Shown: piece after piece, positions 1-64,000 of the stretch
How the letters are laid out: each line of letters starts with the position of its first letter
Numbering within the stretch: position 1 is the first letter of the stretch
NCBI GenBank assembly: GCA_900766495.1
Contig: CAAFVM010000012.1
Span: 9,407-73,406 of the forward strand
Length of the DNA stretch: 64,000 bases
Direction of reading: 5' to 3'
DNA from: Clostridia bacterium
GTDB lineage: Bacteria > Bacillota > Clostridia > Christensenellales > Borkfalkiaceae
Made by a program: the position numbers and the translations under genes
Notes under the pieces: model-generated
Database searches by the model: none
The model's input: the letters and a program-made list of their open reading frames with translations, nothing else
What the model was told of the DNA's origin: nothing

Positions 1-950
1 AGGGATACAGAAAAATCGCGGTGGTTTACACGTCGGCATTGCCGCAAAAATTCGTAAATAAAATTTTTGCCTGCCTTTCGGGGCGCGATTTTTATTCTTT
101 TCGCGAAGAAGAGCGTTTTGCGGCAAAAACTCTTGAACGTGCAAAACTTATTTCCGATTTTCTATCGCTGAACGGCTTTAACCGTTCAGACATAATAATC
201 GCAGTGGGCGGCGGCACGATTTGCGACCTTGCAGGGTTTGTTGCAAGCGTGTATATGCGCGGGCTTGCGCACGTAACCGTTCCCACCACAATGCTTTGCG
301 CCTGCGACGCCTGCATAGGCGGAAAAACCGCTATCGACGCGGGCAATATTAAAAACGGTTGGGGCGCGTTTCATCAACCGGTAGCGGCTGTAGTCGATAC
401 CGACATAATTGCCGAGCTGCCCGATAAAATTTTTTGCGGCGGGCTTTCGGAAGTTGTAAAATACGCCGCAATCGCCCCTGAATTTTTTAATTATTTAAAC
501 AATATGCAGTCGCCCGACGCGCTTCAAAACGACTTGGAAAGCCTTATTTTTAATTGCCTTAACATAAAAGCCAAAGTAATAGGCGACGACATAGAAGACA
601 AAGCGGGCAGGCGCGCTTTAAACCTCGGGCATACTGTGGCGCACGCAATCGAGGTGCAAAGCGGCTATAAGGTTCCGCACTCGGTTTCGGTTGCGCAGGG
701 CGTTTTTGCCGAAAGCGCAATGTCGTTTATTACGCGCAGAATAAGCGAAAAAAAGTTTTTTGCCATTTACGGTATGCTGTTGAAATTCACTCCGGATTTT
801 TCGCCTTACACCCGCGCGCAAAGTCTTATTCCTTATATGCGCGCAGATAAAAAGAACGGCTTTTCCGGCGTTACTTTCGCTTTGCCAACCGAAAATTCGG
901 TTGAAATTTGCCGTTTTACCGAAGACGAGCTTAAAGTTTTATTGCGCTGA
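1..950 (+). CDS. aroB: 3-dehydroquinate synthase, N-terminus cut by the window edge
   Basis: Carries the AroB signatures VGGGTICDLAGFVAS, VPTTMLCACDACIGGKTAI and LNLGHTVAHAIE. The frame stays open to position 3. The GGG motif lies only about 63 aa into the listed ORF, versus about 100 aa in full-length AroB, so the gene continues upstream of the window. Confidence 0.85.
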   Translation, partial: GYRKIAVVYTSALPQKFVNKIFACLSGRDFYSFREEERFAAKTLERAKLISDFLSLNGFNRSDIIIAVGGGTICDLAGFVASVYMRGLAHVTVPTTMLCACDACIGGKTAIDAGNIKNGWGAFHQPVAAVVDTDIIAELPDKIFCGGLSEVVKYAAIAPEFFNYLNNMQSPDALQNDLESLIFNCLNIKAKVIGDDIEDKAGRRALNLGHTVAHAIEVQSGYKVPHSVSVAQGVFAESAMSFITRRISEKKFFAIYGMLLKFTPDFSPYTRAQSLIPYMRADKKNGFSGVTFALPTENSVEICRFTEDELKVLLR

Positions 951-1058
951 ACAAGCTAAAAACCGATTAAAAACGTTTAAAATGTCATAACTTCTAATAA
1001 TGATACGTAACTTTCGCCGATATTTTTTTGCTCGGCGGAAGTTTTTTTATAAAATAAG

Positions 1059-1087
1059 TTGACATAATCGCGTTTTTATTATATTAT
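1059..1087 (+). promoter_or_regulatory. sigma-A type promoter of the GntR-ABC operon
   Basis: TTGACA at 1059-1064, a 17-nt spacer, then TATTAT at 1082-1087. It lies about 50 nt upstream of the 1138 start codon. Confidence 0.55.
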
Positions 1088-1107
1088 TGTATTAGTGTAG
1101 TAATACA
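1088..1107 (+). promoter_or_regulatory. Inverted-repeat operator, probable autoregulatory site of the YtrA-type GntR regulator
   Basis: Perfect 7-bp arms TGTATTA (1088-1094) and TAATACA (1101-1107) separated by 6 nt. The site abuts the -10 hexamer. Confidence 0.45.
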
Positions 1108-1137
1108 CAAAATACGTATTGAAAGGAGGCTAAACTA

Positions 1138-1503
1138 ATGGGGCAGGAATTCGCCCTTAATAAACCGATTTACGAGCAGATAAGCGAAATGGTTATATCC
1201 GACGTTTTGCGCGGTAAATATGCCGAGGGCGAGAGGTTGCCGTCGGTAAGGGACGTCGCGATGAAACTGGGCGTCAACCCGAACACGGTGCAACGCGCTT
1301 ATGCCGAGCTTGAACGGCTTAAAGTAACCGAAATTCGTCGCGGCGGAGGCAGTTACGTAGCGCTAAACGCAGAAAAAGCCGCCGAAATCAAGAAAGTTTT
1401 GGCTGAGGAAAAGGTAAGAATCTTCTTTGCCGAAATGGCTAAAATAGGCTATTCAAAAGAAGAAAGCGTTGAATATTTTAAGGAGATGAAATTAAGTGAA
1501 TGA
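1138..1503 (+). CDS. GntR family transcriptional regulator, YtrA subfamily (short effector domain)
   Basis: Winged-HTH motif LPSVRDVAMKLGVNPNTVQRAYAELE. Only 121 aa. Followed by ABC genes with overlapping stop and start codons. Confidence 0.85.
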   Translation: MGQEFALNKPIYEQISEMVISDVLRGKYAEGERLPSVRDVAMKLGVNPNTVQRAYAELERLKVTEIRRGGGSYVALNAEKAAEIKKVLAEEKVRIFFAEMAKIGYSKEESVEYFKEMKLSE

Positions 1504-2197
1504 AATTTTAAAGGTTGACGGGGTAAAGAAAAACTACCGTCAGGTCGCCGCGCTGAAAGGCGTAGATTTTACGGTGGGCGCGGGGCGCATAGTGGGGCTT
1601 TTAGGTCCTAACGGCAGCGGCAAAACCACTCTTATTAAAATTATAGCGGGGCTTTTGCAAGCCGACGGCGGCAGCGTTACGGTTTGCGGCGAGCCTATAG
1701 GTGTAAACAGCAAAAAAATGGTTGCCTATCTGCCCGACAAAAGTTTTTTAAGCGAATGGATGACTGTTGAAAAAATGCTTGGTTATACCGCGGATTTTTT
1801 TGAAGATTTCGACCGTTCTCGTGCGGAAAATATGATAGAGGCTTTGCAAATTCCGTTTAAAGCGCAAATAAAACAGCTTTCTAAAGGCACTAAAGAAAAG
1901 CTTTCGCTTGCAATAACAATGAGCCGCCGCGCAAAATTATATGTGCTTGACGAACCGATTGCGGGAGTAGACCCCGCCGCGCGCGACTACGTGATACAAA
2001 CCATACTTGCGAACTATTCGCCCGAATCGTCGGTGCTTATTTCAACCCATTTAATTGCCGACGTCGAGCCTGTTTTATCCGACGTGTTGTTCATAAATAA
2101 AGGCGAAATAACGCTGAAAAGCACTGTGGACGCCATTCGCGACGAAGAGGGCAGGAGCGTTGACTCGCTGTTCAGGGAGGTGTTCAGATGTTATTAA
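1496..2197 (+). CDS. ABC transporter ATP-binding protein
   Basis: Walker A GPNGSGKTT, signature LSKGTKEKL and Walker B LYVLDEP. GTG start with AGGAG located 10 nt upstream. Confidence 0.9.
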   Translation: MNEILKVDGVKKNYRQVAALKGVDFTVGAGRIVGLLGPNGSGKTTLIKIIAGLLQADGGSVTVCGEPIGVNSKKMVAYLPDKSFLSEWMTVEKMLGYTADFFEDFDRSRAENMIEALQIPFKAQIKQLSKGTKEKLSLAITMSRRAKLYVLDEPIAGVDPAARDYVIQTILANYSPESSVLISTHLIADVEPVLSDVLFINKGEITLKSTVDAIRDEEGRSVDSLFREVFRCY

Positions 2198-3024
2198 AAC
2201 GACTTTACAAATACGAGTTCAAGGCGCTTTTGCGGTACTTGTTGCCTGTGTGGATAGCCGTGCTTGCGCTTGCCTGCGTAAATAAGATTTCGCTTGAACT
2301 TATAACTAACAATCTGGCGGCGAAAATAGAAGAAAATTACAGGCTTTCAACCACGCTTTTGGTGCTTGCGAACACGATTAACGCGTTGTTCTATGTGGGA
2401 ATTTACGCCTCTGCGATAATCTGTTTTGCTATAATAGCCGTGCGTTTTTATAAAAACCTGTATTCATCCGAGGGCTATTTCACAATGACGATGCCGTTTA
2501 CCGCGGGCAATCACTTGTGGTGTAAGCTTGTGTGCGCGTTCGTAATGTGTTTGGCTACCGGTTGCGTGGCGTTCCTCGCACTGGTCATTGTTTCCATCAA
2601 CAACGAGGCGCTTCCTGCGGTAATCGAATCGCTTCAAACCGCGTTTAAAAACTTATCGCGTTCGGAATATTTAGGTCACGCAATCGCCTTCGGTATAGAA
2701 GTTCCTGTTTTATTGATTATTTCGCTGGCGAGCGGGTTGCTTATGGCTTACGCTTCCGTATCGTTGGGTCAGCGATGTAAGAATCGCGTAGGTTCGGCTG
2801 TGGGAATTTATTTAGGATTTTCGGCGGCTAACAGCATTTTGTTAAGCATAATTTATTCTGTTCTTGCCGTGTTCATGGTGGCAGGAAACAATAACTCCGA
2901 AGCGTATTCGCTTATGATGGCGCATGTGCTTATATGGGTTGGAATTGTTTATGCGGTCGGCGTTTCCGCGGCATACTTCGTAATTTCATACCGAGCGCTT
3001 AAATACAACTACAATTTGGAGTAA
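2188..3024 (+). CDS. Multi-pass membrane protein, putative permease partner of the YtrA-type ABC system
   Basis: Several hydrophobic segments. Translationally coupled to the ATPase gene by a 10-nt overlap. No specific family recognised. Confidence 0.6.
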   Translation: MLLKRLYKYEFKALLRYLLPVWIAVLALACVNKISLELITNNLAAKIEENYRLSTTLLVLANTINALFYVGIYASAIICFAIIAVRFYKNLYSSEGYFTMTMPFTAGNHLWCKLVCAFVMCLATGCVAFLALVIVSINNEALPAVIESLQTAFKNLSRSEYLGHAIAFGIEVPVLLIISLASGLLMAYASVSLGQRCKNRVGSAVGIYLGFSAANSILLSIIYSVLAVFMVAGNNNSEAYSLMMAHVLIWVGIVYAVGVSAAYFVISYRALKYNYNLE

Positions 3025-3061
3025 CTAATATATAATAAAAACTAATTAAATAAATAAAAAA

Positions 3062-3091
3062 ACGGGTCGGCGCAGATTTGCGTCGACCCGT
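3062..3091. terminator. Bidirectional intrinsic terminator between convergent genes
   Basis: Hairpin ACGGGTCGGCGC-agattt-GCGTCGACCCGT, flanked by an A-rich and a T-rich tract. Confidence 0.7.
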
Positions 3092-3125
3092 AATTTATAA
3101 GTGAAATATTAAATTTTGATTTTTA

Positions 3126-6100
3126 TTACTGCGCATTGTCGTCGCCGTTTTCGTTTGTAGTTTCGGCTTCTGCGTTTTCATCGGCAGGGGCTTCAACGTT
3201 TTCTGCGTTTTCTGCGTTTTCAACGGTTTCGGCAGCTTGTTCTTCGGTTTTGTTTTCCTCTTCGTTTGCTATATTGTTTTCAATATTGTCGTAATCGTAA
3301 GGTTTAACTTCTTCGGGTTGCGAATCCTTTTTGTCTTCAAGTTGAGCCTGGAGTTTTTCGCGGCTGTCGCGGTTGTAATATTCTTTGGTAGCTTGTTTGC
3401 CTGCTCTCGCTTTCTTAACAAGCATACGGATAAGAACCGCAACGAGCAGGAGAATAAGAACTACTGCGATAATAATCGAGGAAAGTTGCAGCGCCCAGCT
3501 GAAATCGGAAGAAGCGCCCGAGGACGAACTGCTCGAAGAAGAGGAGGAATCGCCGCTCGTGGTGTTGTCGATTTCGCGAACCGCGTCGATGGTTTCGTAA
3601 GAAGCTACAATCGCTTTGGTCTTGGTGTAAACGCTGAATACGGTGGTTTCTTTATATGTTCTGTAATTTACAACCTGCTTGCCGTCTTCGGTGGAAAGAA
3701 TTTTAGTGGGGAAGCGGGTGTAAGTTTTAACCGAAGCTTCGTTTACTACGTCGCCGTAATAGGTTTTAAGTTCTTCGTTTTCAAACGTTTCGGCGGTTAC
3801 CGAAGACTGTTCGAGGTTGTCGAACAATACCAAACCGCTTGCGGTGGCACTGTCGCGCGCGCCGTTCCAAAGTTCGGGTCGCAAAGTGATGGATTCGTTA
3901 CCCGTGGTAACAACGAACATAACGGTGAACCAACCGTCGTCTACAATATCGACCTTGTTGCAATCGGCTGCGGTTACGGTGGTAGCAAGTTTTTCGTTTA
4001 CCTTGTATTCGTTGGTTTCTTCATAGCTGCCGTCGGAGTTCTTAACGAAGTTTTTACCCGCTACGGTAAGAACGGGGAACCCGTCGAGCGCGTCGGATTT
4101 AGCAAGATATACGGTGGCTTTCGCATTGCCCACGACTTTAACTTTAACCTTAATAAGGGTAGTGGAATTAGCCGAGATTGTAATGTCGCTTCCGAAATAT
4201 CCGTAAGACGAACCGTTCGATTTAATTACGAGAGGTTGCAGATATTTGTTTTCGCCAAGCTTGCCAAGGCTTTCGATAGCCGTTTTTTCGTCGGCGGTAA
4301 GGAAAGTGTAAGCATCGGTCGAGGTGAAGTTCTTGGTATTGATAACGCCCGCGGTAACGCCTTCTTTAGAACCTACGGTAATGCCGTTGTCGGCGTCGTA
4401 GTAAATGCCCTTATAGCCGTTAACCGAAACAGCCGCGTCTTTTTCGATGAGGTTAGCGGAAGAAGCGTTGTAACCGAAATAGTAAGAATCGTCGCTTTCG
4501 TCGGTCTTGCCGCCATTTGGCATATCAGCGGTGAGGCTTACTTTAACTGCGTTCGAGGTGGTGCTTGCAATCGAGTAATCGTCCTCGGTAAGCTCGCAAA
4601 TTTCCGCATCGGTAACGAGGAAATAACCTACAGCCATCTTCCATTCGTCGTCGCTCTCGTCGCCGAAAGTGAACTTAACGCTGAATTTTCTGGTTTTATC
4701 GGAGTTAGAAACGGTGTTTGAAACATAAACGGTGTATTGAGTCCAGCCGTTGAACGTTTCAACCTTGTCGGTATTGAGGTTACTTGCAAGCGAACTGCTC
4801 TTGGGCGATTGCGCGTCGCCCTCGCCGAGGTCCTTAACCTCTATGGTCAAGCCGGGGCGGGAAGCCTTATCGAGGTGCGATTTAACCCAGAACGAAACTT
4901 TCTTATAGCTCTTATAAGGAACTTCGAAAGCTTGGGTTTCGCATTCGTATTTGCCCGCTTTGGTGAGTTTCGCATAGAAAGTGTCGCTTGTGAAATCGTC
5001 GCCGTAAGGAGCTTTAAGGTCGGAACCTATAACGGTTTTAATGTCGGAAGCGGAAGCTACGCCGGCAACGCCGAGGGTAGAATCGATAGCTCCGTCGTAA
5101 CCGCTAAACATATCGCCGAACGCTTCGTTGGTTCTGTAATGCGAGAGGGAATAAACAACCTCGTCGAATTTTTTACCGCTTTCGGCGTCGTTTGTTGCGG
5201 TGTAGTCGTTTAAAGCTACGGTTTTAAGGCCGTCGGCGGGAACTTTCGAATAGGTTTTATCGGAGTTCTGCTCGTAAAGATTGAACTTGTTTTCAACGGC
5301 GGTTGCGTTTACGCCGGCAATGTAATCGGCGTATTCGATTTTTTCGAAATTAACGTCGTCGAAAAACGCGTGGCCTTCAACGTATTCTTCGCGCAGTTCT
5401 CTGTTGCCGAAGCCCAAGCCGAGGGTTACCTTGAACGAGGATGTGGCAAAGTCGGACGAGCGGAGGTAAATAGTATATTTAACCCACTGGCTTACGCCGT
5501 TCTTTTCGGTGTTGATGCCTTTGATTACGAACGGGTCGCACGAGGAAGAAACGGTGTTCTGAATCGCGATGTAAGCGCCTACGCCGGTCTGGTTATAACG
5601 GAAACGCAGGTTTTTGGTTTTAACCCAAACCGAAAGACGGGCGTATTCGTTTTTACCAAGGCTCAACGACGAGGTCGACGTGAATTTCTGGGCGGTGCCG
5701 GTGAATTCATCGGGTGTGTCGTCTTTGGCGGTTATGTTCGAAATCATAAGAACTTTGCTGCCTTTCATGGGCAGCTTGTCCTCGTTGGAATTCTTCGTCT
5801 CTTTATCGAAAACGAAATATTCCGATTCCTCTTTAATGTTATAATCGTAAAGAGTGCCGGGGTTGTAATAGTTTTCGCCGTCTTTGGGAAGCTTGGCTTT
5901 TTTAGCGGCTTCTTCGTATTTGTCGGCTTCGGCTTTCGTGTCGATAATTCCCGAGTTGCCGTCGGAGCTTATAGCAGACGACGAATTTTTCGAATCCCTC
6001 GAAAGCGACCAGCTTATCGAAGAAGATACGGGGAACTTGGTATCGGTGGCAAAGGTCGAAAACTCGAAATCGCCGTTAGACACCAACTGGGTATCGGTGG

Positions 6101-6245
6101 GATTCACGACCGTTTCTTCCGCGCTCGAAGAGGAGGAAGAAGACTGATTGTTACACGCGGCGGAAAACGCCAGCGTGAAGCACAGCAGTACGGAGAGAAC
6201 GAAAACCGAAAAAGTTTTAAAGTTGAACTTGGTTGCTGTTTTCAT
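3126..6245 (-). CDS. Large cell-surface protein with three CBM4/9-like beta-sandwich modules, an N-terminal lipoprotein signal, a C-terminal TM helix and an acidic tail
   Basis: Signal peptide with lipobox LAFSAAC followed by a poly-Ser linker. The NGDFEFS start and the FFDDVNFEKIE and LVLFDNLEQS ends are typical of CBM4/9-type modules. Near the C-terminus there is a poly-Ser run, the TM segment IIIAVVLILLLVAVLIRMLV, and a KKARAGK stop-transfer. Confidence 0.6.
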   Translation of the reverse strand: MKTATKFNFKTFSVFVLSVLLCFTLAFSAACNNQSSSSSSSAEETVVNPTDTQLVSNGDFEFSTFATDTKFPVSSSISWSLSRDSKNSSSAISSDGNSGIIDTKAEADKYEEAAKKAKLPKDGENYYNPGTLYDYNIKEESEYFVFDKETKNSNEDKLPMKGSKVLMISNITAKDDTPDEFTGTAQKFTSTSSLSLGKNEYARLSVWVKTKNLRFRYNQTGVGAYIAIQNTVSSSCDPFVIKGINTEKNGVSQWVKYTIYLRSSDFATSSFKVTLGLGFGNRELREEYVEGHAFFDDVNFEKIEYADYIAGVNATAVENKFNLYEQNSDKTYSKVPADGLKTVALNDYTATNDAESGKKFDEVVYSLSHYRTNEAFGDMFSGYDGAIDSTLGVAGVASASDIKTVIGSDLKAPYGDDFTSDTFYAKLTKAGKYECETQAFEVPYKSYKKVSFWVKSHLDKASRPGLTIEVKDLGEGDAQSPKSSSLASNLNTDKVETFNGWTQYTVYVSNTVSNSDKTRKFSVKFTFGDESDDEWKMAVGYFLVTDAEICELTEDDYSIASTTSNAVKVSLTADMPNGGKTDESDDSYYFGYNASSANLIEKDAAVSVNGYKGIYYDADNGITVGSKEGVTAGVINTKNFTSTDAYTFLTADEKTAIESLGKLGENKYLQPLVIKSNGSSYGYFGSDITISANSTTLIKVKVKVVGNAKATVYLAKSDALDGFPVLTVAGKNFVKNSDGSYEETNEYKVNEKLATTVTAADCNKVDIVDDGWFTVMFVVTTGNESITLRPELWNGARDSATASGLVLFDNLEQSSVTAETFENEELKTYYGDVVNEASVKTYTRFPTKILSTEDGKQVVNYRTYKETTVFSVYTKTKAIVASYETIDAVREIDNTTSGDSSSSSSSSSSGASSDFSWALQLSSIIIAVVLILLLVAVLIRMLVKKARAGKQATKEYYNRDSREKLQAQLEDKKDSQPEEVKPYDYDNIENNIANEEENKTEEQAAETVENAENAENVEAPADENAEAETTNENGDDNAQ

Positions 6246-6466
6246 ATTTCACCTTTTTTGAGATTTGTGTAACAGTTTTGCACTTTAAACATTATACAAT
6301 AATCGCAAGAATATTGCAATATTTTTTAACTCGTTTTGGTATTTTTAGGCGCGCGCGCGCGTACTTTTTTATTTATATAAAGGGTTCCGCGCAGTTTTTG
6401 CTTGTCAAGTTGCTTTTTTATAAGTTTTCGGCATATAATCTGCGTTTTTTTGCGCAAACTTTTTTT

Positions 6467-6871
6467 ATGGAAAAAATTAAAAATTCGGCTGCTTTCGGCG
6501 AAGCTAACCCTAAAAAAGGCAAAAAATTCGTTTTAAAACTTATTGTGGGCGCGGTTTGCGGCGCGGTAAACGGCTTTTTCGGGGGCGGCGGCGGAATGCT
6601 CGTGGTGCCTATGCTCGCGGGAATTTTGGACTACGAACAGAAAAAAGCGCAGGCTTCGTGCATTGCGGTTATTCTGCCCGTGTCGATTGCGAGCGGCGCC
6701 GTTTACGCGTTTACCAAAGACATTCCGTGGGTTAGTTTTATACCCGCTTGCATAGGCGTGGCGGCGGGCGGCGCAATAGGCGCCTGGCTTTTGAAAAAAA
6801 TAAAATCGAAAGCTTTGGGGTATGCGTTTTGCGCGGTTATGGTTGCGGCGGGACTTAAAACTTTGTTTTGA
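6467..6871 (+). CDS. Half-size TSUP (TauE/SafE, DUF81) family membrane protein, N-terminal-type half
   Basis: An internal ATG at 6467 gives MEKIKN...GFFGGGGGMLVVPML, the typical TSUP start motif. The listed 78-aa upstream extension is AT-rich promoter sequence. Confidence 0.7.
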   Translation: MEKIKNSAAFGEANPKKGKKFVLKLIVGAVCGAVNGFFGGGGGMLVVPMLAGILDYEQKKAQASCIAVILPVSIASGAVYAFTKDIPWVSFIPACIGVAAGGAIGAWLLKKIKSKALGYAFCAVMVAAGLKTLF

Positions 6872-6971
6872 TTTTTTTAGCTATTTTAACGCCGAATATA
6901 TCGTTAATCGCCTTATAGCGCGGTTTTATTTGTTTATTTTTTTTAATTCACCGCGCATTTTTGTTTTACAT

Positions 6972-7361
6972 ATGTTGTTCGTTTATTTGTTTTTATGCGG
7001 AGTTGCCGCGGGCGTTCTGGGCGGAATGGGAATGGGCGGAGGCACCATACTCATACCCATGCTTACCGTGTTTTTTAAAATGAGCCAGACAGCCGCGCAG
7101 GGTATAAATTTATTAAGTTTCATTCCTATGGCGGCGGTAGCTCTTGCCATTCACATAAAAAATAAAATGCTCGACGTAAAAGACCTTTTGCCCGTAGCTT
7201 TGCCCGCCGTTGCGTTTTCGCTTGCGGGTAGTTTTTTGTTAAAATTCGTAGACGGCGATATTCAGAAAAAGGCGTTCGGCGTGTTTTTACTGCTGCTTGC
7301 CGTAGTGCAGTTTTTTATTGTGAAAAAAAGCGACGAGCCTAAAAACGACGGCAAAGCTTAA
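6972..7361 (+). CDS. Half-size TSUP (TauE/SafE, DUF81) family membrane protein, second half
   Basis: An ATG at 6972 gives MLFVYLFLCGVAAGVLGGMGMGGGTILIPML, a second copy of the G-rich TSUP motif. About 4 TM segments. Confidence 0.7.
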   Translation: MLFVYLFLCGVAAGVLGGMGMGGGTILIPMLTVFFKMSQTAAQGINLLSFIPMAAVALAIHIKNKMLDVKDLLPVALPAVAFSLAGSFLLKFVDGDIQKKAFGVFLLLLAVVQFFIVKKSDEPKNDGKA

Positions 7362-7765
7362 AAACTTTATTGCCTATGCGAAATTTGTCGAAAAATAAGA
7401 AAATACATTTTCGTAATAATGTAATATAAAATAATTGTGCAATTTGCTATACGATTTTTTGTTTTTTTTATTTGAAAATTTTGTGATATAAATAAAATTT
7501 GCAGATAAATAAAGAGTTTTTTTGACTTTTATAAAAAGAAAATCGTCGAAAAAGTAGGTTAAAAAAAATTCGTTCGAAAAAGTTGCACAAAAATTTAAAA
7601 ACCCCTTTAAATTTAAAACGATTTATGATACAATATAGCCGTGAATTCCGCAGGGCGTTTTTAGCGCGCCGCTTACATTAATTCGATTAATGTTTTGCTT
7701 GTGAAAATTATGGTGGAATCGTAATAAAAAATCGGTAATATTACTTGAAATAAAGAGGTATAGAA

Positions 7766-9280
7766 GTGGAAAAAATAGGCATTATCGACCTTGGTTCGAA
7801 CACTGCGAGGCTGGTTATCGTTCAGATGCTCGGCGACGGACATTTTTTCGTAGTGGACCAGTTGAAGGAAAGCGTACGTTTAGGCAAAGATATGGAGCGC
7901 GACGGATTTTTGAAGGTATCGCGCATTCAGGAAACGCTTAAAACTTTGAAAATGTTCCGCCGTCTTTGCGACGCACACGGAATCGACAGAATAATCGCCG
8001 TTGCAACGGCAGCGGTTCGCCGCGCTAAAAATCAGCGCAGTTTTCTTGACGAAGTTGCCACTACGTGCGGCATAAAACTTAAAGTTTTGTCTGCCGAAGA
8101 GGAAGCCCTTTACGTGTATCGCGGCGTAATTAACACTATGGACGTGCCCAAGGGCGTTATTATAGAAATCGGCGGCGGCTCAACCAAAATAGTGTATTAC
8201 AACAGGCGTAACCTTTTACATTACGAAACATTGCCGTTCGGTGCGGTTACCTTGTCTGAATTGTTCTCGGGCGACGGAATGACCCCCGAAGAGCAAACCT
8301 CGAAAATAGAAGAATTTTTCACCGAACAGCTTAAAAAAATCGAATGGCTCGACGAAATCGACCCCGACGCGCAGCTTATCGGCGTGGGCGGTTCGTGCAG
8401 AAGCCTTGCCCGCATAAGCAAGGTTATGAAAAAAAGCCAGTATTCGCTGGTTCATAACTACCGCATTCCCGTTGACGATTTCAACACCATTTACAACACG
8501 CTCCGCGTGCTCGACCTCGATAAGAAAAAGCGCATAAAGGGCATATCCAACGCCCGTGCCGACATATTGCCCGGCGCGCTCGCGGCTCTCGGTTCGCTTG
8601 TAAAATATAAGAATTTCAGCGAAATTATCATTTCGGGTTGCGGTTTAAGGGAAGGCATTATGTTTAATTACGCAATGCCCGTTACCATCGATAAACCCAT
8701 AAACGACGTGCTTACTTACAGCCTTAAAACGCTTAACAAATATTACGGTTGCAACGAAAAACACGTAGACCAGGTGCTTAATTTGTCGGTTCAGCTGTTT
8801 AAACAGTTAAGGGTTTTGCATAAATTCCCCCGTCAGTATCTGCGCATTTTAAAAATCGCGGCTTACCTGCACGACGCAGGCACATGCATCAGATATTACG
8901 ACTATCAGAAACACAGCAGTTACATCATTATGAACGCGGCTATTTACGGCGTTTCGCACAGGGAAATAGTGCTTGCCGCGCTTGTGGTTTCGGTTCATAA
9001 AAACGACGATTTCTCTATTTCAGACCTTGTAAAATATAAAGAATTTATCGACGAATCGGACGTTGAGGTTATAAGAAAACTCGGAATTATTCTCCGCATT
9101 GCCGAAAGTTTAGACAGAAGCATGGCGGGCTGCGTAATCGGGCTTAACTGCGACGTTTTGGGCGATTCGGTTATTATGAAAACCGAACTCGCGTCCGACG
9201 CGACCCTCGAAATTAAAGACGCTATGAACGCCGCCGTCGATTTCAGAAGAATTTTCAAAAAGAATTTGGATATTCTGTAA
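7766..9280 (+). CDS. ppx: Ppx/GppA family exopolyphosphatase with a C-terminal HD-type domain
   Basis: N-terminal IGIIDLGSNTARLVI (ASKHA phosphate-1 motif), IEIGGGSTK and GVGGSCRSLA. The C-terminal region contains AAYLHDAG. GTG start preceded by AAGAGG. Confidence 0.85.
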   Translation: MEKIGIIDLGSNTARLVIVQMLGDGHFFVVDQLKESVRLGKDMERDGFLKVSRIQETLKTLKMFRRLCDAHGIDRIIAVATAAVRRAKNQRSFLDEVATTCGIKLKVLSAEEEALYVYRGVINTMDVPKGVIIEIGGGSTKIVYYNRRNLLHYETLPFGAVTLSELFSGDGMTPEEQTSKIEEFFTEQLKKIEWLDEIDPDAQLIGVGGSCRSLARISKVMKKSQYSLVHNYRIPVDDFNTIYNTLRVLDLDKKKRIKGISNARADILPGALAALGSLVKYKNFSEIIISGCGLREGIMFNYAMPVTIDKPINDVLTYSLKTLNKYYGCNEKHVDQVLNLSVQLFKQLRVLHKFPRQYLRILKIAAYLHDAGTCIRYYDYQKHSSYIIMNAAIYGVSHREIVLAALVVSVHKNDDFSISDLVKYKEFIDESDVEVIRKLGIILRIAESLDRSMAGCVIGLNCDVLGDSVIMKTELASDATLEIKDAMNAAVDFRRIFKKNLDIL

Positions 9281-9393
9281 TTTTTGCAAAGTTGTTTTAA
9301 ACGAATATGCCGCCGCGGCTGAATATGCGACAGCTCGGCGCGCTTAAATAAAAAATTTAATATATGAATTAAAAAGGGTATTTGCTCATATAT

Positions 9394-10398
9394 ATGGATA
9401 TGAGAAAAATACTCTTTTTTTTCGCGCGGATTTTGTTTGTTGCGGTTTGCGTTTTCACTCTTTGCACGGCGCCGTTTTTTAATAAAAGCAAGGCAGAGAG
9501 CAAGGATTATTCGCTTGAAATATGGCAGGTGGACTGCTTCGAAGGCGGCACGGGGTCGCGGCGGGCGTATTTGCAAAGCGTAGCTAAAAAATTTTGCAAT
9601 ATAAAAAACGCCAAACTCGGCGCGGGAAATAACGGCTATGGCGGCAAAGTTACCGCGAGCGTGAAAAGCCACACGATTTATTCTGCAGAAGAAAGTTTTG
9701 CCGCGGGAATTTTTCCCGACGTGATTTCGTTCGGTGCGGGGTTGGAATTGCCTTACTCGCGGCTTGTAAAATTAGATTTCGACGGCGGCGCCGCTTGCGA
9801 GTACGGTAAGGAAAGTTATGCGGCGGTGTGGGCGCGCGGCGGCTATTGCCTTATAACGAAAAAGGGCGAAACGCAGATAAACAAACTTATAATAGGCGAG
9901 CAAAAATATAATTTGCCGCTCCTCGCGTGCAGATTGTCGAACTTAAAAATGCCCGAAACGGTGGAAGAATTGCCGTCGGATAAATGTTTTTACGAGTTCA
10001 ATTCAAACAAAAATTGCGGGTGGGTGGCAACGCAACGCGACCTGTATAGGGTTGACGGAAAAATAGAAGTAGACGTTCAGCCGCTTAACGGATATAACGA
10101 TTTATATCAGTGCGCCGCGGTTTTATCGTGCGAAAACGGCAACGAAAAGGCTGCTTGCGAATTTTTAAAATTTTTATGTTCGGGCGATTATTCCAATCCG
10201 TCGGTTATAGGAATGCTTTCGCCAAACGGTTTTGCAAAAGACGAAAGTGCCCCTATAAGTCGATTATCGGGGCAAAACGCAGATTATTGCCTTAACGTTT
10301 TTACCTCTCGCGCGGGGATTGAGAGGTTAAAAACGCAGTGCGCCGATTTTGATTTAAACGCGCAAAATATTAAAAACGCGCTAAAATATTTGAAATAA
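9394..10398 (+). CDS. Exported Cys-rich protein of unknown function, possibly a solute-binding-protein-like fold
   Basis: N-terminal hydrophobic signal or anchor ILFFFARILFVAVCVFTLC. I recognised no catalytic motif. The choice of start codon (9382, 9394 or 9400) is uncertain. Confidence 0.5.
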   Translation: MDMRKILFFFARILFVAVCVFTLCTAPFFNKSKAESKDYSLEIWQVDCFEGGTGSRRAYLQSVAKKFCNIKNAKLGAGNNGYGGKVTASVKSHTIYSAEESFAAGIFPDVISFGAGLELPYSRLVKLDFDGGAACEYGKESYAAVWARGGYCLITKKGETQINKLIIGEQKYNLPLLACRLSNLKMPETVEELPSDKCFYEFNSNKNCGWVATQRDLYRVDGKIEVDVQPLNGYNDLYQCAAVLSCENGNEKAACEFLKFLCSGDYSNPSVIGMLSPNGFAKDESAPISRLSGQNADYCLNVFTSRAGIERLKTQCADFDLNAQNIKNALKYLK

Positions 10399-10430
10399 AA
10401 TAAAAGTTAGTGTAAAATGGGGAGTGTCGA

Positions 10431-11312
10431 ATGGAATTTGACGAGTATATCGAAGCGCTCGACAAAGCGGGCGTAAGCTATAAACTCAATCAGCCGCTTG
10501 CGCAATACGGCGGCTACGGCTCCGGCGGAAACGCCGCGGTTATGGTTTTTCCTGAAAATCTTAACCAAATAAAAGCTGCCTGCCGCTTTAAGCACGAAAC
10601 GATAGGCAACGGTACGAACGTGCTTTTTTCCGATTACGGCTATGACGGCGCGATTATAAACGTGCGCGAAATGAACGCCGTAAGGGTGAGCGGAGTTAGC
10701 GTGCGCGCCGAATGCGGGGCGACGCTTGCAATGGTTCGCGAAGCCGCCGAAATGAGCTGCCTGGGCGGGCTGGAATTTACCGAAGGGATACCCGCTACCA
10801 TAGGCGGCGCAGTGTGCATGAACGCGGGGTGTTTTTCGAAAAGCGTGGGCGATTTAATCGCGTATGTAATAACCGATAAGTGCGCCTATAACCGCGTTAA
10901 CTGTAATTTCGACTATCGTTCGAGCAGGTTTTCATGCGGCAACGACGGCGAAAAAGAAGTAATAGCCGAAGCGTGCTTTTTATTAAAACCAAGCGAATCG
11001 GACATAATACAGGCGAAGAAAGAAAAATATAAACGCATGCGCAAAAACTCGCAACCGCACGGAAAAACATGCGGCTCGGTATTTTTGAACGACGGGTATT
11101 TTGCGGGTAAACTGATAGACCTCGCGGGGCTAAAAGGAATAAAAACCGGCGGGGCAAGGGTTTCGGAAAAGCATGCGAATTTTATAATAAACGAGGGCGG
11201 TTCGTCGTCTGACGTTTATGCTCTTATAAAACTTATAAAAAAGCAAGTGCTTAAAGTGCACGGCGTAAATTTGAAAGAAGAAATAAAATACATAGGAAAA
11301 TTCGATGATTGA
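10431..11312 (+). CDS. murB: UDP-N-acetylenolpyruvoylglucosamine reductase
   Basis: FAD-binding N-terminal domain (IGNGTNVLFSD), KTCGSVFLN and GGARVSEKHANFIINEGGSSSDV are all characteristic of MurB. Confidence 0.9.
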   Translation: MEFDEYIEALDKAGVSYKLNQPLAQYGGYGSGGNAAVMVFPENLNQIKAACRFKHETIGNGTNVLFSDYGYDGAIINVREMNAVRVSGVSVRAECGATLAMVREAAEMSCLGGLEFTEGIPATIGGAVCMNAGCFSKSVGDLIAYVITDKCAYNRVNCNFDYRSSRFSCGNDGEKEVIAEACFLLKPSESDIIQAKKEKYKRMRKNSQPHGKTCGSVFLNDGYFAGKLIDLAGLKGIKTGGARVSEKHANFIINEGGSSSDVYALIKLIKKQVLKVHGVNLKEEIKYIGKFDD

Positions 11313-12081
11313 TTACGATTTTCACACGCATACCGTTTACAGTCACGGAACGGGAAGCATAATGGAAAACGCGCTTGTCGCGAAAAATAAGGGTATTAAA
11401 CTTATAGGTATAACCGACCACGGGTTTAATCACCCTTGCTATCGCGTTAAGAGAAAATATCTGCCGCAAATGAAAGAAGAATGCGCGGGCGCATACGGGC
11501 AGACCGGAGTTAAAGTTCTGCTCGGCATAGAGGCTAATATTATAGGGATTTCGGGCGCGACCGACGTTAAAAAATCCGACTACGAGTATCTCGATTTATA
11601 TCTCGCGGGCATTCATCGCTTTGTTAAATGCGATAAGTTTTCCGACTATTTTAAGCTGCTCGGCGCGAATATGTTCGCAAATGCGTTCAGGGTTAAACCG
11701 CCGAAGTCGCTTGTGCGCGATTGCACCGCCGCTTACGTAAACGCCATAAAAAACAATCCGATTGATATTGTTACTCACGTTAATTTCTGCTGTTTTGCCG
11801 ACGCCGTCGAGGTCGCCCGTTGTTGCGAAGATTACGGCACTTATTTCGAAATAAACACGAAAAAAACGCACCTTTCCGACGAGGAGTGGCAAAACGTTAT
11901 AGATAAAACCAACGTCGGGTTCGTAGTCGATTCCGACGCGCATTCGCCCGACCGCGTGGGCGATACGCTTTTGGCGGACGAGCTTATGAAAAGGGTAAAA
12001 TTCCCCGAAAACCGAATTTTTAATATGTACGGCAACGTTCCCGATTTGCGCTATACTCGCTTTAAAAAGGAGAAACTATGA
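11305..12081 (+). CDS. PHP-domain metal-dependent phosphoesterase (histidinol-phosphatase family)
   Basis: N-terminal DYDFHTHTVYSHG motif, later ITDHG, and C-terminal DSDAHSP. Overlaps the murB stop by 8 nt and the whiA start by 4 nt. Confidence 0.8.
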   Translation: MIDYDFHTHTVYSHGTGSIMENALVAKNKGIKLIGITDHGFNHPCYRVKRKYLPQMKEECAGAYGQTGVKVLLGIEANIIGISGATDVKKSDYEYLDLYLAGIHRFVKCDKFSDYFKLLGANMFANAFRVKPPKSLVRDCTAAYVNAIKNNPIDIVTHVNFCCFADAVEVARCCEDYGTYFEINTKKTHLSDEEWQNVIDKTNVGFVVDSDAHSPDRVGDTLLADELMKRVKFPENRIFNMYGNVPDLRYTRFKKEKL

Positions 12082-13013
12082 ACTTTAGCGCGCGCACAAA
12101 ATCGGAATTGTGCAAAAAAAGGTACGAATCGGGGTGCTGTTTGCTTGCCGAACTTTCCGCTTTCGTCAGAACCGCGGGCAGTATAATTTCCGAGCGCGAC
12201 GTTTACGGTTTTTCGGTAACGGGGCAAGCCGACTGCGTGAAATATTTCGCCAAGGTTATATCCGAACTGTTTTCGGGTAAAGTGGAGTTCAACTATTCCG
12301 CGGGCGGCGATAAGGTTTGCGGGTTTACGTTTTTAAACCAAAGCTCTGCGGACGTGCTTATTCAGCTTGGAATTTTCAGGTTTGTGGGCGGCGAGCTTGC
12401 CATTGCGTTAGACCCCGACGAATATATTACCGAAAACGATTGCTGCAAGCGCGCGTTCACGGCAGGCGCGTTTATGGGGTCCGGCAGTATTACCGTGCCG
12501 GAATGCGACGAAAACTCTTCTGCAAGCACAGGCTACCACCTTGAATTTTGTTTTTCTAAATATTTAACCGCGTTAAGATTTTCCGAAATGCTCGCAGGGC
12601 AGGGCTTTTTGCCTAAAATCATCGAACGCAAGCAGTCGTACGTGGTTTACTTTAAGCAAAACGAAGAAATCAAAGATATGCTCGCTTATATGGGCGCCGA
12701 TTCTTCGGTGCTGGCTTTTTCTGACGTTGTGGTTATGCGCGAAATGAAAAACCGAGTTAATCGCGAAACCAACTGCGAATTGCATAACGTTTCGAGGCAG
12801 GTTGAGGCAAGCGTGAAAATTTGCTCTGCTATCAAGTCGCTCGATAGCGCGGTCGGCATTTCTAATCTGCCCGAAGAGCTTGCCGCGGTTGCGAACGCTC
12901 GCCTTAAATACCGCGATATGACGCTTACCGAACTTGCCGATAAGCTTGGAATAAGCAAAAGTTGTTTAAATCACAGGTTAAGAAAACTTGCGGCTCTTGC
13001 AAAAGAGTTGTGA
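12078..13013 (+). CDS. whiA: DNA-binding protein WhiA
   Basis: Typical WhiA N-terminus FSARTKSEL, degenerate LAGLIDADG-like core, and C-terminal HTH LTELADKLGISKSCLNHRLRKL. Confidence 0.9.
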   Translation: MNFSARTKSELCKKRYESGCCLLAELSAFVRTAGSIISERDVYGFSVTGQADCVKYFAKVISELFSGKVEFNYSAGGDKVCGFTFLNQSSADVLIQLGIFRFVGGELAIALDPDEYITENDCCKRAFTAGAFMGSGSITVPECDENSSASTGYHLEFCFSKYLTALRFSEMLAGQGFLPKIIERKQSYVVYFKQNEEIKDMLAYMGADSSVLAFSDVVVMREMKNRVNRETNCELHNVSRQVEASVKICSAIKSLDSAVGISNLPEELAAVANARLKYRDMTLTELADKLGISKSCLNHRLRKLAALAKEL

Positions 13014-13036
13014 AAACATAAATAACGAAAAAATAT

Positions 13037-13066
13037 AAAAAGCCGATTGTGAAAATCGGCTTTTTT
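13037..13066. terminator. Bidirectional intrinsic terminator
   Basis: AAAAAGCCGATT-gtgaa-AATCGGCTTTTT lying between the convergent whiA and peptidase genes. Confidence 0.8.
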
Positions 13067-13120
13067 ACTTGGAAATTATTCGGTTTGCGTTTATATTGCG
13101 ACGTTTAGTCGGCGTTTAAA

Positions 13121-14170
13121 TTACAGCGAAAATCCCGCATATAAAAGCATAAGCTTTATGGTGTTTTTAACGCCGTCGATATGGGTGCGCTCCATTCCGT
13201 GCGAGGCGTTTACGCCCGTGCCTACAAGCGCGGCGGGAATATCGTAGCCCGCGGTCCACATAGCGCCCGCGTCCGAGCCGTAGTAGGGGTAAATATCAAT
13301 CGCATAGTCAAGCCCGTTTGCTTTTGCCAACGCCACAAGCGAGTTTGTAAGGCGGTAGTCGTAAGGTCCGTGCGAGTCTTTCGCGCAAATGCTTACCTGA
13401 TGTTCGTTGCACGAAAGGTCTTTGCCTATGCACCCCATATCCACGCACAGCATTTTTTCAAGTCCGTCGGGAACGTAACTCGCGCCGTGACCAACCTCTT
13501 CGTAAACAGTAACCAGAAATTTAAGCGTTTTTTGCGGCACAAGGTTATAATCCTTAATAATTTTCATCGCGGTTATAAACGCCGCAACGCTGGCTTTGTC
13601 GTCGATGAAACGGGATTTAATATAGCCCGACGGCGTGATTTCTGTTTTCGTATCGAGCGCGATATAGTTGCCGTTTTCAATGCCCAATTTTTTAAAATCT
13701 TCGGCGCAACGCACGTTTTCGTCAAGGCGAACGTACATATGCTCTTCGGTGTGGGTAATGGTATCGCAGTCTTCGTAAACGTGTTTCGATGGGCTTACCG
13801 AAAGGAACGTGCCGCGGTATTTTTTGCCGTCGCGGGTTATTACCGTGCAATATTCTCCGTCGAAAGTGGATAAAATAGGACCGCCTACGCGCGAAAATTT
13901 AATTTTATCTCCGTCGAACGAGCGTATCATCGCGCCCAACGTGTCGGCGTGTGCAGAAAGCCCGAGCGCTCCGCTGTTTTCGCCCTCTTTTCCCTGAACG
14001 GTGAAAATAAAGCACCCTTTATTCGTGCGTTCGAATTTTACGCCGAGTTCGTCGGCAAATTTTTTCAACACGCCCTCGATTTCTTCGTAATAACCGCTGG
14101 GCGAGTGGGTGGCGAAAATTTTCTTTGCGGTTTCGAAATAATAATTTTCATATTTATTTACGTCTATCAT
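13121..14170 (-). CDS. M42-family metallopeptidase (aminopeptidase, FrvX/YsdC-like)
   Basis: Motifs SAHADTLG, FIDDKASV, TVYEEVGHG and YGSDAGA fit the M42 metal ligands. Start reassigned to the internal ATG at 14170, which has AAGGAG 7 nt upstream. The listed 36-aa extension is discarded. Confidence 0.65.
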   Translation of the reverse strand: MIDVNKYENYYFETAKKIFATHSPSGYYEEIEGVLKKFADELGVKFERTNKGCFIFTVQGKEGENSGALGLSAHADTLGAMIRSFDGDKIKFSRVGGPILSTFDGEYCTVITRDGKKYRGTFLSVSPSKHVYEDCDTITHTEEHMYVRLDENVRCAEDFKKLGIENGNYIALDTKTEITPSGYIKSRFIDDKASVAAFITAMKIIKDYNLVPQKTLKFLVTVYEEVGHGASYVPDGLEKMLCVDMGCIGKDLSCNEHQVSICAKDSHGPYDYRLTNSLVALAKANGLDYAIDIYPYYGSDAGAMWTAGYDIPAALVGTGVNASHGMERTHIDGVKNTIKLMLLYAGFSL

Positions 14171-14499
14171 ATCGTTAGCTCCTTTCGGTATTCGTCGCGC
14201 GCACGCTTTTTGCTGTGTGGGGCGGCGTTTTTTGTCTTTTACATATTCGATTATGCACTTTTTTAAACAAAAAGTCAAACGCTTTTATTAAATGAGGATA
14301 AATAGAGTCGGGTGGTATTGCCCTCGTTTGTCGTTTGTAGCTTTAACGGTGTGGCGTTTAACGGGAAGCCGCAATTTTTTTATAAAAAATAGTAAATACT
14401 AATTTATAAAACAATATAAAAAAAGTAGACGTTATTTATAAAATGTGGTAAAATAACTAACGTTTAAAAACAATAAGCGAAAAATCGGAGGCTTGATAA

Positions 14500-16674
14500 A
14501 TGGACTCGCTTGAAAAAATAAAATCGCTGCGCAAAGAGCGCGGCTACACACTTAAAGAACTTGCCGAAAAATCGGGCGTTCCCGCGGGAACGGTGAACAA
14601 ACTTTTTTCGGGCGGAATAAAAAGCATTAAGGCTGAAACGCTTATTAAGCTTGCCGACGCGCTCGGGGCGGATTACTCCGAAATTTTAAACGGATGCGAA
14701 AGGGCGGTTTCCGAAACCGACGAAAAAAACGAGATAAAACAAAAATGCGCGTTCGATTACGGCTTTGCACGCATAGCGGCTTATGCGCCCGAGGTTCGTG
14801 TTGCTGACGTGGATTTCAACGTGCAAAAAATTATTGAAAAAATTAACCAAGCCGACCGCGATGGCGTGTGCGTTGCCGCATTCCCCGAGCTTGCCGTTAC
14901 CGCGTATACCGTGGGCGATTTGGTTTATCAGCCCGCGCTTTTGGAAGCTGCGAAAAACGGATTGCTTCGCATTATGAAAGCCACCGAGAATTTGGAAATG
15001 CTTGTAGTCGTAGGGCTTCCCGTTAAGGTGGACGGGCGAATTTACAACTGTGCGGCGGCTGTGAATAAGGGCGAGCTTTTGGGCATAGTTCCTAAAATAA
15101 ACCTGCCCAACTACAACGAATTTTACGAAAAACGCACCTTTTGCGAGGGAAGTCGCGATGTAAAAAACATAGAATTTTTAGGCAGAACCGTGCCGTTCGG
15201 CGGCAATTTGATTTTTGCCGATAAAGCTATGCCCGAGCTTAAAGTGGGCGTGGAAATCTGCGAAGATATTTGGGTGCCCGATTCTCCGTCGATAAACCTC
15301 GCGCTGGCGGGAGCTACCGTAATTATAAACGCTTCGGCGAGCAACGACGTTTGCGGCAAAGCCGATTACAGGCGTTCGCTTGTTTCGGTAACGGCATCAA
15401 AACTTTTGTGCGCTTACGTATATTGTTCGTGCGGCGCGGGCGAATCCACGGGCGACGTGGTTTTCGGCGGTCACTGCATAATAAACGAGGCGGGCAGACA
15501 GCTTTCAGAATGCGCGCCTTTCGGAAAATATGAAACGAGCGCCGACGTGGACTGTTCGTTTTTAGAGTTCGAGCGCGGCAAAAAATTCCACGGCAGAAAC
15601 GAAATTTCTCCCGTAACTTTTGTATATTTCGAAGCGCAAAGAAAGAATACGGGGCTTATTCGTAAATTCGCGCAAAGTCCGTTTGTTCCCGACGATAAAG
15701 AACGCGAAAAACGCAGAGTAAACGAGGTTTTTGCCATTCAGACCGAGGCGTTGAAAAAACGCGTTCTGCACGTAAACGCGCAAAAATTAGTCGTAGGAGT
15801 TTCGGGCGGACTTGACAGCGCGCTCGCTTTGTTGGTGGCCGGCGAAACTTTAAAAAAAGCGGGCAGAAAACCGAGCGACCTCGTAGCCATAACCATGCCG
15901 TGTTTCGGCACAGGCGAGCGTACGCGCAAAAACGCGCTCGCTTTGTCGGAGGGTCTTAAATGCGAGCTTAAAGAAATCGATATTAAAAACAGCGTTCTGC
16001 AACATTTTGCCGATATTGAAAAAGACCCGAGCGTAACCGACGCTGCATACGAAAACGCGCAGGCGCGCGAACGTACGCAGGTGCTTATGGATTACGCGAA
16101 TATGGTAAACGGCTTGGTTGTGGGAACGGGCGATATGTCGGAACTCGCGCTGGGGTGGTGCACTTATAACGGCGACCATATGTCGATGTACGGCGTGAAC
16201 GGCGGAGTGCCTAAAACGTTGGTTAAGTCGATGGTGTTGAACCTTGCTAAAAATTACGACGAGAAAACCCGCAAAACTCTTGAAGATATAGCCGCCACGC
16301 CTATAAGTCCCGAACTCACTCCGTCGAAAGGCGGGGCTACCGCACAGTTCACCGAAGATATTTTAGGCCCTTACGAGCTGCACGATTTCTTCCTGTATTA
16401 TCTTATTAAACACGGCTATGCGCCCGACAAAGTTTACTATATAGCAAAGCAGACTTTTGCGGGTAAATACGATAAAGAAATTATTCAAAAGTGCCTCTAT
16501 AAGTTCATTAACCGCTTTTTTGCTTCGCAATTCAAGCGTTCTTGTCAGCCCGACGGCGTTAAAACGGGCGCGCTTTGTTTAAGCCCGCGCGGCGATTTCA
16601 GAATGCCCTCCGACGGCGTTAAAACCGTTTGGATAAAGCTGCTCGACCAAGCCGTAGCAGCCGAAAAAAACTAA
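14500..16674 (+). CDS. nadE: Glutamine-dependent NAD(+) synthetase with an N-terminal XRE-type HTH domain
   Basis: Residues 1-65 are an XRE HTH (YTLKELAEKSGVPAGTVNKLFSG). A CN-hydrolase domain follows (FPELAVTAYT, VEICEDIW), then an NAD synthase domain (VVGVSGGLDSAL, GTGDMSELALGW). GGAGG lies 9 nt upstream of the ATG. Confidence 0.85.
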   Translation: MDSLEKIKSLRKERGYTLKELAEKSGVPAGTVNKLFSGGIKSIKAETLIKLADALGADYSEILNGCERAVSETDEKNEIKQKCAFDYGFARIAAYAPEVRVADVDFNVQKIIEKINQADRDGVCVAAFPELAVTAYTVGDLVYQPALLEAAKNGLLRIMKATENLEMLVVVGLPVKVDGRIYNCAAAVNKGELLGIVPKINLPNYNEFYEKRTFCEGSRDVKNIEFLGRTVPFGGNLIFADKAMPELKVGVEICEDIWVPDSPSINLALAGATVIINASASNDVCGKADYRRSLVSVTASKLLCAYVYCSCGAGESTGDVVFGGHCIINEAGRQLSECAPFGKYETSADVDCSFLEFERGKKFHGRNEISPVTFVYFEAQRKNTGLIRKFAQSPFVPDDKEREKRRVNEVFAIQTEALKKRVLHVNAQKLVVGVSGGLDSALALLVAGETLKKAGRKPSDLVAITMPCFGTGERTRKNALALSEGLKCELKEIDIKNSVLQHFADIEKDPSVTDAAYENAQARERTQVLMDYANMVNGLVVGTGDMSELALGWCTYNGDHMSMYGVNGGVPKTLVKSMVLNLAKNYDEKTRKTLEDIAATPISPELTPSKGGATAQFTEDILGPYELHDFFLYYLIKHGYAPDKVYYIAKQTFAGKYDKEIIQKCLYKFINRFFASQFKRSCQPDGVKTGALCLSPRGDFRMPSDGVKTVWIKLLDQAVAAEKN

Positions 16675-16707
16675 AATAAAAAGGGCGTTAAGCCACGTTA
16701 TAAAAAA

Positions 16708-16743
16708 GAAAAGCGCGTCTATATGTTCGTAAACGCGCTTTAT
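16708..16743. terminator. Intrinsic terminator between convergent genes
   Basis: AAAGCGCGT-(14 nt)-ACGCGCTTT hairpin with flanking A and T runs. Confidence 0.55.
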
Positions 16744-16764
16744 GTTGTTAATTAAAAGTGAATG

Positions 16765-17799
16765 TCAGGCAGGGTGAGCAACGGTTATCGTTGCGGTTTT
16801 TGCGAAGCGTTTAACCGAAGCGAACGCCTTTTCGCATTGCTCGCGGGTGCCGTAGCCCTCGCCCACGCACAGCAGGCGGTTAGCCGTTGAAAATATTTTA
16901 AATACGAAATTGCCGTTTTTATCTACGTTTATGGCGTAGTTGTCGTTTTCGATGTTCTTTTTAAGCGTTTCTATGCCGCTTTTACAACCGCTTAACGAAG
17001 AATAACTTTCGCCCGCAAGCATAAGTTCGCCGTTCGAAGCGTGCAATGTTGCGGTAAATCTGCCGTTTTCTTCGGTAATTATCCATTTGCCCGCATACTT
17101 AACCTTTTCTTCTTTTGTTGCGGGGGCGGCTTGCTCGGGTTCTTCCGTCTGGCTTTTTTCTGCGGCGGTTTCTTTATTTTCTTTTGCCTGCCGATTGTTG
17201 TTTTTTACCGCGGGGTTAGCTTTCTTCTCGGTTTTAATCGGCTTTATTTCTTCGGATTTTTGCTCGGATGAAATTTCGTTTTCGTCAGAATTTTCTACTG
17301 AATTTTCGGCATTTACCGAGGGCTCTTCTGCTGCAGCGTTTTGCGAAAGATCATCGTCTATGATAAATGCTTCCGAAATATTTTCGGCTGAAGTTTCCGA
17401 AAGTTCTTTTTCCGCAGGCTGTTCGTCTTCAATTTTTATTTCTTCGGTTTCTGTTGAATTATCCTCGTTTTCGGCAGGAGTTTCGCCCGATATTTCGGCA
17501 GCGTTTTCTTCGTTTTGCTGCTGCGTAGAGGCTTCTTTTTGCTTGCTTGATTCTTTTTGTTTAAGCTCGTCTAAAATAGAACCCTGGTGTAAAACGGGCT
17601 GTTTTAATTCGGCTTCGTTTGCGGCTTCTGTATTCGATTTTTCGTTTTTCTTGTCGCTTTTAGCGGGCTTTTGCTTTGCAAAACGCTTTTTTACGATAAT
17701 GTTTATCGCAATTATTACGACGATGGAAACAAGCAGAATCGCACCGAAAACTATAAGGTATCGGGTGTTGTTTTTAAGATATTGAATAATGTTATTCAT
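16765..17799 (-). CDS. Membrane-anchored protein with a long acidic low-complexity linker and tandem C-terminal DUF1508 (YegP-like) repeats
   Basis: N-terminal TM YLIVFGAILLVSIVVIIAINIIV followed by KKRFAKQK. About 190 aa of E/N/S/A-rich sequence follows. The C-terminus GRFTATLHASNGELMLAGESYSSLSGCKSGIETLKKN plus NGNFVFKIFSTANRLLCVGEGY...ASVKRF matches the two YegP repeats. Confidence 0.7.
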   Translation of the reverse strand: MNNIIQYLKNNTRYLIVFGAILLVSIVVIIAINIIVKKRFAKQKPAKSDKKNEKSNTEAANEAELKQPVLHQGSILDELKQKESSKQKEASTQQQNEENAAEISGETPAENEDNSTETEEIKIEDEQPAEKELSETSAENISEAFIIDDDLSQNAAAEEPSVNAENSVENSDENEISSEQKSEEIKPIKTEKKANPAVKNNNRQAKENKETAAEKSQTEEPEQAAPATKEEKVKYAGKWIITEENGRFTATLHASNGELMLAGESYSSLSGCKSGIETLKKNIENDNYAINVDKNGNFVFKIFSTANRLLCVGEGYGTREQCEKAFASVKRFAKTATITVAHPA

Positions 17800-18015
17800 A
17801 TTATATTCTCCGTTTTATTCGCGCGTGAATGAAAAAACTAAATCGTTTTTGCATTTTTTGCGCGTTAATCGGTGAAAATTATGCGTTTTATCGCATTTTT
17901 CGCCGTTATTGTAATACATAAAAATTCATTAGTCAAGCGCAAAGGTGTTAAAAAACGCAAAATTGCCGCAAAATGGCGGAAATTTCGTCAAAAAAACACA
18001 AAGTGAGGCTTTTTT

Positions 18016-19278
18016 ATGAGAAATTTTAAAGTTGCCGTTATAGGCGGCGGTTTTTCCGGGCTGTGCGCCGCGGTAAAATTAGGAAAGGTTTTTAATGAAA
18101 AATTGTTGGTGCTTGAAGCCAACAAGCGTGTGGGTAAAAAAATACTTGCCACGGGCAACGGGCAGGGCAATTTGACCAACGCCGACGTGCGCCCCGAATT
18201 TTATCACGGCGACCGCGATTTTGCCGCGCGCGCTCTTGAAAAATATTCTAACGCCGAAATTCTTGAATTTTTTGAAAAGCTCGGTGTTATTACCACCTTG
18301 AAAAACGGAAGATATTACCCCGCGAGCGAGTTTGCCGGGACAATTTGCGACGGTTTGCGTTTTGCCGCGGATGCCTGTGGCGTTACCGTGGTAACCGAAG
18401 CCGAGGTAACCTGCGTTGAAAAAACTAACGGCGGTTTCGTTATAAAAACCAAAAACGGTGCCGAAACATATTTTGCCGAAAAGGTTATTCTCGCTACCGG
18501 CGGAGCGAGCGGCTCGGGCTTTTTTACCGACGGAAAAAGTTACGCGCTTGCAAAAAATTTAGGGCATACGCTTACGCCTCTTCGCCCGTCGCTTGTGCAA
18601 ATAAAAACCGAGCGCGAAAAAATACGCGGGCTTAAAGGAGTTAAAACCGACGCAAAAGTGGCGCTATATGACGATAAACGCCATATTCGCGAATTTTTCG
18701 GCGACGTATTGTTTACCGATTACGGGGTTAGCGGCAACGCGGTATTTGCAATATCGGCTTATTTGGGCGACTGCCGCTCGCCTAAACTTAAAATAGAATT
18801 TCTGCCCGAATTCACCCGTGAAGAACTTACGGATAAATTGACTTTAGCGGTGAAAAATCTTGAAAAAGAAAATAGCCGTGAAAGCAAAAACGAGAATAAA
18901 GTTTCGCTTGAAAGGGCGTGCTTTTCGCTTTTGCCGTCGCGCCTTACGCTTGCCGTTATAAAAGCCGCGGGGTATTCGCCCGCCGCCGTTGCCGACGAAA
19001 AAGCTATTGCCGCCGTCTGCGCAAAAATTAAGAAATTCGAACTCAACGTAGAGGGAACGGTGGGGTTCGACTGCTCGCAGGTAACGGCGGGCGGAATAAA
19101 GACTGCCGAAATTTCCGACGATATGCAAAGCAAACTGAATAAGGGGCTTTATATAATAGGCGAGGAACTTAACGTGGACGGCGATTGCGGCGGGTACAAT
19201 CTGCAATGGGCGTTCACAAGCGCTTCGGTTTGTGCCGACGCCATTATAGCGGAACTGAAAAATAACAAACGCGGCTAA
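18016..19278 (+). CDS. HI0933/BaiN-like FAD-dependent flavoprotein
   Basis: Dinucleotide-binding VAVIGGGFSGLCAA and ILATGNGQGNLTN, with a C-terminal GGYNLQWAF motif typical of the HI0933 family. Confidence 0.8.
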   Translation: MRNFKVAVIGGGFSGLCAAVKLGKVFNEKLLVLEANKRVGKKILATGNGQGNLTNADVRPEFYHGDRDFAARALEKYSNAEILEFFEKLGVITTLKNGRYYPASEFAGTICDGLRFAADACGVTVVTEAEVTCVEKTNGGFVIKTKNGAETYFAEKVILATGGASGSGFFTDGKSYALAKNLGHTLTPLRPSLVQIKTEREKIRGLKGVKTDAKVALYDDKRHIREFFGDVLFTDYGVSGNAVFAISAYLGDCRSPKLKIEFLPEFTREELTDKLTLAVKNLEKENSRESKNENKVSLERACFSLLPSRLTLAVIKAAGYSPAAVADEKAIAAVCAKIKKFELNVEGTVGFDCSQVTAGGIKTAEISDDMQSKLNKGLYIIGEELNVDGDCGGYNLQWAFTSASVCADAIIAELKNNKRG

Positions 19279-19423
19279 TAACGCGGTTAATAAAAATATG
19301 TAAATGGCGCTTGACGATAAAAAAGCAAAACGCTGAAAACGACGGCAAAAAGGCGAAATTAAAAATGCCATAACGAACAGCCTTAACAATAATAAGCAAA
19401 ACGCGAATAAAAAAGGACTAAAA

Positions 19424-20995
19424 GTGAAAAAATTAAGCAATATAAAGCTTGCAATAGGCGAAGACGAAGCGAAAATAAAATATTACTGCGCGAAGAAAGA
19501 GAGAGTTTCGGTAAACGATTTAAAAGCGTTTAAAATAACCAAAAAATCGCTTGACGCGCGCGATAAAAACGATATTTTTTACGTTTATACCGCCGAATAT
19601 TCGTTGGAAAACGAAAAACCGATAAAAAAGGAATATCCAAAGGCAAAGGCTACGGTCGCGGTTATAGGCGGAGGTCCGTGCGGACTTTTCTGCGCGCTGT
19701 ATCTGGCAAGGTGCGGTATGACACCCGTGCTTTTCGAAAGGGGCGAAAACGTTGAAAACCGCGCGCGTACCTGCGACGGTTTTATTAAAACTCGCACGCT
19801 TGACGTAAACAGCAATTTGCAGTTCGGCGAGGGCGGAGCGGGCGCTTTTTCCGACGGCAAGCTTAACACTCAGGTAAACAACGAACGCGTGAAAGCGGTT
19901 GTGGAAGATTTCGTTTTGTTCGGCGCGCCCGAAGAAACGGCGTATCTTTCGCACCCGCACGTGGGAAGCGATAAATTACCCGAAGTGGTAAAAAATATAA
20001 GAAACGAAATAATCCGTTTGGGCGGCAAAGTAAAATTCAACTGCAAATTTACCAAGCCGTATATAACGAACGGTGAGCTTAAAGGAATTTTTTACGAAGA
20101 GCGCGGAAAAAACGGCTACTCGAGCGAGGCAAACTTCGGCGTGAACGACGAAAAATATTTTGCCTGCGACGCCTGCGTTCTTGCCGTGGGGCACAGCGCT
20201 CGCGATTCTTTTAAAACTCTTAATAATTTAGGCGCGGCAATGGAGCCAAAGCCTTTCGCCGTGGGGTTCAGAATAGAACACCTGCAAAGCAAAATAGGCT
20301 TTTCGCAATACGGTAAGCAATATTTGAAATTGCCCGCCGCCGAGTATAAACTGGTTTCGCATGCCGGCGCGCGCGACGTATTCACGTTCTGTATGTGTCC
20401 CGGCGGGCAGGTTATGGCTGCCGCAAGCGAGCAAGGGCGGCTTGTGGTGAACGGAATGAGCCGCTACGCCCGCGACGGAGTTAACGCAAACAGCGCTTTG
20501 GTTTGCGCGGTTACTCCTGCCGATTACGACGGAACCGACCCGCTTTCGGGAGTGCGTTTTCAAATCGCGCTTGAAAAAAAAGCTTACGCTTTCGGCGGAG
20601 AAAACTGGAAAGCTCCCGTGCAGAAGCTCGGCGATTTTATGAAAAACAAAAATTCATCGTCGCTCGGCGAAGTTCTGCCCACCTATCCGCTCGGAACCGC
20701 GTTCGCCCCATTACACGAATTTTTTAAGCCTGAAATAACCGAAAGCCTGAAAGCCGCCATTTGCGATATGGATAAACGCCTTAAAGGTTTCGCTTCGTCC
20801 GACGCGGTGTTTACCGGGGTGGAAAGCCGCACGTCGTCGCCTTTGCGTATTCTGCGCGACGAAAAAGGCGAGTGCGTGAACGTTAGAAATCTTTATCCCG
20901 CGGGCGAGGGGGCGGGATATGCCGGCGGAATAACCAGTGCAGCCGCCGACGGCATAAAAATAGCTATGCTTCTCGCGCAAAAATTCGCAAAATAA
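19424..20995 (+). CDS. FAD-dependent oxidoreductase (COG2509-type uncharacterised dehydrogenase)
   Basis: VAVIGGGPCGLFCALYLA Rossmann motif, FGEGGAGAFSDGKL, and C-terminal YPAGEGAGYAGGI. Confidence 0.7.
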   Translation: MKKLSNIKLAIGEDEAKIKYYCAKKERVSVNDLKAFKITKKSLDARDKNDIFYVYTAEYSLENEKPIKKEYPKAKATVAVIGGGPCGLFCALYLARCGMTPVLFERGENVENRARTCDGFIKTRTLDVNSNLQFGEGGAGAFSDGKLNTQVNNERVKAVVEDFVLFGAPEETAYLSHPHVGSDKLPEVVKNIRNEIIRLGGKVKFNCKFTKPYITNGELKGIFYEERGKNGYSSEANFGVNDEKYFACDACVLAVGHSARDSFKTLNNLGAAMEPKPFAVGFRIEHLQSKIGFSQYGKQYLKLPAAEYKLVSHAGARDVFTFCMCPGGQVMAAASEQGRLVVNGMSRYARDGVNANSALVCAVTPADYDGTDPLSGVRFQIALEKKAYAFGGENWKAPVQKLGDFMKNKNSSSLGEVLPTYPLGTAFAPLHEFFKPEITESLKAAICDMDKRLKGFASSDAVFTGVESRTSSPLRILRDEKGECVNVRNLYPAGEGAGYAGGITSAAADGIKIAMLLAQKFAK

Positions 20996-21237
20996 CAATT
21001 AATTCGTCGCGGTTTGGCAACGCTCGGCAAACAAATTTAAAAATCGTTAAAATATTTGTAAAAATTTTACAAATAAGCGTGACAAAGCGATTTTTTTATG
21101 GTATATTATATTTGCGAGGCAATAGTGCTATTAAAAAATAATCGTTTTTGCTCATAATATAGCGACGAGTTAAGCGCCGGCTTTAAATTTTTTAGCAAAA
21201 TCGCGATAAGCGAGAGTCTTTGAGGGAGGAATTAACT

Positions 21238-21873
21238 TTGGCTGAAATAAAATATTTCGGGCATTCCTGTTTTTATATAAAAGGTAAAGAATTTTCGGTT
21301 GTTACCGACCCGTTTTCGGGAATAGGCTACGAAATGCCGAAAATTACCGCCGACTATTGCACGGTTTCGCACGGGCATTTCGACCATGCCGCTACCGATA
21401 AGGTAAACGCGCGCGTAATTAAAGGCGAAAATGCGGCGTTTACTGGCGAAAAATTGCCTTTTACCGCTATAAAAACTTATCACGACAACGAAAAGGGGGC
21501 TTTGCGCGGGGTAAATTACGCGTTTAAGTTTTGCCTTGACGGCGTTACTTTTTGTCACCTCGGCGATTTAGGCGAAAAATTCAGCGAGGAAGCCGCGAAG
21601 AAAATAGGAAACACCGACGTTTTGTTTATTCCCGTGGGCGGAAATTATACGGTTGACGGCGAGCAAGCCGAAAAGTTTGCGCGGGCGATTGATCCTTATA
21701 TAATTATCCCTATGCACTATAAAACGCCGCGTTCGAAAATTGATATATCCGCGGCGGACGATTTTTGTTCGCGCTTTAACGCCGTTATAAAAAAAGACGA
21801 CGAAATATCGATTGAAAAAGCCGACCTTAAAGAAAAACTTACGGTTTGGCTTTTAGACTCTTCGAACTTTTAA
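21238..21873 (+). CDS. MBL-fold metal-dependent hydrolase (UPF0173-like)
   Basis: KYFGHSCFYI...VVTDPF and VSHGHFDH. TTG at 21238 lies 7 nt after GAGGGAGGA and is preferred over the listed 21220 start. Confidence 0.7.
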   Translation: MAEIKYFGHSCFYIKGKEFSVVTDPFSGIGYEMPKITADYCTVSHGHFDHAATDKVNARVIKGENAAFTGEKLPFTAIKTYHDNEKGALRGVNYAFKFCLDGVTFCHLGDLGEKFSEEAAKKIGNTDVLFIPVGGNYTVDGEQAEKFARAIDPYIIIPMHYKTPRSKIDISAADDFCSRFNAVIKKDDEISIEKADLKEKLTVWLLDSSNF

Positions 21874-21992
21874 TATATAAGAATTTATAAAAACGACGTA
21901 TCATATTTTATAAAATATAAACTACATACAAATATAAAAATCGGTTCCGACCCGAAAGCCGAAAAAGTGAGGGCGGAAACCACGAGGTAGAA

Positions 21993-23411
21993 ATGGACGA
22001 AAAAGGATTGCCCGCCGTAAACGAGCTAAAAGGAATGACTATTCATCAACTGCGCGTATGGCTGAAAAAGCTTGGAGGAACGCCGAGCAACAAGCCGAGT
22101 GCCGTTCTGGTTGAAGAAATAACCGGAATTTTAAACGGTAAACAGCCCGTTAAAAAAAGCAACCGAGGCAGAAAACCTAAATACGTTTTGCAGGAAAGCG
22201 TTGTAAACGTCAACGAAATAAAAAGCGGTTACGCGCGTTTTAAAACCTGCGATAAGCTTCCCGCCGAGTTTTTGTCGGGCAGGAAAGCGCCGCTCAGTGC
22301 GCACGGAGTAACCGCTCCGTTCAGCGTGTCGGTAGCGTCCGACGACAAAGCAGTTCGTCGTCCGGTTATAGCCGACGGCGTACTGGTAGCCGAGTTCGAG
22401 CAGCCCTACATCGTAAACTACGACGAACGTTCGCGCAATCCCGTGTTTTATCTTAAAAACGGGATTGTTGAGTTTTATAAGCTGAAAACAGGCGATTATA
22501 TAACCGGTCATGCGGTTGAAACCTCCGGCAAATATATAACCACCGAGGTTGAAAAAATAAACGGAGTAAGCCGAGACGAATGGAAGCGCGGCGCTAATTT
22601 CGAAGACATTCCGTCGGTTTATCCGTGCGAAAGGTTTACGCTTTCGTCGGCGGTATGCTGCCGCGCGGTCGATTTGTTCAGCCCCATAGGAAAGGGCAGC
22701 CGCGTTCTTATAAAAGAAAGCGCGCGCACCAACACCGACGCATTGCTTTCGGCTGTTTGCTCCGCCGTTCAGAATCAGGCGCATATGGTGTTTATGCCCG
22801 TTTGCGCTATGCCCGAAGATATAGGCGAATATGCCGAAAAACTTAATAAAGCCGAGGTTGTGGCAAGCGATTTCGGAACCGACGGAGACGAGGCTCTTTC
22901 GCGTTTTTACGTTTATTACGAGCGTGCGAAACGACTTTTCGAACAGGGCGAAGACGTGGTTATGGTTATAAATTCGCTTCAAAAGCTTTACCCGCTTATA
23001 GTAAACGCCTATAACGAAGACAAAACGGCTAACGCCATGGCTGAGGTGAAAAGAATTCTTGCCTGCGCCAAAAATTCGGCGGAAAACGGCAGTTTTACCT
23101 TAATTGCTGTTATGGACGAAAGCGAATGCCCCGAACTTTGCGGCGAAATAGAAGAGCTGTTTAATTGCCGAATCGAACTTACGGCTGACGCGAAATATCG
23201 TTCGCTCGGCGGGGTGGACGTTTGCAAGAGTTTTTCTAAACGCATGGATAAAACCTGCGACGAAACCCGCTGCGAAGCCGTGGAAAAACTGCGCGACCTT
23301 ATTATAGAAAAAGACGAACCCGCTATTTTAGCCGAGATCTTTAAAATTGCTTCCGACAACGACGAAATCGCGCTTAACGCCGATAATTTTATTAAAGAGC
23401 TGAAAGCCTGA
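21993..23411 (+). CDS. Rho-like protein with degenerate ATPase motifs (Rho_N-like, OB-like RNA-binding and RecA-like domains)
   Basis: Collinear with Rho throughout. It has an N-terminal SAP-like helix pair and an OB region (GVLV...LKTGDYITG...INGV). RAVDLFSPIGKGSRVLI matches Rho R..DL.SPIG.GQR.LI. Also conserved are EVVASDF, ERAKRLFEQGEDVVMVINS and GSFTLIAV. The P-loop position reads ESARTNTD instead of PPKAGKT. Confidence 0.75.
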   Translation: MDEKGLPAVNELKGMTIHQLRVWLKKLGGTPSNKPSAVLVEEITGILNGKQPVKKSNRGRKPKYVLQESVVNVNEIKSGYARFKTCDKLPAEFLSGRKAPLSAHGVTAPFSVSVASDDKAVRRPVIADGVLVAEFEQPYIVNYDERSRNPVFYLKNGIVEFYKLKTGDYITGHAVETSGKYITTEVEKINGVSRDEWKRGANFEDIPSVYPCERFTLSSAVCCRAVDLFSPIGKGSRVLIKESARTNTDALLSAVCSAVQNQAHMVFMPVCAMPEDIGEYAEKLNKAEVVASDFGTDGDEALSRFYVYYERAKRLFEQGEDVVMVINSLQKLYPLIVNAYNEDKTANAMAEVKRILACAKNSAENGSFTLIAVMDESECPELCGEIEELFNCRIELTADAKYRSLGGVDVCKSFSKRMDKTCDETRCEAVEKLRDLIIEKDEPAILAEIFKIASDNDEIALNADNFIKELKA

Positions 23412-23542
23412 TTTTGTTCGCGTTTAAATTATGCCTTTAATTTTTAATGCGTTTGCGTTTTGTCTCCTGTTGAAGCCGTAAAAAAGCGATTGACGGGCGA
23501 GCGGTTAAAAACGTCGGCAACAAAAAACAAGCCGATTAACAA

Positions 23543-24154
23543 TTAAAAAAGCGATAAAAAATATTCGTATATTTCGTTGCCGCGGTTTTCCATTCTTTCG
23601 GGGTGAAACTGTACGGCAACGATTTTTTTATTTAAATTCTGTATGGCTTCTATTGTTCCGTCGGGCGCCCGCGCACAGATTTTCAGCCCCGCTCCCACAA
23701 TTTTTACCGCCTGTTTATGCGCCGAATTAACCGTAAATTTCTCGCCGAAAAGTTTATATGTAAAACCGCCTTGCGTGCTGAATATCGGGTGGTAAACGTC
23801 GGTTCCCGCGGCGTAGTGCATGTCGGCGCGCCTGATTTTTTGCTCTAACGTTCCGCGAAAATAAACGTTGAGCATCTGCATGCCGCGGCATACCCCCATA
23901 ATAGGCTTGTTTTGCTTTAAAAAAACGGCTATAAGGTATTGTTCCGCGCAGTCGCGTTTTAAATCTACGCCGGTGCAGAACCGTTCGGCGCTGTTATAAA
24001 AACATGGCGAAACGTCGCCGCCGCCCGGCAAAAGCAAGCCGTCGCACTCGCGCGAAAGTTCGGCGTTTTCGCTTATAACCGCCTGTGCGCCCGCGTCGTT
24101 CAACGCGCGCGCGTAATTATCGTAACCTTTGCCGTAAATAAAAATTTTTTTCAT
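23543..24154 (-). CDS. Class I glutamine amidotransferase, peptidase C26 (gamma-glutamyl-GABA hydrolase-like)
   Basis: Nucleophile elbow GVCRGMQMLN, and FHPE near the C-terminus. Confidence 0.75.
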   Translation of the reverse strand: MKKIFIYGKGYDNYARALNDAGAQAVISENAELSRECDGLLLPGGGDVSPCFYNSAERFCTGVDLKRDCAEQYLIAVFLKQNKPIMGVCRGMQMLNVYFRGTLEQKIRRADMHYAAGTDVYHPIFSTQGGFTYKLFGEKFTVNSAHKQAVKIVGAGLKICARAPDGTIEAIQNLNKKIVAVQFHPERMENRGNEIYEYFLSLF

Positions 24155-24345
24155 ACTAACATACTACGCAAAATTTGTTTGTTTTGCCATAGCGTTTTTA
24201 CGTTCGGTTGCGTTAAGGTTGACAAAAAGCGGTTTTAAATGTTAGTATAAATAAAGAAAACATTATTTTTGTTTCAGCCGCGGTTGTTGTTTGTAATATC
24301 GTTATATTTTGCCGCGACGGAAGACGGAAAAAGGAAAAAAATAAA

Positions 24346-25020
24346 ATGCAAAAAATAGGACTTGTTATAGCCATTGAAGAAGAGTTTAAAGTATTTTTAA
24401 AAAAGCTTGGCGGAGCGAAAAACGTTAAAGCGGGTGCCTATGACGTGTGCGAATGCCGTGCGGGCGATAAAATTGTGTATGCTGTGAAGACGGGGGCGGG
24501 TGAGCTTTGCGCCGCGGCGGCAACTCAATTTTTAATAACGGCGTTCGGCGCAGAGCTTATAGTGAACGCCGGCGTTTGCGGAAATTTAAGTAAAAATTTA
24601 AAAATATTAGATACCGTCGTCGTAAAAGAGGTGGTTCACTATCAGTACGACATATCCGCCGTAGACAACTGCGCCGTGGGCAAATACGAACAGTTCGAAA
24701 GCGTGAACATTCCGTCGGATGAGTTTTTCCGCGAAAAAGTGCTGTCGTCGTTTGATTTCATAAAAGAGGCGCGTTGCGCTTCGGGCGATAAATTTATTGC
24801 GGAAAAAGCCGATAAAGAATATTTGGCGAAAAATTTCGGCGCGGAAATATGCGAAATGGAAGCGGCTGGCATAATTATAACCTGCAAGAAAAACGGCGTG
24901 CCTTGCCTTATCGTAAAATCGGTTAGCGACGATTGCGACGATATGGACTTTTTAACATACGTTGAAAAAGCCGCCGAGCAGGTTTCGGACGCGGTTATAA
25001 AAACCGTTTCCGCGCTGTAA
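24346..25020 (+). CDS. Nucleoside phosphorylase family protein, MTA/SAH nucleosidase-like
   Basis: IGLVIAIEEE start, NAGVCGNL, ASGDKF and CEMEAAG are collinear with Pfs/MtnN. Confidence 0.65.
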   Translation: MQKIGLVIAIEEEFKVFLKKLGGAKNVKAGAYDVCECRAGDKIVYAVKTGAGELCAAAATQFLITAFGAELIVNAGVCGNLSKNLKILDTVVVKEVVHYQYDISAVDNCAVGKYEQFESVNIPSDEFFREKVLSSFDFIKEARCASGDKFIAEKADKEYLAKNFGAEICEMEAAGIIITCKKNGVPCLIVKSVSDDCDDMDFLTYVEKAAEQVSDAVIKTVSAL

Positions 25021-25045
25021 AATTTTAACCGAAAAATGTAAATAA

Positions 25046-25080
25046 AAAACGCGGAAAAATAAAGCCGCGTTTAATTTTTT
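25046..25080 (+). terminator. Intrinsic terminator
   Basis: AAAACGCGG-(10 nt)-CCGCGTTT followed by a T-run. Confidence 0.6.
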
Positions 25081-25158
25081 ATGTTAATAAAAAGGTTGAT
25101 AATAAAGGACGGGAAATAAGTTATGCGCGCTTATTAAAACAACTGTTTAAGAAAGCAG

Positions 25159-25596
25159 TCAAATATAATCTTTCAATTTTTCTTCGCTGTTTTCTTCGAA
25201 CACGCGGAATTTTTTCAAAAGTTCCAACACCTCTTTATCTATAAGCGCGCCGCTTTCCGAAATATCGCGTATAAGTTCGGTAACGCCCATAACTGTGCCT
25301 TTCATAGTCATTTCGGCAATGTGCGAATCGGAATCGTCAACCATGGTTTTCATTTTTATAGAAGCCGCAACCATCGACTTTTTCATTCCGCCCACGTCGG
25401 TGAGTTCTATGCCTTTTTCGTGGGCGAGGGCGGCTGCTTCGGTTATGAGTTTTTCGTATCCGTCGCGTTCCGCAAGCAGTTCTTCTTTTAAACCTCCCTG
25501 TGCTTTGGGGATAACGTCGTCGAGCGATACGAGCGCCATTTGCGCGTTTTTGTAACAATTTTGCAATACCGTTTGGGTAATTTTTTGTGTTTCCAT
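25159..25596 (-). CDS. Hypothetical helical protein
   Basis: 145-aa ORF with coding-like composition and predicted helical character. No family recognised. Confidence 0.5.
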   Translation of the reverse strand: METQKITQTVLQNCYKNAQMALVSLDDVIPKAQGGLKEELLAERDGYEKLITEAAALAHEKGIELTDVGGMKKSMVAASIKMKTMVDDSDSHIAEMTMKGTVMGVTELIRDISESGALIDKEVLELLKKFRVFEENSEEKLKDYI

Positions 25597-25738
25597 ACGG
25601 TATTAGTATCGGCTTTCGATGGCTAAAATATACCGTTGCCGAGCAAACTGAAATAAATATTTTAAAAGGCGGGGCGTTTTTTGTTAAACGGCTTAAAAAC
25701 GTTTGACAAAACCTATTGTTTTTTGTTATTCTTTTAAA

Positions 25739-25815
25739 GACCGCTCGGATAAGGCTGTAAGTGCGCTCGCGCCGCCGATTGCTCCGGCGAGATTAGACAG
25801 GAGGATTTTTGTAAG
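25739..25815 (+). ncRNA. Putative ribosomal protein L21 leader (cis-regulatory 5' UTR)
   Basis: TTGACA at 25703-25708 with a weak -10 about 17-18 nt downstream. The resulting 75-80 nt GC-rich leader can form a hairpin (CTCGCGCCG...CGGCGAG) directly upstream of rplU, as in the Firmicute L21 leader. Not verified against a covariance model. Confidence 0.3.
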
Positions 25816-26124
25816 ATGTATGCTATTATCGAAAACGGAAGCAAGCAGTACACCGTTAAAGTCGGCGACGTTGTAAGATTTGAAAAACTTAACGCCAACG
25901 TCGGCGAAAACGTTGAATTTAACGTTCTGCTCGTATCCGACGAGAACGGAATTAAAGCCGGCGCCGACGCGCAGGGTTTTAAAGCCACGGGTGAGGTGCT
26001 TGCGCAAGACAAGGCTAAAAAAGTCATCGTTTACAAGTACAAAGCCAAAAAGAACGAAAGAAGAAAACACGGTCACAGACAACCCTATACGGCTGTAAAA
26101 ATCAGCGCGATAGAGGCTAAATAA
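25816..26124 (+). CDS. rplU: 50S ribosomal protein L21
   Basis: MYAIIENGSKQYTVKVGD N-terminus; 102 aa. Confidence 0.97.
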   Translation: MYAIIENGSKQYTVKVGDVVRFEKLNANVGENVEFNVLLVSDENGIKAGADAQGFKATGEVLAQDKAKKVIVYKYKAKKNERRKHGHRQPYTAVKISAIEAK

Positions 26125-26139
26125 GGAGGAATAATTGCT

Positions 26140-26415
26140 ATGATGTTTTTAATCAGATTATTTGCTCATAAAAAAGGCGTAGGTAGTTCCAGAAACGGAC
26201 GTGACAGCGCGGCTAAACGCCTCGGCGTTAAACGTGCCGACGGTCAGACCGTATCTGCCGGCAGCATTCTTGTTCGCCAGAGAGGCACCAAGATTCATCC
26301 CGGTAACAACGTTGGTATCGGTAGCGACGATACTTTGTACGCTCTTACCGACGGCGTGGTTAAATTCGAACGCCTCGGCAGGGATAAAAAGCAAGTCAGC
26401 ATTTACGCGAAGTAA
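26140..26415 (+). CDS. rpmA: 50S ribosomal protein L27 with Firmicute-type N-terminal propeptide
   Basis: [42 protein letters not shown] lies 10 nt upstream. Confidence 0.95.
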
Positions 26416-26431
26416 TTTGCAAATTTTAACG

Positions 26432-26475
26432 GCGTCGGAAGCGTGTGCTTTCGGCGCTTTTATTATATTTTTACG
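26432..26475 (+). terminator. Intrinsic terminator of rplU-rpmA
   Basis: GCGTCGGAAGC-gtgt-GCTTTCGGCGC (two G-U pairs) followed by TTTTATTATATTTTT. Confidence 0.75.
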
Positions 26476-26507
26476 TATTGCCGTAAGGCTTTAACTTACA
26501 AAAGACA

Positions 26508-27362
26508 ATGAAAAAATTAACTTTTTCGTCGGATTATTTCAGTCCGGCCCAAACGCTTGAATGCGGGCAGATTTTCAGGTTTAAAAAGGCGCCTTTAAGC
26601 GGCGAAAACAATAACGGTTACGTGGTTTTTTCGCGCGATAAAGCTTGTTTTTTGGCGGAAGAAAACAACCGAACCTGCGTTTATTGCCTGCCCGAAGACG
26701 AGGAATATTTTTATAATTATTTCGACGAAAGCGAAAATTACGGCGAAATATTTACCCGTGCGAAAAACTGCGGAGTAGACGTTCTTGCAAAAGCCGCCGA
26801 AAGCGGTAAGGGCATAAGAATTTTACGGCAAGACCCGGAAGAAATGCTTTATTCTTTCGTTATTTCGCAAAACAACAACATTCCGCGCATTAAAAAAATC
26901 ATAAACGGTTTGTGCGAGGCTTTGGGCGAGAAAAAAACTATAAACGGGTTCGAATACCGCGCGTTTCCAAAAACGCAGGTTTTAGCCGAACAAACCGAGG
27001 AATTTTTTGTTTCTATGGGTCTTGGTTACCGCGCGGGGTATATGAAAAATTTGTCGGAAGAACTTAAAAACGGCTTGCTCGAAGAAGCTTCGTCGTTAAG
27101 CGGAGAAAAGCTTAAAGCCCGCCTTTTGAAAATAAAGGGAATAGGCGAAAAGGTAGCCGATTGCGCCTGCCTTTTCGGCTTTCACAAAACCGACAGTTTT
27201 CCCGTAGACGTGTGGCTTGAAAAGGTTTACCGCGAGGATTTTAAGGGCGAACTTACCGACAGAAAGAAAATAACCGCGTATTTCACCCAGAAATTCGGTC
27301 AGGATTCGGGTTATTTTCAGCAATATTTGTTTTATTACAAGCGTTCGATAGAGAAAAAATAA
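26508..27362 (+). CDS. 8-oxoguanine DNA glycosylase / HhH-GPD family N-glycosylase (Ogg-type)
   Basis: OGG_N-like start (TLECGQIFRF) and HhH-GPD element IKGIGEKVADCACLFG. Confidence 0.75.
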   Translation: MKKLTFSSDYFSPAQTLECGQIFRFKKAPLSGENNNGYVVFSRDKACFLAEENNRTCVYCLPEDEEYFYNYFDESENYGEIFTRAKNCGVDVLAKAAESGKGIRILRQDPEEMLYSFVISQNNNIPRIKKIINGLCEALGEKKTINGFEYRAFPKTQVLAEQTEEFFVSMGLGYRAGYMKNLSEELKNGLLEEASSLSGEKLKARLLKIKGIGEKVADCACLFGFHKTDSFPVDVWLEKVYREDFKGELTDRKKITAYFTQKFGQDSGYFQQYLFYYKRSIEKK

Positions 27363-27379
27363 GTTGTGATGCCGGCTTC

Positions 27380-27960
27380 TTCACGGCGTTCGGAATGACG
27401 GTGTAGAGGTATACCAACCGAACGGTACGTTTCCACGAGATTCCTCGGCTTCGCTCGGAATGACAGACGGGGGCTTACCCCTTGCGGAGGAATACTTAAA
27501 CACCCGTACAAACTTGCCACGGGGAAGAAGAAAGGTTTCGTTTCCACGAGATTCCTCGGCTTCGCTCGAAATGACAGGAAGTAGTGGAAAAACGTTTCAT
27601 TCGGAATGACAAGGTGTGTCGTAAAAAAACGCGCCACTCAAAATAATAGAGAGTATTAAAAACGCCGGAGCGGCGTTACATGCAATAACAAAAGCGGGCG
27701 ACCGCTGGTCGCCCCTACAAACAGAAAACGAGTCATTAAACAAAATACTAAATGCTCGCATAAATTTTCCGATGGTAATAAAAGAACAGAAAACTAACGT
27801 ATAGGTTGATTAACGATACAAAACAAAAAAGTTTTCTGTCATGTTGAGCTTGTCGAAACATCCAGGCGAAGCCGCACGCTTGACGACGGCGATACCTAAT
27901 CCTCGCGGAGGAAAACTTCAACGCCCGTAAAACTTTGGCGCGGGGAATTAGAAAGATGTG
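27380..27960. repeat. Mosaic intergenic repeat cluster, locus 1
   Basis: A-units CGTTTCCACGAGATTCCTCGGCTTCGCTCG(G/A)AATGACAG at 27428-27466 and 27539-27577. B-units at 27477-27535 and 27897-27955. An inverted C-unit CTGTCATGTTGAGCTTGTCGAAACATC at 27836-27872. 3' half-units (TCGGAATGAC) at 27386-27401 and 27595-27613. GC hairpins at 27661-27677 and 27696-27714. Confidence 0.85.
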
Positions 27961-27978
27961 CGGGGAAGAAGAAAAAAG

Positions 27979-28004
27979 AAAAGCGACCTGAAAAGGTCGC
28001 TTTT
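27979..28004. terminator. Bidirectional intrinsic terminator downstream of potD
   Basis: AAAAGCGACC-tgaaaa-GGTCGCTTTT. Confidence 0.75.
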
Positions 28005-28080
28005 AGTTTACAAGAATTTATCTTCTTTTAGTTTATAAAAATTTATATTCTTTTAAAAAATTAAAATCTTATTTTTTTCG

Positions 28081-29769
28081 TTAAATTCTTATTTCTTCCG
28101 AAGAAACAAGAGTATAACCTTTCTTGCCGTGACGGTCGAACCAGCCTTTGTCTATTGCCAGATAAACGAGCAGTGCGATTATAAATACGCCGAGAACGAT
28201 GCCCACGGCAAGCAGCATAAAGTCGCTGTTTCCTTCTTTGGCTTCCGCCCACATAACGTTGAGCCGTTCGAGATCGGAGTTGTTCATAAATCCCATAACC
28301 GTGCAACGAATAACCGTGTCGTAGTCGGGGTATTGCGCCGAGAACTGCCGTCCGAGCGTATCGGTATAAACTATTGCGGGTTCGCCGTTTTCAAGGTGGA
28401 ACAAATAGCTTAAATCTACCTTATAAACATCCACGCGCTCGCCGTCCTCGCTTTCGTAATAATAAACCTCTTCGCCGTCTACTATTTCGGTTTTAAGATC
28501 TACGTCGACAAGTTCTGTTTCTTCGTCTTCGGTTTCAACGTAGGTCCGGTAAACTTTTTCGCCTGCTTCGTTTGTGGTTTCGCGGATAAGTCCGTAAGTT
28601 TCCACAGCGTAATCAAGCACTTCGTCGGTTGCAATCGAAGTGGTATAACCTATGAAGTCCATATTTTGAACGGCGTTTGAAGGCGTTTGCAGAAAATCGA
28701 TAAACGCCTGCGCAAGTTCTACGTCGGCGCCCTTGGGCATAACCCAACCGTCGAAGAATATGTTGCTGCCTTCAACCGGAACGCTGTAATTGAGCTCTGC
28801 CGTGTTGTTTCCCACCTCTTCGGGGTCTTCGGCAAAATCCATAGCGTAAACCGCGTCGCCGCTCCATGCGAAGTTTATCCATATTTTACCTGCAGCCATA
28901 TCTTTTTTACCGCTGTCGACTTCATAACCGAAAAGTAAATCTTTAAGGTTTTTAAGGTCTTTGCCGGTTATTTCGAGCGCCTCTGGCGTAACCCGGTTGA
29001 ATACTTCGGTGAGCAGGGCATTGTATGCTGCCGAATTACCTTTAAGGTCTCCGTTTTTAAAGCGTTCGGCATAACCCAGAAGTTCTTCGGAGTAAGCGTT
29101 TCCGAGTGCTAAAATATAGCTGTCGCGCACGCTGTCTTTTATGGTGCTTTTGTTTTTGTATTTCTCGTTCCACACAACCGACCAGTGTTCCGCGTCGCTT
29201 TCGGGAACGTATTCGGGGTTATAAACGTAGCCCATGGTTCCCCACATATAACAGCAGGCGTAATCGTAAACGCTTTCGGTTGCTTCGGGAGAAAGTTTAA
29301 GTGTTTTGAAAAGCGATGAAATATACGGTGAAACGCTTGCGTCGTAAATTCCTACGCCTGTGTTTCCGCTTATTTTGCTTTGTTTTGTGCGGTCGAGTTT
29401 TTCAAGCATTCCCTCGTTCATCATTTTTAAAATCATATATTCCGAGGGGCAGACCAGATCGTAGTTGGGGTTCATTTTAAGCTCGGTATACATATTCTCG
29501 CAAGTGCCTTGCGTGGAATATTCGACCGTAACGCGTTCGCCTGTTTTTTCATAGTAATAATCTTCGAAATCGCGAATCATTTTGGGCTTGGGGTCGGAGT
29601 TTTCGCTGCTGTCGTAAATGTAATCTTCCCAGCTCATAACGTGCAAAACTCTGCCGCTTGCCGCCTGCGCCTTTTTCTGCGGAACAGGGGCGTAAGCTAT
29701 CCCCGTAACGAGCAAGGCCGCCAACGCCGCGGGCGCGAATTTAAACTTTGCGTTTTTGTTGTTTTTCAT
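28081..29769 (-). CDS. potD: Spermidine/putrescine ABC transporter substrate-binding protein, extended form with a C-terminal TM anchor
   Basis: Last gene of the potABCD-ordered operon. Signal peptide without a lipobox Cys. PotD-like body, an acidic insertion, and the C-terminal helix LLAVGIVLGVFIIALLVYLAI. Confidence 0.75.
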   Translation of the reverse strand: MKNNKNAKFKFAPAALAALLVTGIAYAPVPQKKAQAASGRVLHVMSWEDYIYDSSENSDPKPKMIRDFEDYYYEKTGERVTVEYSTQGTCENMYTELKMNPNYDLVCPSEYMILKMMNEGMLEKLDRTKQSKISGNTGVGIYDASVSPYISSLFKTLKLSPEATESVYDYACCYMWGTMGYVYNPEYVPESDAEHWSVVWNEKYKNKSTIKDSVRDSYILALGNAYSEELLGYAERFKNGDLKGNSAAYNALLTEVFNRVTPEALEITGKDLKNLKDLLFGYEVDSGKKDMAAGKIWINFAWSGDAVYAMDFAEDPEEVGNNTAELNYSVPVEGSNIFFDGWVMPKGADVELAQAFIDFLQTPSNAVQNMDFIGYTTSIATDEVLDYAVETYGLIRETTNEAGEKVYRTYVETEDEETELVDVDLKTEIVDGEEVYYYESEDGERVDVYKVDLSYLFHLENGEPAIVYTDTLGRQFSAQYPDYDTVIRCTVMGFMNNSDLERLNVMWAEAKEGNSDFMLLAVGIVLGVFIIALLVYLAIDKGWFDRHGKKGYTLVSSEEIRI

Positions 29770-29779
29770 TTGCGTTTCC

Positions 29780-30577
29780 TTATTTTAAGCGTTTAGCCTT
29801 TTTGTTGGCGCGCACGTTCATAACTACGACTACGGTTATGATTACCACGAAAATAATGGTGGAAAGGGCGCGCAGGGCGGGAACCGAAGTGTTTGCGCCG
29901 CCTTTGGCGTATGCGTTATACGTGTAAGTGGAAATGGTATCGAGCGTGGTGGGTTTGGTGAAAGTGGTTATAATGTAATCGTCGAGCGACATTGTAACCG
30001 CCAGTAAAAAGCCCGAGAAAATACCCGGCATGATTTCGGGAATTATTATAGAAAACAACGCTTTCGTCGGGCTTGCGCCGAGGTCTAACCCCGCTTCGTA
30101 AAGGTTGGGGTTAAGCTGTTTGAGCTTGGGCAGAACGTTTAAGAAAACGAACGGGAAGCCGAGCGCTACGTGGGAAATTATAAGTGAAGCCCACGTGCGT
30201 GGAAATCCGAGCATCGAAAATACCAGAGCGAGCGAAAGCCCGGTAACTATTTCCGCGTTTATAACGTTAATCTGCGTTGCTCCGTTAAGGGTTTTCTGCA
30301 CTCGGCGTTTGGAATAAAAGCAACCTATCGCGCCCATCGTGCCTAAAATAGTGGAAATAATAGCAGACGAAAATGCGAGAATAAAAGTGTTCGCTACTGC
30401 CGTTAAAATCTTTTTATTCGAAAACAGCATTTTATAAAGGCTGAAATTCCATTCGTCCGACCAGTAGCCTATTTCTTTTGATGCGTTGAACGAATATATG
30501 ACCAAAAGAATGATGGGGGCGTATAAAAAGGCTAAAACCAAATATACGTAACCGCGTTGAAAGAATTTTTTTACCAT
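29780..30577 (-). CDS. potC: Spermidine/putrescine ABC transporter permease
   Basis: Six-TM MetI-like permease with an EAA-type loop (YEAGLDLGASPTKALFSIIIP). Confidence 0.85.
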   Translation of the reverse strand: MVKKFFQRGYVYLVLAFLYAPIILLVIYSFNASKEIGYWSDEWNFSLYKMLFSNKKILTAVANTFILAFSSAIISTILGTMGAIGCFYSKRRVQKTLNGATQINVINAEIVTGLSLALVFSMLGFPRTWASLIISHVALGFPFVFLNVLPKLKQLNPNLYEAGLDLGASPTKALFSIIIPEIMPGIFSGFLLAVTMSLDDYIITTFTKPTTLDTISTYTYNAYAKGGANTSVPALRALSTIIFVVIITVVVVMNVRANKKAKRLK

Positions 30578-31386
30578 AATCCCGACCCCCTTGCAGAATT
30601 GTCGTTTTCGGTGAATTTACCGCTTATAAGCATAGTTGCGAATATGAACACCAAAAGAATTAAAGCTATCGCCGAGCCTGCGTTCCAGCTGCCCGCCTCG
30701 CCCGAGTTAAATCTGTTTTCAATAAGTTTGCCTATTATGGTAACTTTCGAGTTGCCCAAAGTGTCTGAAATAACGTAGCTGGTGGTGGTGGGCAAAAATA
30801 CCATTGTAATTGCGCTTACCACGCCGGGCATAGAAAGTGGCAGGGTGGTTTTTAGAAAAGTGGTTGCGGGGCGCGCGCCCAAATCGTAGGAAGCTTCTTT
30901 TACGCTTTTATCCATTTTCAGCAAAACCGTGTAAAGTGGAAGTATGGTTACCGGCAGATAGTCGTAAACCATACCGATCAAAGTATTAACATAACTTAAA
31001 TCGCCGCTTTTGTAAAAACCCAAAAGATATAAAAGCTCTTTCATTGCGGCGGTTCTTAAAACGAAGTTTATCCACATGGGCAGAATAAACAACAAAAGCA
31101 TAACGCCGTTTTTGTTAAGAGAACTGTTGGCTAAAATATACGCCGCGGGGTAAGCTAAAAGCAGGCAGATCGTAGTGGTTAAAAACGCCAGACCGAGGCT
31201 TCTTAAAAGCACGCGGATATTCGTAGCGCTTTTGAAAAAGCTTGCGAAGTTTGCAAAAGTGAACGCGCCGTTCGCGTCGGTAAAAGCGTAAAAAATTATA
31301 AGCAGCAGGGGAAACACCACAAACATCGCAAGAAACAACGCATAGGGGATTCCCAGATGTTTTCTTGAAAATTTAATAGCCGTCAT
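30571..31386 (-). CDS. potB: Spermidine/putrescine ABC transporter permease
   Basis: MetI-like permease with EAA loop EASYDLGARPATTFLKTTLP. Overlaps both neighbouring genes. Confidence 0.85.
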   Translation of the reverse strand: MTAIKFSRKHLGIPYALFLAMFVVFPLLLIIFYAFTDANGAFTFANFASFFKSATNIRVLLRSLGLAFLTTTICLLLAYPAAYILANSSLNKNGVMLLLFILPMWINFVLRTAAMKELLYLLGFYKSGDLSYVNTLIGMVYDYLPVTILPLYTVLLKMDKSVKEASYDLGARPATTFLKTTLPLSMPGVVSAITMVFLPTTTSYVISDTLGNSKVTIIGKLIENRFNSGEAGSWNAGSAIALILLVFIFATMLISGKFTENDNSARGSGLW

Positions 31387-32882
31387 TTTTCTTCCGCAAC
31401 CTTTAAGGTAAGTTTGATTTTTTCTGACGGAATTTTAACGCTTACCTTGTCGTTTTCGTTCCATGCGTCTTCGGTATCTATAACGAAATCTTCTTCGTCT
31501 TCGGGCGTGCGGACAATAATCTGATAGTGGTCGCCTTTGTAAATAATGGAAACGATTTGTCCGTGCGAATCGCCGTCGGTTTCGTTATCGATAATTTCAA
31601 TGTCTTTAAGCCCGACTTCTACTTTTACGGCAACGCCGGTAAGGTCGATTTTTTCGCCTTTCTGGGTGATGAGGTAACCCTCTTCGTCAAGCGAAGAACC
31701 GGGGTAAAGCTGCGTTACGTCGCACCGGAACTCGCCCTCGGCAAATTCCACGGTGTTACGTTTGGTAATAACTCCGTCGTATACGTTCGAGGTGAATTCT
31801 TTTTTCATTATATGTATGTCGTCGGGCTTGATAATAACGCTTGCGCGGGTGCCGGCTTTTCTTTCTACGGTGTCCTGAATGACTATCTCGTTATTGCCGA
31901 TCGCCATAGCCATTTCGTAATGCACGCCTTTGAAAATGCTGGAAGTTATAACGCCATCTACCTGACCCAAGCCCTCATCCACGAGATATACGTCTTCAGG
32001 GCGGACTACGACGTCCACCTTTTCGTTTATAGCGAAATCGTCTACCATATCGAACGTGCGGTTTAAGAAACGCACCTTTCTGTCGCCTACAATCGTGCCG
32101 GAGAAAATGTTGCTGTCGCCTATAAAGTCGGCAACGAACGCGCTCTTGGGTTCGTTGTAAATGTCGGTGGGGGTGCCTATCTGCTGAATAATACCGTCGT
32201 TCATAACCACTATGGTGTCGCTCATGGTAAGCGCTTCTTCCTGGTCGTGCGTTACGTAAATAAAGGTAATGCCCAGTTTTTTGTGCATTTCTTTAAGCTC
32301 TAACTGCATGTCCTTGCGCATTTTAAGGTCGAGTGCGCCGAGCGGTTCGTCAAGAAGAAGAATTTCAGGCTCGTTTACTATTGCGCGGGCAATTGCGATA
32401 CGTTGTTGCTGTCCGCCCGAAAGGGTGGTTACGTCGCGTTTTTCAAAACCCTCGAGGTCAACCATGCGCAAAGCGCGTTTAACCTTTTCGGCAATGGTCT
32501 GCTTTGTAAGTTTTTCAACACGAGTGAACGTTTTGCCGTCGGCGTTGGTATAGGTGTTTTTAACTTTTTTAAGTTTTAAGCCGTAGGCGATGTTGTCGAA
32601 TACGTTAAGGTGCGGGAAAAGCGCATAACGCTGAAACACCGTGTTGATGGGGCGCTCGTAGGGGGGTAGCGTGGTAATATCTTTACCGTTTAAAAGAATT
32701 TTGCCTTTATCGGGTATTTCGAAACCGGCTATCATTCTTAATGTAGTGGTTTTTCCGCAACCCGACGGACCCAGTAGCGTTACGAATTCGCCTTTACGCA
32801 CGTAAAGGTTTTCGTCGTCGACGACGGTCGTGCCGTCGTAAATTTTGCTTACGCCGATAAGTTCGATTATCTTTTCAGCCAT
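31383..32882 (-). CDS. potA: Spermidine/putrescine ABC transporter ATP-binding protein, with an NBD insertion and a long C-terminal extension
   Basis: GPSGCGKTT, LSGGQQQRIAIARA and LLLDEP. At 499 aa it is longer than the roughly 370-385 aa I recall for PotA. Confidence 0.85.
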   Translation of the reverse strand: MAEKIIELIGVSKIYDGTTVVDDENLYVRKGEFVTLLGPSGCGKTTTLRMIAGFEIPDKGKILLNGKDITTLPPYERPINTVFQRYALFPHLNVFDNIAYGLKLKKVKNTYTNADGKTFTRVEKLTKQTIAEKVKRALRMVDLEGFEKRDVTTLSGGQQQRIAIARAIVNEPEILLLDEPLGALDLKMRKDMQLELKEMHKKLGITFIYVTHDQEEALTMSDTIVVMNDGIIQQIGTPTDIYNEPKSAFVADFIGDSNIFSGTIVGDRKVRFLNRTFDMVDDFAINEKVDVVVRPEDVYLVDEGLGQVDGVITSSIFKGVHYEMAMAIGNNEIVIQDTVERKAGTRASVIIKPDDIHIMKKEFTSNVYDGVITKRNTVEFAEGEFRCDVTQLYPGSSLDEEGYLITQKGEKIDLTGVAVKVEVGLKDIEIIDNETDGDSHGQIVSIIYKGDHYQIIVRTPEDEEDFVIDTEDAWNENDKVSVKIPSEKIKLTLKVAEEK

Positions 32883-32971
32883 TTTTTTCTCCTGTTTTTT
32901 TCGCTTTTCGCGCTTAAAAATTTTTTGTAAATTTTTATTTTTTTATATCTTATAATTTTATATCTTATTAA

Positions 32972-33505
32972 TTAAAAAGTGGGCGGGGTGGAAACCCAAA
33001 TAAATTCGGCGGGTTGTTTTTTAGTGTTTATTATATAGTGCATTTTGTCGGCTTTATAATAAAAACTGTCGCCTTTTTTGCATACGTATTTTTTCATTCC
33101 GAGGTGAATGAGTATTTCGCCATCCAGTACGTATCCGAATTCTTCGCCTTCGTGCGGAACGTCTTCCGAAGTGCTGCCGTTGGGCATAAGCTTTATGCGA
33201 ATGGGTTCCATCATATTTTTTTGGGCGTTGGGTATAAGCCAGTTGGTAACCGTTTCGCCGTCGTCCTTTTCAATAAAATCCTCTTCTTTGTAAACCACCC
33301 GCTCTTCTTCTTCTTCCGAAAAGAAATCTTTCAGCGACGAGCCGAGCGCGGAAAGTATGTCTACAAGCGTGGCTATCGACGGGCTGGTAAGGTCGTTTTC
33401 AAGCTGCGAAATGTAGCCTTTGCTCAATTCGCACCTGTCGGCAAGTTCTTCTTGCGTCAAATCGCACGCGAGGCGCATCTGTTTTATTTTGTTGCCTAAT
33501 TCCAT
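32972..33505 (-). CDS. XRE-family HTH plus cupin transcriptional regulator (PuuR-like)
   Basis: N-terminal HTH LTQEELADRCELSKGYISQLEN and a C-terminal cupin barrel (HEGEEFGYVLDGEI). First gene upstream of potABCD. Confidence 0.8.
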   Translation of the reverse strand: MELGNKIKQMRLACDLTQEELADRCELSKGYISQLENDLTSPSIATLVDILSALGSSLKDFFSEEEEERVVYKEEDFIEKDDGETVTNWLIPNAQKNMMEPIRIKLMPNGSTSEDVPHEGEEFGYVLDGEILIHLGMKKYVCKKGDSFYYKADKMHYIINTKKQPAEFIWVSTPPTF

Positions 33506-33607
33506 ATTTACCCCTTTTGGCGTTCTTTCGTTATTTTTCGCGTTATTTTTCGCCTTTTTTCATAAAAACGTGATTTTTTATGGAAATTTATATCTTTGCG
33601 AACATAC

Positions 33608-33663
33608 TAAACAAAAAGTTTAGCAAATCTAATCCGATTAAACAAAAAGTTTAACAAATCTAA
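33608..33663. promoter_or_regulatory. Two tandem copies of a 25-nt element, each containing the palindrome TAAAC-N5-GTTTA; probable operators
   Basis: TAAACAAAAAGTTTAGCAAATCTAA at 33608-33632 and TAAACAAAAAGTTTAACAAATCTAA at 33639-33663, a 31-nt period. They lie about 100-160 nt upstream of the regulator/pot operon start on the minus strand. Confidence 0.5.
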
Positions 33664-33794
33664 ACAACGAGAATGATTATATATAAATCGCATAGCGGTG
33701 TCAAATATTTGAAAGCCGTAAATAAAAATAGTATAAAAAATTTTTTACCGTTTTGTTACCAAAGGATTTTTAAGCGTTTTCGACGTGTTTTTGC

Positions 33795-33823
33795 TTGCTA
33801 TTTTCGCGTTAAAAGGGTATAAT
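33795..33823 (+). promoter_or_regulatory. sigma-A type promoter of the S-component/coaX operon
   Basis: TTGCTA at 33795-33800, a 17-nt spacer, then TATAAT at 33818-33823. Confidence 0.6.
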
Positions 33824-34049
33824 TTTTTTATAACCTGCGGTTTTATGCGCGTTACCGTTTTTTATGCGGGCTTACGGGAAACGCGGGTACGGTTTTTGCC
33901 GACCCGACGGAATGATTTTTCGCGGGCGTTTAATTCTTTTTATATTTATGAATGAAACGCCTAAAAAGCTTTTTGTTTAAAAACGGAGTTATGCGTTTAA
34001 AATAAAATAACGGCTATTCTTTGTAAAGCCGATTAAGAGGTGTTTTTTT

Positions 34050-34607
34050 ATGTCAAAATCAAGAACTGTCGCGTTTTACGGCGTAACCGCCGCGCTCGTG
34101 TTCGTGCTGCTGTTTCTGGAAACTTACGTTTTTCAGATAATCCCGCTGTTTAATTTCGCTCCCCCCGCGATATTCACTTTGCCGTTCGCGTTCGCACTTT
34201 CAATGTTCCGCGGCAAAAAGAGTATGTTTTTCGGCGGGACCTGCGTGGGCGTATGCTCGTTTATAATCGCGCTTATACTGGGGAATCCAATATTTATAAA
34301 CCCCATAATTTCGGTTCTTCCGCGCGTGCTTTGCGGGCTTATCGCAACAGGTTTTTATATGCTTATTAAAAAACTTTGCGGCGAGAAAAAGTTCGGTACC
34401 GCGCTCGCGTCTGCGGTGGGCGGGGCGCTCGGCGTTTTAATGAATACGGTTTTAGTGCTGTTTACTATGTTTTTGTTTCAGGCAAGCACGCTGGAAGCCA
34501 TATACGCCACGCTTATTTCTATAAACTTCGTTTGCGAATTCGTTGGGGCAATACTTCTTGCGCCGCTTTTCGTAACCCTTTTGCAAAAATACGCAAAACT
34601 CGATTAA
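34050..34607 (+). CDS. ECF-transporter S-component-like membrane protein (pantothenate-specific PanT inferred from context only)
   Basis: 185 aa with about 6 TM segments, a size and topology typical of ECF S components. Directly upstream of coaX. Confidence 0.5.
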   Translation: MSKSRTVAFYGVTAALVFVLLFLETYVFQIIPLFNFAPPAIFTLPFAFALSMFRGKKSMFFGGTCVGVCSFIIALILGNPIFINPIISVLPRVLCGLIATGFYMLIKKLCGEKKFGTALASAVGGALGVLMNTVLVLFTMFLFQASTLEAIYATLISINFVCEFVGAILLAPLFVTLLQKYAKLD

Positions 34608-34682
34608 AAAAGTTTTCGCTTTTTATCGGCGAAACTTTTGCGCGCGGGATATGCGCGCGAATAATAATAAGGATAAATATTT

Positions 34683-35453
34683 ATGATACTCTGCATAGAT
34701 ATAGGAAATACGAACATCAAGTTCGCCATATTCGAGGGCGACAGGCTTGACGCCTCGTTCCGCGTAGCTTCGAAACGCAGTTCCACCGCCGACGAATACG
34801 GCGTTCTGGTGCGAGATTTGTTTTTTGCCGCGGGAAAGGACAGCGGCAAGTTAGAGGGCATAATAATGTCTTCGGTAATTCCGCAGCTCAACTACACAAT
34901 GGAGCATATGTGCGAACAATATTTCGGAATAAAGCCGTTAACCGTGGAAGCGGGGCTTAAAACCGGAATAAACGTAAAGGTAGACAGCCCCAAGGAAGTA
35001 GGAGCCGACAGAATAGTAAACAGCGTTGCCGCGTTTAAAAAATACGGCGGCAAAAAGCCTGTTATTTGCATAGATTTCGGCACGGCTACCACTATAAACG
35101 TAATAACCGAAAAAGGCGAGCTTATAGGCGGCGTAATAGCTCCGGGAATAAAGACCTCGCTCGATTCTTTGGTTAACGGCACCGCAAAACTGCCGAATAT
35201 AGAACTCGAACTGCCGGGCAGCGTTATATGTAAAGACACTGTGACTAATATGCAGGCGGGGTTATTATACGGCTTTGCGGGGCTTGTGGAATATCTTGTT
35301 GCAAAAACCAAAAAAGAACTCGGGCGCGAGGCCGTGGTTGTGGCTACCGGCGGATTAGGCTCGGTTATAGCCGAAGAGGCGAAATGCATAGAATATACCG
35401 ACAGAACGCTTACCCTCGAGGGGCTTAAAATTTTATATAATTTAAACAGATGA
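34683..35453 (+). CDS. coaX: Type III pantothenate kinase
   Basis: ILCIDIGNTNIKFAIF, GADRIVN and IDFGTATT motifs. Confidence 0.92.
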   Translation: MILCIDIGNTNIKFAIFEGDRLDASFRVASKRSSTADEYGVLVRDLFFAAGKDSGKLEGIIMSSVIPQLNYTMEHMCEQYFGIKPLTVEAGLKTGINVKVDSPKEVGADRIVNSVAAFKKYGGKKPVICIDFGTATTINVITEKGELIGGVIAPGIKTSLDSLVNGTAKLPNIELELPGSVICKDTVTNMQAGLLYGFAGLVEYLVAKTKKELGREAVVVATGGLGSVIAEEAKCIEYTDRTLTLEGLKILYNLNR

Positions 35454-35504
35454 GCTTTAACGTAAGCCGAAGAATAAGCGTAAAACAAGGTAATTAAGCC
35501 GAAA

Positions 35505-36587
35505 ATGACGAAAAAAATAAAAATAGGCAGCATATATATCGGCGGCGGCGAAAAAATCGCGGTGCAGTCGATGTGCAATATAAAAACCGAAAAGGCAGAC
35601 GAGGTAATATCGCAGATAAAGGCGCTCGAAGCGCTCGGGTGCGATATTATCCGCGTTTCGGTTAAAGACCAAGCCGACGCGAAAGCGATAAGAAAAATAA
35701 AAGACCGAATAAACATTCCGCTGGTGGCGGATATTCATTTCGATTATAAGCTCGCGATAGCCGCGCTTGAAAACGGCGCCGATAAAATTCGCATAAACCC
35801 CGGGAATATAGGGCTTGAAGGCGGAGTAAAAGCGGTTGCCGACGCGCTTAAAGCACACAAAGCCGCCTGTCGGGTGGGAAGCAACAGCGGAAGCGTTGAA
35901 AAAAGTTTTTTGCAAAAATACGGCAAAAACGAAATTTCGCTTGCCGAAAGCGCGCTTGAAAAAGCCGCTCTGTTGGAAAAATACGGGTTTTACGACATAG
36001 TAATTTCGGCTAAATCGTCGTCGGTTGCAACCACGGTGAAAACATACAGATATTTAAGCGGAAAAACAGGCTATCCGCTGCACGTGGGCGTAACCGAAGC
36101 TGGGACCTTGCAAAGCGGGATTATAAAAGGCAGCGCGGGAATCGGCGCGTTACTGCTCGACGGAATAGGCGATACCGTGAGATATTCGCTTTCGGCTCCG
36201 CCCGAAGAAGAGGTGAAAGCCGGCGTTAAGCTTTTGCGCGCCGTGGGGCTTGATAAAAATTACGCCGAGGTTATAGCCTGCCCGACGTGCGGCAGAACCG
36301 CATACGACTGCATGGGGCTTGCCGCCGCGACCGAAGATTATGTGGCGAACGTTAAAAAGCCGCTTAAAATAGCGGTTATGGGCTGCGTGGTAAACGGACC
36401 GGGCGAAGCTGCCGACTGCGATTTGGGCATTGCGGGAAACGGTGAAGAATGCGTTATTTTTAAATTCGGAAAGCCGTTCAAAAAGGTGGCGGCAACTAAC
36501 GCTAAAGAAGAATTTTTTAAAGAAATTGACCTTATTTGCGGAAAAAACGCGAAAATTAAAGGGAAAACGAATGAGCGGATTTACTGA
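35505..36587 (+). CDS. ispG: 4-hydroxy-3-methylbut-2-en-1-yl diphosphate synthase (flavodoxin)
   Basis: IAVQSMCN, IRINPGNIG, ACPTCGRT and MGCVVNGPGE are diagnostic for IspG. Confidence 0.93.
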   Translation: MTKKIKIGSIYIGGGEKIAVQSMCNIKTEKADEVISQIKALEALGCDIIRVSVKDQADAKAIRKIKDRINIPLVADIHFDYKLAIAALENGADKIRINPGNIGLEGGVKAVADALKAHKAACRVGSNSGSVEKSFLQKYGKNEISLAESALEKAALLEKYGFYDIVISAKSSSVATTVKTYRYLSGKTGYPLHVGVTEAGTLQSGIIKGSAGIGALLLDGIGDTVRYSLSAPPEEEVKAGVKLLRAVGLDKNYAEVIACPTCGRTAYDCMGLAAATEDYVANVKKPLKIAVMGCVVNGPGEAADCDLGIAGNGEECVIFKFGKPFKKVAATNAKEEFFKEIDLICGKNAKIKGKTNERIY

Positions 36588-38091
36588 AAAGTTAAAAGAA
36601 TACGATTTAAAATTTTCAAACGCGATAGTGGAAAAGGCAAGCTATTCGCGTGGGAGCAAAACGCTTGAAGCGGATATTATAACGTCGAAACATTTTACCG
36701 AAGAAGACTGCGCCGCGGTTAGCGAACTTATAAAAAAAGCGTTGCCGTTCTGCAAGCCGTGCGTTCGCATAAAAAAGAGCGTGTGCGACGAAGTTATAGC
36801 CAAAAACGCCGCGCTCGAATATGTAAAAGGCGAATATCCCGTGCTTACGGGCAGGTTTAACGCAGGCGATTTGTCAGCCGAAAAAAAAGGCGACGAAATA
36901 ACGTTTACGGTTTGCGCCGAGCAGGAAGTTTGCGATTATTTAAAAAACAAAAACTTTTTCGACGGGCTTAAAAACTTTTTGGCAAAGCGCTATTGCGAAA
37001 GTTTTGTTTTTGCTTACGCCCCGCGCGACGATTCGGACGACGGTTACGACATCGAACCGCAGAAAGTGGACTATTCGCGGCTTGAAGAAATACCGCTCCG
37101 CAAGCTGAAAGTCACGTCGGTAACCCGACTTTTCGACAATAACGATACCGACGAAGCGCTTTACATAGCCGACGCGCTCGACCATACCGGCGAAACCGCG
37201 ATTGCGGGAAAGGTGGTGTCGGTTCGTCAGCGCGAAACAAAAACCGGCAAGCCCTTTTACATAGTGGATATAAGCGACGGTACGGGAAGAATGTCGGGAA
37301 CAATTTTTTCCACGAAAGACATAATACGCAAAATGGAAAAAATACAGGAGGGCAGCGAGGTTATTGCCGTGGGAAACTGCGAAATAGCCAACGGCTACCA
37401 CCGCTTTACCATAAAAAGCCTTAACTTCTGCGATTTTCCCAAGAATTTCGTGCCGGAAGAAAGGGCTTCGCGCAAGCCGCCCGAAATATACCTTAACGTA
37501 AGTCCGAGCGAAATAGAAGAAATTCGCCAGACCGATATGTTCAGCGACCAGAGCGTGCCGGAATGTCTGAAAGGCACGTCGTTCGTAGTAGTGGACCTCG
37601 AAACCACGGGAACGTCGCCCGCGGACGACAGGGTTACCGAAATAGGCGCGGTAAAAATAGAAAACGGCAAAATAGTGTGCAAGTTCGCCACTATGGTCAA
37701 CCCCGAAAGAAAAATTCCCGCCGAGGTCGTGGAACTTACAGGCATTACCGACGATATGGTTGCGGACGCCCCCAAGTTTGCCGACGTGGCGGGGGATTTG
37801 TATAAATTCTGTTACGGAAGCGTTATAGTGGCGCACAATCTGCCGTTCGACTATAACTTTATAAAAAATCTTTCCAAACCGCTCAATTACGTTTACACCA
37901 ACCGCGGAGCCGACACGCTCGACCTTTCCCGCGCGCTTGTAAAAGGTTTGCCTAACTATAAGCTCGATACGGTTTGCGGGCATTTCGGCATAGAGTTTTT
38001 GCACCACCGCGCTTACAGCGACGCTCTTGCGACCGCTCAACTTTTTATAGAGCTTATAAGAATCAGAGGCAACATAGACGATTTGGTTTGA
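36571..38091 (+). CDS. PolC-like N-terminal domain, OB fold and DEDDh 3'-5' exonuclease; no PHP or polymerase domains
   Basis: Start reassigned to the ATG at 36571 (MSGFTEKL). OB segment GKVVSVRQRETKTGKPFYIVDISDGTGRMSGTIFS resembles the PolC OB domain. Exo I VVVDLETTG, Exo II VAHNLPFDYNF and Exo III HRAYSDALATAQLF are present. Confidence 0.7.
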   Translation: MSGFTEKLKEYDLKFSNAIVEKASYSRGSKTLEADIITSKHFTEEDCAAVSELIKKALPFCKPCVRIKKSVCDEVIAKNAALEYVKGEYPVLTGRFNAGDLSAEKKGDEITFTVCAEQEVCDYLKNKNFFDGLKNFLAKRYCESFVFAYAPRDDSDDGYDIEPQKVDYSRLEEIPLRKLKVTSVTRLFDNNDTDEALYIADALDHTGETAIAGKVVSVRQRETKTGKPFYIVDISDGTGRMSGTIFSTKDIIRKMEKIQEGSEVIAVGNCEIANGYHRFTIKSLNFCDFPKNFVPEERASRKPPEIYLNVSPSEIEEIRQTDMFSDQSVPECLKGTSFVVVDLETTGTSPADDRVTEIGAVKIENGKIVCKFATMVNPERKIPAEVVELTGITDDMVADAPKFADVAGDLYKFCYGSVIVAHNLPFDYNFIKNLSKPLNYVYTNRGADTLDLSRALVKGLPNYKLDTVCGHFGIEFLHHRAYSDALATAQLFIELIRIRGNIDDLV

Positions 38092-38282
38092 TTGTTCGTT
38101 TTTAAAAACAGATAAAAACCGAGAGGTATAACCGCCTGAAAATTCGCGTATAATCATTATATAAGAAAAATTTCCGCTTTTTAGGCGGCGCGCACGTCGT
38201 TATTTTTAAAAATCGCTTATAAAACGCTTGCAAAAAACATTGCCTCTATGTTAAAATAACAATGCTTGATTATACTTACTTG

Positions 38283-38314
38283 ATTTGAGAGTGGCCGACC
38301 GCTCTCAAATTTTT
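38283..38314 (+). terminator. Intrinsic terminator upstream of rimP
   Basis: ATTTGAGAG-(10 nt)-CTCTCAAAT followed by TTTT. Confidence 0.65.
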
Positions 38315-38342
38315 ATGTGCGGCTAAAAAATAAAAAGGAGCT

Positions 38343-38810
38343 TTGCCCGTGAAAACCAAAGATATGGAAATTTTAAAGCAAAAGCTTATAGAAATTGCCG
38401 AACCTATGGGAATAGAGGTTGTAGACGTAGAATTTAAGGTGAGTAAAAATCCGTCGCTTACGGTTTATATCGATACCGAAGACGGCGTAGACCTTGATAC
38501 CTGCGAAAAATATCACAACGCAATCGACCCTATGCTCGACGATTTCGATTTTACTTTGGGCGCGGCTTACACGCTTAACGTGTCCAGCCCGGGGCTCGAC
38601 CGTCCGCTTAAAACCGCGCGCGATTTCGATAAAGCGCTCGGACAGGACGTGGAAATTAAACTTTTCGCGCCCGAAAAAGGCAAAAAGTTTTTCGAGGGCG
38701 TTTTAACCGATTACGACGACAATACGTTTACCGTTCAAATCGGCGAAGAAACCAAAAAGTTCGATAAAAACAAGGTTGCCAAAGTCAACATAGCCGTAAA
38801 ATTCGACTGA
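38343..38810 (+). CDS. rimP: Ribosome maturation factor RimP
   Basis: Position before nusA. GIEVVDVEF and LNVSSPGLDRPLK motifs. The true start may be GTG 38349 or ATG 38364; AGGAG is at 38336-38340. Confidence 0.88.
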   Translation: MPVKTKDMEILKQKLIEIAEPMGIEVVDVEFKVSKNPSLTVYIDTEDGVDLDTCEKYHNAIDPMLDDFDFTLGAAYTLNVSSPGLDRPLKTARDFDKALGQDVEIKLFAPEKGKKFFEGVLTDYDDNTFTVQIGEETKKFDKNKVAKVNIAVKFD

Positions 38811-38898
38811 TAAGCGGTTCAAAACAAATAAAAAATATAAAATACGTAAAAATTAAGTAACAGTCTGCGGCGTTCGGCGCCGTACGGAGGGTGGTTAT

Positions 38899-40059
38899 AT
38901 GAATAAGGAATTCTTTCTGGCTCTTGAAGAGCTTGTATCCGCGAAAAATATGGATATGAATATGCTCGTCGAAACGCTCGAAAACGCGCTTGCTCTGGCG
39001 TATAAACGTCAGTACAGCATACAAGGCACGGTAAAAATCAAAATGAACCCCGAAAAGTTCAACGTTAAATTCTGCATGGTTAAAAACATTGTGGACGAAG
39101 TTACCGACCCCGATAACGAGATTTCGCTTGAAGAAGCCCGCACTTATAAAAAATCGTATAAAACCGGGGAAGTGTTCGAACAGGAATTTATTCCCAAGCA
39201 GTTCAGCCGTATAGCCGCGCAAACCGCCAAGCAGGTGGTTATGCAGAAGCTCCGCGAAGCCGAGCGCGACAACACAATCGCCGAATATGAAGATAAAGAA
39301 AACGAAATTCAGAACTGCGTGGTTCGCCGCATAGAAAACAAAAACGTTTACGTCGAAATAGGCGGCGGTCAGATTGAGGGCGTTATGCGCCCGCAGGACC
39401 AGGTTCCCGGCGAAGAATACACGATAGGGCAAATGCTTAAAGTGTTTGTAAAACGCGTATCCAGCGACGGCAGAAACGCGCAGATACTGGTTTCGCGAAG
39501 CGCGCCCGGTTTTGTAAGAAAGTTGTTCGAAAACGAAGTGCCCGAAATCAAACAAGGGCTTGTGGTTATTAAAGGCGTTGCCCGCGAAGCCGGACAAAGA
39601 ACCAAAATCGCCATCGCATCCGAAGATAAAAACCTCGACCCCGTGGGCGCTTGCGTAGGTCCCAAGGGCGCAAGGGTGAACGCCGTGGTTGCAGAACTCG
39701 GCGGTGAAAAAATAGATATAATCGCTTACAGCGACGACCCGCTGGAATACATTGCGAAAGCGCTTTCGCCCGCAAAGGTTCTTATGGTTACCGCGGTTGA
39801 GGGCGAAAAGGTAGCAAGGGTAATAGTTCCCGACGACAAGCTGTCGCTCGCGATAGGCAAAGACGGGCAGAACGCACGCCTCGCGGCAAGACTTACCGGT
39901 TGGAAAGTTGACGTGAAGAGCGAAAGCAAGGCTAAAGCCGAGTTTGGTTATAACCCCGAAATGCTCGAGGGCGGCGCCGCTACGGTTACTACCGAAGAAA
40001 ACGCCGAAGCCGCGGAAAATACAGAAACGGCGGCTCCCGCGGAAGAACCCGCAGAGTAA
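38899..40059 (+). CDS. nusA: Transcription termination/antitermination factor NusA
   Basis: N-terminal domain, S1 domain and two KH domains ([23 protein letters not shown]), followed by an acidic tail. Confidence 0.95.
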
Positions 40060-40114
40060 TTTTATCGAAAAGGCGTTTTAAGCGAAAGTTTTGCGCTTTA
40101 ATAATTAAAAGAAC

Positions 40115-40384
40115 ATGGAAAAATATCAACCCGTTCGCACCTGCGTTTGTTGCAGAGGTAAGTTTTTGAAAAAAGACTTATTGCGCGTGGTTCGGCTTGC
40201 CGACGGAAGTTTTATAGTTGACGAAAGCGGAAAGTCGGACGGGCGCGGAGCATACGTTTGCAAAAATGCCGAGTGCATAAACAAACTTAAAAAAACAAAA
40301 GCGCTCGACCGTGCGTTCAAAACCAAATTGCCGCCCGAGATTTACGCGCTTTCGGAGGACGCGGTTGCCCACGATAAGAAGTAA
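40115..40384 (+). CDS. ylxR: YlxR/RnpM family (DUF448) RNA-binding protein
   Basis: PVRTCVCCRGKF...GRGAYVC motif, located after nusA. Confidence 0.9.
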   Translation: MEKYQPVRTCVCCRGKFLKKDLLRVVRLADGSFIVDESGKSDGRGAYVCKNAECINKLKKTKALDRAFKTKLPPEIYALSEDAVAHDKK

Positions 40385-40694
40385 ATTCGAAACTTTTATA
40401 GGTTTCGCAATAAGAAAACGCGCGCTGATAACGGGGCTTAATTCGGTGGAATCGCTGAAAAGGGCATACCTTATATTAGTGTGCGAAAGCGCTTCGGAAA
40501 ACACTAAAAAACAAGCGCTCGATTTTGCCCGCAAATTTAATTGCGAGGCGGTTTTATGCAAAATACCGCTTGAAGATATTACGGGTAAGTTAAATTGCAA
40601 AATAGCGGCTGTAACCGATAAAAATCTTGCGGTTGCCGCTGTAAATAATTCAGACGAAAATTTTTCTGTTATTTCGGGAGGAAAAGTTCGCTAA
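40365..40694 (+). CDS. ylxQ: L7Ae/L30e-family RNA-binding protein YlxQ
   Basis: Conserved position between ylxR and infB. IRKRALITG and LILVCESASENTKK resemble YlxQ. There is no in-frame ATG, so a TTG start at 40365 is inferred and remains uncertain. Confidence 0.65.
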   Translation: MPTIRSKFETFIGFAIRKRALITGLNSVESLKRAYLILVCESASENTKKQALDFARKFNCEAVLCKIPLEDITGKLNCKIAAVTDKNLAVAAVNNSDENFSVISGGKVR

Positions 40695-40695
40695 A

Positions 40696-43662
40696 ATGGA
40701 AGAAAGACAGGACAATACCAAAAACATTAAATCGCTCGGTCAAATACTTAAAGACGGCAACCTCGATAAACTGCTCGATAAAATCAAGCAGGCGCAGGGA
40801 AAGGCGTCCTCTATTATGAAAAAGCTCGGCGAAAAGCAAGCCGAGTTCAAGGCGCGCGAGGCGGCTGAAGCTCAATCGGAGTTCGCCGAAGAAGCCGCAC
40901 ACGCGGTAGAGAACGTTTCGCCCGCAGCGGAGAAGAAAGCCGCCGCTTCGGTTAAAGCCGACGAAAGCGTTAAGTCCGAAATAACCGAAACCGAAAAGCA
41001 AACCGCGGCTGCGCCCGCAGGCGAAAAAGCCGAGGTTAAGGCGGGAAAAACCGAAAAATCGGAGAAAACCGAAACGGTTAAAGCCGATAGCTCCGTAAAA
41101 GCGGAGAACGCGGAAAAAACGGTAAAGGCAGAGAAAATCGAAAAATCCGAGGCGAAAGCGGAAGCGAAAGAACCGGTTAAAGCCGCCGAAAACAAAGAAA
41201 CCGAAAAGGCTGAAAGCGCGGATAAAAAGGCTGAAAAGGTTCAGGGCGAAACCGTTAAAAACGCGGGCGAAAAGAAAGAAGCCCCCTCAAAAACTGCTCC
41301 AGTAAAAGCCGAAAAACAAGAGGCTAAACCCGAAAAGCAGGAAATCAAAGCCGAGGCTGCTAAAACGGCGGAGGGTAAAGAAGCGAAAGAACCCGCCAAG
41401 GAAGCAGAAAAGCCCGCCGAACCGCCTAAAAAATCGATATTAAGCTTTATAGTTAAAAAAGCCGACCCGACAAAACCGCAACAACGCGAGTTTACCTCCG
41501 ACGGCAAGCGCATATTCAGAAATAACGACCGTAACGGTTCTCCCGACCGTAACGGAAATCGTCCGCCCAGAAACGGAGCGGCGGGGCAGAACGGGCAACA
41601 GCGCGCGCCTTACGGGCAAAGACCTTTCGGCGCAGGCGCGAGTTCGTCCTCGTTCGCTGGCGGAGCCGGCAGACCCGCGGGTCTTTCGCGCAAACCGCAG
41701 GAAATTTCTTTCGTTCCGCCCAAGGATAATAAACCCGTAAAGAAAAAAGCGGAAAAGAGTTACGACGACAAGCGCGTTCAAAGCAAAAAAGCGCATATCA
41801 AGGAGCTTACCATAGCCGATTTCGACGAAAACAAGACCGGTTACAGAAAGCTGCGCAAGCCCAAAACGCAGAAAAAGGAAGAACAATCCAACTTCATAAA
41901 AATAGAAAAAGCGGTTTTAACCAAAGAACTTACGCCTATCAAAGAGCTTTCGGAAAAGCTGGGCATTTCGGCGGTTGAAATCTGCAAACGCCTGTTCAAA
42001 GAGGGCATAACCAAAAACATAAACGATTCGGTCGATTACGATACCGCAGCTTTCATTGCCGCCGACCTCGGAATAGAAGTCGAGCTTAAAATGGAAAAGA
42101 GTGCGGAAGAACTTATGAACGAGGGCTTCAACGAAGAAAAAGACGACGAATCGGTTCTTGTAAAACGTCCGCCTATCGTAACCGTAATGGGACACGTAGA
42201 CCACGGCAAAACCTCGCTGCTCGACAGAATAAGAAGCGCGAACGTAGCCGACGGCGAAGCGGGCGGCATTACCCAGCATATCGGCGCGTATTCGGTGGAT
42301 TTGCACGGCAATAAAATTACGTTTATCGATACCCCGGGTCACGCGGCGTTCACCTCGATGCGCGCGCGCGGTGCGCAGGTTACCGATATTGCGGTTATAG
42401 TAGTAGCCGCAGACGACGGCATAATGCCGCAGACTATAGAGGCAATTAACCACGCGAAAGCCGCGGGCGTTTCCATAATAGTTGCGGCAAACAAAATAGA
42501 TAAACCGCACGTAGACCTCGACAGGCTGCGCCAACAACTTTCCGAGCAGGAATTGCTTGTTGAAGACTGGGGCGGCGACATAATGATGATTCCCGTTTCG
42601 GCTAAAACCGGCGCGGGCGTGGAAGATTTGCTCGAAGCTATTTTGACTGTTGCCGAAATGCGCGAACTTAAAGCCAACCCCAACCGCAAGGCGCGCGGTA
42701 CCGTTATAGAAGCCAAGCTCGACAAGGGCAAAGGTCCTATGGCTACGGTTCTCGTTCAGAACGGTACTCTCCGCACGGGAGACAACGTGGTTGCCGGCAC
42801 CGTGGTAGGCAGGGTAAGGGCTATGATAAACGACAAGGGCGCGAACGTGAAAGAAGCGGGTCCGTCGGTTGCCGTTTCCATTCTCGGTCTTGAAGAGGTT
42901 CCGAACGCTGGCGACGCGATTTTTGCGGTAGACGAAGAAAAACTTTCTAAACTGGTTGCCGAAGAGCGCAAGAACAAAGAGCGCGAAATTATGATTCGTC
43001 AGCAGTCGAAAGTTACGCTCGACGACTTGTTCTCGAAGATTTCCGACGGCGAACTCAAGAGCCTTAACCTTATTATAAAAGCGGACGTTCAGGGTTCTGC
43101 GGAAGCCGTAAGGCAGTCGCTTACCGAACTTTCGAACGACGAGGTAAAAGTAAACGTTCTGCACGCCGCGGTAGGCGCGATAAACGAAACCGACGTTATG
43201 CTTGCCGATTCGGCTAACGCCATAATCATCGGGTTCAACGTTCGTCCCGACGTAAAGGCTAAAACTTTGGCTGAACGCAGTCACGTAGACATTAAGCTTT
43301 ACAGAATTATTTACGAAGCCATCGACGACGTGAAGAAAGCTATGAAAGGTATGCTCGCGCCCAAGTTTACCGACGAATACACCGGTAAAGCCGAGGTACG
43401 TAACACCTTTAAAATTTCGGGCGTCGGCACAGTTGCCGGTTGCTATGTAACCGACGGAAAAATCGTTCGTTCGGCAAAACTGCGTATTTATCGCGACGAC
43501 GTAATGATTTGCGAAGGCAACGTTATGCAACTTAAACGCTTTAAAGACGAGGTTAAAGAAGTCGCGCAGGGGTATGAATGCGGTATTTCCATCGAGGGAT
43601 TTAACGACATTAAAGTTGGCGATTTCATCGAAAGCTATATAGTTGTTGAAAATAAAGACTGA
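40696..43662 (+). CDS. infB: Translation initiation factor IF-2
   Basis: G-domain [21 protein letters not shown] and NKID. About 400 aa of the N-terminal region is low-complexity K/A/E-rich. Confidence 0.97.
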
Positions 43663-43790
43663 CGGCGGCGTTTGCCTGCCGATAGCGAGCCGACCGCAGG
43701 CGCGCGGAACAGCAAATTGCGAGCGTGCGTTTGTGGCGGAAGCCGCCGATAGCCGCGCGAAAAGCGGTTATAAGGCGGATAAAATAAGCT

Positions 43791-43826
43791 AAAAAAGGCA
43801 AGTATTTATATTTGCCTTTTTGTTTT
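43791..43826 (+). terminator. Intrinsic terminator-like hairpin between infB and rbfA
   Basis: AAAAAGGCAA-(10 nt)-TTGCCTTTTT followed by GTTTT. Confidence 0.55.
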
Positions 43827-43867
43827 ATCGCTAAAAAATGCGATAGACGAGCGGCGGAGGAAAGAAA

Positions 43868-44263
43868 ATGAAAGAAAAAAGAGAAAAACGACTTAACAGC
43901 GAGTTTCAGAAACAAATATACGAACTTTTGGTAAACAAGGTTAAAAACAAAGACCCGCGCCTTACCGAAATGTTTACGGTTACCGGCGTTGACGTTACCA
44001 ACGACCTCGAACAGGCTAAAGTTTATATAAGCGTGTTCTCGGGCAGCGCCGAGGCGAAAAAACAAACTTTTGCCGCGATTAAAGACAGCGCGGGCTTTAT
44101 TCGTAAAGAAATATCGAAGAATATGCACATTCGCACCGTACCCGAATTTATATTTTTAGAGGACAGGCAAGCCGAATACGGCGATAAAATCGACCGTATT
44201 TTAAGCACCATAACCTATACGACCGAACCTGACGGGGCGGAGGGCGAAGATGAGAACTCTTGA
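43868..44263 (+). CDS. rbfA: Ribosome-binding factor A
   Basis: Conserved position. VTGVDVTNDLEQAKVYISV is the typical RbfA KH-like core. Confidence 0.9.
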   Translation: MKEKREKRLNSEFQKQIYELLVNKVKNKDPRLTEMFTVTGVDVTNDLEQAKVYISVFSGSAEAKKQTFAAIKDSAGFIRKEISKNMHIRTVPEFIFLEDRQAEYGDKIDRILSTITYTTEPDGAEGEDENS

Positions 44264-45218
44264 AGAAATAGCGGCTAAACTTTTAAGTTTTAAAAGCACG
44301 CTTATTTTCTGCCATACTCGACCCGACGGTGATACGCTGGGCAGTGCGGCGGCGCTTTGTTCGGGGCTTGAAAGCAAGGGCATAACCTGCGATATAGTGT
44401 GCGACGGGCTTGTTCCCGCTAAATACGACTACGAGCCGTTTTTTAAGCGGGTTTTACAGCCCTCGCAGGTTAAAAAAAGTTATGAATGCCACGTTGCGGT
44501 AGACGTAGCAGGGGTGAATTTGCTCGGGTACGCGCGCAATTTATTCGAAGCAAACAAGAATACCTTGTGCATAGACCATCACGTTTCAAACGAACGCTAT
44601 GCCCGCGATTATTACGTGCGCGAATGCGCTGCAACCTGCGTGCTTATAGCGAAACTGCTTGAAATCATGAGCGTTAAGTTCGATAAACTCGTTGCCGAAA
44701 CCGTGCTGCTGGGCATTGTTACCGATACGGGTAATTTTTCACATAGCAACGCCGACCGCGAAGCTCTTATAACTGCGGGCGAAATGGTCGGGTTCGGCGC
44801 GGATTTACATAAAATCAACTATTATATGTTCAAGAACCAGTCGAAAGCGCGCGCAAAACTGTTTTCGGATGTTATGGGCAAAATGCGTTTTTACGAAAAC
44901 GATAAAATCGCCGCTATAATAATTGATAAAAAGTCGCTTGAAGAAGCGGGCGCGGGCAGCGAAGTCACCGAGGGCTTTGTGGATTTTCCGCTTTCTATCG
45001 AGGGCGTGGAGGTCGCTCTTTCGGTTCTTGAAACAAAGCCGAACTTATATAAAATAAGTTTAAGAAGCAAGGGCAAGGCTAACGTGAACGCCATAGCTTC
45101 CGATTTCGGCGGCGGCGGGCATATTCTTGCAAGCGGCTGCGTGATAGCGGGACCTTTGGAAGAGGTTATGGAAAAACTGGTGCGCGCCGTAAAAGTGAAC
45201 TGTGATTTTCTTAACTGA
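44250..45218 (+). CDS. nrnA: DHH/DHHA1 family phosphoesterase (NrnA-like oligoribonuclease / pAp phosphatase)
   Basis: CHTRPDGDTLGSAAAL, IDHH and GGGGH motifs. Confidence 0.8.
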   Translation: MRTLEEIAAKLLSFKSTLIFCHTRPDGDTLGSAAALCSGLESKGITCDIVCDGLVPAKYDYEPFFKRVLQPSQVKKSYECHVAVDVAGVNLLGYARNLFEANKNTLCIDHHVSNERYARDYYVRECAATCVLIAKLLEIMSVKFDKLVAETVLLGIVTDTGNFSHSNADREALITAGEMVGFGADLHKINYYMFKNQSKARAKLFSDVMGKMRFYENDKIAAIIIDKKSLEEAGAGSEVTEGFVDFPLSIEGVEVALSVLETKPNLYKISLRSKGKANVNAIASDFGGGGHILASGCVIAGPLEEVMEKLVRAVKVNCDFLN

Positions 45219-45286
45219 TTATTCGGTTTCGTTTTGTAGAAAAGCGAAATATTGCGGGGTGCAGAATTTTTTTTCGGTAAAAAAAG

Positions 45287-46138
45287 ATGAACGGATTTTT
45301 AAATTTATATAAACCCAAGGGCGTGAGTTCTGCTCACCTTTTAAACAAAGTTAAAAAAATTATAAACTGCAAGTGCGGGCATATGGGAACGCTCGACCCG
45401 CTTGCCTGCGGCGTTCTTCCCGTGGGCGTGGGGCAAGCTTCCCGCTTGTTCGACAGAATAACCGCCGATAAACGTAAAAAGTACATAGCCGAATTTACTT
45501 TCGGGTTTGAAACCGATACTCTCGATTTAGAGGGAAAGCCCGTTTTTACGTCGGAAAAAATTCCGTCGAAAGATGAGATAATCGACCTATTGCCCCGCTT
45601 TTTAGGCGAAATAGCGCAGGTGCCGCCCGCGTTTTCGGCAAAGTGCGTGGACGGGAAAAAGAGTTATAAGCTTGCCCGAAAAGGCGTGGTAACTGAACTT
45701 CCTCCGAAGAACGTTATGATTTACGAATATAAATTTTTAGGCGGAGAAAACGGCGTTTACAGGTTTGAAATAGAGTGCGGGGGCGGCACTTATATGCGCG
45801 CGCTCGCAAGGGATTTAGGTCTTGCGGCAGGCAGTCGCGCAACTATGACGGCGCTTGAAAGAACCGCGTGCGGAATATTCACCAAAGAAAATTCTGTTAC
45901 GCTCGAACAGCTGGAACAAGCCGAAAATTTTTGCGACTTGCTTATAAAAAGCGAGGACGTTCTGCATTATCCGCGGCTTGATATAAACGCAGAACAGGGG
46001 CAAAAGCTTTTAAACGGCTTGCCCGGCGAATACGCGCTTGAAGACGGCGATTATAAGTTGTTTTGCGATGGCGAGTTCTGGGGCGTTGCGGTTATTAACG
46101 ACAAGCAAATAAAGGTAAAACCCTACGTTCGCGGTTGA
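45287..46138 (+). CDS. truB: tRNA pseudouridine(55) synthase
   Basis: GFLNLYKPKG, GHMGTLDPLACGVLPV (catalytic Asp) and GTYMRALARDLG. Confidence 0.95.
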   Translation: MNGFLNLYKPKGVSSAHLLNKVKKIINCKCGHMGTLDPLACGVLPVGVGQASRLFDRITADKRKKYIAEFTFGFETDTLDLEGKPVFTSEKIPSKDEIIDLLPRFLGEIAQVPPAFSAKCVDGKKSYKLARKGVVTELPPKNVMIYEYKFLGGENGVYRFEIECGGGTYMRALARDLGLAAGSRATMTALERTACGIFTKENSVTLEQLEQAENFCDLLIKSEDVLHYPRLDINAEQGQKLLNGLPGEYALEDGDYKLFCDGEFWGVAVINDKQIKVKPYVRG

Positions 46139-46176
46139 TTTTGCGCGTGGTGGGTTGCTAAAAATTAATCTTAATT

Positions 46177-47067
46177 ATGGTTGAATTAGAATACGGCGGC
46201 AAGCCGTTCGGGCAAAAAAACGTAATATGCCTCGGCGCGTTCGACAGCGTGCATAATGGGCATAAAAGCATTATAAAGCAGGCGAAAAGCGCAGCCGCAA
46301 GCAGTGGTTCGAAAACGTTGGTTTTTACGTTTGAAAACGGGCTCGGACTTGTTGAAAGCGGAAAAAAAACGCAGGTTTTTACCTATGCCGAACGGTTGCA
46401 AATTTTAGCCGAACTTGGCGTTTACGGTGTTATACGGGCACATTTTAACGAAAAATTCGCAAACACGAGTGCGGAAGACTTCATAAAAAAACTGTTCGAG
46501 CAATTCGCGCCGTCGTGCGTTTTTTGCGGGGAAGATTACCGTTACGGCAAAAACGCTTCGGGCGATATAACGTCGCTTAAAAAGGCGTGCGACGAACGCG
46601 GAGTTGAACTTGTAGTTTGCCCGTTCGTGAAAATAAACGGCGAAAAAATTTCAACAAGTAACGTAAAGCGCGCGCTCGAACGGGGCGACGTTAAGCTTGC
46701 AAGCGAATTTTTGGGCGAAGATTATTTTATTTGCGGCACGGTAGAAACCGGCAGAAAAGAGGGCAGAACCATAGGTTTTCCCACGGCGAACATAAGCCTG
46801 CCGCCCGAAAAATTCAAGCTTAAAGAGGGCGTTTACAAAACCTACGCCTATATAAACGGCAAGCGTTATTACGGCATAACAAATTGCGGCAAAGCGCCCA
46901 CTTTCGGCTTTGAAAAACTGAAAATCGAAACTTATTTCAAAGATTTTTCTGGCGATATTTACGGCGAAAATTTAAAAATTAATTTTATAGATTTTTTGCG
47001 CGAAGATAAAAAATTCGCAAGCGCGGAAGAACTTAAAGCGCAGCTTAAAAAAGATTTGCAAGCGTAA
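46177..47067 (+). CDS. ribF: Bifunctional riboflavin kinase / FMN adenylyltransferase
   Basis: GAFDSVHNGH near the N-terminus and GFPTANI in the kinase domain. Conserved position after truB. Confidence 0.92.
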   Translation: MVELEYGGKPFGQKNVICLGAFDSVHNGHKSIIKQAKSAAASSGSKTLVFTFENGLGLVESGKKTQVFTYAERLQILAELGVYGVIRAHFNEKFANTSAEDFIKKLFEQFAPSCVFCGEDYRYGKNASGDITSLKKACDERGVELVVCPFVKINGEKISTSNVKRALERGDVKLASEFLGEDYFICGTVETGRKEGRTIGFPTANISLPPEKFKLKEGVYKTYAYINGKRYYGITNCGKAPTFGFEKLKIETYFKDFSGDIYGENLKINFIDFLREDKKFASAEELKAQLKKDLQA

Positions 47068-47096
47068 AACCTGCGATAGCTACGGAGAACATAAAA

Positions 47097-47975
47097 ATGG
47101 AAGAAAATAAAGAAATTCAAATTAAATTCGGACCTAGCGGTAACTCGGAAGATTTTGCCGCGGCGGGTTATAAAACCACCGAGCAAAGCGCCGAATGGGT
47201 AAAAAATTTAGGCTTGAACGCTTTCGAATATTCGTTCGGCAGGGGAATTACCATGGGCGATGAGCGCGCCGCTTCGCTTAAACCCGTGTTCGAAAACGCG
47301 GGCGTAGCCATAAGCGTGCATGCGCCGTATTACACGAATTTTTCAAATCCCGACCCCGAAATGGTACAAAAAACGTTCGGTTATATTCTCGAAAGCGCTA
47401 AAATGGTTAATCTGATGGGCGGGAACCGGGTAATTTTTCACCCCGCTTCGCAGGGAAAGGACACCCGCGAAAACGCAGTAAGCCGCGCCTTGGATAATTT
47501 TAAGCTTTTCACCGAAGCAGTTTACGCCGCGGGCGGAGAAAAAATTTTTTATTGCCCCGAAACCATGGGCAAGCTCGGACAGCTCGGCACCATAGAAGAA
47601 ATAGCCGAATTTTGCCTTGTAGACGAAATTTTTATTCCTACCATAGATTTCGGACACGTGAACGCACGCGAGTGCGGCAGCCTTAAAAATCGCGACGACT
47701 ATGCCCGTCGCCTTGAATATCTTATAGAAAAGCTCGGATATAAAAGAATGAAGAATTTTCATATTCACTTTTCGAAAATTCAATATTCGGCAAAAGGCGA
47801 GGTGCGCCACCTTAATTTCGACGACGACAAATACGGACCCGAATTTGCTCCGCTTGCCGAGGCTTTAATCGATTTAAAACTCGAACCCGTAGTAATTTGC
47901 GAATCTGCGGGGCATCAGGACCGCGACGCTCTCGAAATGAAAAAACTGTATTTTGCCGCGCTGAGCAAAAGATAA
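47097..47975 (+). CDS. Xylose-isomerase-like TIM-barrel protein, AP endonuclease family 2 (Nfo-like)
   Basis: SVHAPYYTNFSNPD, VIFHPAS, PETMGK and IDFGHVNA are collinear with endonuclease IV metal-binding segments. Confidence 0.6.
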   Translation: MEENKEIQIKFGPSGNSEDFAAAGYKTTEQSAEWVKNLGLNAFEYSFGRGITMGDERAASLKPVFENAGVAISVHAPYYTNFSNPDPEMVQKTFGYILESAKMVNLMGGNRVIFHPASQGKDTRENAVSRALDNFKLFTEAVYAAGGEKIFYCPETMGKLGQLGTIEEIAEFCLVDEIFIPTIDFGHVNARECGSLKNRDDYARRLEYLIEKLGYKRMKNFHIHFSKIQYSAKGEVRHLNFDDDKYGPEFAPLAEALIDLKLEPVVICESAGHQDRDALEMKKLYFAALSKR

Positions 47976-48095
47976 TTTTTAGTGTCGCAAAAAAATAAGC
48001 GAAAAACGCGAAATGCACGTTAACGGCGTTATAGCCTGCCTTTTTATAAAATTTTAATGCGTTTTTATAACTATAAATATAACTATAAATTTTTT

Positions 48096-48125
48096 ACGAA
48101 CGATGATTTATCGTTCGTTTTTTTA
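48096..48125 (+). terminator. Intrinsic terminator
   Basis: ACGAACGAT-gattt-ATCGTTCGT followed by a T-run. Confidence 0.8.
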
Positions 48126-48428
48126 TATGCAAAAAACGTTTTAAGTTTTTAGTTTTGTGCGGCTGAATTTGTTTTTGTTCGATATATAAAAAATATATGA
48201 AGAAGCGTGCGGAAATGCGAAAAACTACAAAAAATTGCGTGAATTAAGGCTTTTCGACAAAAAAAGACTAAAACAGACGAAAAAATTGTTAAAAAAACGT
48301 CATAAACCTATTGTTAAATAAAAACTTCGTAATATAATTGAAGCGTAAGGTTGGCCGCCGCGCGACAAACCAAAGCGCCTCGCGGTTGAAATAAAACTTT
48401 TTTTGCGCGAACGCGCGGAGGTTTTTAT

Positions 48429-48638
48429 ATGGAAGAAAAAAAACTTACGGCAAGCAAAGAACAAGAGTTTAACGAAAGCGATTTTTTGTTATGGCTTTCG
48501 GTACTTGCGAGGGAAGAATCCGCCGACGTGAAAATTTCGGCGCCCGACGAAATGACCGTTACCGATTTTTTCGGAAACGAATTTAGCGTTAAAGTTAAAA
48601 AAACGCAAGGCAAAGCCGCGCCCGAAGCAAAAGGGTAA
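48429..48638 (+). CDS. Small hypothetical protein (69 aa)
   Basis: GGAGG lies 6-7 nt upstream of the ATG. A promoter-like TTGTTA-16-TATAAT is at about 48311-48338. No family recognised. Confidence 0.45.
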   Translation: MEEKKLTASKEQEFNESDFLLWLSVLAREESADVKISAPDEMTVTDFFGNEFSVKVKKTQGKAAPEAKG

Positions 48639-48748
48639 CCGCGGAAACGTAAAAGTTATAAAAGAGCAAAAAGCATTAAATAAGCCGCAGTTTACCTTAA
48701 TTTTACCTTTTTTGCGGGTTTTATGGGGGCGCGGCGCCGCCCAAACGC

Positions 48749-48777
48749 TTGCAAAAATTTTCGCTATGGTATATAAT
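48749..48777 (+). promoter_or_regulatory. sigma-A type promoter of lon
   Basis: TTGCAA at 48749-48754, a 17-nt spacer, then TATAAT at 48772-48777. Confidence 0.6.
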
Positions 48778-48923
48778 GTTATACTAATAAAACGTAAAAC
48801 AGCAGCGCCCTACGCATATTAAAAGGCGTAAAAAATAAACCGAAAGTCGCTTTGCCAAAAAATTGCGAAGAAAAATGCGCGGGCTGTAATGGTAAACACA
48901 ATAACTTTTTAACGGTAAAATAT

Positions 48924-51323
48924 ATGGACGAAATCAAAAAACAGGAAAACGCAATCGACGCACCCGCATCTCTGGGCGACGAGAACGCTATAGTTGCCGA
49001 CCTCGCGGGCGAAAATTCGGGCATTCCGATGATTGCGATGAAAGGAAAGGTAATATTTCCAAACGTTTACACCACGTTCGACGTAGGCAGGGCGAAATCG
49101 CTTGCCGCGCTTAATTTTGCGGCGGTGAACGGGCTTAACGTGTTCGTGTGCGCGCAGAAAGAATCTGCTAACGACAATCCGTCGCCCGAGGATATTTATT
49201 CGGTTGGCGTGGTTTGCAACGTAAAGCGCTCGATAAACATCGTGGGCGACAACGTACGCGTGCATATCGAGGGGCTTTACCGCGCGAAAATAACCGAATA
49301 CGTGCAGACCGAGGACTTTTTCATAGTCCGCGTGCAAAAAACTCTGCCGATTTACGAAGAGGGTGCCGAGCTTGACGCTTTGGTAACGCTTGCGAAAAAC
49401 AAATATAAAGAATTTACTTTGGGCGAAAAGAACGCCTCGCCCGAAATCGCGAATAATATTCTGGCTCTTTCCGACCCGGACGTGTTCGTGAACGCGGCTA
49501 CGTTCAACAGCTCTCTTAAAGAAAAAGAAAAGCAGAAAATTCTTGAAATCACGTCGGTTTCCGCAAGGACTGAAGCTCTTGCTACGGCTCTTTCCGCCGC
49601 AGCCGAAATTGCCGCGGTAGAAAAGAAAGTTGCCGACCGCGTGCGCAAAAGCGTTGAAAAAGGGCAGAAAGAATTTTATCTGCGCGAACAGCTAAAAGCC
49701 ATTCATCAGGAACTCGGCGACGACGAGGGCGAAATAATAGAACTTGAAAACGCGATAAAAGCAAAGGGTATGCCTTTGGAAAGCGAAAACAAGGTGCTTA
49801 AAGAACTTTCGCGCATGTCGAAAATGAGTTCTTCTTCGCCCGATTACACGGTTTTACGCACTTACGTCGACTGGATTTTAGATTTGCCTTTTAAAGAAGA
49901 AACCCGCGATACCGACGATTTGAACGTCGCTCGCGAGATACTCGATAAAGACCATTTCGGACTTGATAAGGTAAAAAAACGCATAGTGGAATACCTTGCG
50001 GTGTTGTCGCTCACGCACAAAACGGGCGGCTCTATACTCTGCCTCGTAGGTCCTCCGGGCGTTGGTAAAACCTCGATTGCGGCTTCGGTCGCGCGGGCGC
50101 TCGGAAGAAAGTTCGTAAGAATGAGCCTTGGCGGCGTTAAAGACGAAGCCGAAATTCGCGGGCACAGAAAAACCTATATAGGCGCTATGCCCGGGCGCAT
50201 TATTTACGGAATTAAGCAGGCTGGCACTATTAACCCTGTATTTTTGCTTGACGAAATAGATAAAATTTCTTCGGATTTGCGCGGCGATCCGTCGAGCGCG
50301 CTTTTAGAAGTTTTAGACCCCGAGCAGAACTCCTCTTTCCGCGACAGATATCTGGAAATTCCGTACGACTTGTCGAAAGTGCTGTTCATTACCACGGCGA
50401 ACACGCTCGATACCATTCCCGCGCCTCTTCTCGACCGTATGGAGGTTATAGAGATAAACGGCTATACCGAGGAAGAAAAAATCGAGATTGCCAAGCGCTA
50501 TCTCGTTCCCGCGAAAATTAAAGAAAACGGGCTTGAAAATTTTAACGTAAAATTCACCGAAAGCGGTGTTAAAGCGCTTATAGAGGGTTTTACGCGCGAA
50601 GCGGGCGTCAGAAATCTTGAACGCGAGATAGGCGGAATCTGCCGCAAAATCGCTTGCGAAGCCGCAGTTCTTCCCGAAAACAAAGTTAAAGAAAAACAAT
50701 TTTTAGTAAACGCGAAAGCGGTTGAAAAATATTCGGGTGCGCCGAGATTCTTGCCCGACGACGAAAAATTTACCGACGAAGTGGGTTCGGCTACGGGTCT
50801 TGCCTGGACGGCTGTTGGCGGCACTACGCTTACAATCGAGGTGAGCTTGATGCAAGGCAAGGGCGAAATTCTGCTTACCGGTAAACTCGGCGACGTTATG
50901 AAAGAAAGCGCGCGCGCGGCAATAACCTATATCCACGCGAACGCCGCAAAATACGGCATTGACGAAACGCTTTTCGAAAAACGCGACATTCACGTTCACG
51001 TTCCCGAGGGGGCTACTCCGAAAGACGGACCAAGCGCGGGCATAACCATGGCTACGGCGTTATTCTCGGCTTTTACGGGCAGAAAAGTAAACAAAAAAGT
51101 AGCAATGACAGGCGAAATTACCTTGCGCGGCAAAGTTCTGCCTATCGGCGGACTTAAAGAAAAGGCTCTTGCCGCTTACCGCGTGGGTATAAAAACCGTA
51201 ATAATCCCCAAAGCCAACGTAAAAGATCTTGAAGAAATTCCCGCGGCTGTTCGCTCGAAAATGACGTTTATGCCCGTAGAGGACGTTTCCGAGGTGTTCG
51301 ACGTAGCCGTTTGCAAAGACTGA
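48924..51323 (+). CDS. lon: ATP-dependent protease Lon (LonA type)
   Basis: LON N-terminal domain, Walker [10 protein letters not shown], and protease [13 protein letters not shown] with catalytic Ser. Start set to ATG 48924; the listed TTG 48852 cannot be excluded. Confidence 0.93.
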
Positions 51324-51338
51324 CGACTTGAATTTATT

Positions 51339-51998
51339 ATGAAAATAACCAACACCGAATTTTTAAAATCGGCTGCAAGCGAAAGCGGGTTTATGACTTT
51401 CGATAAACCCGTAATAGCCGTTTGCGGGCGAAGCAACGTGGGTAAAAGCTCGTTTATAAATATGCTTGCGAACCGCAGAAAACTCGCTAAAACTTCGCGC
51501 GAGCCGGGGCGGACGAGGCTTGTAAACTATTTCGATTTCGGCGAGTTCGTGCTTGCCGATTTGCCGGGTTACGGCTTCGCGCAGGTATCAAAAGGCGAAA
51601 AACTTAAATGGGCTGCTACAATCGAAAGTTTTTTTAAAGATAAAAAGTATTTGGACCACGCGCTTTTGCTTGTGGATATACGGCACGACCCGACCGCCGA
51701 CGACCGCGATTTCGTGAATTATTTAAACCATTACGTAATTCCGTTTACCGTGGTTTGCACAAAAGCCGATAAACTTGCCAAAACTCGCATAAAACCCGCC
51801 GCAAAAGCCGTTGCCGACAGTCTTTGTTTAGGTACGGGCAACGTTTATCCCGTATCCAACGAAACCGGGTACGGAAAGGACGAGTTTTTACTGCGGCTCG
51901 ATTCGGTTATTGCCGCTTATTACTCTTTGAAAAGCGCCGACGAAGCAGACGCGTGCGACGAAATCGGCGGTGAAACCGAAACTATCGACGGCGAATAA
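51339..51998 (+). CDS. engB: Ribosome biogenesis GTP-binding protein YsxC/EngB
   Basis: GRSNVGKSSFIN, DLPGYG and TKADK. Conserved linkage downstream of lon. Confidence 0.92.
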   Translation: MKITNTEFLKSAASESGFMTFDKPVIAVCGRSNVGKSSFINMLANRRKLAKTSREPGRTRLVNYFDFGEFVLADLPGYGFAQVSKGEKLKWAATIESFFKDKKYLDHALLLVDIRHDPTADDRDFVNYLNHYVIPFTVVCTKADKLAKTRIKPAAKAVADSLCLGTGNVYPVSNETGYGKDEFLLRLDSVIAAYYSLKSADEADACDEIGGETETIDGE

Positions 51999-52109
51999 AG
52001 AAAGAGCCGAATAAAACCGAAGAAAAAAACAAATAAAATAAAAAGGGAAAAATAAAAAGGGAAAAGCTTTGTTTGCTTCTCCCTTTTTTTATGGGAAATA
52101 CAGCGGGCG

Positions 52110-52304
52110 TCAGCCTTGCTGCTCGGTTTCCTGCTTTTCGCCGCCTTTGTTTTCTTCGTTTCTCTCGTTGTTCCATTTATCGAGGGCGTTCATAATTTGT
52201 TCCTGACCGTCCTTAACCGTTTTGCGAACTTTAAACGAATTTGCGGCTAATATGGCGCCGCCAAGCATACCGGCGATTAAGCCAAAACAAAAATCTTTTT
52301 CCAT
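52110..52304 (-). CDS. Small membrane-anchored protein (YtxH-like topology)
   Basis: ATG at 52304 with AGGAGG 4 nt upstream. Gly-rich hydrophobic helix FGLIAGMLGGAILAA followed by a polar acidic tail. Confidence 0.5.
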   Translation of the reverse strand: MEKDFCFGLIAGMLGGAILAANSFKVRKTVKDGQEQIMNALDKWNNERNEENKGGEKQETEQQG

Positions 52305-52467
52305 AATTCCTCCTTGCAATCCAAACGCCATAAACGCGGCTTGCGCTTAAAGTATGCTTAAAAAACAAGAAATTATACAATGAAAAACGCCCGTTTTCGG
52401 GGCGTTCAAGTAGTTATTGCTTTTCGTCGTTCGGCGTTTTTTAATAAATACGCAAACGGGGTCGCCG

Positions 52468-53049
52468 TTAAATGTTTAACTCGTCAAGAGTTTTTAAAAA
52501 CGACTGAACGAAATTCTCAATAAAATATTCGGTTTCGGGCGCGCCGTCGGCTTTAAACTGATTTTCTATGGTTATTTTCGCTTTTTCGAACTCGCCGTTG
52601 CCGCGTTTAAGCTCGGAAAGGCATTTTACGTATGCGCACAAACGGTCGGCGCGTTTTACCACTTTATACTCTTCGCTTTTTTCGTCGTGCAGAACGAAAT
52701 CGTCGAATTCGCCTTGAAGTTCGGCGGGTAAAGAATTTAAAATTTTATCGCATGCGGCGCGTTCTATGTTTTTATAAGCCGACGAAATGTCTCCGTTGTA
52801 ATATTTTACGGGAGTGGGTAAATCGCCGGTAAGGGTTTCGCCGGTTTCGTGATAAAGCGCGTATAAAACCACCTTTTCAACGTTTACGTTGCCGCCGTAA
52901 AGCTTGTTTTTTATGCAGGCGAGGGCGTGCGCCACAAACGCGGTTTCTGCGGTGTGTTCCAGAACGTTCTCGTTTTCGGCGCAGTACATAAGGCTCCAAC
53001 GCTTTATGTTTTTCATTCTGAATAAAAAAGCGAAAAAATCGTATGACAT
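52468..53049 (-). CDS. HD-domain 5'-deoxynucleotidase (YfbR-like)
   Basis: Near-collinear with E. coli YfbR: NVLEHTAETAFVAHALA, YHETGETLTGDLPTPVKY and RADRLCAYVKCLSEL. Confidence 0.85.
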   Translation of the reverse strand: MSYDFFAFLFRMKNIKRWSLMYCAENENVLEHTAETAFVAHALACIKNKLYGGNVNVEKVVLYALYHETGETLTGDLPTPVKYYNGDISSAYKNIERAACDKILNSLPAELQGEFDDFVLHDEKSEEYKVVKRADRLCAYVKCLSELKRGNGEFEKAKITIENQFKADGAPETEYFIENFVQSFLKTLDELNI

Positions 53050-53073
53050 ATGCGTTTTTCCTTTGTGAAAATA

Positions 53074-53979
53074 TTATTTGCCTATTATAAGCGATTCTAC
53101 GGCTTCGAGGACGGGCAACAGATTCGCAGACTGTTCGTTAATTAAGCAATTGGGGCTGTCGAGCAGGGTTTCGGCAATTTCGCAGTCGCGGCGGACGGGC
53201 AGGGAATGCAGAATTACGGCGTTGTTTTTGGCGTAGCGGAGCGAGCGCTCGTCTATTTCGAAACTCAAATCGAAATCGTGGCTCATAATGTAAATAACGT
53301 CGGCTCCGGCAAGCCCGTCTTCCAAATCGTTAAAAATTTCCACGTCGCAGAACTGGCGGCAATAGTCGGCTGCATTTGCGGGCGGTTCGGCGTATTCGGG
53401 GCAAACCACGTTTACGTCCATTCCGCACTTCGCCGCGCCGTATAAAAGCGAGCAATCGGCTTCGCGCAAATCGCCTATAACCGCAATTTTTAAATCATGC
53501 AATTTTTCTTTGCGTTGCCAGATGGTAAGCAGACTCGCGAGTGTCTGGCAGGGGCTGGTTCGGCTGTTCGCGTTTATAATTGGCAGGGTGGAGTAATTGT
53601 CCATAATTTCCGCGTCGCGCGAAACCGAGGTGTCTACCACGAACCCCGCCACGCCGTAACCTTTAATGGCGTTAACCGCGTCGCGGTCTTTAAGGTAGTC
53701 TTCCAAAGAGCTTCCCGAAAGCGGAAGAACCATAGCGTTGCCGCCGACGTTTTGCGTTGCAATCTGAAAGGCTATGCGAGTGCGGAAAAACGAATGTTTG
53801 GTTACGAGCGCCACGTATTTTCCGCGCAGAACGTCACATTTTTCGCCCGCGGTGCGCTTTCTTGCGAAATCGCGCGAGGCGTGCAAAAGCTCGAAAAGGT
53901 CTTCGGTCGAAGTTTTTTCAAGCGACAAAAGATTGTTGCATTCGGTTTTATTTTTAGGCACGTATCCGTTTACGTTCAT
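53074..53979 (-). CDS. Aspartate/ornithine carbamoyltransferase-fold protein with divergent carbamoyl-phosphate motifs
   Basis: Collinear with the ATCase/OTCase fold. HSFFRTR occupies the STRTR position, SPCQ the HPxQ position, and ILHSLPV the HxLP position. Confidence 0.6.
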   Translation of the reverse strand: MNVNGYVPKNKTECNNLLSLEKTSTEDLFELLHASRDFARKRTAGEKCDVLRGKYVALVTKHSFFRTRIAFQIATQNVGGNAMVLPLSGSSLEDYLKDRDAVNAIKGYGVAGFVVDTSVSRDAEIMDNYSTLPIINANSRTSPCQTLASLLTIWQRKEKLHDLKIAVIGDLREADCSLLYGAAKCGMDVNVVCPEYAEPPANAADYCRQFCDVEIFNDLEDGLAGADVIYIMSHDFDLSFEIDERSLRYAKNNAVILHSLPVRRDCEIAETLLDSPNCLINEQSANLLPVLEAVESLIIGK

Positions 53980-54164
53980 TGTTTCCGCCTTTTTGCCCGC
54001 GCGGTCTTTTTATTGCTCGCGGACTGTTTTTTATTTATATTGTTATTATAGCAGAAAATGAGCATAGTTACAATCGTTTTGGTTAAAATATATTAAGAAA
54101 TTTATTCGCGGGGGTATTTGTCCGTTGTTGTCGGTTCTTTTTTTTGTCATGTCGGTAAACAAAA

Positions 54165-54430
54165 AAAATGCCCTCGCGGAGGAAAACTTAAACACACGCA
54201 TAACATTGCCGCGGGAAATTAGAAAGAAGTCGTTTCAACGAGATTCCTCCGCTTCGCTCGGAATGACAGGGAATAAAATGCTCGGAATGACACATTCTTT
54301 CAACTGCCATGTTGAGCTTGTCGAAACATCTCGCGGAAGCGTTAATTGAGTAGCGGCACTGCTTAACCCTCGCGGAGCTATACTTAAACGACAAAAAAAC
54401 ACCTCGCAGCGGGGAATTATAAAGAAGAAA
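54165..54430. repeat. Mosaic intergenic repeat cluster, locus 2
   Basis: B-unit at 54169-54228, A-unit at 54231-54269, 3' half-unit at 54278-54293, inverted C-unit at 54304-54342, and B-unit at 54366-54428. Confidence 0.85.
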
Positions 54431-54567
54431 AAAGTTTTGTTAATTATTTTAGTGCAATATGACTAAATAGCAAAGTAAAAATTTAGCACATTGCCTATTG
54501 CAATATTTTATGTTTTGTAGTAAAATATAAGCATACTCGACCGAGAGGTCGTTTTGGAGGAATTTGT

Positions 54568-55953
54568 ATGGCAAGTCTTTTACTTAAAGATATATACAAG
54601 GTGTATCCGTCCGGCGTAACCGCCGTTACCGACTTTACCTTGGATATTCAGGATAAAGAATTTATCGTATTCGTAGGACCTTCCGGTTGCGGTAAGTCCA
54701 CCACGCTGCGTATGATTGCGGGTCTTGAGGAAATTTCCGACGGCGAGCTTTATATCGACGGCAAACTTATGAACGACGTTCAACCTAAAGACCGCGATAT
54801 AGCGATGGTTTTCCAGAACTACGCTCTTTATCCGCATATGACCGTTTACGACAATATGGCGTTCGGTCTTAAACTTCGCAAAATGCCCAAAGCCGAAATC
54901 GACGCAAGGGTTAAAGAAGCCGCAAGAATTTTGGGTTTGGAAATTTATTTGCAACGCAAACCTAAAGCGTTGTCCGGCGGTCAGAAACAACGTGTTGCGC
55001 TCGGTCGTGCAATCGTTCGTGAGCCTAAAGTATTCTTGCTCGACGAACCTTTGTCCAACCTCGACGCTAAACTCCGCGCGCAGATGAGAACCGAGATAAC
55101 CAAGCTCCACCATCGTCTTGCCACCACTTTCATTTACGTTACTCACGACCAGGTTGAAGCTATGACCATGGGTACCCGTATCGTAGTTATGAAAGACGGT
55201 TTCATTCAGCAGGTTGACGCGCCCCAGAAACTTTACGATTACCCCGCAAACCTTTTCGTTGCAGGCTTTATCGGCACCCCGCAGATGAACTTCTTCGACG
55301 CGGTTATTACCGGCACGCCCGACAAGGTTTTCGTTGAATTCGAAAATAATAAAGTAGCTCTTCCCAAGGCTAAATCCGAAAAGATTATCGACCTTGAAGC
55401 TTATCTTAACACCGGCAAACCCGTCGTATTCGGCGTTCGTCCCGAAGATATGCACGACGAAGCTAATTTCATTGCCAACGCTCCCGAATCTATCGTGAAC
55501 GTAGTTGTTGACGTTGTTGAAAAACTCGGCGCGGAAACTCAACTTTACTGCGTATTCGACAAAGGCGTTACCGAAGAAGAGGAACCCGACAAAATCAAGA
55601 GCTTGGTTGACAGCCAGAGCCAGATGATTGCCCGCGTTGACAGCAGAACCACCACCGAAAGAGGTCAGAAGATTCAGCTCGCTATCGACATTATGCACAG
55701 CCATCTGTTCGATAAAGAAACCGAACTCACCATTTTGGAAGGCGAGGGTACCAAGGCTTACGTTCCCGTTAAGGAACTTGAAAGAAGGGCAAACGCTCCC
55801 GCTGAAGAACCCGTAGAAAAGAAGAAAGGCTTTGCCGCTATAAGCGGCTTGTTCAAGAAAAAGAATAAAGCCGAAAAAGTTGAAGAAAAAACCGAAACCG
55901 CCGAAACTACGGAAACTACCGAAAACGGCGAAGAGGATAAACCCAACGAATAA
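54568..55953 (+). CDS. Sugar-type ABC transporter ATP-binding protein (MalK/UgpC/MsmX family) with a C-terminal low-complexity extension
   Basis: [23 protein letters not shown] and LLDEP, then a TOBE-like regulatory domain, then roughly 80-90 extra residues ending in an E/T-rich tail. Confidence 0.88.
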
Positions 55954-55973
55954 TTAAAATTTGCCATATTTTA

Positions 55974-56006
55974 CCGCGGAGCGCATGTCGCTCCGCGTTT
56001 TTTTTA
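55974..56006 (+). terminator. Intrinsic terminator
   Basis: CCGCGGAGCG-catgt-CGCTCCGCG followed by a run of 8 T. Confidence 0.85.
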
Positions 56007-56042
56007 TTAAGCAGTCGCCTTATAAAAGTTTAAAAAATATAT

Positions 56043-56083
56043 AAAAAGCCACCTGCAAGAACATAATTTAGCAGGTGGCTTTT
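56043..56083. terminator. Bidirectional intrinsic terminator (serves ung on the minus strand)
   Basis: AAAAGCCACCTGC-(15 nt)-GCAGGTGGCTTTT. Confidence 0.75.
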
Positions 56084-56194
56084 GAGCGTATGAAAAAATT
56101 CGAAATATGCGTTAACGGGCTTATAGGTGCGTTTTTTGTTTAAAAAGCAGATGTTGTTTGTAGAAAAAAATTGTGCCGCGCTAACTTAAAAAAA

Positions 56195-56866
56195 TTAAGC
56201 GTTCAAGTCCCAGTTTATGGGCGTTTCGCCGTTTTTAATCAAAAAGTCGTTGGTTTTAGAAAAGTGTTTGCAACCGAAAAATCCGTTAAACGCGGAAAGC
56301 GGGCTGGGGTGAGCGCACTCTAAAATCAAGTGGTTGCTTCCGCTTATAAGCGATTTTTTTGCGCGCGCGTTGGCACCCCAAAGCAAAAATACCATAGGCT
56401 TTTCGCGCTTTGCCAAAATTTTTATAACCTCGTCGGTGAACTCCTGCCAGCCGCATTTCGAATGCGAGTTAGCCGCGCCCGCGCGCACCGTAAGCGTTGT
56501 GTTCAAAAGCAGAACGCCTTGCTTTGCCCATTTAGTAAGGCAACCCGAGCGCGGCGGCTCTATGCCCAAATCGCTTTTTAGTTCTTTGTAAATATTAACA
56601 AGCGAGGGCGGCGGTTCCACACCGTCTTTTACCGAAAAACAAAGTCCGTGCGCCTGCCCCTCGCCGTGGTAAGGGTCTTGCCCTAAAATTACGGCTTTAA
56701 CTTCGGAATAGGGCGTGTATTTAAACGCGTTGAAAATATCTGCCATTGGCGGATAAATTATGCGCGTGGAATATTCTTTTTTTAAAAATTCGCGGATTGA
56801 TAAGTAAAGTTCGCTTTGAAAAAGATCTTTTAAAACGTCATCCCAGTCGTTTCCTATGTGTACCAT
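56195..56866 (-). CDS. ung: Uracil-DNA glycosylase (family 1)
   Basis: VILGQDPYHG water-activating loop and the GVLLLN and HPSPLSA motifs. Confidence 0.93.
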   Translation of the reverse strand: MVHIGNDWDDVLKDLFQSELYLSIREFLKKEYSTRIIYPPMADIFNAFKYTPYSEVKAVILGQDPYHGEGQAHGLCFSVKDGVEPPPSLVNIYKELKSDLGIEPPRSGCLTKWAKQGVLLLNTTLTVRAGAANSHSKCGWQEFTDEVIKILAKREKPMVFLLWGANARAKKSLISGSNHLILECAHPSPLSAFNGFFGCKHFSKTNDFLIKNGETPINWDLNA

Positions 56867-57138
56867 AAAATAACCTCATCGTTAAAAGGTATAAAAATTA
56901 AAATTAAAGTAAAAATTTTATATATGAAAAAAAGTGTTTTTAATAAAAAAAGTTTAAAAAATTATAAGTTTACGTCTATGGAAAAACTATCGTTTGCAAG
57001 CCCGAAAGAAAGCCGCAAAATATTGCCCGGCATTGTAAAAAAAGCTCTTAATAACGAAAGTTACGAAGAATAACTTTTAACGGTTGCAAATCGTTTTTGC
57101 TTGTGGCGGTAGAAACAAAACCGTCGGCTTGAAAAAAC

Positions 57139-58005
57139 TTAAAAATCCCATTGGGGAATAAACTTTTCGCCGGATGAATCGAGTTGTTGAATAAAGCAGT
57201 TTTCAACGCCGGAGGAAAACAATTTATCAACCGCGCGGTTATATTCGCGTTTGGTAACCGGGCGTTTAAGTTCGGGGTAGTTTTCAATATCTCCGAACGG
57301 GGTGTATTGAGCCATAAGCGAAAAATAGGCTCCTCCGCTCGCGTTTTGTGCGAACCATTCGATTATTTTTTCGGTTTCGTTAAGGTTTAGCGGCAGCAAA
57401 AGGTGGCGCAAGCAAACCCCGCTTCGCATAAGTCCGTCTTCGACGACGGTTTTTCGGCTTTGCATCATTTTTATGATTGCGGCGCTTGCTTTTTCGAAAT
57501 AATCGGGGATTTTCGCATATCTTTCGGACGCGAAAGATGAATAATATTTTAAGTCGGGCAGAAAAATATCGGCGAATTTAAGAGGAATTTCAAGTCCCGA
57601 AAGGCTTTCGTATCCCGACGTATTGTAAACTATAGGCACGTTGGGGCGGTAAATTTTTACGGCTTCGTAAATTTTATCGGCAAAGTGCGTGGGGCTTACA
57701 AGGTTTATATTGTGCGCTCCTGCGTTTTCAAGCTCTTTAAAAATAGCGGCAAGGTCGGCGGGCGTAATTGTTTTTCCGCGTTCCGAGCGTGAAAGTTCGA
57801 AATTCTGGCAGAAAACGCATTTCAGACCGCAACCCGAAAAAAATACCGTGCCGCTTCCGTTTTTGCCGCTGATAAACGGCTCTTCGTAAGGGTGCAGGTA
57901 ATATTTCGCTATGCGCATTTCGGCTTTTTCGCCGCATTTTCCAACGGCAATTTCACGATTAACCCCGCAATCGTTGGGGCAAAGATGACAATATGACATA
58001 AGCAC
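57139..58005 (-). CDS. Radical SAM protein, PflX-type (pyruvate formate-lyase activase homologue, COG1313)
   Basis: CGLKCVFCQN radical-SAM cluster motif and an N-terminal CHLCPNDCGVNR extra Cys cluster. Confidence 0.75.
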   Translation of the reverse strand: MLMSYCHLCPNDCGVNREIAVGKCGEKAEMRIAKYYLHPYEEPFISGKNGSGTVFFSGCGLKCVFCQNFELSRSERGKTITPADLAAIFKELENAGAHNINLVSPTHFADKIYEAVKIYRPNVPIVYNTSGYESLSGLEIPLKFADIFLPDLKYYSSFASERYAKIPDYFEKASAAIIKMMQSRKTVVEDGLMRSGVCLRHLLLPLNLNETEKIIEWFAQNASGGAYFSLMAQYTPFGDIENYPELKRPVTKREYNRAVDKLFSSGVENCFIQQLDSSGEKFIPQWDF

Positions 58006-58120
58006 ATTTTAGCATTTTTCGCGTTTTATTACAATCGTTTTTGCCCTTGCCGCGAAAAAGCGCGCAAATAACTTTCTTGTGTTTTAAAAATTAACTTGTA
58101 AATTAGCGTATGCAATTAAC

Positions 58121-58149
58121 TTGACTATAACGGTTTAAAAGTATATAAT
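58121..58149 (+). promoter_or_regulatory. sigma-A type promoter of metK
   Basis: TTGACT at 58121-58126, a 17-nt spacer, then TATAAT at 58144-58149. Confidence 0.65.
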
Positions 58150-58202
58150 ATGGCTATCGAACGGAAATCGACCACAAATACGAACGTTCAAAGGAAACTA
58201 TA

Positions 58203-59375
58203 ATGAAAAAATTTTTTACGAGCGAAAGCGTAACCGAGGGGCATCCCGATAAAATATGCGACCAGATATCCGACGCGGTTCTTGACGCTATTTTGGAAAA
58301 AGACCCCGAGGCGAGGGTGGCTTGCGAGTGCGTGGCTACTACGGGGCTTGTGCTCGTAACAGGCGAAATCACCACTAATTGCTATGTGGATATAGCGCAC
58401 GTCGCGCGCGAAACCATTCGCGAAATAGGCTACGACAGGGCAAAATACGGGTTCGACTGCGACACCTGCTCGGTGCTTACCTCTATTAAAGAGCAAAGCC
58501 CCGATATTGCGCTTGGAGTTGACAACTCGGTTGAACACCGCGAAAGCGGCGACGTTGCCGACCTTTACGGGGCGGGCGACCAGGGCATAATGTTCGGCTA
58601 TGCGACCGACGAGACCGAAGAGTATATGCCTATGCCCATAACGCTTGCGCATAAACTCGCCCGCAGACTTACCGAAGTAAGAAAGAGCGGCTTGCTCAAC
58701 TATCTGCGCCCCGACGGGAAAACACAGGTTACTGTTGAATACGACGGCAGAAAGCCCGTGCGCGTAGAGGCTGTTGTTGTTTCTTCGCAGCATTCCGAAC
58801 AGGTTACCACCGAAAAACTTCGCGAAGACATTAAAAAATACGTTATAGAAGCAACCATTCCCGCCGAACTTATGGACGGCAACACGAAAATTTATATAAA
58901 CCCCACGGGCAGGTTTGAAATGGGCGGCCCGCATGCCGACAGCGGCTTGACCGGAAGAAAGATTATAGTAGATACTTACGGCGGCAGTTGCGCTCACGGC
59001 GGCGGCGCGTTTTCGGGCAAAGATCCCACCAAGGTTGACAGAAGCGCTTCGTATATGCTCCGCTATATAGCAAAAAACCTCGTTGCTGCGGGGTTTTGCA
59101 AAGAATGCCATATCGAGGTTTCTTACGCGATAGGCGTGGCTCGTCCGGTTTCGCTTTTCGTTGACACAGATGGCACCGGCGTTATTCCCGACGGCGAAAT
59201 AGCCGATATTATAGAAAAGGAATTCGATTTGCGCCCTTACTCGATAATTCGCACCTTGAATTTGCGCAGACCAATTTACAAAAAGACCGCGGCTTACGGG
59301 CATTTCGGCAACCCCGATTTCGCGTGGGAGAAGCTCGACAGGGTAGCAGACCTTAAAAAATATATAAAACAGTAA
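58203..59375 (+). CDS. metK: S-adenosylmethionine synthetase
   Basis: [32 protein letters not shown] and [16 protein letters not shown]. Confidence 0.97.
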
Positions 59376-59436
59376 TTGACATTAACGTTGAAGCGTCGCT
59401 TTATAAGCGGCGCTTTTAATTTTTAAGGTTTAGCGC

Positions 59437-59655
59437 AAAGAATCAGAAAGGTACGCTTCCGCGAGATGTTTCGACAAGCTCAACATGACAGAAAACAAGT
59501 TTTTGCTTTTTTATATCAAGTAGTGCCGTTATTTTGCAATCTTTGCTTTCGCGGCAGAATACTTGAATTATAATAAAAGGTTTAACGCGAAGAATTAGAA
59601 AAGTACGCTTCCGCGAGATGAAAGTGCTGCGCTTCGCTTATTCAACGTGACGGTA
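59437..59655. repeat. Mosaic intergenic repeat cluster, locus 3
   Basis: Two copies of GGTTTA(G/A)CGC(A/G)AAGAAT(C/T)AGAAA(G/A)GTACGCTTCCGCGAGATG, at 59437 and 59579. The first continues into the C-unit hairpin at 59453-59491. The second continues into a third hairpin variant at 59604-59652. A partial B-like segment lies at 59549-59570. Confidence 0.8.
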
Positions 59656-59900
59656 AACATTCGGCTTTATTATAAAATATAGTCGCGCGCGAACGCGCAC
59701 ATATTGTTTATAGAATACTGCCATAATAGAATTTATAACAACATTTTAAACAGTTTTAACAAACAAAAGCTGTTGAAATAAAAGTTTAAGGGTGTTAAAA
59801 TAAAAGCAAGAATGAAAGAGTGGGGCTTTCCCTACGTGCGCATAGTCGCTCGTTTTTGCAAAAATAAGCTCCGCAAACAAGAACTAATGGGAGAAAAATT

Positions 59901-61328
59901 ATGAAAAAGATTTTATCGCTCGCTTTAGCTGCATGCTTAACGCTCGGCGCGTCGGCTTTTGCCGGTTGCACCGATAAAGGTCCCAACAGCTCCGGCAGTA
60001 AACCCGAACCCGAATTTGACGGCTGGAATGTACAGAATATTCTTGAACGTCCGGTCGAAAAAGACGATATACGTATCGGCACATACGTAACTTTTGCCGA
60101 TACCACTAAAGGTTGGTCGGGTAAAGACCAGCTCGAACGTTATTATTACGCAGGGTTGAACTTTATGCCTATGATATGCACATTGCCCAAGGCGGGTATG
60201 CTTACCGAGGACGAGAAAACCTATATTTCGCGCGACCTCACAAGCGACCTGTGGTGGAAGAAAATCGACGAGGTTACGGAAGAATATAATATGCTTTATT
60301 ATTTCTCCGAACTTTCCGGTCTTGCCAACGACCACGAGCCGTGCGGCAGACGCGAATCGATGTCGGTAGACGACGCAGTCAGCGACGCGCGTGAAATCAT
60401 TCCGCAACTTTCTTCCCGTTGCGTGGGCGTTCATATGATAGACGAACCGGGCGTAGGCAGCTTTGGCGAACTTGCCAAATATGCAAGACGTTACGCCGCT
60501 ATTATGGATTCCAACGGCAATAAAATAGGCCTTGACGCGCTGGTAAACCACATAGGTTCTTACGAAAATATGAAAATGTGGGTAGAAACGGCAGGAGCAA
60601 GCGTAGGTGTTATAAGCTACGACGCTTATCCGTTCTCGTTAGGAGGAACCATTACCAACGTTATAACTCTCGCTAATCAGGTTCGTCAGCTTGCCAACAG
60701 CTATAACATGCACGTTCAGATGTATCCGCAGTCATGCAACTGGATTAATTATAGAATGCCTACGCTCGACGAAATAAAATGGCACGTAAATTGCAATGTG
60801 GCTATGGGCGTAACGCAGTTCAATTACTTTAACTATTCTATGTATCCCGCCGAGGGCTGCACCGACGCTATTTTCGACATCGACGGCACCGTTCGTCACC
60901 CCGAAATACTTGAGGGACTTACCGAATTCCATAAAGAACTCCGCGTAGTCGACGCGAATATTCGCCTTTACCACTATATGGTAAATCAGATATATTCTAC
61001 CAAAGGCTACTACGGTATGACTCAACTGCCCAACAGCTGGGAAATCTCGGGCGAGGGCATACGCGATCTCGATTTAATCGTTTCGTTGTATGAACCGCGT
61101 GCAAACGCCACCGAAACCGTTAAATATATAAGCATAACCAACGCTTCTTATACCGACGACATTGAAAACCGAGAAATTCTTCTTGGTGAAAATTCGGGCA
61201 TTATGGCGCTTGAATACCTTAATCCCGTAACCGGCAAATACGAAGCGGTTGAAATTCTTAACGGCGCGTTCAACCTGTCGCTTGAAAAATCGGGTATCGC
61301 GTTCTTCAGAGTAACCGGCGACCTGTAA
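59901..61328 (+). CDS. Lipoprotein of unknown function, possibly a glycoside-hydrolase-like TIM barrel
   Basis: Lipobox SAFAGC. HMIDEPG and ISYDAYPF are reminiscent of GH-type barrels, but no family was assigned. Sits in a sugar-locus context. Confidence 0.5.
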   Translation: MKKILSLALAACLTLGASAFAGCTDKGPNSSGSKPEPEFDGWNVQNILERPVEKDDIRIGTYVTFADTTKGWSGKDQLERYYYAGLNFMPMICTLPKAGMLTEDEKTYISRDLTSDLWWKKIDEVTEEYNMLYYFSELSGLANDHEPCGRRESMSVDDAVSDAREIIPQLSSRCVGVHMIDEPGVGSFGELAKYARRYAAIMDSNGNKIGLDALVNHIGSYENMKMWVETAGASVGVISYDAYPFSLGGTITNVITLANQVRQLANSYNMHVQMYPQSCNWINYRMPTLDEIKWHVNCNVAMGVTQFNYFNYSMYPAEGCTDAIFDIDGTVRHPEILEGLTEFHKELRVVDANIRLYHYMVNQIYSTKGYYGMTQLPNSWEISGEGIRDLDLIVSLYEPRANATETVKYISITNASYTDDIENREILLGENSGIMALEYLNPVTGKYEAVEILNGAFNLSLEKSGIAFFRVTGDL

Positions 61329-61473
61329 AATCAAAACAGAATTTTCTTCGGGAGGAAAAACAAAACTCTTCCCGAAAAAATTTAAAAAACAAAAGGGCAT
61401 GCCCTTTTCCACTTGTTGGTACAAGTGGAAATAAGTTTTATAAGATATAAAAACAAAAAAAGAAGAAACTAAT

Positions 61474-62343
61474 ATGAAAATTACCGTTTTAGGATGCGGA
61501 GCCGCCGAAGGCATTCCGGCAATGTTTTGCCAGTGTACGCTCTGCAAACAAGCGCGCGAGCGTAAAATATTCAGAACTCGCAGCCAAATACTCATCAACG
61601 ACGATATGCTTATAGATTTCCCGCCAGACACTTATTATCGTTCGCTTGCGATGGGCGTGAATTTAGGCAAAATCGAGAATATACTGGTAACTCACAGCCA
61701 CAGCGACCATTTTTACCCCGAAGACTTTTTTGCAAGGGGAGACTGGAGTTCTTTCGATTTACCGATAGAAAAGCTTACGCTTCACGGAAATTCCGCAATG
61801 CGCGCCGCTTTCGAGAAAAACGGTTATGCAAAAAAGAAAGACACCTACGTTCACGAACCGCACGGCGTTTTGAACGGATATAACGTTTACGGTCAAAGCA
61901 GCGAATATGTGGTTCACAAAACGTTCGAAACCTTTACCGCAGGCAAATACGTGGTAACCGCGTTGCCCGCAAAACATACAATAGGCGAAAATTGCTTTAT
62001 ATATCTGGTTCGCGAGGGCGATAAAACTTTGCTTTACGCCACCGATACGGGGTATTTCAAAAAAAGCGTGTTCGATTATTTCGTAAACAACAACATAAAA
62101 CTCGACGCGATGATAGTCGATTCGACATACGGCTTGGTTTGCTCGTCCGATAAGCTTCACATGAACTTTTTCGACAACGACGAATTAAGAAAGAATATGC
62201 TTGAACTCGGCATAATAACAGAGCAAACGCAATGCTATCTTACGCACGTGTTCCACGGGTCGGCGAAAGACCTCGATTCTTTGGATAAAGCCGTTCCTCT
62301 GGGTTACACTCTGCTTCGCGACGGGTATGAAATCACCCTGTAA
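61474..62343 (+). CDS. MBL-fold metallo-hydrolase (PhnP-like)
   Basis: KITVLGCG start, a CQCTLC zinc-ribbon-like insert, and VTHSHSDH. Confidence 0.7.
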   Translation: MKITVLGCGAAEGIPAMFCQCTLCKQARERKIFRTRSQILINDDMLIDFPPDTYYRSLAMGVNLGKIENILVTHSHSDHFYPEDFFARGDWSSFDLPIEKLTLHGNSAMRAAFEKNGYAKKKDTYVHEPHGVLNGYNVYGQSSEYVVHKTFETFTAGKYVVTALPAKHTIGENCFIYLVREGDKTLLYATDTGYFKKSVFDYFVNNNIKLDAMIVDSTYGLVCSSDKLHMNFFDNDELRKNMLELGIITEQTQCYLTHVFHGSAKDLDSLDKAVPLGYTLLRDGYEITL

Positions 62344-62358
62344 AATCAAGAATTTTCG

Positions 62359-63186
62359 GTGAGTTATATGATTAGTTTTGTAGCGGATATAATCGGGTTT
62401 TACGACGTAAATCCGCGAAATCTTCAAATTGAACGAACAAGGTTGGAAGCGCCCGACGCAAAAGAAAACGTGGGCTGCGCGTTCGACTGTTTGTGTTTCG
62501 TTACCAACGGCGGCGGTTACGTTAAAGTAGCCGGCAAAACCTATCGCAATTTAAGTCGCGATTCGGTTGTGCATGTTGGTAAAAATGAAACCGCGCAGTT
62601 TGTTTCGACCGACGACGAGTTCGAAATATATTCGGTTACCGTTGATACTTTCGGAAAAGATAAGTTGTTTTCGGTGCTGGGCTTTACCAAAGATTGCCGC
62701 GTTCTTACTCTCGACGGAAAAATGGCGGACGTTGAAAGCCTTTACGAAACGGCAAAACGGCGCACGGCGGCTTCGACTTACGCAAGCGTAGGTAAATTTT
62801 ACGGGCTTCTTTCGAGCTTCGTTCCCTCCGTTCCCGAGAAAAACGACGAAAACGACGAGAACAGATACGTAAATAAAGCAAAAGAATACATTCATATGCA
62901 ATACCACCTTGATATAAACGTAGGCTCTATTGCAAACGAAGTGTATTTGAATCGCTCGTATTTTTCAACCATGTTCAAAAGGGTAACGGGTATGTCGCCC
63001 TTGGAATATTTAACCGATTTCAGAATAAAACAGGCGTGCAAACTGCTTGAAATGGGCAAAAGCGTAACCGATACGGCAATGCTTACCGGTTTCAGCACTG
63101 GTTCGGCGTTTGCAATGCACTTTAAAAAAATAATGAACGAGACTCCTTCGGAATACAGAACCCGAACCAGTCGAGGAGGTAAATAA
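62359..63186 (+). CDS. AraC family transcriptional regulator
   Basis: N-terminal cupin-like sensor, and a C-terminal double HTH (SYFSTMFKRVTGMSPLEY, TGFSTGSAFAMHFKKIMNETPSEYR). The start is either GTG 62359 or ATG 62368. Confidence 0.85.
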   Translation: MSYMISFVADIIGFYDVNPRNLQIERTRLEAPDAKENVGCAFDCLCFVTNGGGYVKVAGKTYRNLSRDSVVHVGKNETAQFVSTDDEFEIYSVTVDTFGKDKLFSVLGFTKDCRVLTLDGKMADVESLYETAKRRTAASTYASVGKFYGLLSSFVPSVPEKNDENDENRYVNKAKEYIHMQYHLDINVGSIANEVYLNRSYFSTMFKRVTGMSPLEYLTDFRIKQACKLLEMGKSVTDTAMLTGFSTGSAFAMHFKKIMNETPSEYRTRTSRGGK

Positions 63187-64000
63187 TGAAAAAATTCGGA
63201 AAACTTATTGCTATAGCCCTTTCGGCAAGCATGCTTGTAGGCGCGGCGGGGTGCTTCCGCTCTACCGATGACGGTCCTAAAGTCGATACCGGTAAAGTAC
63301 AACTTCTCGTGGGTAACTTTAACGGCGGCTACGGCAGCGAATGGCTTAATAAAGCGGTGAAACGTTTTGAAGCAAAATATGCCGATTACGATTTCGGTAA
63401 CGGCAAAAAGGGCGTAGAAGTGTGGGTTAACAACGATGCGCGTTATTCGGGCTCTATGGAAACAAATATGCAGGCTTATCCGCAGCACGTTATTCTTGCC
63501 GAAAACGTCAATTATTACAATATGGTAGATATTTCCGACGGTTCGAGCAAATATATCGTCGATATGTCGGACGTGGTGAACACGCCTATAAATAAAGACT
63601 TTATTACCGGACAGACCGATACCTCTTACGGAACGGGTAATACCACGATTGCCGACATAATGAACTCTTCGATGAAAGAATATCTGAACGTAGACGGCAA
63701 CGGTAAATATTACGGCGTTCCGTTTTACGAAGCTACCGTAGGCATCGTTTACGACGTCGATGTTTTTGAAAAATACGGCTTCTATTACGCTGCCGATGGT
63801 TACGGCGATTCCGACGGGTTCATTCAGGATACCAACGGCAACTGGATAGGGCAGAACGGCAAAGTAATAGGTAACGTAAGCTCGATGAGTTACGCGCAGG
63901 CTATAGAAGCCGGCGTTAAGCTCGGTAACGGACCCGACGGCGCACCCGATACTTACGACGACGGTTGCCCCGCCACTTATGCCGATTTCTTCAAAATGTG
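63186..64000 (+). CDS. Extracellular solute-binding lipoprotein (sugar ABC type), C-terminus cut by the window edge
   Basis: Not in the ORF track because no stop is reached. I translated it by hand from the ATG at 63186, which overlaps the AraC stop (TAATG). The product begins MKKFGKLIAIALSASMLVGAAGCFRS (lipobox), and the frame stays open to 64000. Confidence 0.7.
   Translation, partial: MKKFGKLIAIALSASMLVGAAGCFRSTDDGPKVDTGKVQLLVGNFNGGYGSEWLNKAVKRFEAKYADYDFGNGKKGVEVWVNNDARYSGSMETNMQAYPQHVILAENVNYYNMVDISDGSSKYIVDMSDVVNTPINKDFITGQTDTSYGTGNTTIADIMNSSMKEYLNVDGNGKYYGVPFYEATVGIVYDVDVFEKYGFYYAADGYGDSDGFIQDTNGNWIGQNGKVIGNVSSMSYAQAIEAGVKLGNGPDGAPDTYDDGCPATYADFFKM

Follow-up and report, generated by a model that had tools for sequence, protein, structure and literature searches.

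Among ring-shaped RNA motors, Rho is the textbook case. The non-catalytic ring subunits F1 alpha and V1 B belong to the same superfamily; their P-loop is intact and binds nucleotide, and the hetero-hexamers in which they work are obligate; their similarity to the protein described here, seen as weak F1 alpha/T3SS matches, is many orders of magnitude weaker than that of Rho, and they serve as an analogy only, that of a subunit which does not hydrolyse ATP and has a structural place in a ring. Outside Actinomycetota and the PVC group, a second rho gene is uncommon, and a functional Rho is lacking in 30% of Bacillota. A survey of 2730 genomes showed that the ATPase domain is highly conserved in every functional Rho, second copies included (PMC11347177). 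The short second-copy Rho called "Group B" or Type 4 (NF041509, paralog_Rho2) lacks the N-terminal domain, stands beside a complete Rho, and still has the residues of catalysis and of the bicyclomycin pocket (Moreira et al. 2024, PMC11347177). The Rho of Mycobacterium tuberculosis (PDB 7oqh), a natural weak-motor Rho, is reported to retain every motif and to remain an ATP-dependent motor. The original prediction on this DNA knew of no described pseudo-ATPase Rho and, indeed, no ATPase-dead Rho was found in the literature searched.

The window (the whole 64-kb stretch of DNA that was analysed) encodes a 472-aa protein with the same domain order and predicted fold as canonical Rho (E. coli, PDB 1pv4, 3ice, and 5jji; NF006886 and TIGR00767). 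Its gene occupies the chromosomal locus that in sister MAGs holds an intact Clostridia-type Rho (P0010 and P0012 = MBQ7408598.1). The features shared with Rho are the predicted N-terminal helix pair, the RGRKPK motif, the LKTGD and KING motifs of the OB domain, SPIGKGxR, ERAKRL, GSxT, and the C-terminal NDE. However, the ATPase residues, both secondary RNA-site loops, and most of the primary-site residues of canonical Rho are missing, and we refer to the protein as motor-dead Rho. Like the Group B proteins it is a divergent, non-textbook member of the Rho family but, in contrast to them, it retains the N-terminus, occupies the primary locus, and lacks the catalytic residues; its score against NF041509 is 97.3 bits, below the cut-off of 628. 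It is also unlike the M. tuberculosis protein, a structural match of its AlphaFold2 (AF2) model, in that the motifs are absent.

Homology to Rho and position of the gene

The gene is a complete open reading frame on the forward strand (21993..23411; 472 codons plus stop, ATG start), identified from the ORF list, Rho homology, and predicted fold. A Shine-Dalgarno sequence GAGG/GAGGT, read directly from the DNA, lies at 21984..21988 (GAGG at 21984-21987), 5 nt ahead of the ATG. The gap on the 5' side of the gene is 120 nt long and AT-rich, and no strong sigma-70 consensus was called within it.

The NCBIfam Rho equivalog NF006886 matched residues 152-450 of the product with an E value of 4.4e-31 and TIGR00767 matched it with 3.8e-27, while the Rho chains in the PDB gave E values from 2e-21 to 5e-15. 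The AF2 monomer model (pLDDT 87.4, pTM 0.79) retrieved only Rho structures among its top 50 PDB matches in Foldseek, with target-normalised TM scores of 0.71-0.84. The homology to Rho is thus far beyond chance level, and the earlier proposal of a full-length Rho homologue is borne out by the profiles, the PDB matches, and the fold. The curated cut-offs of the family models were not reached: NF006886 and TIGR00767 were significant yet below theirs (108.1 bits against 315 and 95.2 bits against 509, respectively), Pfam Rho_RNA_bind stopped at 14.6 bits where its gathering score is 27 and ATP-synt_ab at 21.8 bits where 29.5 is required, and Pfam Rho_N (PF07498) was not detected in the product. Membership of another family was rejected: T3SS and F1 ATPases matched weakly, with E values of 1e-6 or worse, and are far less similar to the product than Rho is, and neither PADLOC nor PHROGs gave a match.

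The predicted N-terminal helix-extended-helix, Rho_N-like, spans residues 9-47 (22017..22133, forward strand as for all domains and motifs below; AF2 helices 9-13, 17-26, and 36-47) and is collinear with the N-terminus of the intact sister Rho proteins, to which it is 45% identical. It is followed by the basic motif SNRGRKPK (residues 56-63, 22158..22181), invariant in 7/7 clade sequences and also present in intact Clostridia-type Rho proteins. After the basic motif, the linker (residues 60-77) has a pLDDT below 50 and is disordered in the model; its motif GRKAP..A.GV.AP was considered as a clade-specific gain and rejected, since intact sisters carry a recognisable version. At the other end, a C-terminal helical bundle (residues 424-471, 23262..23405; AF2 helices 424-440, 444-452, 456-461, and 463-471) keeps the N-D-E motif of the Rho C-terminus, in which N456 is invariant within the clade and almost so across Rho as a whole.

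Directly 5' of rho, intact or dead, an MBL-fold metal-dependent hydrolase (21220..21873, forward strand) was found in every related genome examined, and a convergent class-I glutamine amidotransferase (Peptidase_C26-like; 23543..24154, reverse strand) provides the synteny anchor on the 3' side. The gene order MurB-PHP-WhiA-M42-NadE-DUF1508-HI0933-FAD-MBL-[rho]-GATase-PNP recurs, whole or as an overlapping part, in genomes carrying the dead form (the window, L001, L006, L010, and L008) and in genomes carrying the intact form (L003 and L011). Sharing the MBL hydrolase - rho - GATase - nucleosidase locus with intact rho, the gene is a positional orthologue and not a relocated paralogue; the word paralogue in the original prediction is not supported. 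A functional tie to the neighbours was considered and set aside: the MBL hydrolase, the FAD enzymes, the GATase, and the MTA/SAH nucleosidase are metabolic housekeeping genes with no evident connection to it.

Loss of the motor elements and remodelling of the RNA sites

Residues were compared in E. coli Rho numbering, verified to be identical to that of PDB 1pv4. The RecA-like domain (residues 221-420, 22653..23252) keeps its fold, with a pLDDT mostly above 90 and the Foldseek matches to Rho. Within it, the Walker A motif APPKAGKT (A178-T185) aligns without gaps to ESARTNTD (residues 242-249, 22716..22739), with K181 replaced by R, K184 by T, and T185 by D, and no alternative P-loop of the form [AG]xxxxGK[ST] occurs in the whole protein or in the other reading frames. 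The segment carrying the catalytic Glu and the Arg valve, IDERP (I209-P213), aligns to VCAMP (22800..22814); D210-E211-R212 read C-A-M here and GFT, GVA, or GAM in other members of the clade. At Walker B, ILLDSI (I262-I267) has become MVINSL (22962..22979), with D265 aligned to N327, a position where the clade has N, D, R, H, or Y. The missing P-loop triad and the change from LLDS to VINS are therefore as first described.

The loops of the secondary RNA site, with which the ring of Rho grips RNA and moves along it, and the Arg finger are also affected. The Q-loop segment PASGKVLTGG (P279-G288, including K283 and T286) aligns to NAY-NEDKT (22998..23045); it is 7 residues shorter here, and the deletion measures 7-9 residues in all clade members. 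The R-loop, TALIDTGSKMDEV in E. coli, is reduced to VMDESECPEL by a 4-residue deletion (23109..23138), and its lysine K326 aligns to E381. In the Arg finger segment (equivalent to R362-D372, 23226..23258), R366 corresponds to K416, and the clade reads K, R, T, A, or S at this position, which is thus not conserved. The adenine-stacking F355 aligns to L405. E275 (E. coli E214), a hydrophobic residue at F355, and the GKG ahead of the P-loop position are kept.

With Walker A, the Walker B Asp, the catalytic Glu, and the Arg valve all replaced, the earlier statement that the ATPase chemistry looks destroyed stands at the level of sequence. Taken with the established mechanism of Rho, these losses predict that motor-dead Rho would be unable to act as an ATP-driven translocase or terminator.

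The OB-fold domain (residues 124-190, 22362..22562) is predicted to keep its strands (124-132, 139-141, 152-154, 169-177, and 180-189 in the AF2 model), with a remodelled primary RNA site. At the RNP1 position, DGFGFLR (D60-R66) aligns to FEQPYIV (22395..22415): in the change from GFGFLR to EQPYIV, F62 is replaced by Q and R66 by V, and F64 is the sole survivor, as Y. The substitute P-Y-x-x-N-Y-D is invariant across the dead clade. The cytosine-contacting D78 is replaced by V, and Y80 is kept here and is K, L, or F in the rest of the clade; E108 and Y110 have no reliable alignment, intact sisters included. The RNA-binding parts had been thought conserved, which holds for the OB fold and fails for the RNP1 residues, D78, the Q-loop, and K326 of the R-loop. 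Most of the residues with which the primary site reads YC dinucleotides are thus lost, and with this site largely dismantled it is uncertain whether the OB domain binds RNA. The losses at E211, R212, the Q-loop, the R-loop, R366, and RNP1 go beyond those listed in the original prediction.

Distribution, evolutionary rate, and selection

In a neighbour-joining tree, the dead form is a monophyletic clade with 100% bootstrap, nested within Clostridia-type Rho, and its distance from canonical Rho is about double that of its intact sisters; support for the deep nodes of this tree is weak, and long-branch attraction may account for part of the grouping of degenerate lineages. The clade amounts to three clusters at 50% identity among 1.84 billion representatives and to eight clusters at 90% identity, and belongs to a lineage of uncultured, gut-associated Clostridia. 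The same losses are seen in orthologues that are 87%, 63%, and about 42% identical, and three sublineages, 41-44% identical to one another, keep the same deletions and the new invariant residues of the clade (PYxxNYD, C223, N391-C392, and GGVD). The reading frame is intact in 9/9 clade representatives, at divergences down to about 41% identity. The loss of the motor was a single event on the long stem of the clade.

One identical protein recurs across several independent assemblies, and its 90% cluster has 36 member sequences; this recurrence, together with the orthologues sharing the same losses, rules out sequencing error as the cause of the missing motifs. Among the GTDB species genomes, the pattern E[RH]AKRL[VFL]EQ, which also matches canonical Rho, returned no clade member among the matches listed, and SNRGRKPK was absent from L013-L092 among the matches listed.

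Other degenerate Rho-like proteins occur in metagenomes (P0185, P0182-P0184, and P0204/P0230). They are likewise derived from Rho with motor motifs partly or wholly lost and represent separate lineages, and no description of them was found in the literature searched. P0185, from MAG GCA_045589135.1, lies in the same MBL-rho-GATase locus and, unlike the dead clade, keeps the Q-loop length, while P0182-P0184 keep parts of the motifs.

The rate of change is uneven along the protein and in time. The mean pairwise identity within the dead clade, compared with that within intact sisters, is 65 vs 61% for the N-terminus, 59 vs 59% for the OB domain, and 49 vs 79% for the RecA-like domain. The RecA-like domain is under relaxed constraint in the dead clade, and the N-terminal helix region is the best conserved part of the clade, as it is in other decaying lineages (P0182-P0185). 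Rho identity falls from 54% between intact genomes to 30-34% between dead and intact ones, an acceleration on the stem. For the flanking genes, comparing a dead with an intact genome gives 46-62% identity, similar to the 43-64% between intact ones, and NusA is 77% identical between the same genomes.

By the Nei-Gojobori method on one closely related pair, the window and L001, dN/dS is 0.097 overall at a dS of 0.74 and lies between 0.05 and 0.14 in every region of the protein; the flanking genes have values of 0.04-0.15. Deeper pairs give 0.25, at a dS near saturation. As judged from these substitution rates, purifying selection since the loss of the motor has matched in strength the selection on the housekeeping genes next to it. 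The description of the gene as functionally decayed, if understood as ongoing decay, is contradicted by this value of dN/dS. In the relatives, orthologues share the losses and deletions, and the residues that stand in for the catalytic ones vary within the clade.

Possible roles of the motor-dead Rho

As the motor is gone and selection still preserves the gene, the Rho scaffold probably has a second, ATP-free job. Among the roles first suggested, that of an ATP-independent regulator is the best reading left, and motor-dead Rho would work as a pseudoenzyme. Its helix pair at the N-terminus and the basic motif, with the remodelled OB domain, may bind nucleic acid or a component of the transcription machinery in an ATP-independent way, and the dead RecA-like domain may be retained as a scaffold for folding and oligomerisation. 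Motor-dead Rho is most probably the only Rho-derived protein of its genome. The putative binding activity is suggested by which regions stay conserved, and the helix pair and RGRKPK, being typical of many Clostridia Rho proteins, give no hint of any particular new function. Taken as a whole, with its binding mode and its scaffold, the explanation as a Rho-derived pseudoenzyme with an ATP-independent role is the one towards which we lean, with some room for doubt.

A bolder version of the pseudoenzyme reading, which we put forward tentatively and regard as rather unlikely to hold in full, is that Rho has an ancestral function for which it needs no ATP and does not have to translocate on RNA. 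This function would reside in the N-terminal helix pair and the basic motif, displayed on the ring scaffold, and would by itself suffice to keep the gene in these Clostridia. Candidates for such a function would be stand-by binding to RNA polymerase, NusA, or NusG, a nucleic-acid chaperone activity, or a role in condensates. If true, the dead clade would amount to a separation-of-function mutant of Rho that arose in nature, and the motor would have been given up more than once: by the dead clade, by P0185, and in part by P0182-P0184.

It is improbable, to a greater degree, that the protein is a modulator or poison subunit that forms mixed hexamers with a canonical Rho encoded elsewhere in the genome and tunes termination, in a way that might be likened to the non-catalytic F1/V1 ATPase subunits or to a dominant-negative subunit. 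Such a role would be consistent with the retained RecA-like fold, with many core and interface-proximal motifs still in place (RAxDLFSPIGKGxR, ERAKRLxEQG, and GSFTLI), and with the hetero-hexamers proposed for species with two rho genes. However, a poison subunit requires a second rho gene, and several observations weigh against this role: the gene sits at the ancestral rho locus and not at a new one, no second Rho-like ORF was found in the 64-kb window, and the closest intact Rho proteins among 5.8 billion proteins all lie at the same locus in other genomes.

The view that the gene is a relic, an ORF without function of its own heading for loss in a lineage where Rho is dispensable, draws on the dispensability of Rho in Bacillota (absent from 30%), on the faster evolution of the RecA domain relative to intact sisters, and on the partial decay seen in several related lineages. 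We consider it very improbable: the housekeeping-like dN/dS of 0.097 at a dS of 0.74 extends to all regions of the protein, the frame remains open in all nine representatives down to about 41% identity, the clade has acquired invariant residues of its own (PYxxNYD, C223, N391-C392, and GGVD), and the fold is predicted with confidence. Least credible of all is an NTPase or translocase still active through a non-canonical nucleotide site, to which K416 at the Arg finger position, E275, the hydrophobic residue at F355, and the GKG could be taken to point, as there is no P-loop anywhere in the protein, the P-loop Lys and Thr, catalytic Glu, Arg valve, and Walker B Asp are replaced by residues that vary within the clade, and the RNA-contacting Q-loop is physically deleted.

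For genome annotation, a practical consequence is that genomes of this kind will be scored as "Rho present" by loose homology or as "Rho absent" by HMM cut-offs, and both calls are wrong. For the family, a full-length Rho orthologue that is motorless and yet under purifying selection suggests that the Rho scaffold may be usable beyond ATP-driven termination. Such a natural variant could serve to probe the ATP-independent activities of Rho, including the debated stand-by binding to RNA polymerase and the binding of RNA or DNA by the N-terminus.

Homology to Rho and state of the motor residues

The forward-strand ORF at 21993-23411 is present as originally described: it starts with ATG, encodes 472 aa, and has a Shine-Dalgarno sequence (GAGG) 5 nt upstream. 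The two NCBIfam Rho equivalogs matched the protein with E-values of 4.4e-31 and 3.8e-27, with scores (108 and 95 bits) below the respective cut-offs (315 and 509); Pfam ATP-synt_ab and Rho_RNA_bind were each under the gathering score, and PDB Rho chains were matched with E-values from 2e-21 to 5e-15. On these scores, the protein is a Rho homologue, with significant matches but strong divergence. The AlphaFold2 model, obtained from an alignment of 36 sequences, had a pLDDT of 87.4 and a pTM of 0.79, with disorder limited to two linkers (residues 60-77 and 114-119). Every one of the best 50 Foldseek matches of this model in PDB was a Rho chain; target-normalised TM reached 0.84, and rmsd was ~3-4 Å over ~370 columns. 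Since profile and PDB matches agree with AlphaFold2 and Foldseek, the predicted end-to-end collinearity with Rho is borne out.

Residues were numbered on E. coli Rho, using a sequence identical to PDB 1pv4_A across all 419 residues. The alignment confirmed the predicted loss of both Walker motifs: Walker A (A178-T185) reads ESARTNTD instead of APPKAGKT, and the Walker B Asp (D265) is N327. Furthermore, the catalytic Glu and Arg valve (D210-E211-R212, DER) read CAM, the Arg finger (R366, the R of SGTRKEE) is K416, and the adenine-stacking F355 is L405. The Q-loop segment (P279-G288, PASGKVLTGG, with K283 and T286) is shorter by 7 residues, and the R-loop (TGSKMD) is replaced, with a 4-residue deletion and K326 aligned to E381. 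As to RNA binding, RNP1 changed from DGFGFLR to FEQPYIV (F62 to Q, F64 to Y, R66 to V) and D78 of the primary RNA site is V. The primary RNA site is dismantled too, with only the OB fold kept among the RNA-binding parts; because of this, and with the Q- and R-loops gone, the proposed conservation of the RNA-binding parts was not supported.

The protein is inside the evolutionary Rho family and, on the basis of curated models and catalytic motifs, outside the functional one. It differs from short second-copy Rho proteins, which keep the catalytic residues and miss the N-terminus, and from M. tuberculosis Rho, which is weakly active yet motif-complete. Full-text literature searches, including the most recent comprehensive Rho papers, found no description of an ATPase-dead Rho.

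Conservation and evolution of the motor-dead clade

Several independent assemblies contain the identical protein, whose 90% cluster numbers 36 members. All the losses, both deletions included, are shared by orthologues with 87%, 63%, and 41-44% identity (P0002-P0007, P0328, and P0181), which argues against the sequencing error initially considered; these orthologues also have new invariant residues in common (PYxxNYD, C223, N391-C392, and GGVD). An exhaustive profile search on 1.84 billion representatives placed these proteins, hereafter the dead clade, in only three 50%-identity clusters, with members scoring at least 690 bits and the next match, an intact Rho, 295 bits. In the neighbour-joining tree the dead clade is monophyletic (100% bootstrap) with a long stem, and its distance from canonical Rho is about double that of its intact neighbours. 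The motor loss is a property of a clade, not an accident.

The dead clade is also richer in cysteine (1.3-2.8%) than the intact sisters (0.4-1.0%): the window protein has 13 Cys (2.8%), namely C223 and C392, invariant in the clade, and 11 others.

Between the window gene and its 87%-identical orthologue (locus L001), dN/dS was 0.097 with dS 0.74, and it ranged from 0.05 to 0.14 in each region of the protein; for ten flanking genes of the same pair it was 0.03 to 0.15. Across deeper splits, mean pairwise identity within the dead clade versus within the intact sisters was 65 versus 61% for the N-terminal module and 59 versus 59% for the OB domain, and fell from 79% in the intact sisters to 49% in the dead clade for the RecA-like domain. 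Flanking genes were 46-62% identical between dead and intact genomes and 43-64% among intact ones, which puts both kinds of pair at a similar distance, and the window NusA shares 77% identity with that of the genome carrying intact P0010. Conversely, Rho identity dropped from 54% among intact proteins to 30-34% between dead and intact ones. These figures point to a burst of change on the dead-clade stem, after which purifying selection resumed and acted on the remodelled protein.

Genomic context and orthology

The closest intact Rho proteins (P0008-P0014, one of which, MBQ7408598.1, is the annotated Rho of a Clostridia MAG) have three features in common with the window protein: the predicted N-terminal helix pair, the SNRGRKPK motif, and an NDE motif at the C-terminus. 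The gene order at intact rho is MurB, PHP, WhiA, M42 peptidase, NadE, DUF1508 protein, HI0933-like flavoprotein, FAD-dependent protein, MBL hydrolase, rho, GATase, and MTA/SAH nucleosidase-like gene, and, within the reach of each contig, dead rho has the identical order around it in the window and four further clade members. Therefore, the window gene is orthologous by position to an intact rho, occupying the same locus in related Clostridia, and not a paralogue as first proposed.

The MBL-fold metal-dependent hydrolase (21220-21873; Lactamase_B_3, weak PRK00685 match) lies directly upstream of rho in the window and in every related genome (L001, L006, L008, and L010 with dead rho, L003 and L011 with intact rho, and L095). 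The intergenic gap is 12-15 nt with intact rho and in L095, and 27-131 nt in the dead clade. The arrangement suggests that the two genes form a conserved operon. The DUF1508-repeat protein (16765-17799, reverse strand; repeats C-terminal) has a conserved location, with NadE on one side and the HI0933-like gene on the other, and ranges from 116 to 429 aa among relatives (L003:5706-6482, L011:6106-6456, and L095:127-1416).

Elsewhere in the window, no Pfam or NCBIfam match was found for the 1038-aa ORF at 3126-6245 (reverse), which is overlapped by long opposite-strand ORFs, or for those at 9382-10398 (forward) and 25159-25596 (reverse; 145 aa, 92% identical in the sister species, dN/dS 0.10), and no Pfam match for those at 58188-59303 (reverse) and 59901-61328 (forward). 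No Rfam family reached the gathering score across positions 1-64000, although the window carries ribosomal-protein genes (L21, L27) and a rimP-nusA-infB-truB-ribF operon (38343-47067).

Possible role, and apparent recurrence of motor loss

The window protein is Rho-shaped, rho-orthologous, and under purifying selection, and it lacks every class of residue needed for ATP hydrolysis and RNA translocation. Since the established Rho mechanism requires the Walker motifs, catalytic Glu, Arg valve and finger, and Q- and R-loops (PMC11347177, PMC12360218), it cannot be an ATP-driven terminator. The explanation that we favour, with some reserve, is a Rho-derived pseudoenzyme with an ATP-independent role. 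The N-terminal helix pair, its basic motif, and the remodelled OB domain would together carry the retained function, which is likely to be binding of nucleic acid or the transcription machinery, and the dead RecA-like domain would serve as a scaffold.

It is rather unlikely that the protein modulates a canonical Rho encoded elsewhere: no second Rho-like ORF was found in the 64 kb window. In a survey, 30% of Bacillota lacked any functional Rho (PMC11347177). A functionless relic is very improbable, and a non-canonical NTPase even more so; an intact P-loop elsewhere was looked for across all reading frames, and none was found.

Beyond the pseudoenzyme proposed here, the same profile search returned many further metagenomic Rho-like representatives whose motifs are degenerate in part or in full, with changes in Walker A, the catalytic Glu, the Q-loop, or the R-loop (P0182-P0185, P0193, P0204, P0205, P0209, P0210, P0225, P0227, and P0230, among others). 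Within this Clostridia group, P0182-P0184 are decayed in part and P0185 fully. The latter (L095:7006-8307, NCBI MAG GCA_045589135.1) lies in an MBL-rho-GATase locus, as in the window. Because its Q-loop length is kept and its genome is equidistant from dead and intact genomes, its motor loss is probably independent of the dead clade. In all the decaying lineages, the N-terminal 63 residues resemble intact Rho about as closely as intact Rho proteins resemble one another, and the RecA domain is divergent. Considering these many degenerate representatives and the locus of P0185, it seems that the motor has been lost repeatedly while the gene was kept, at least within this group of Clostridia.
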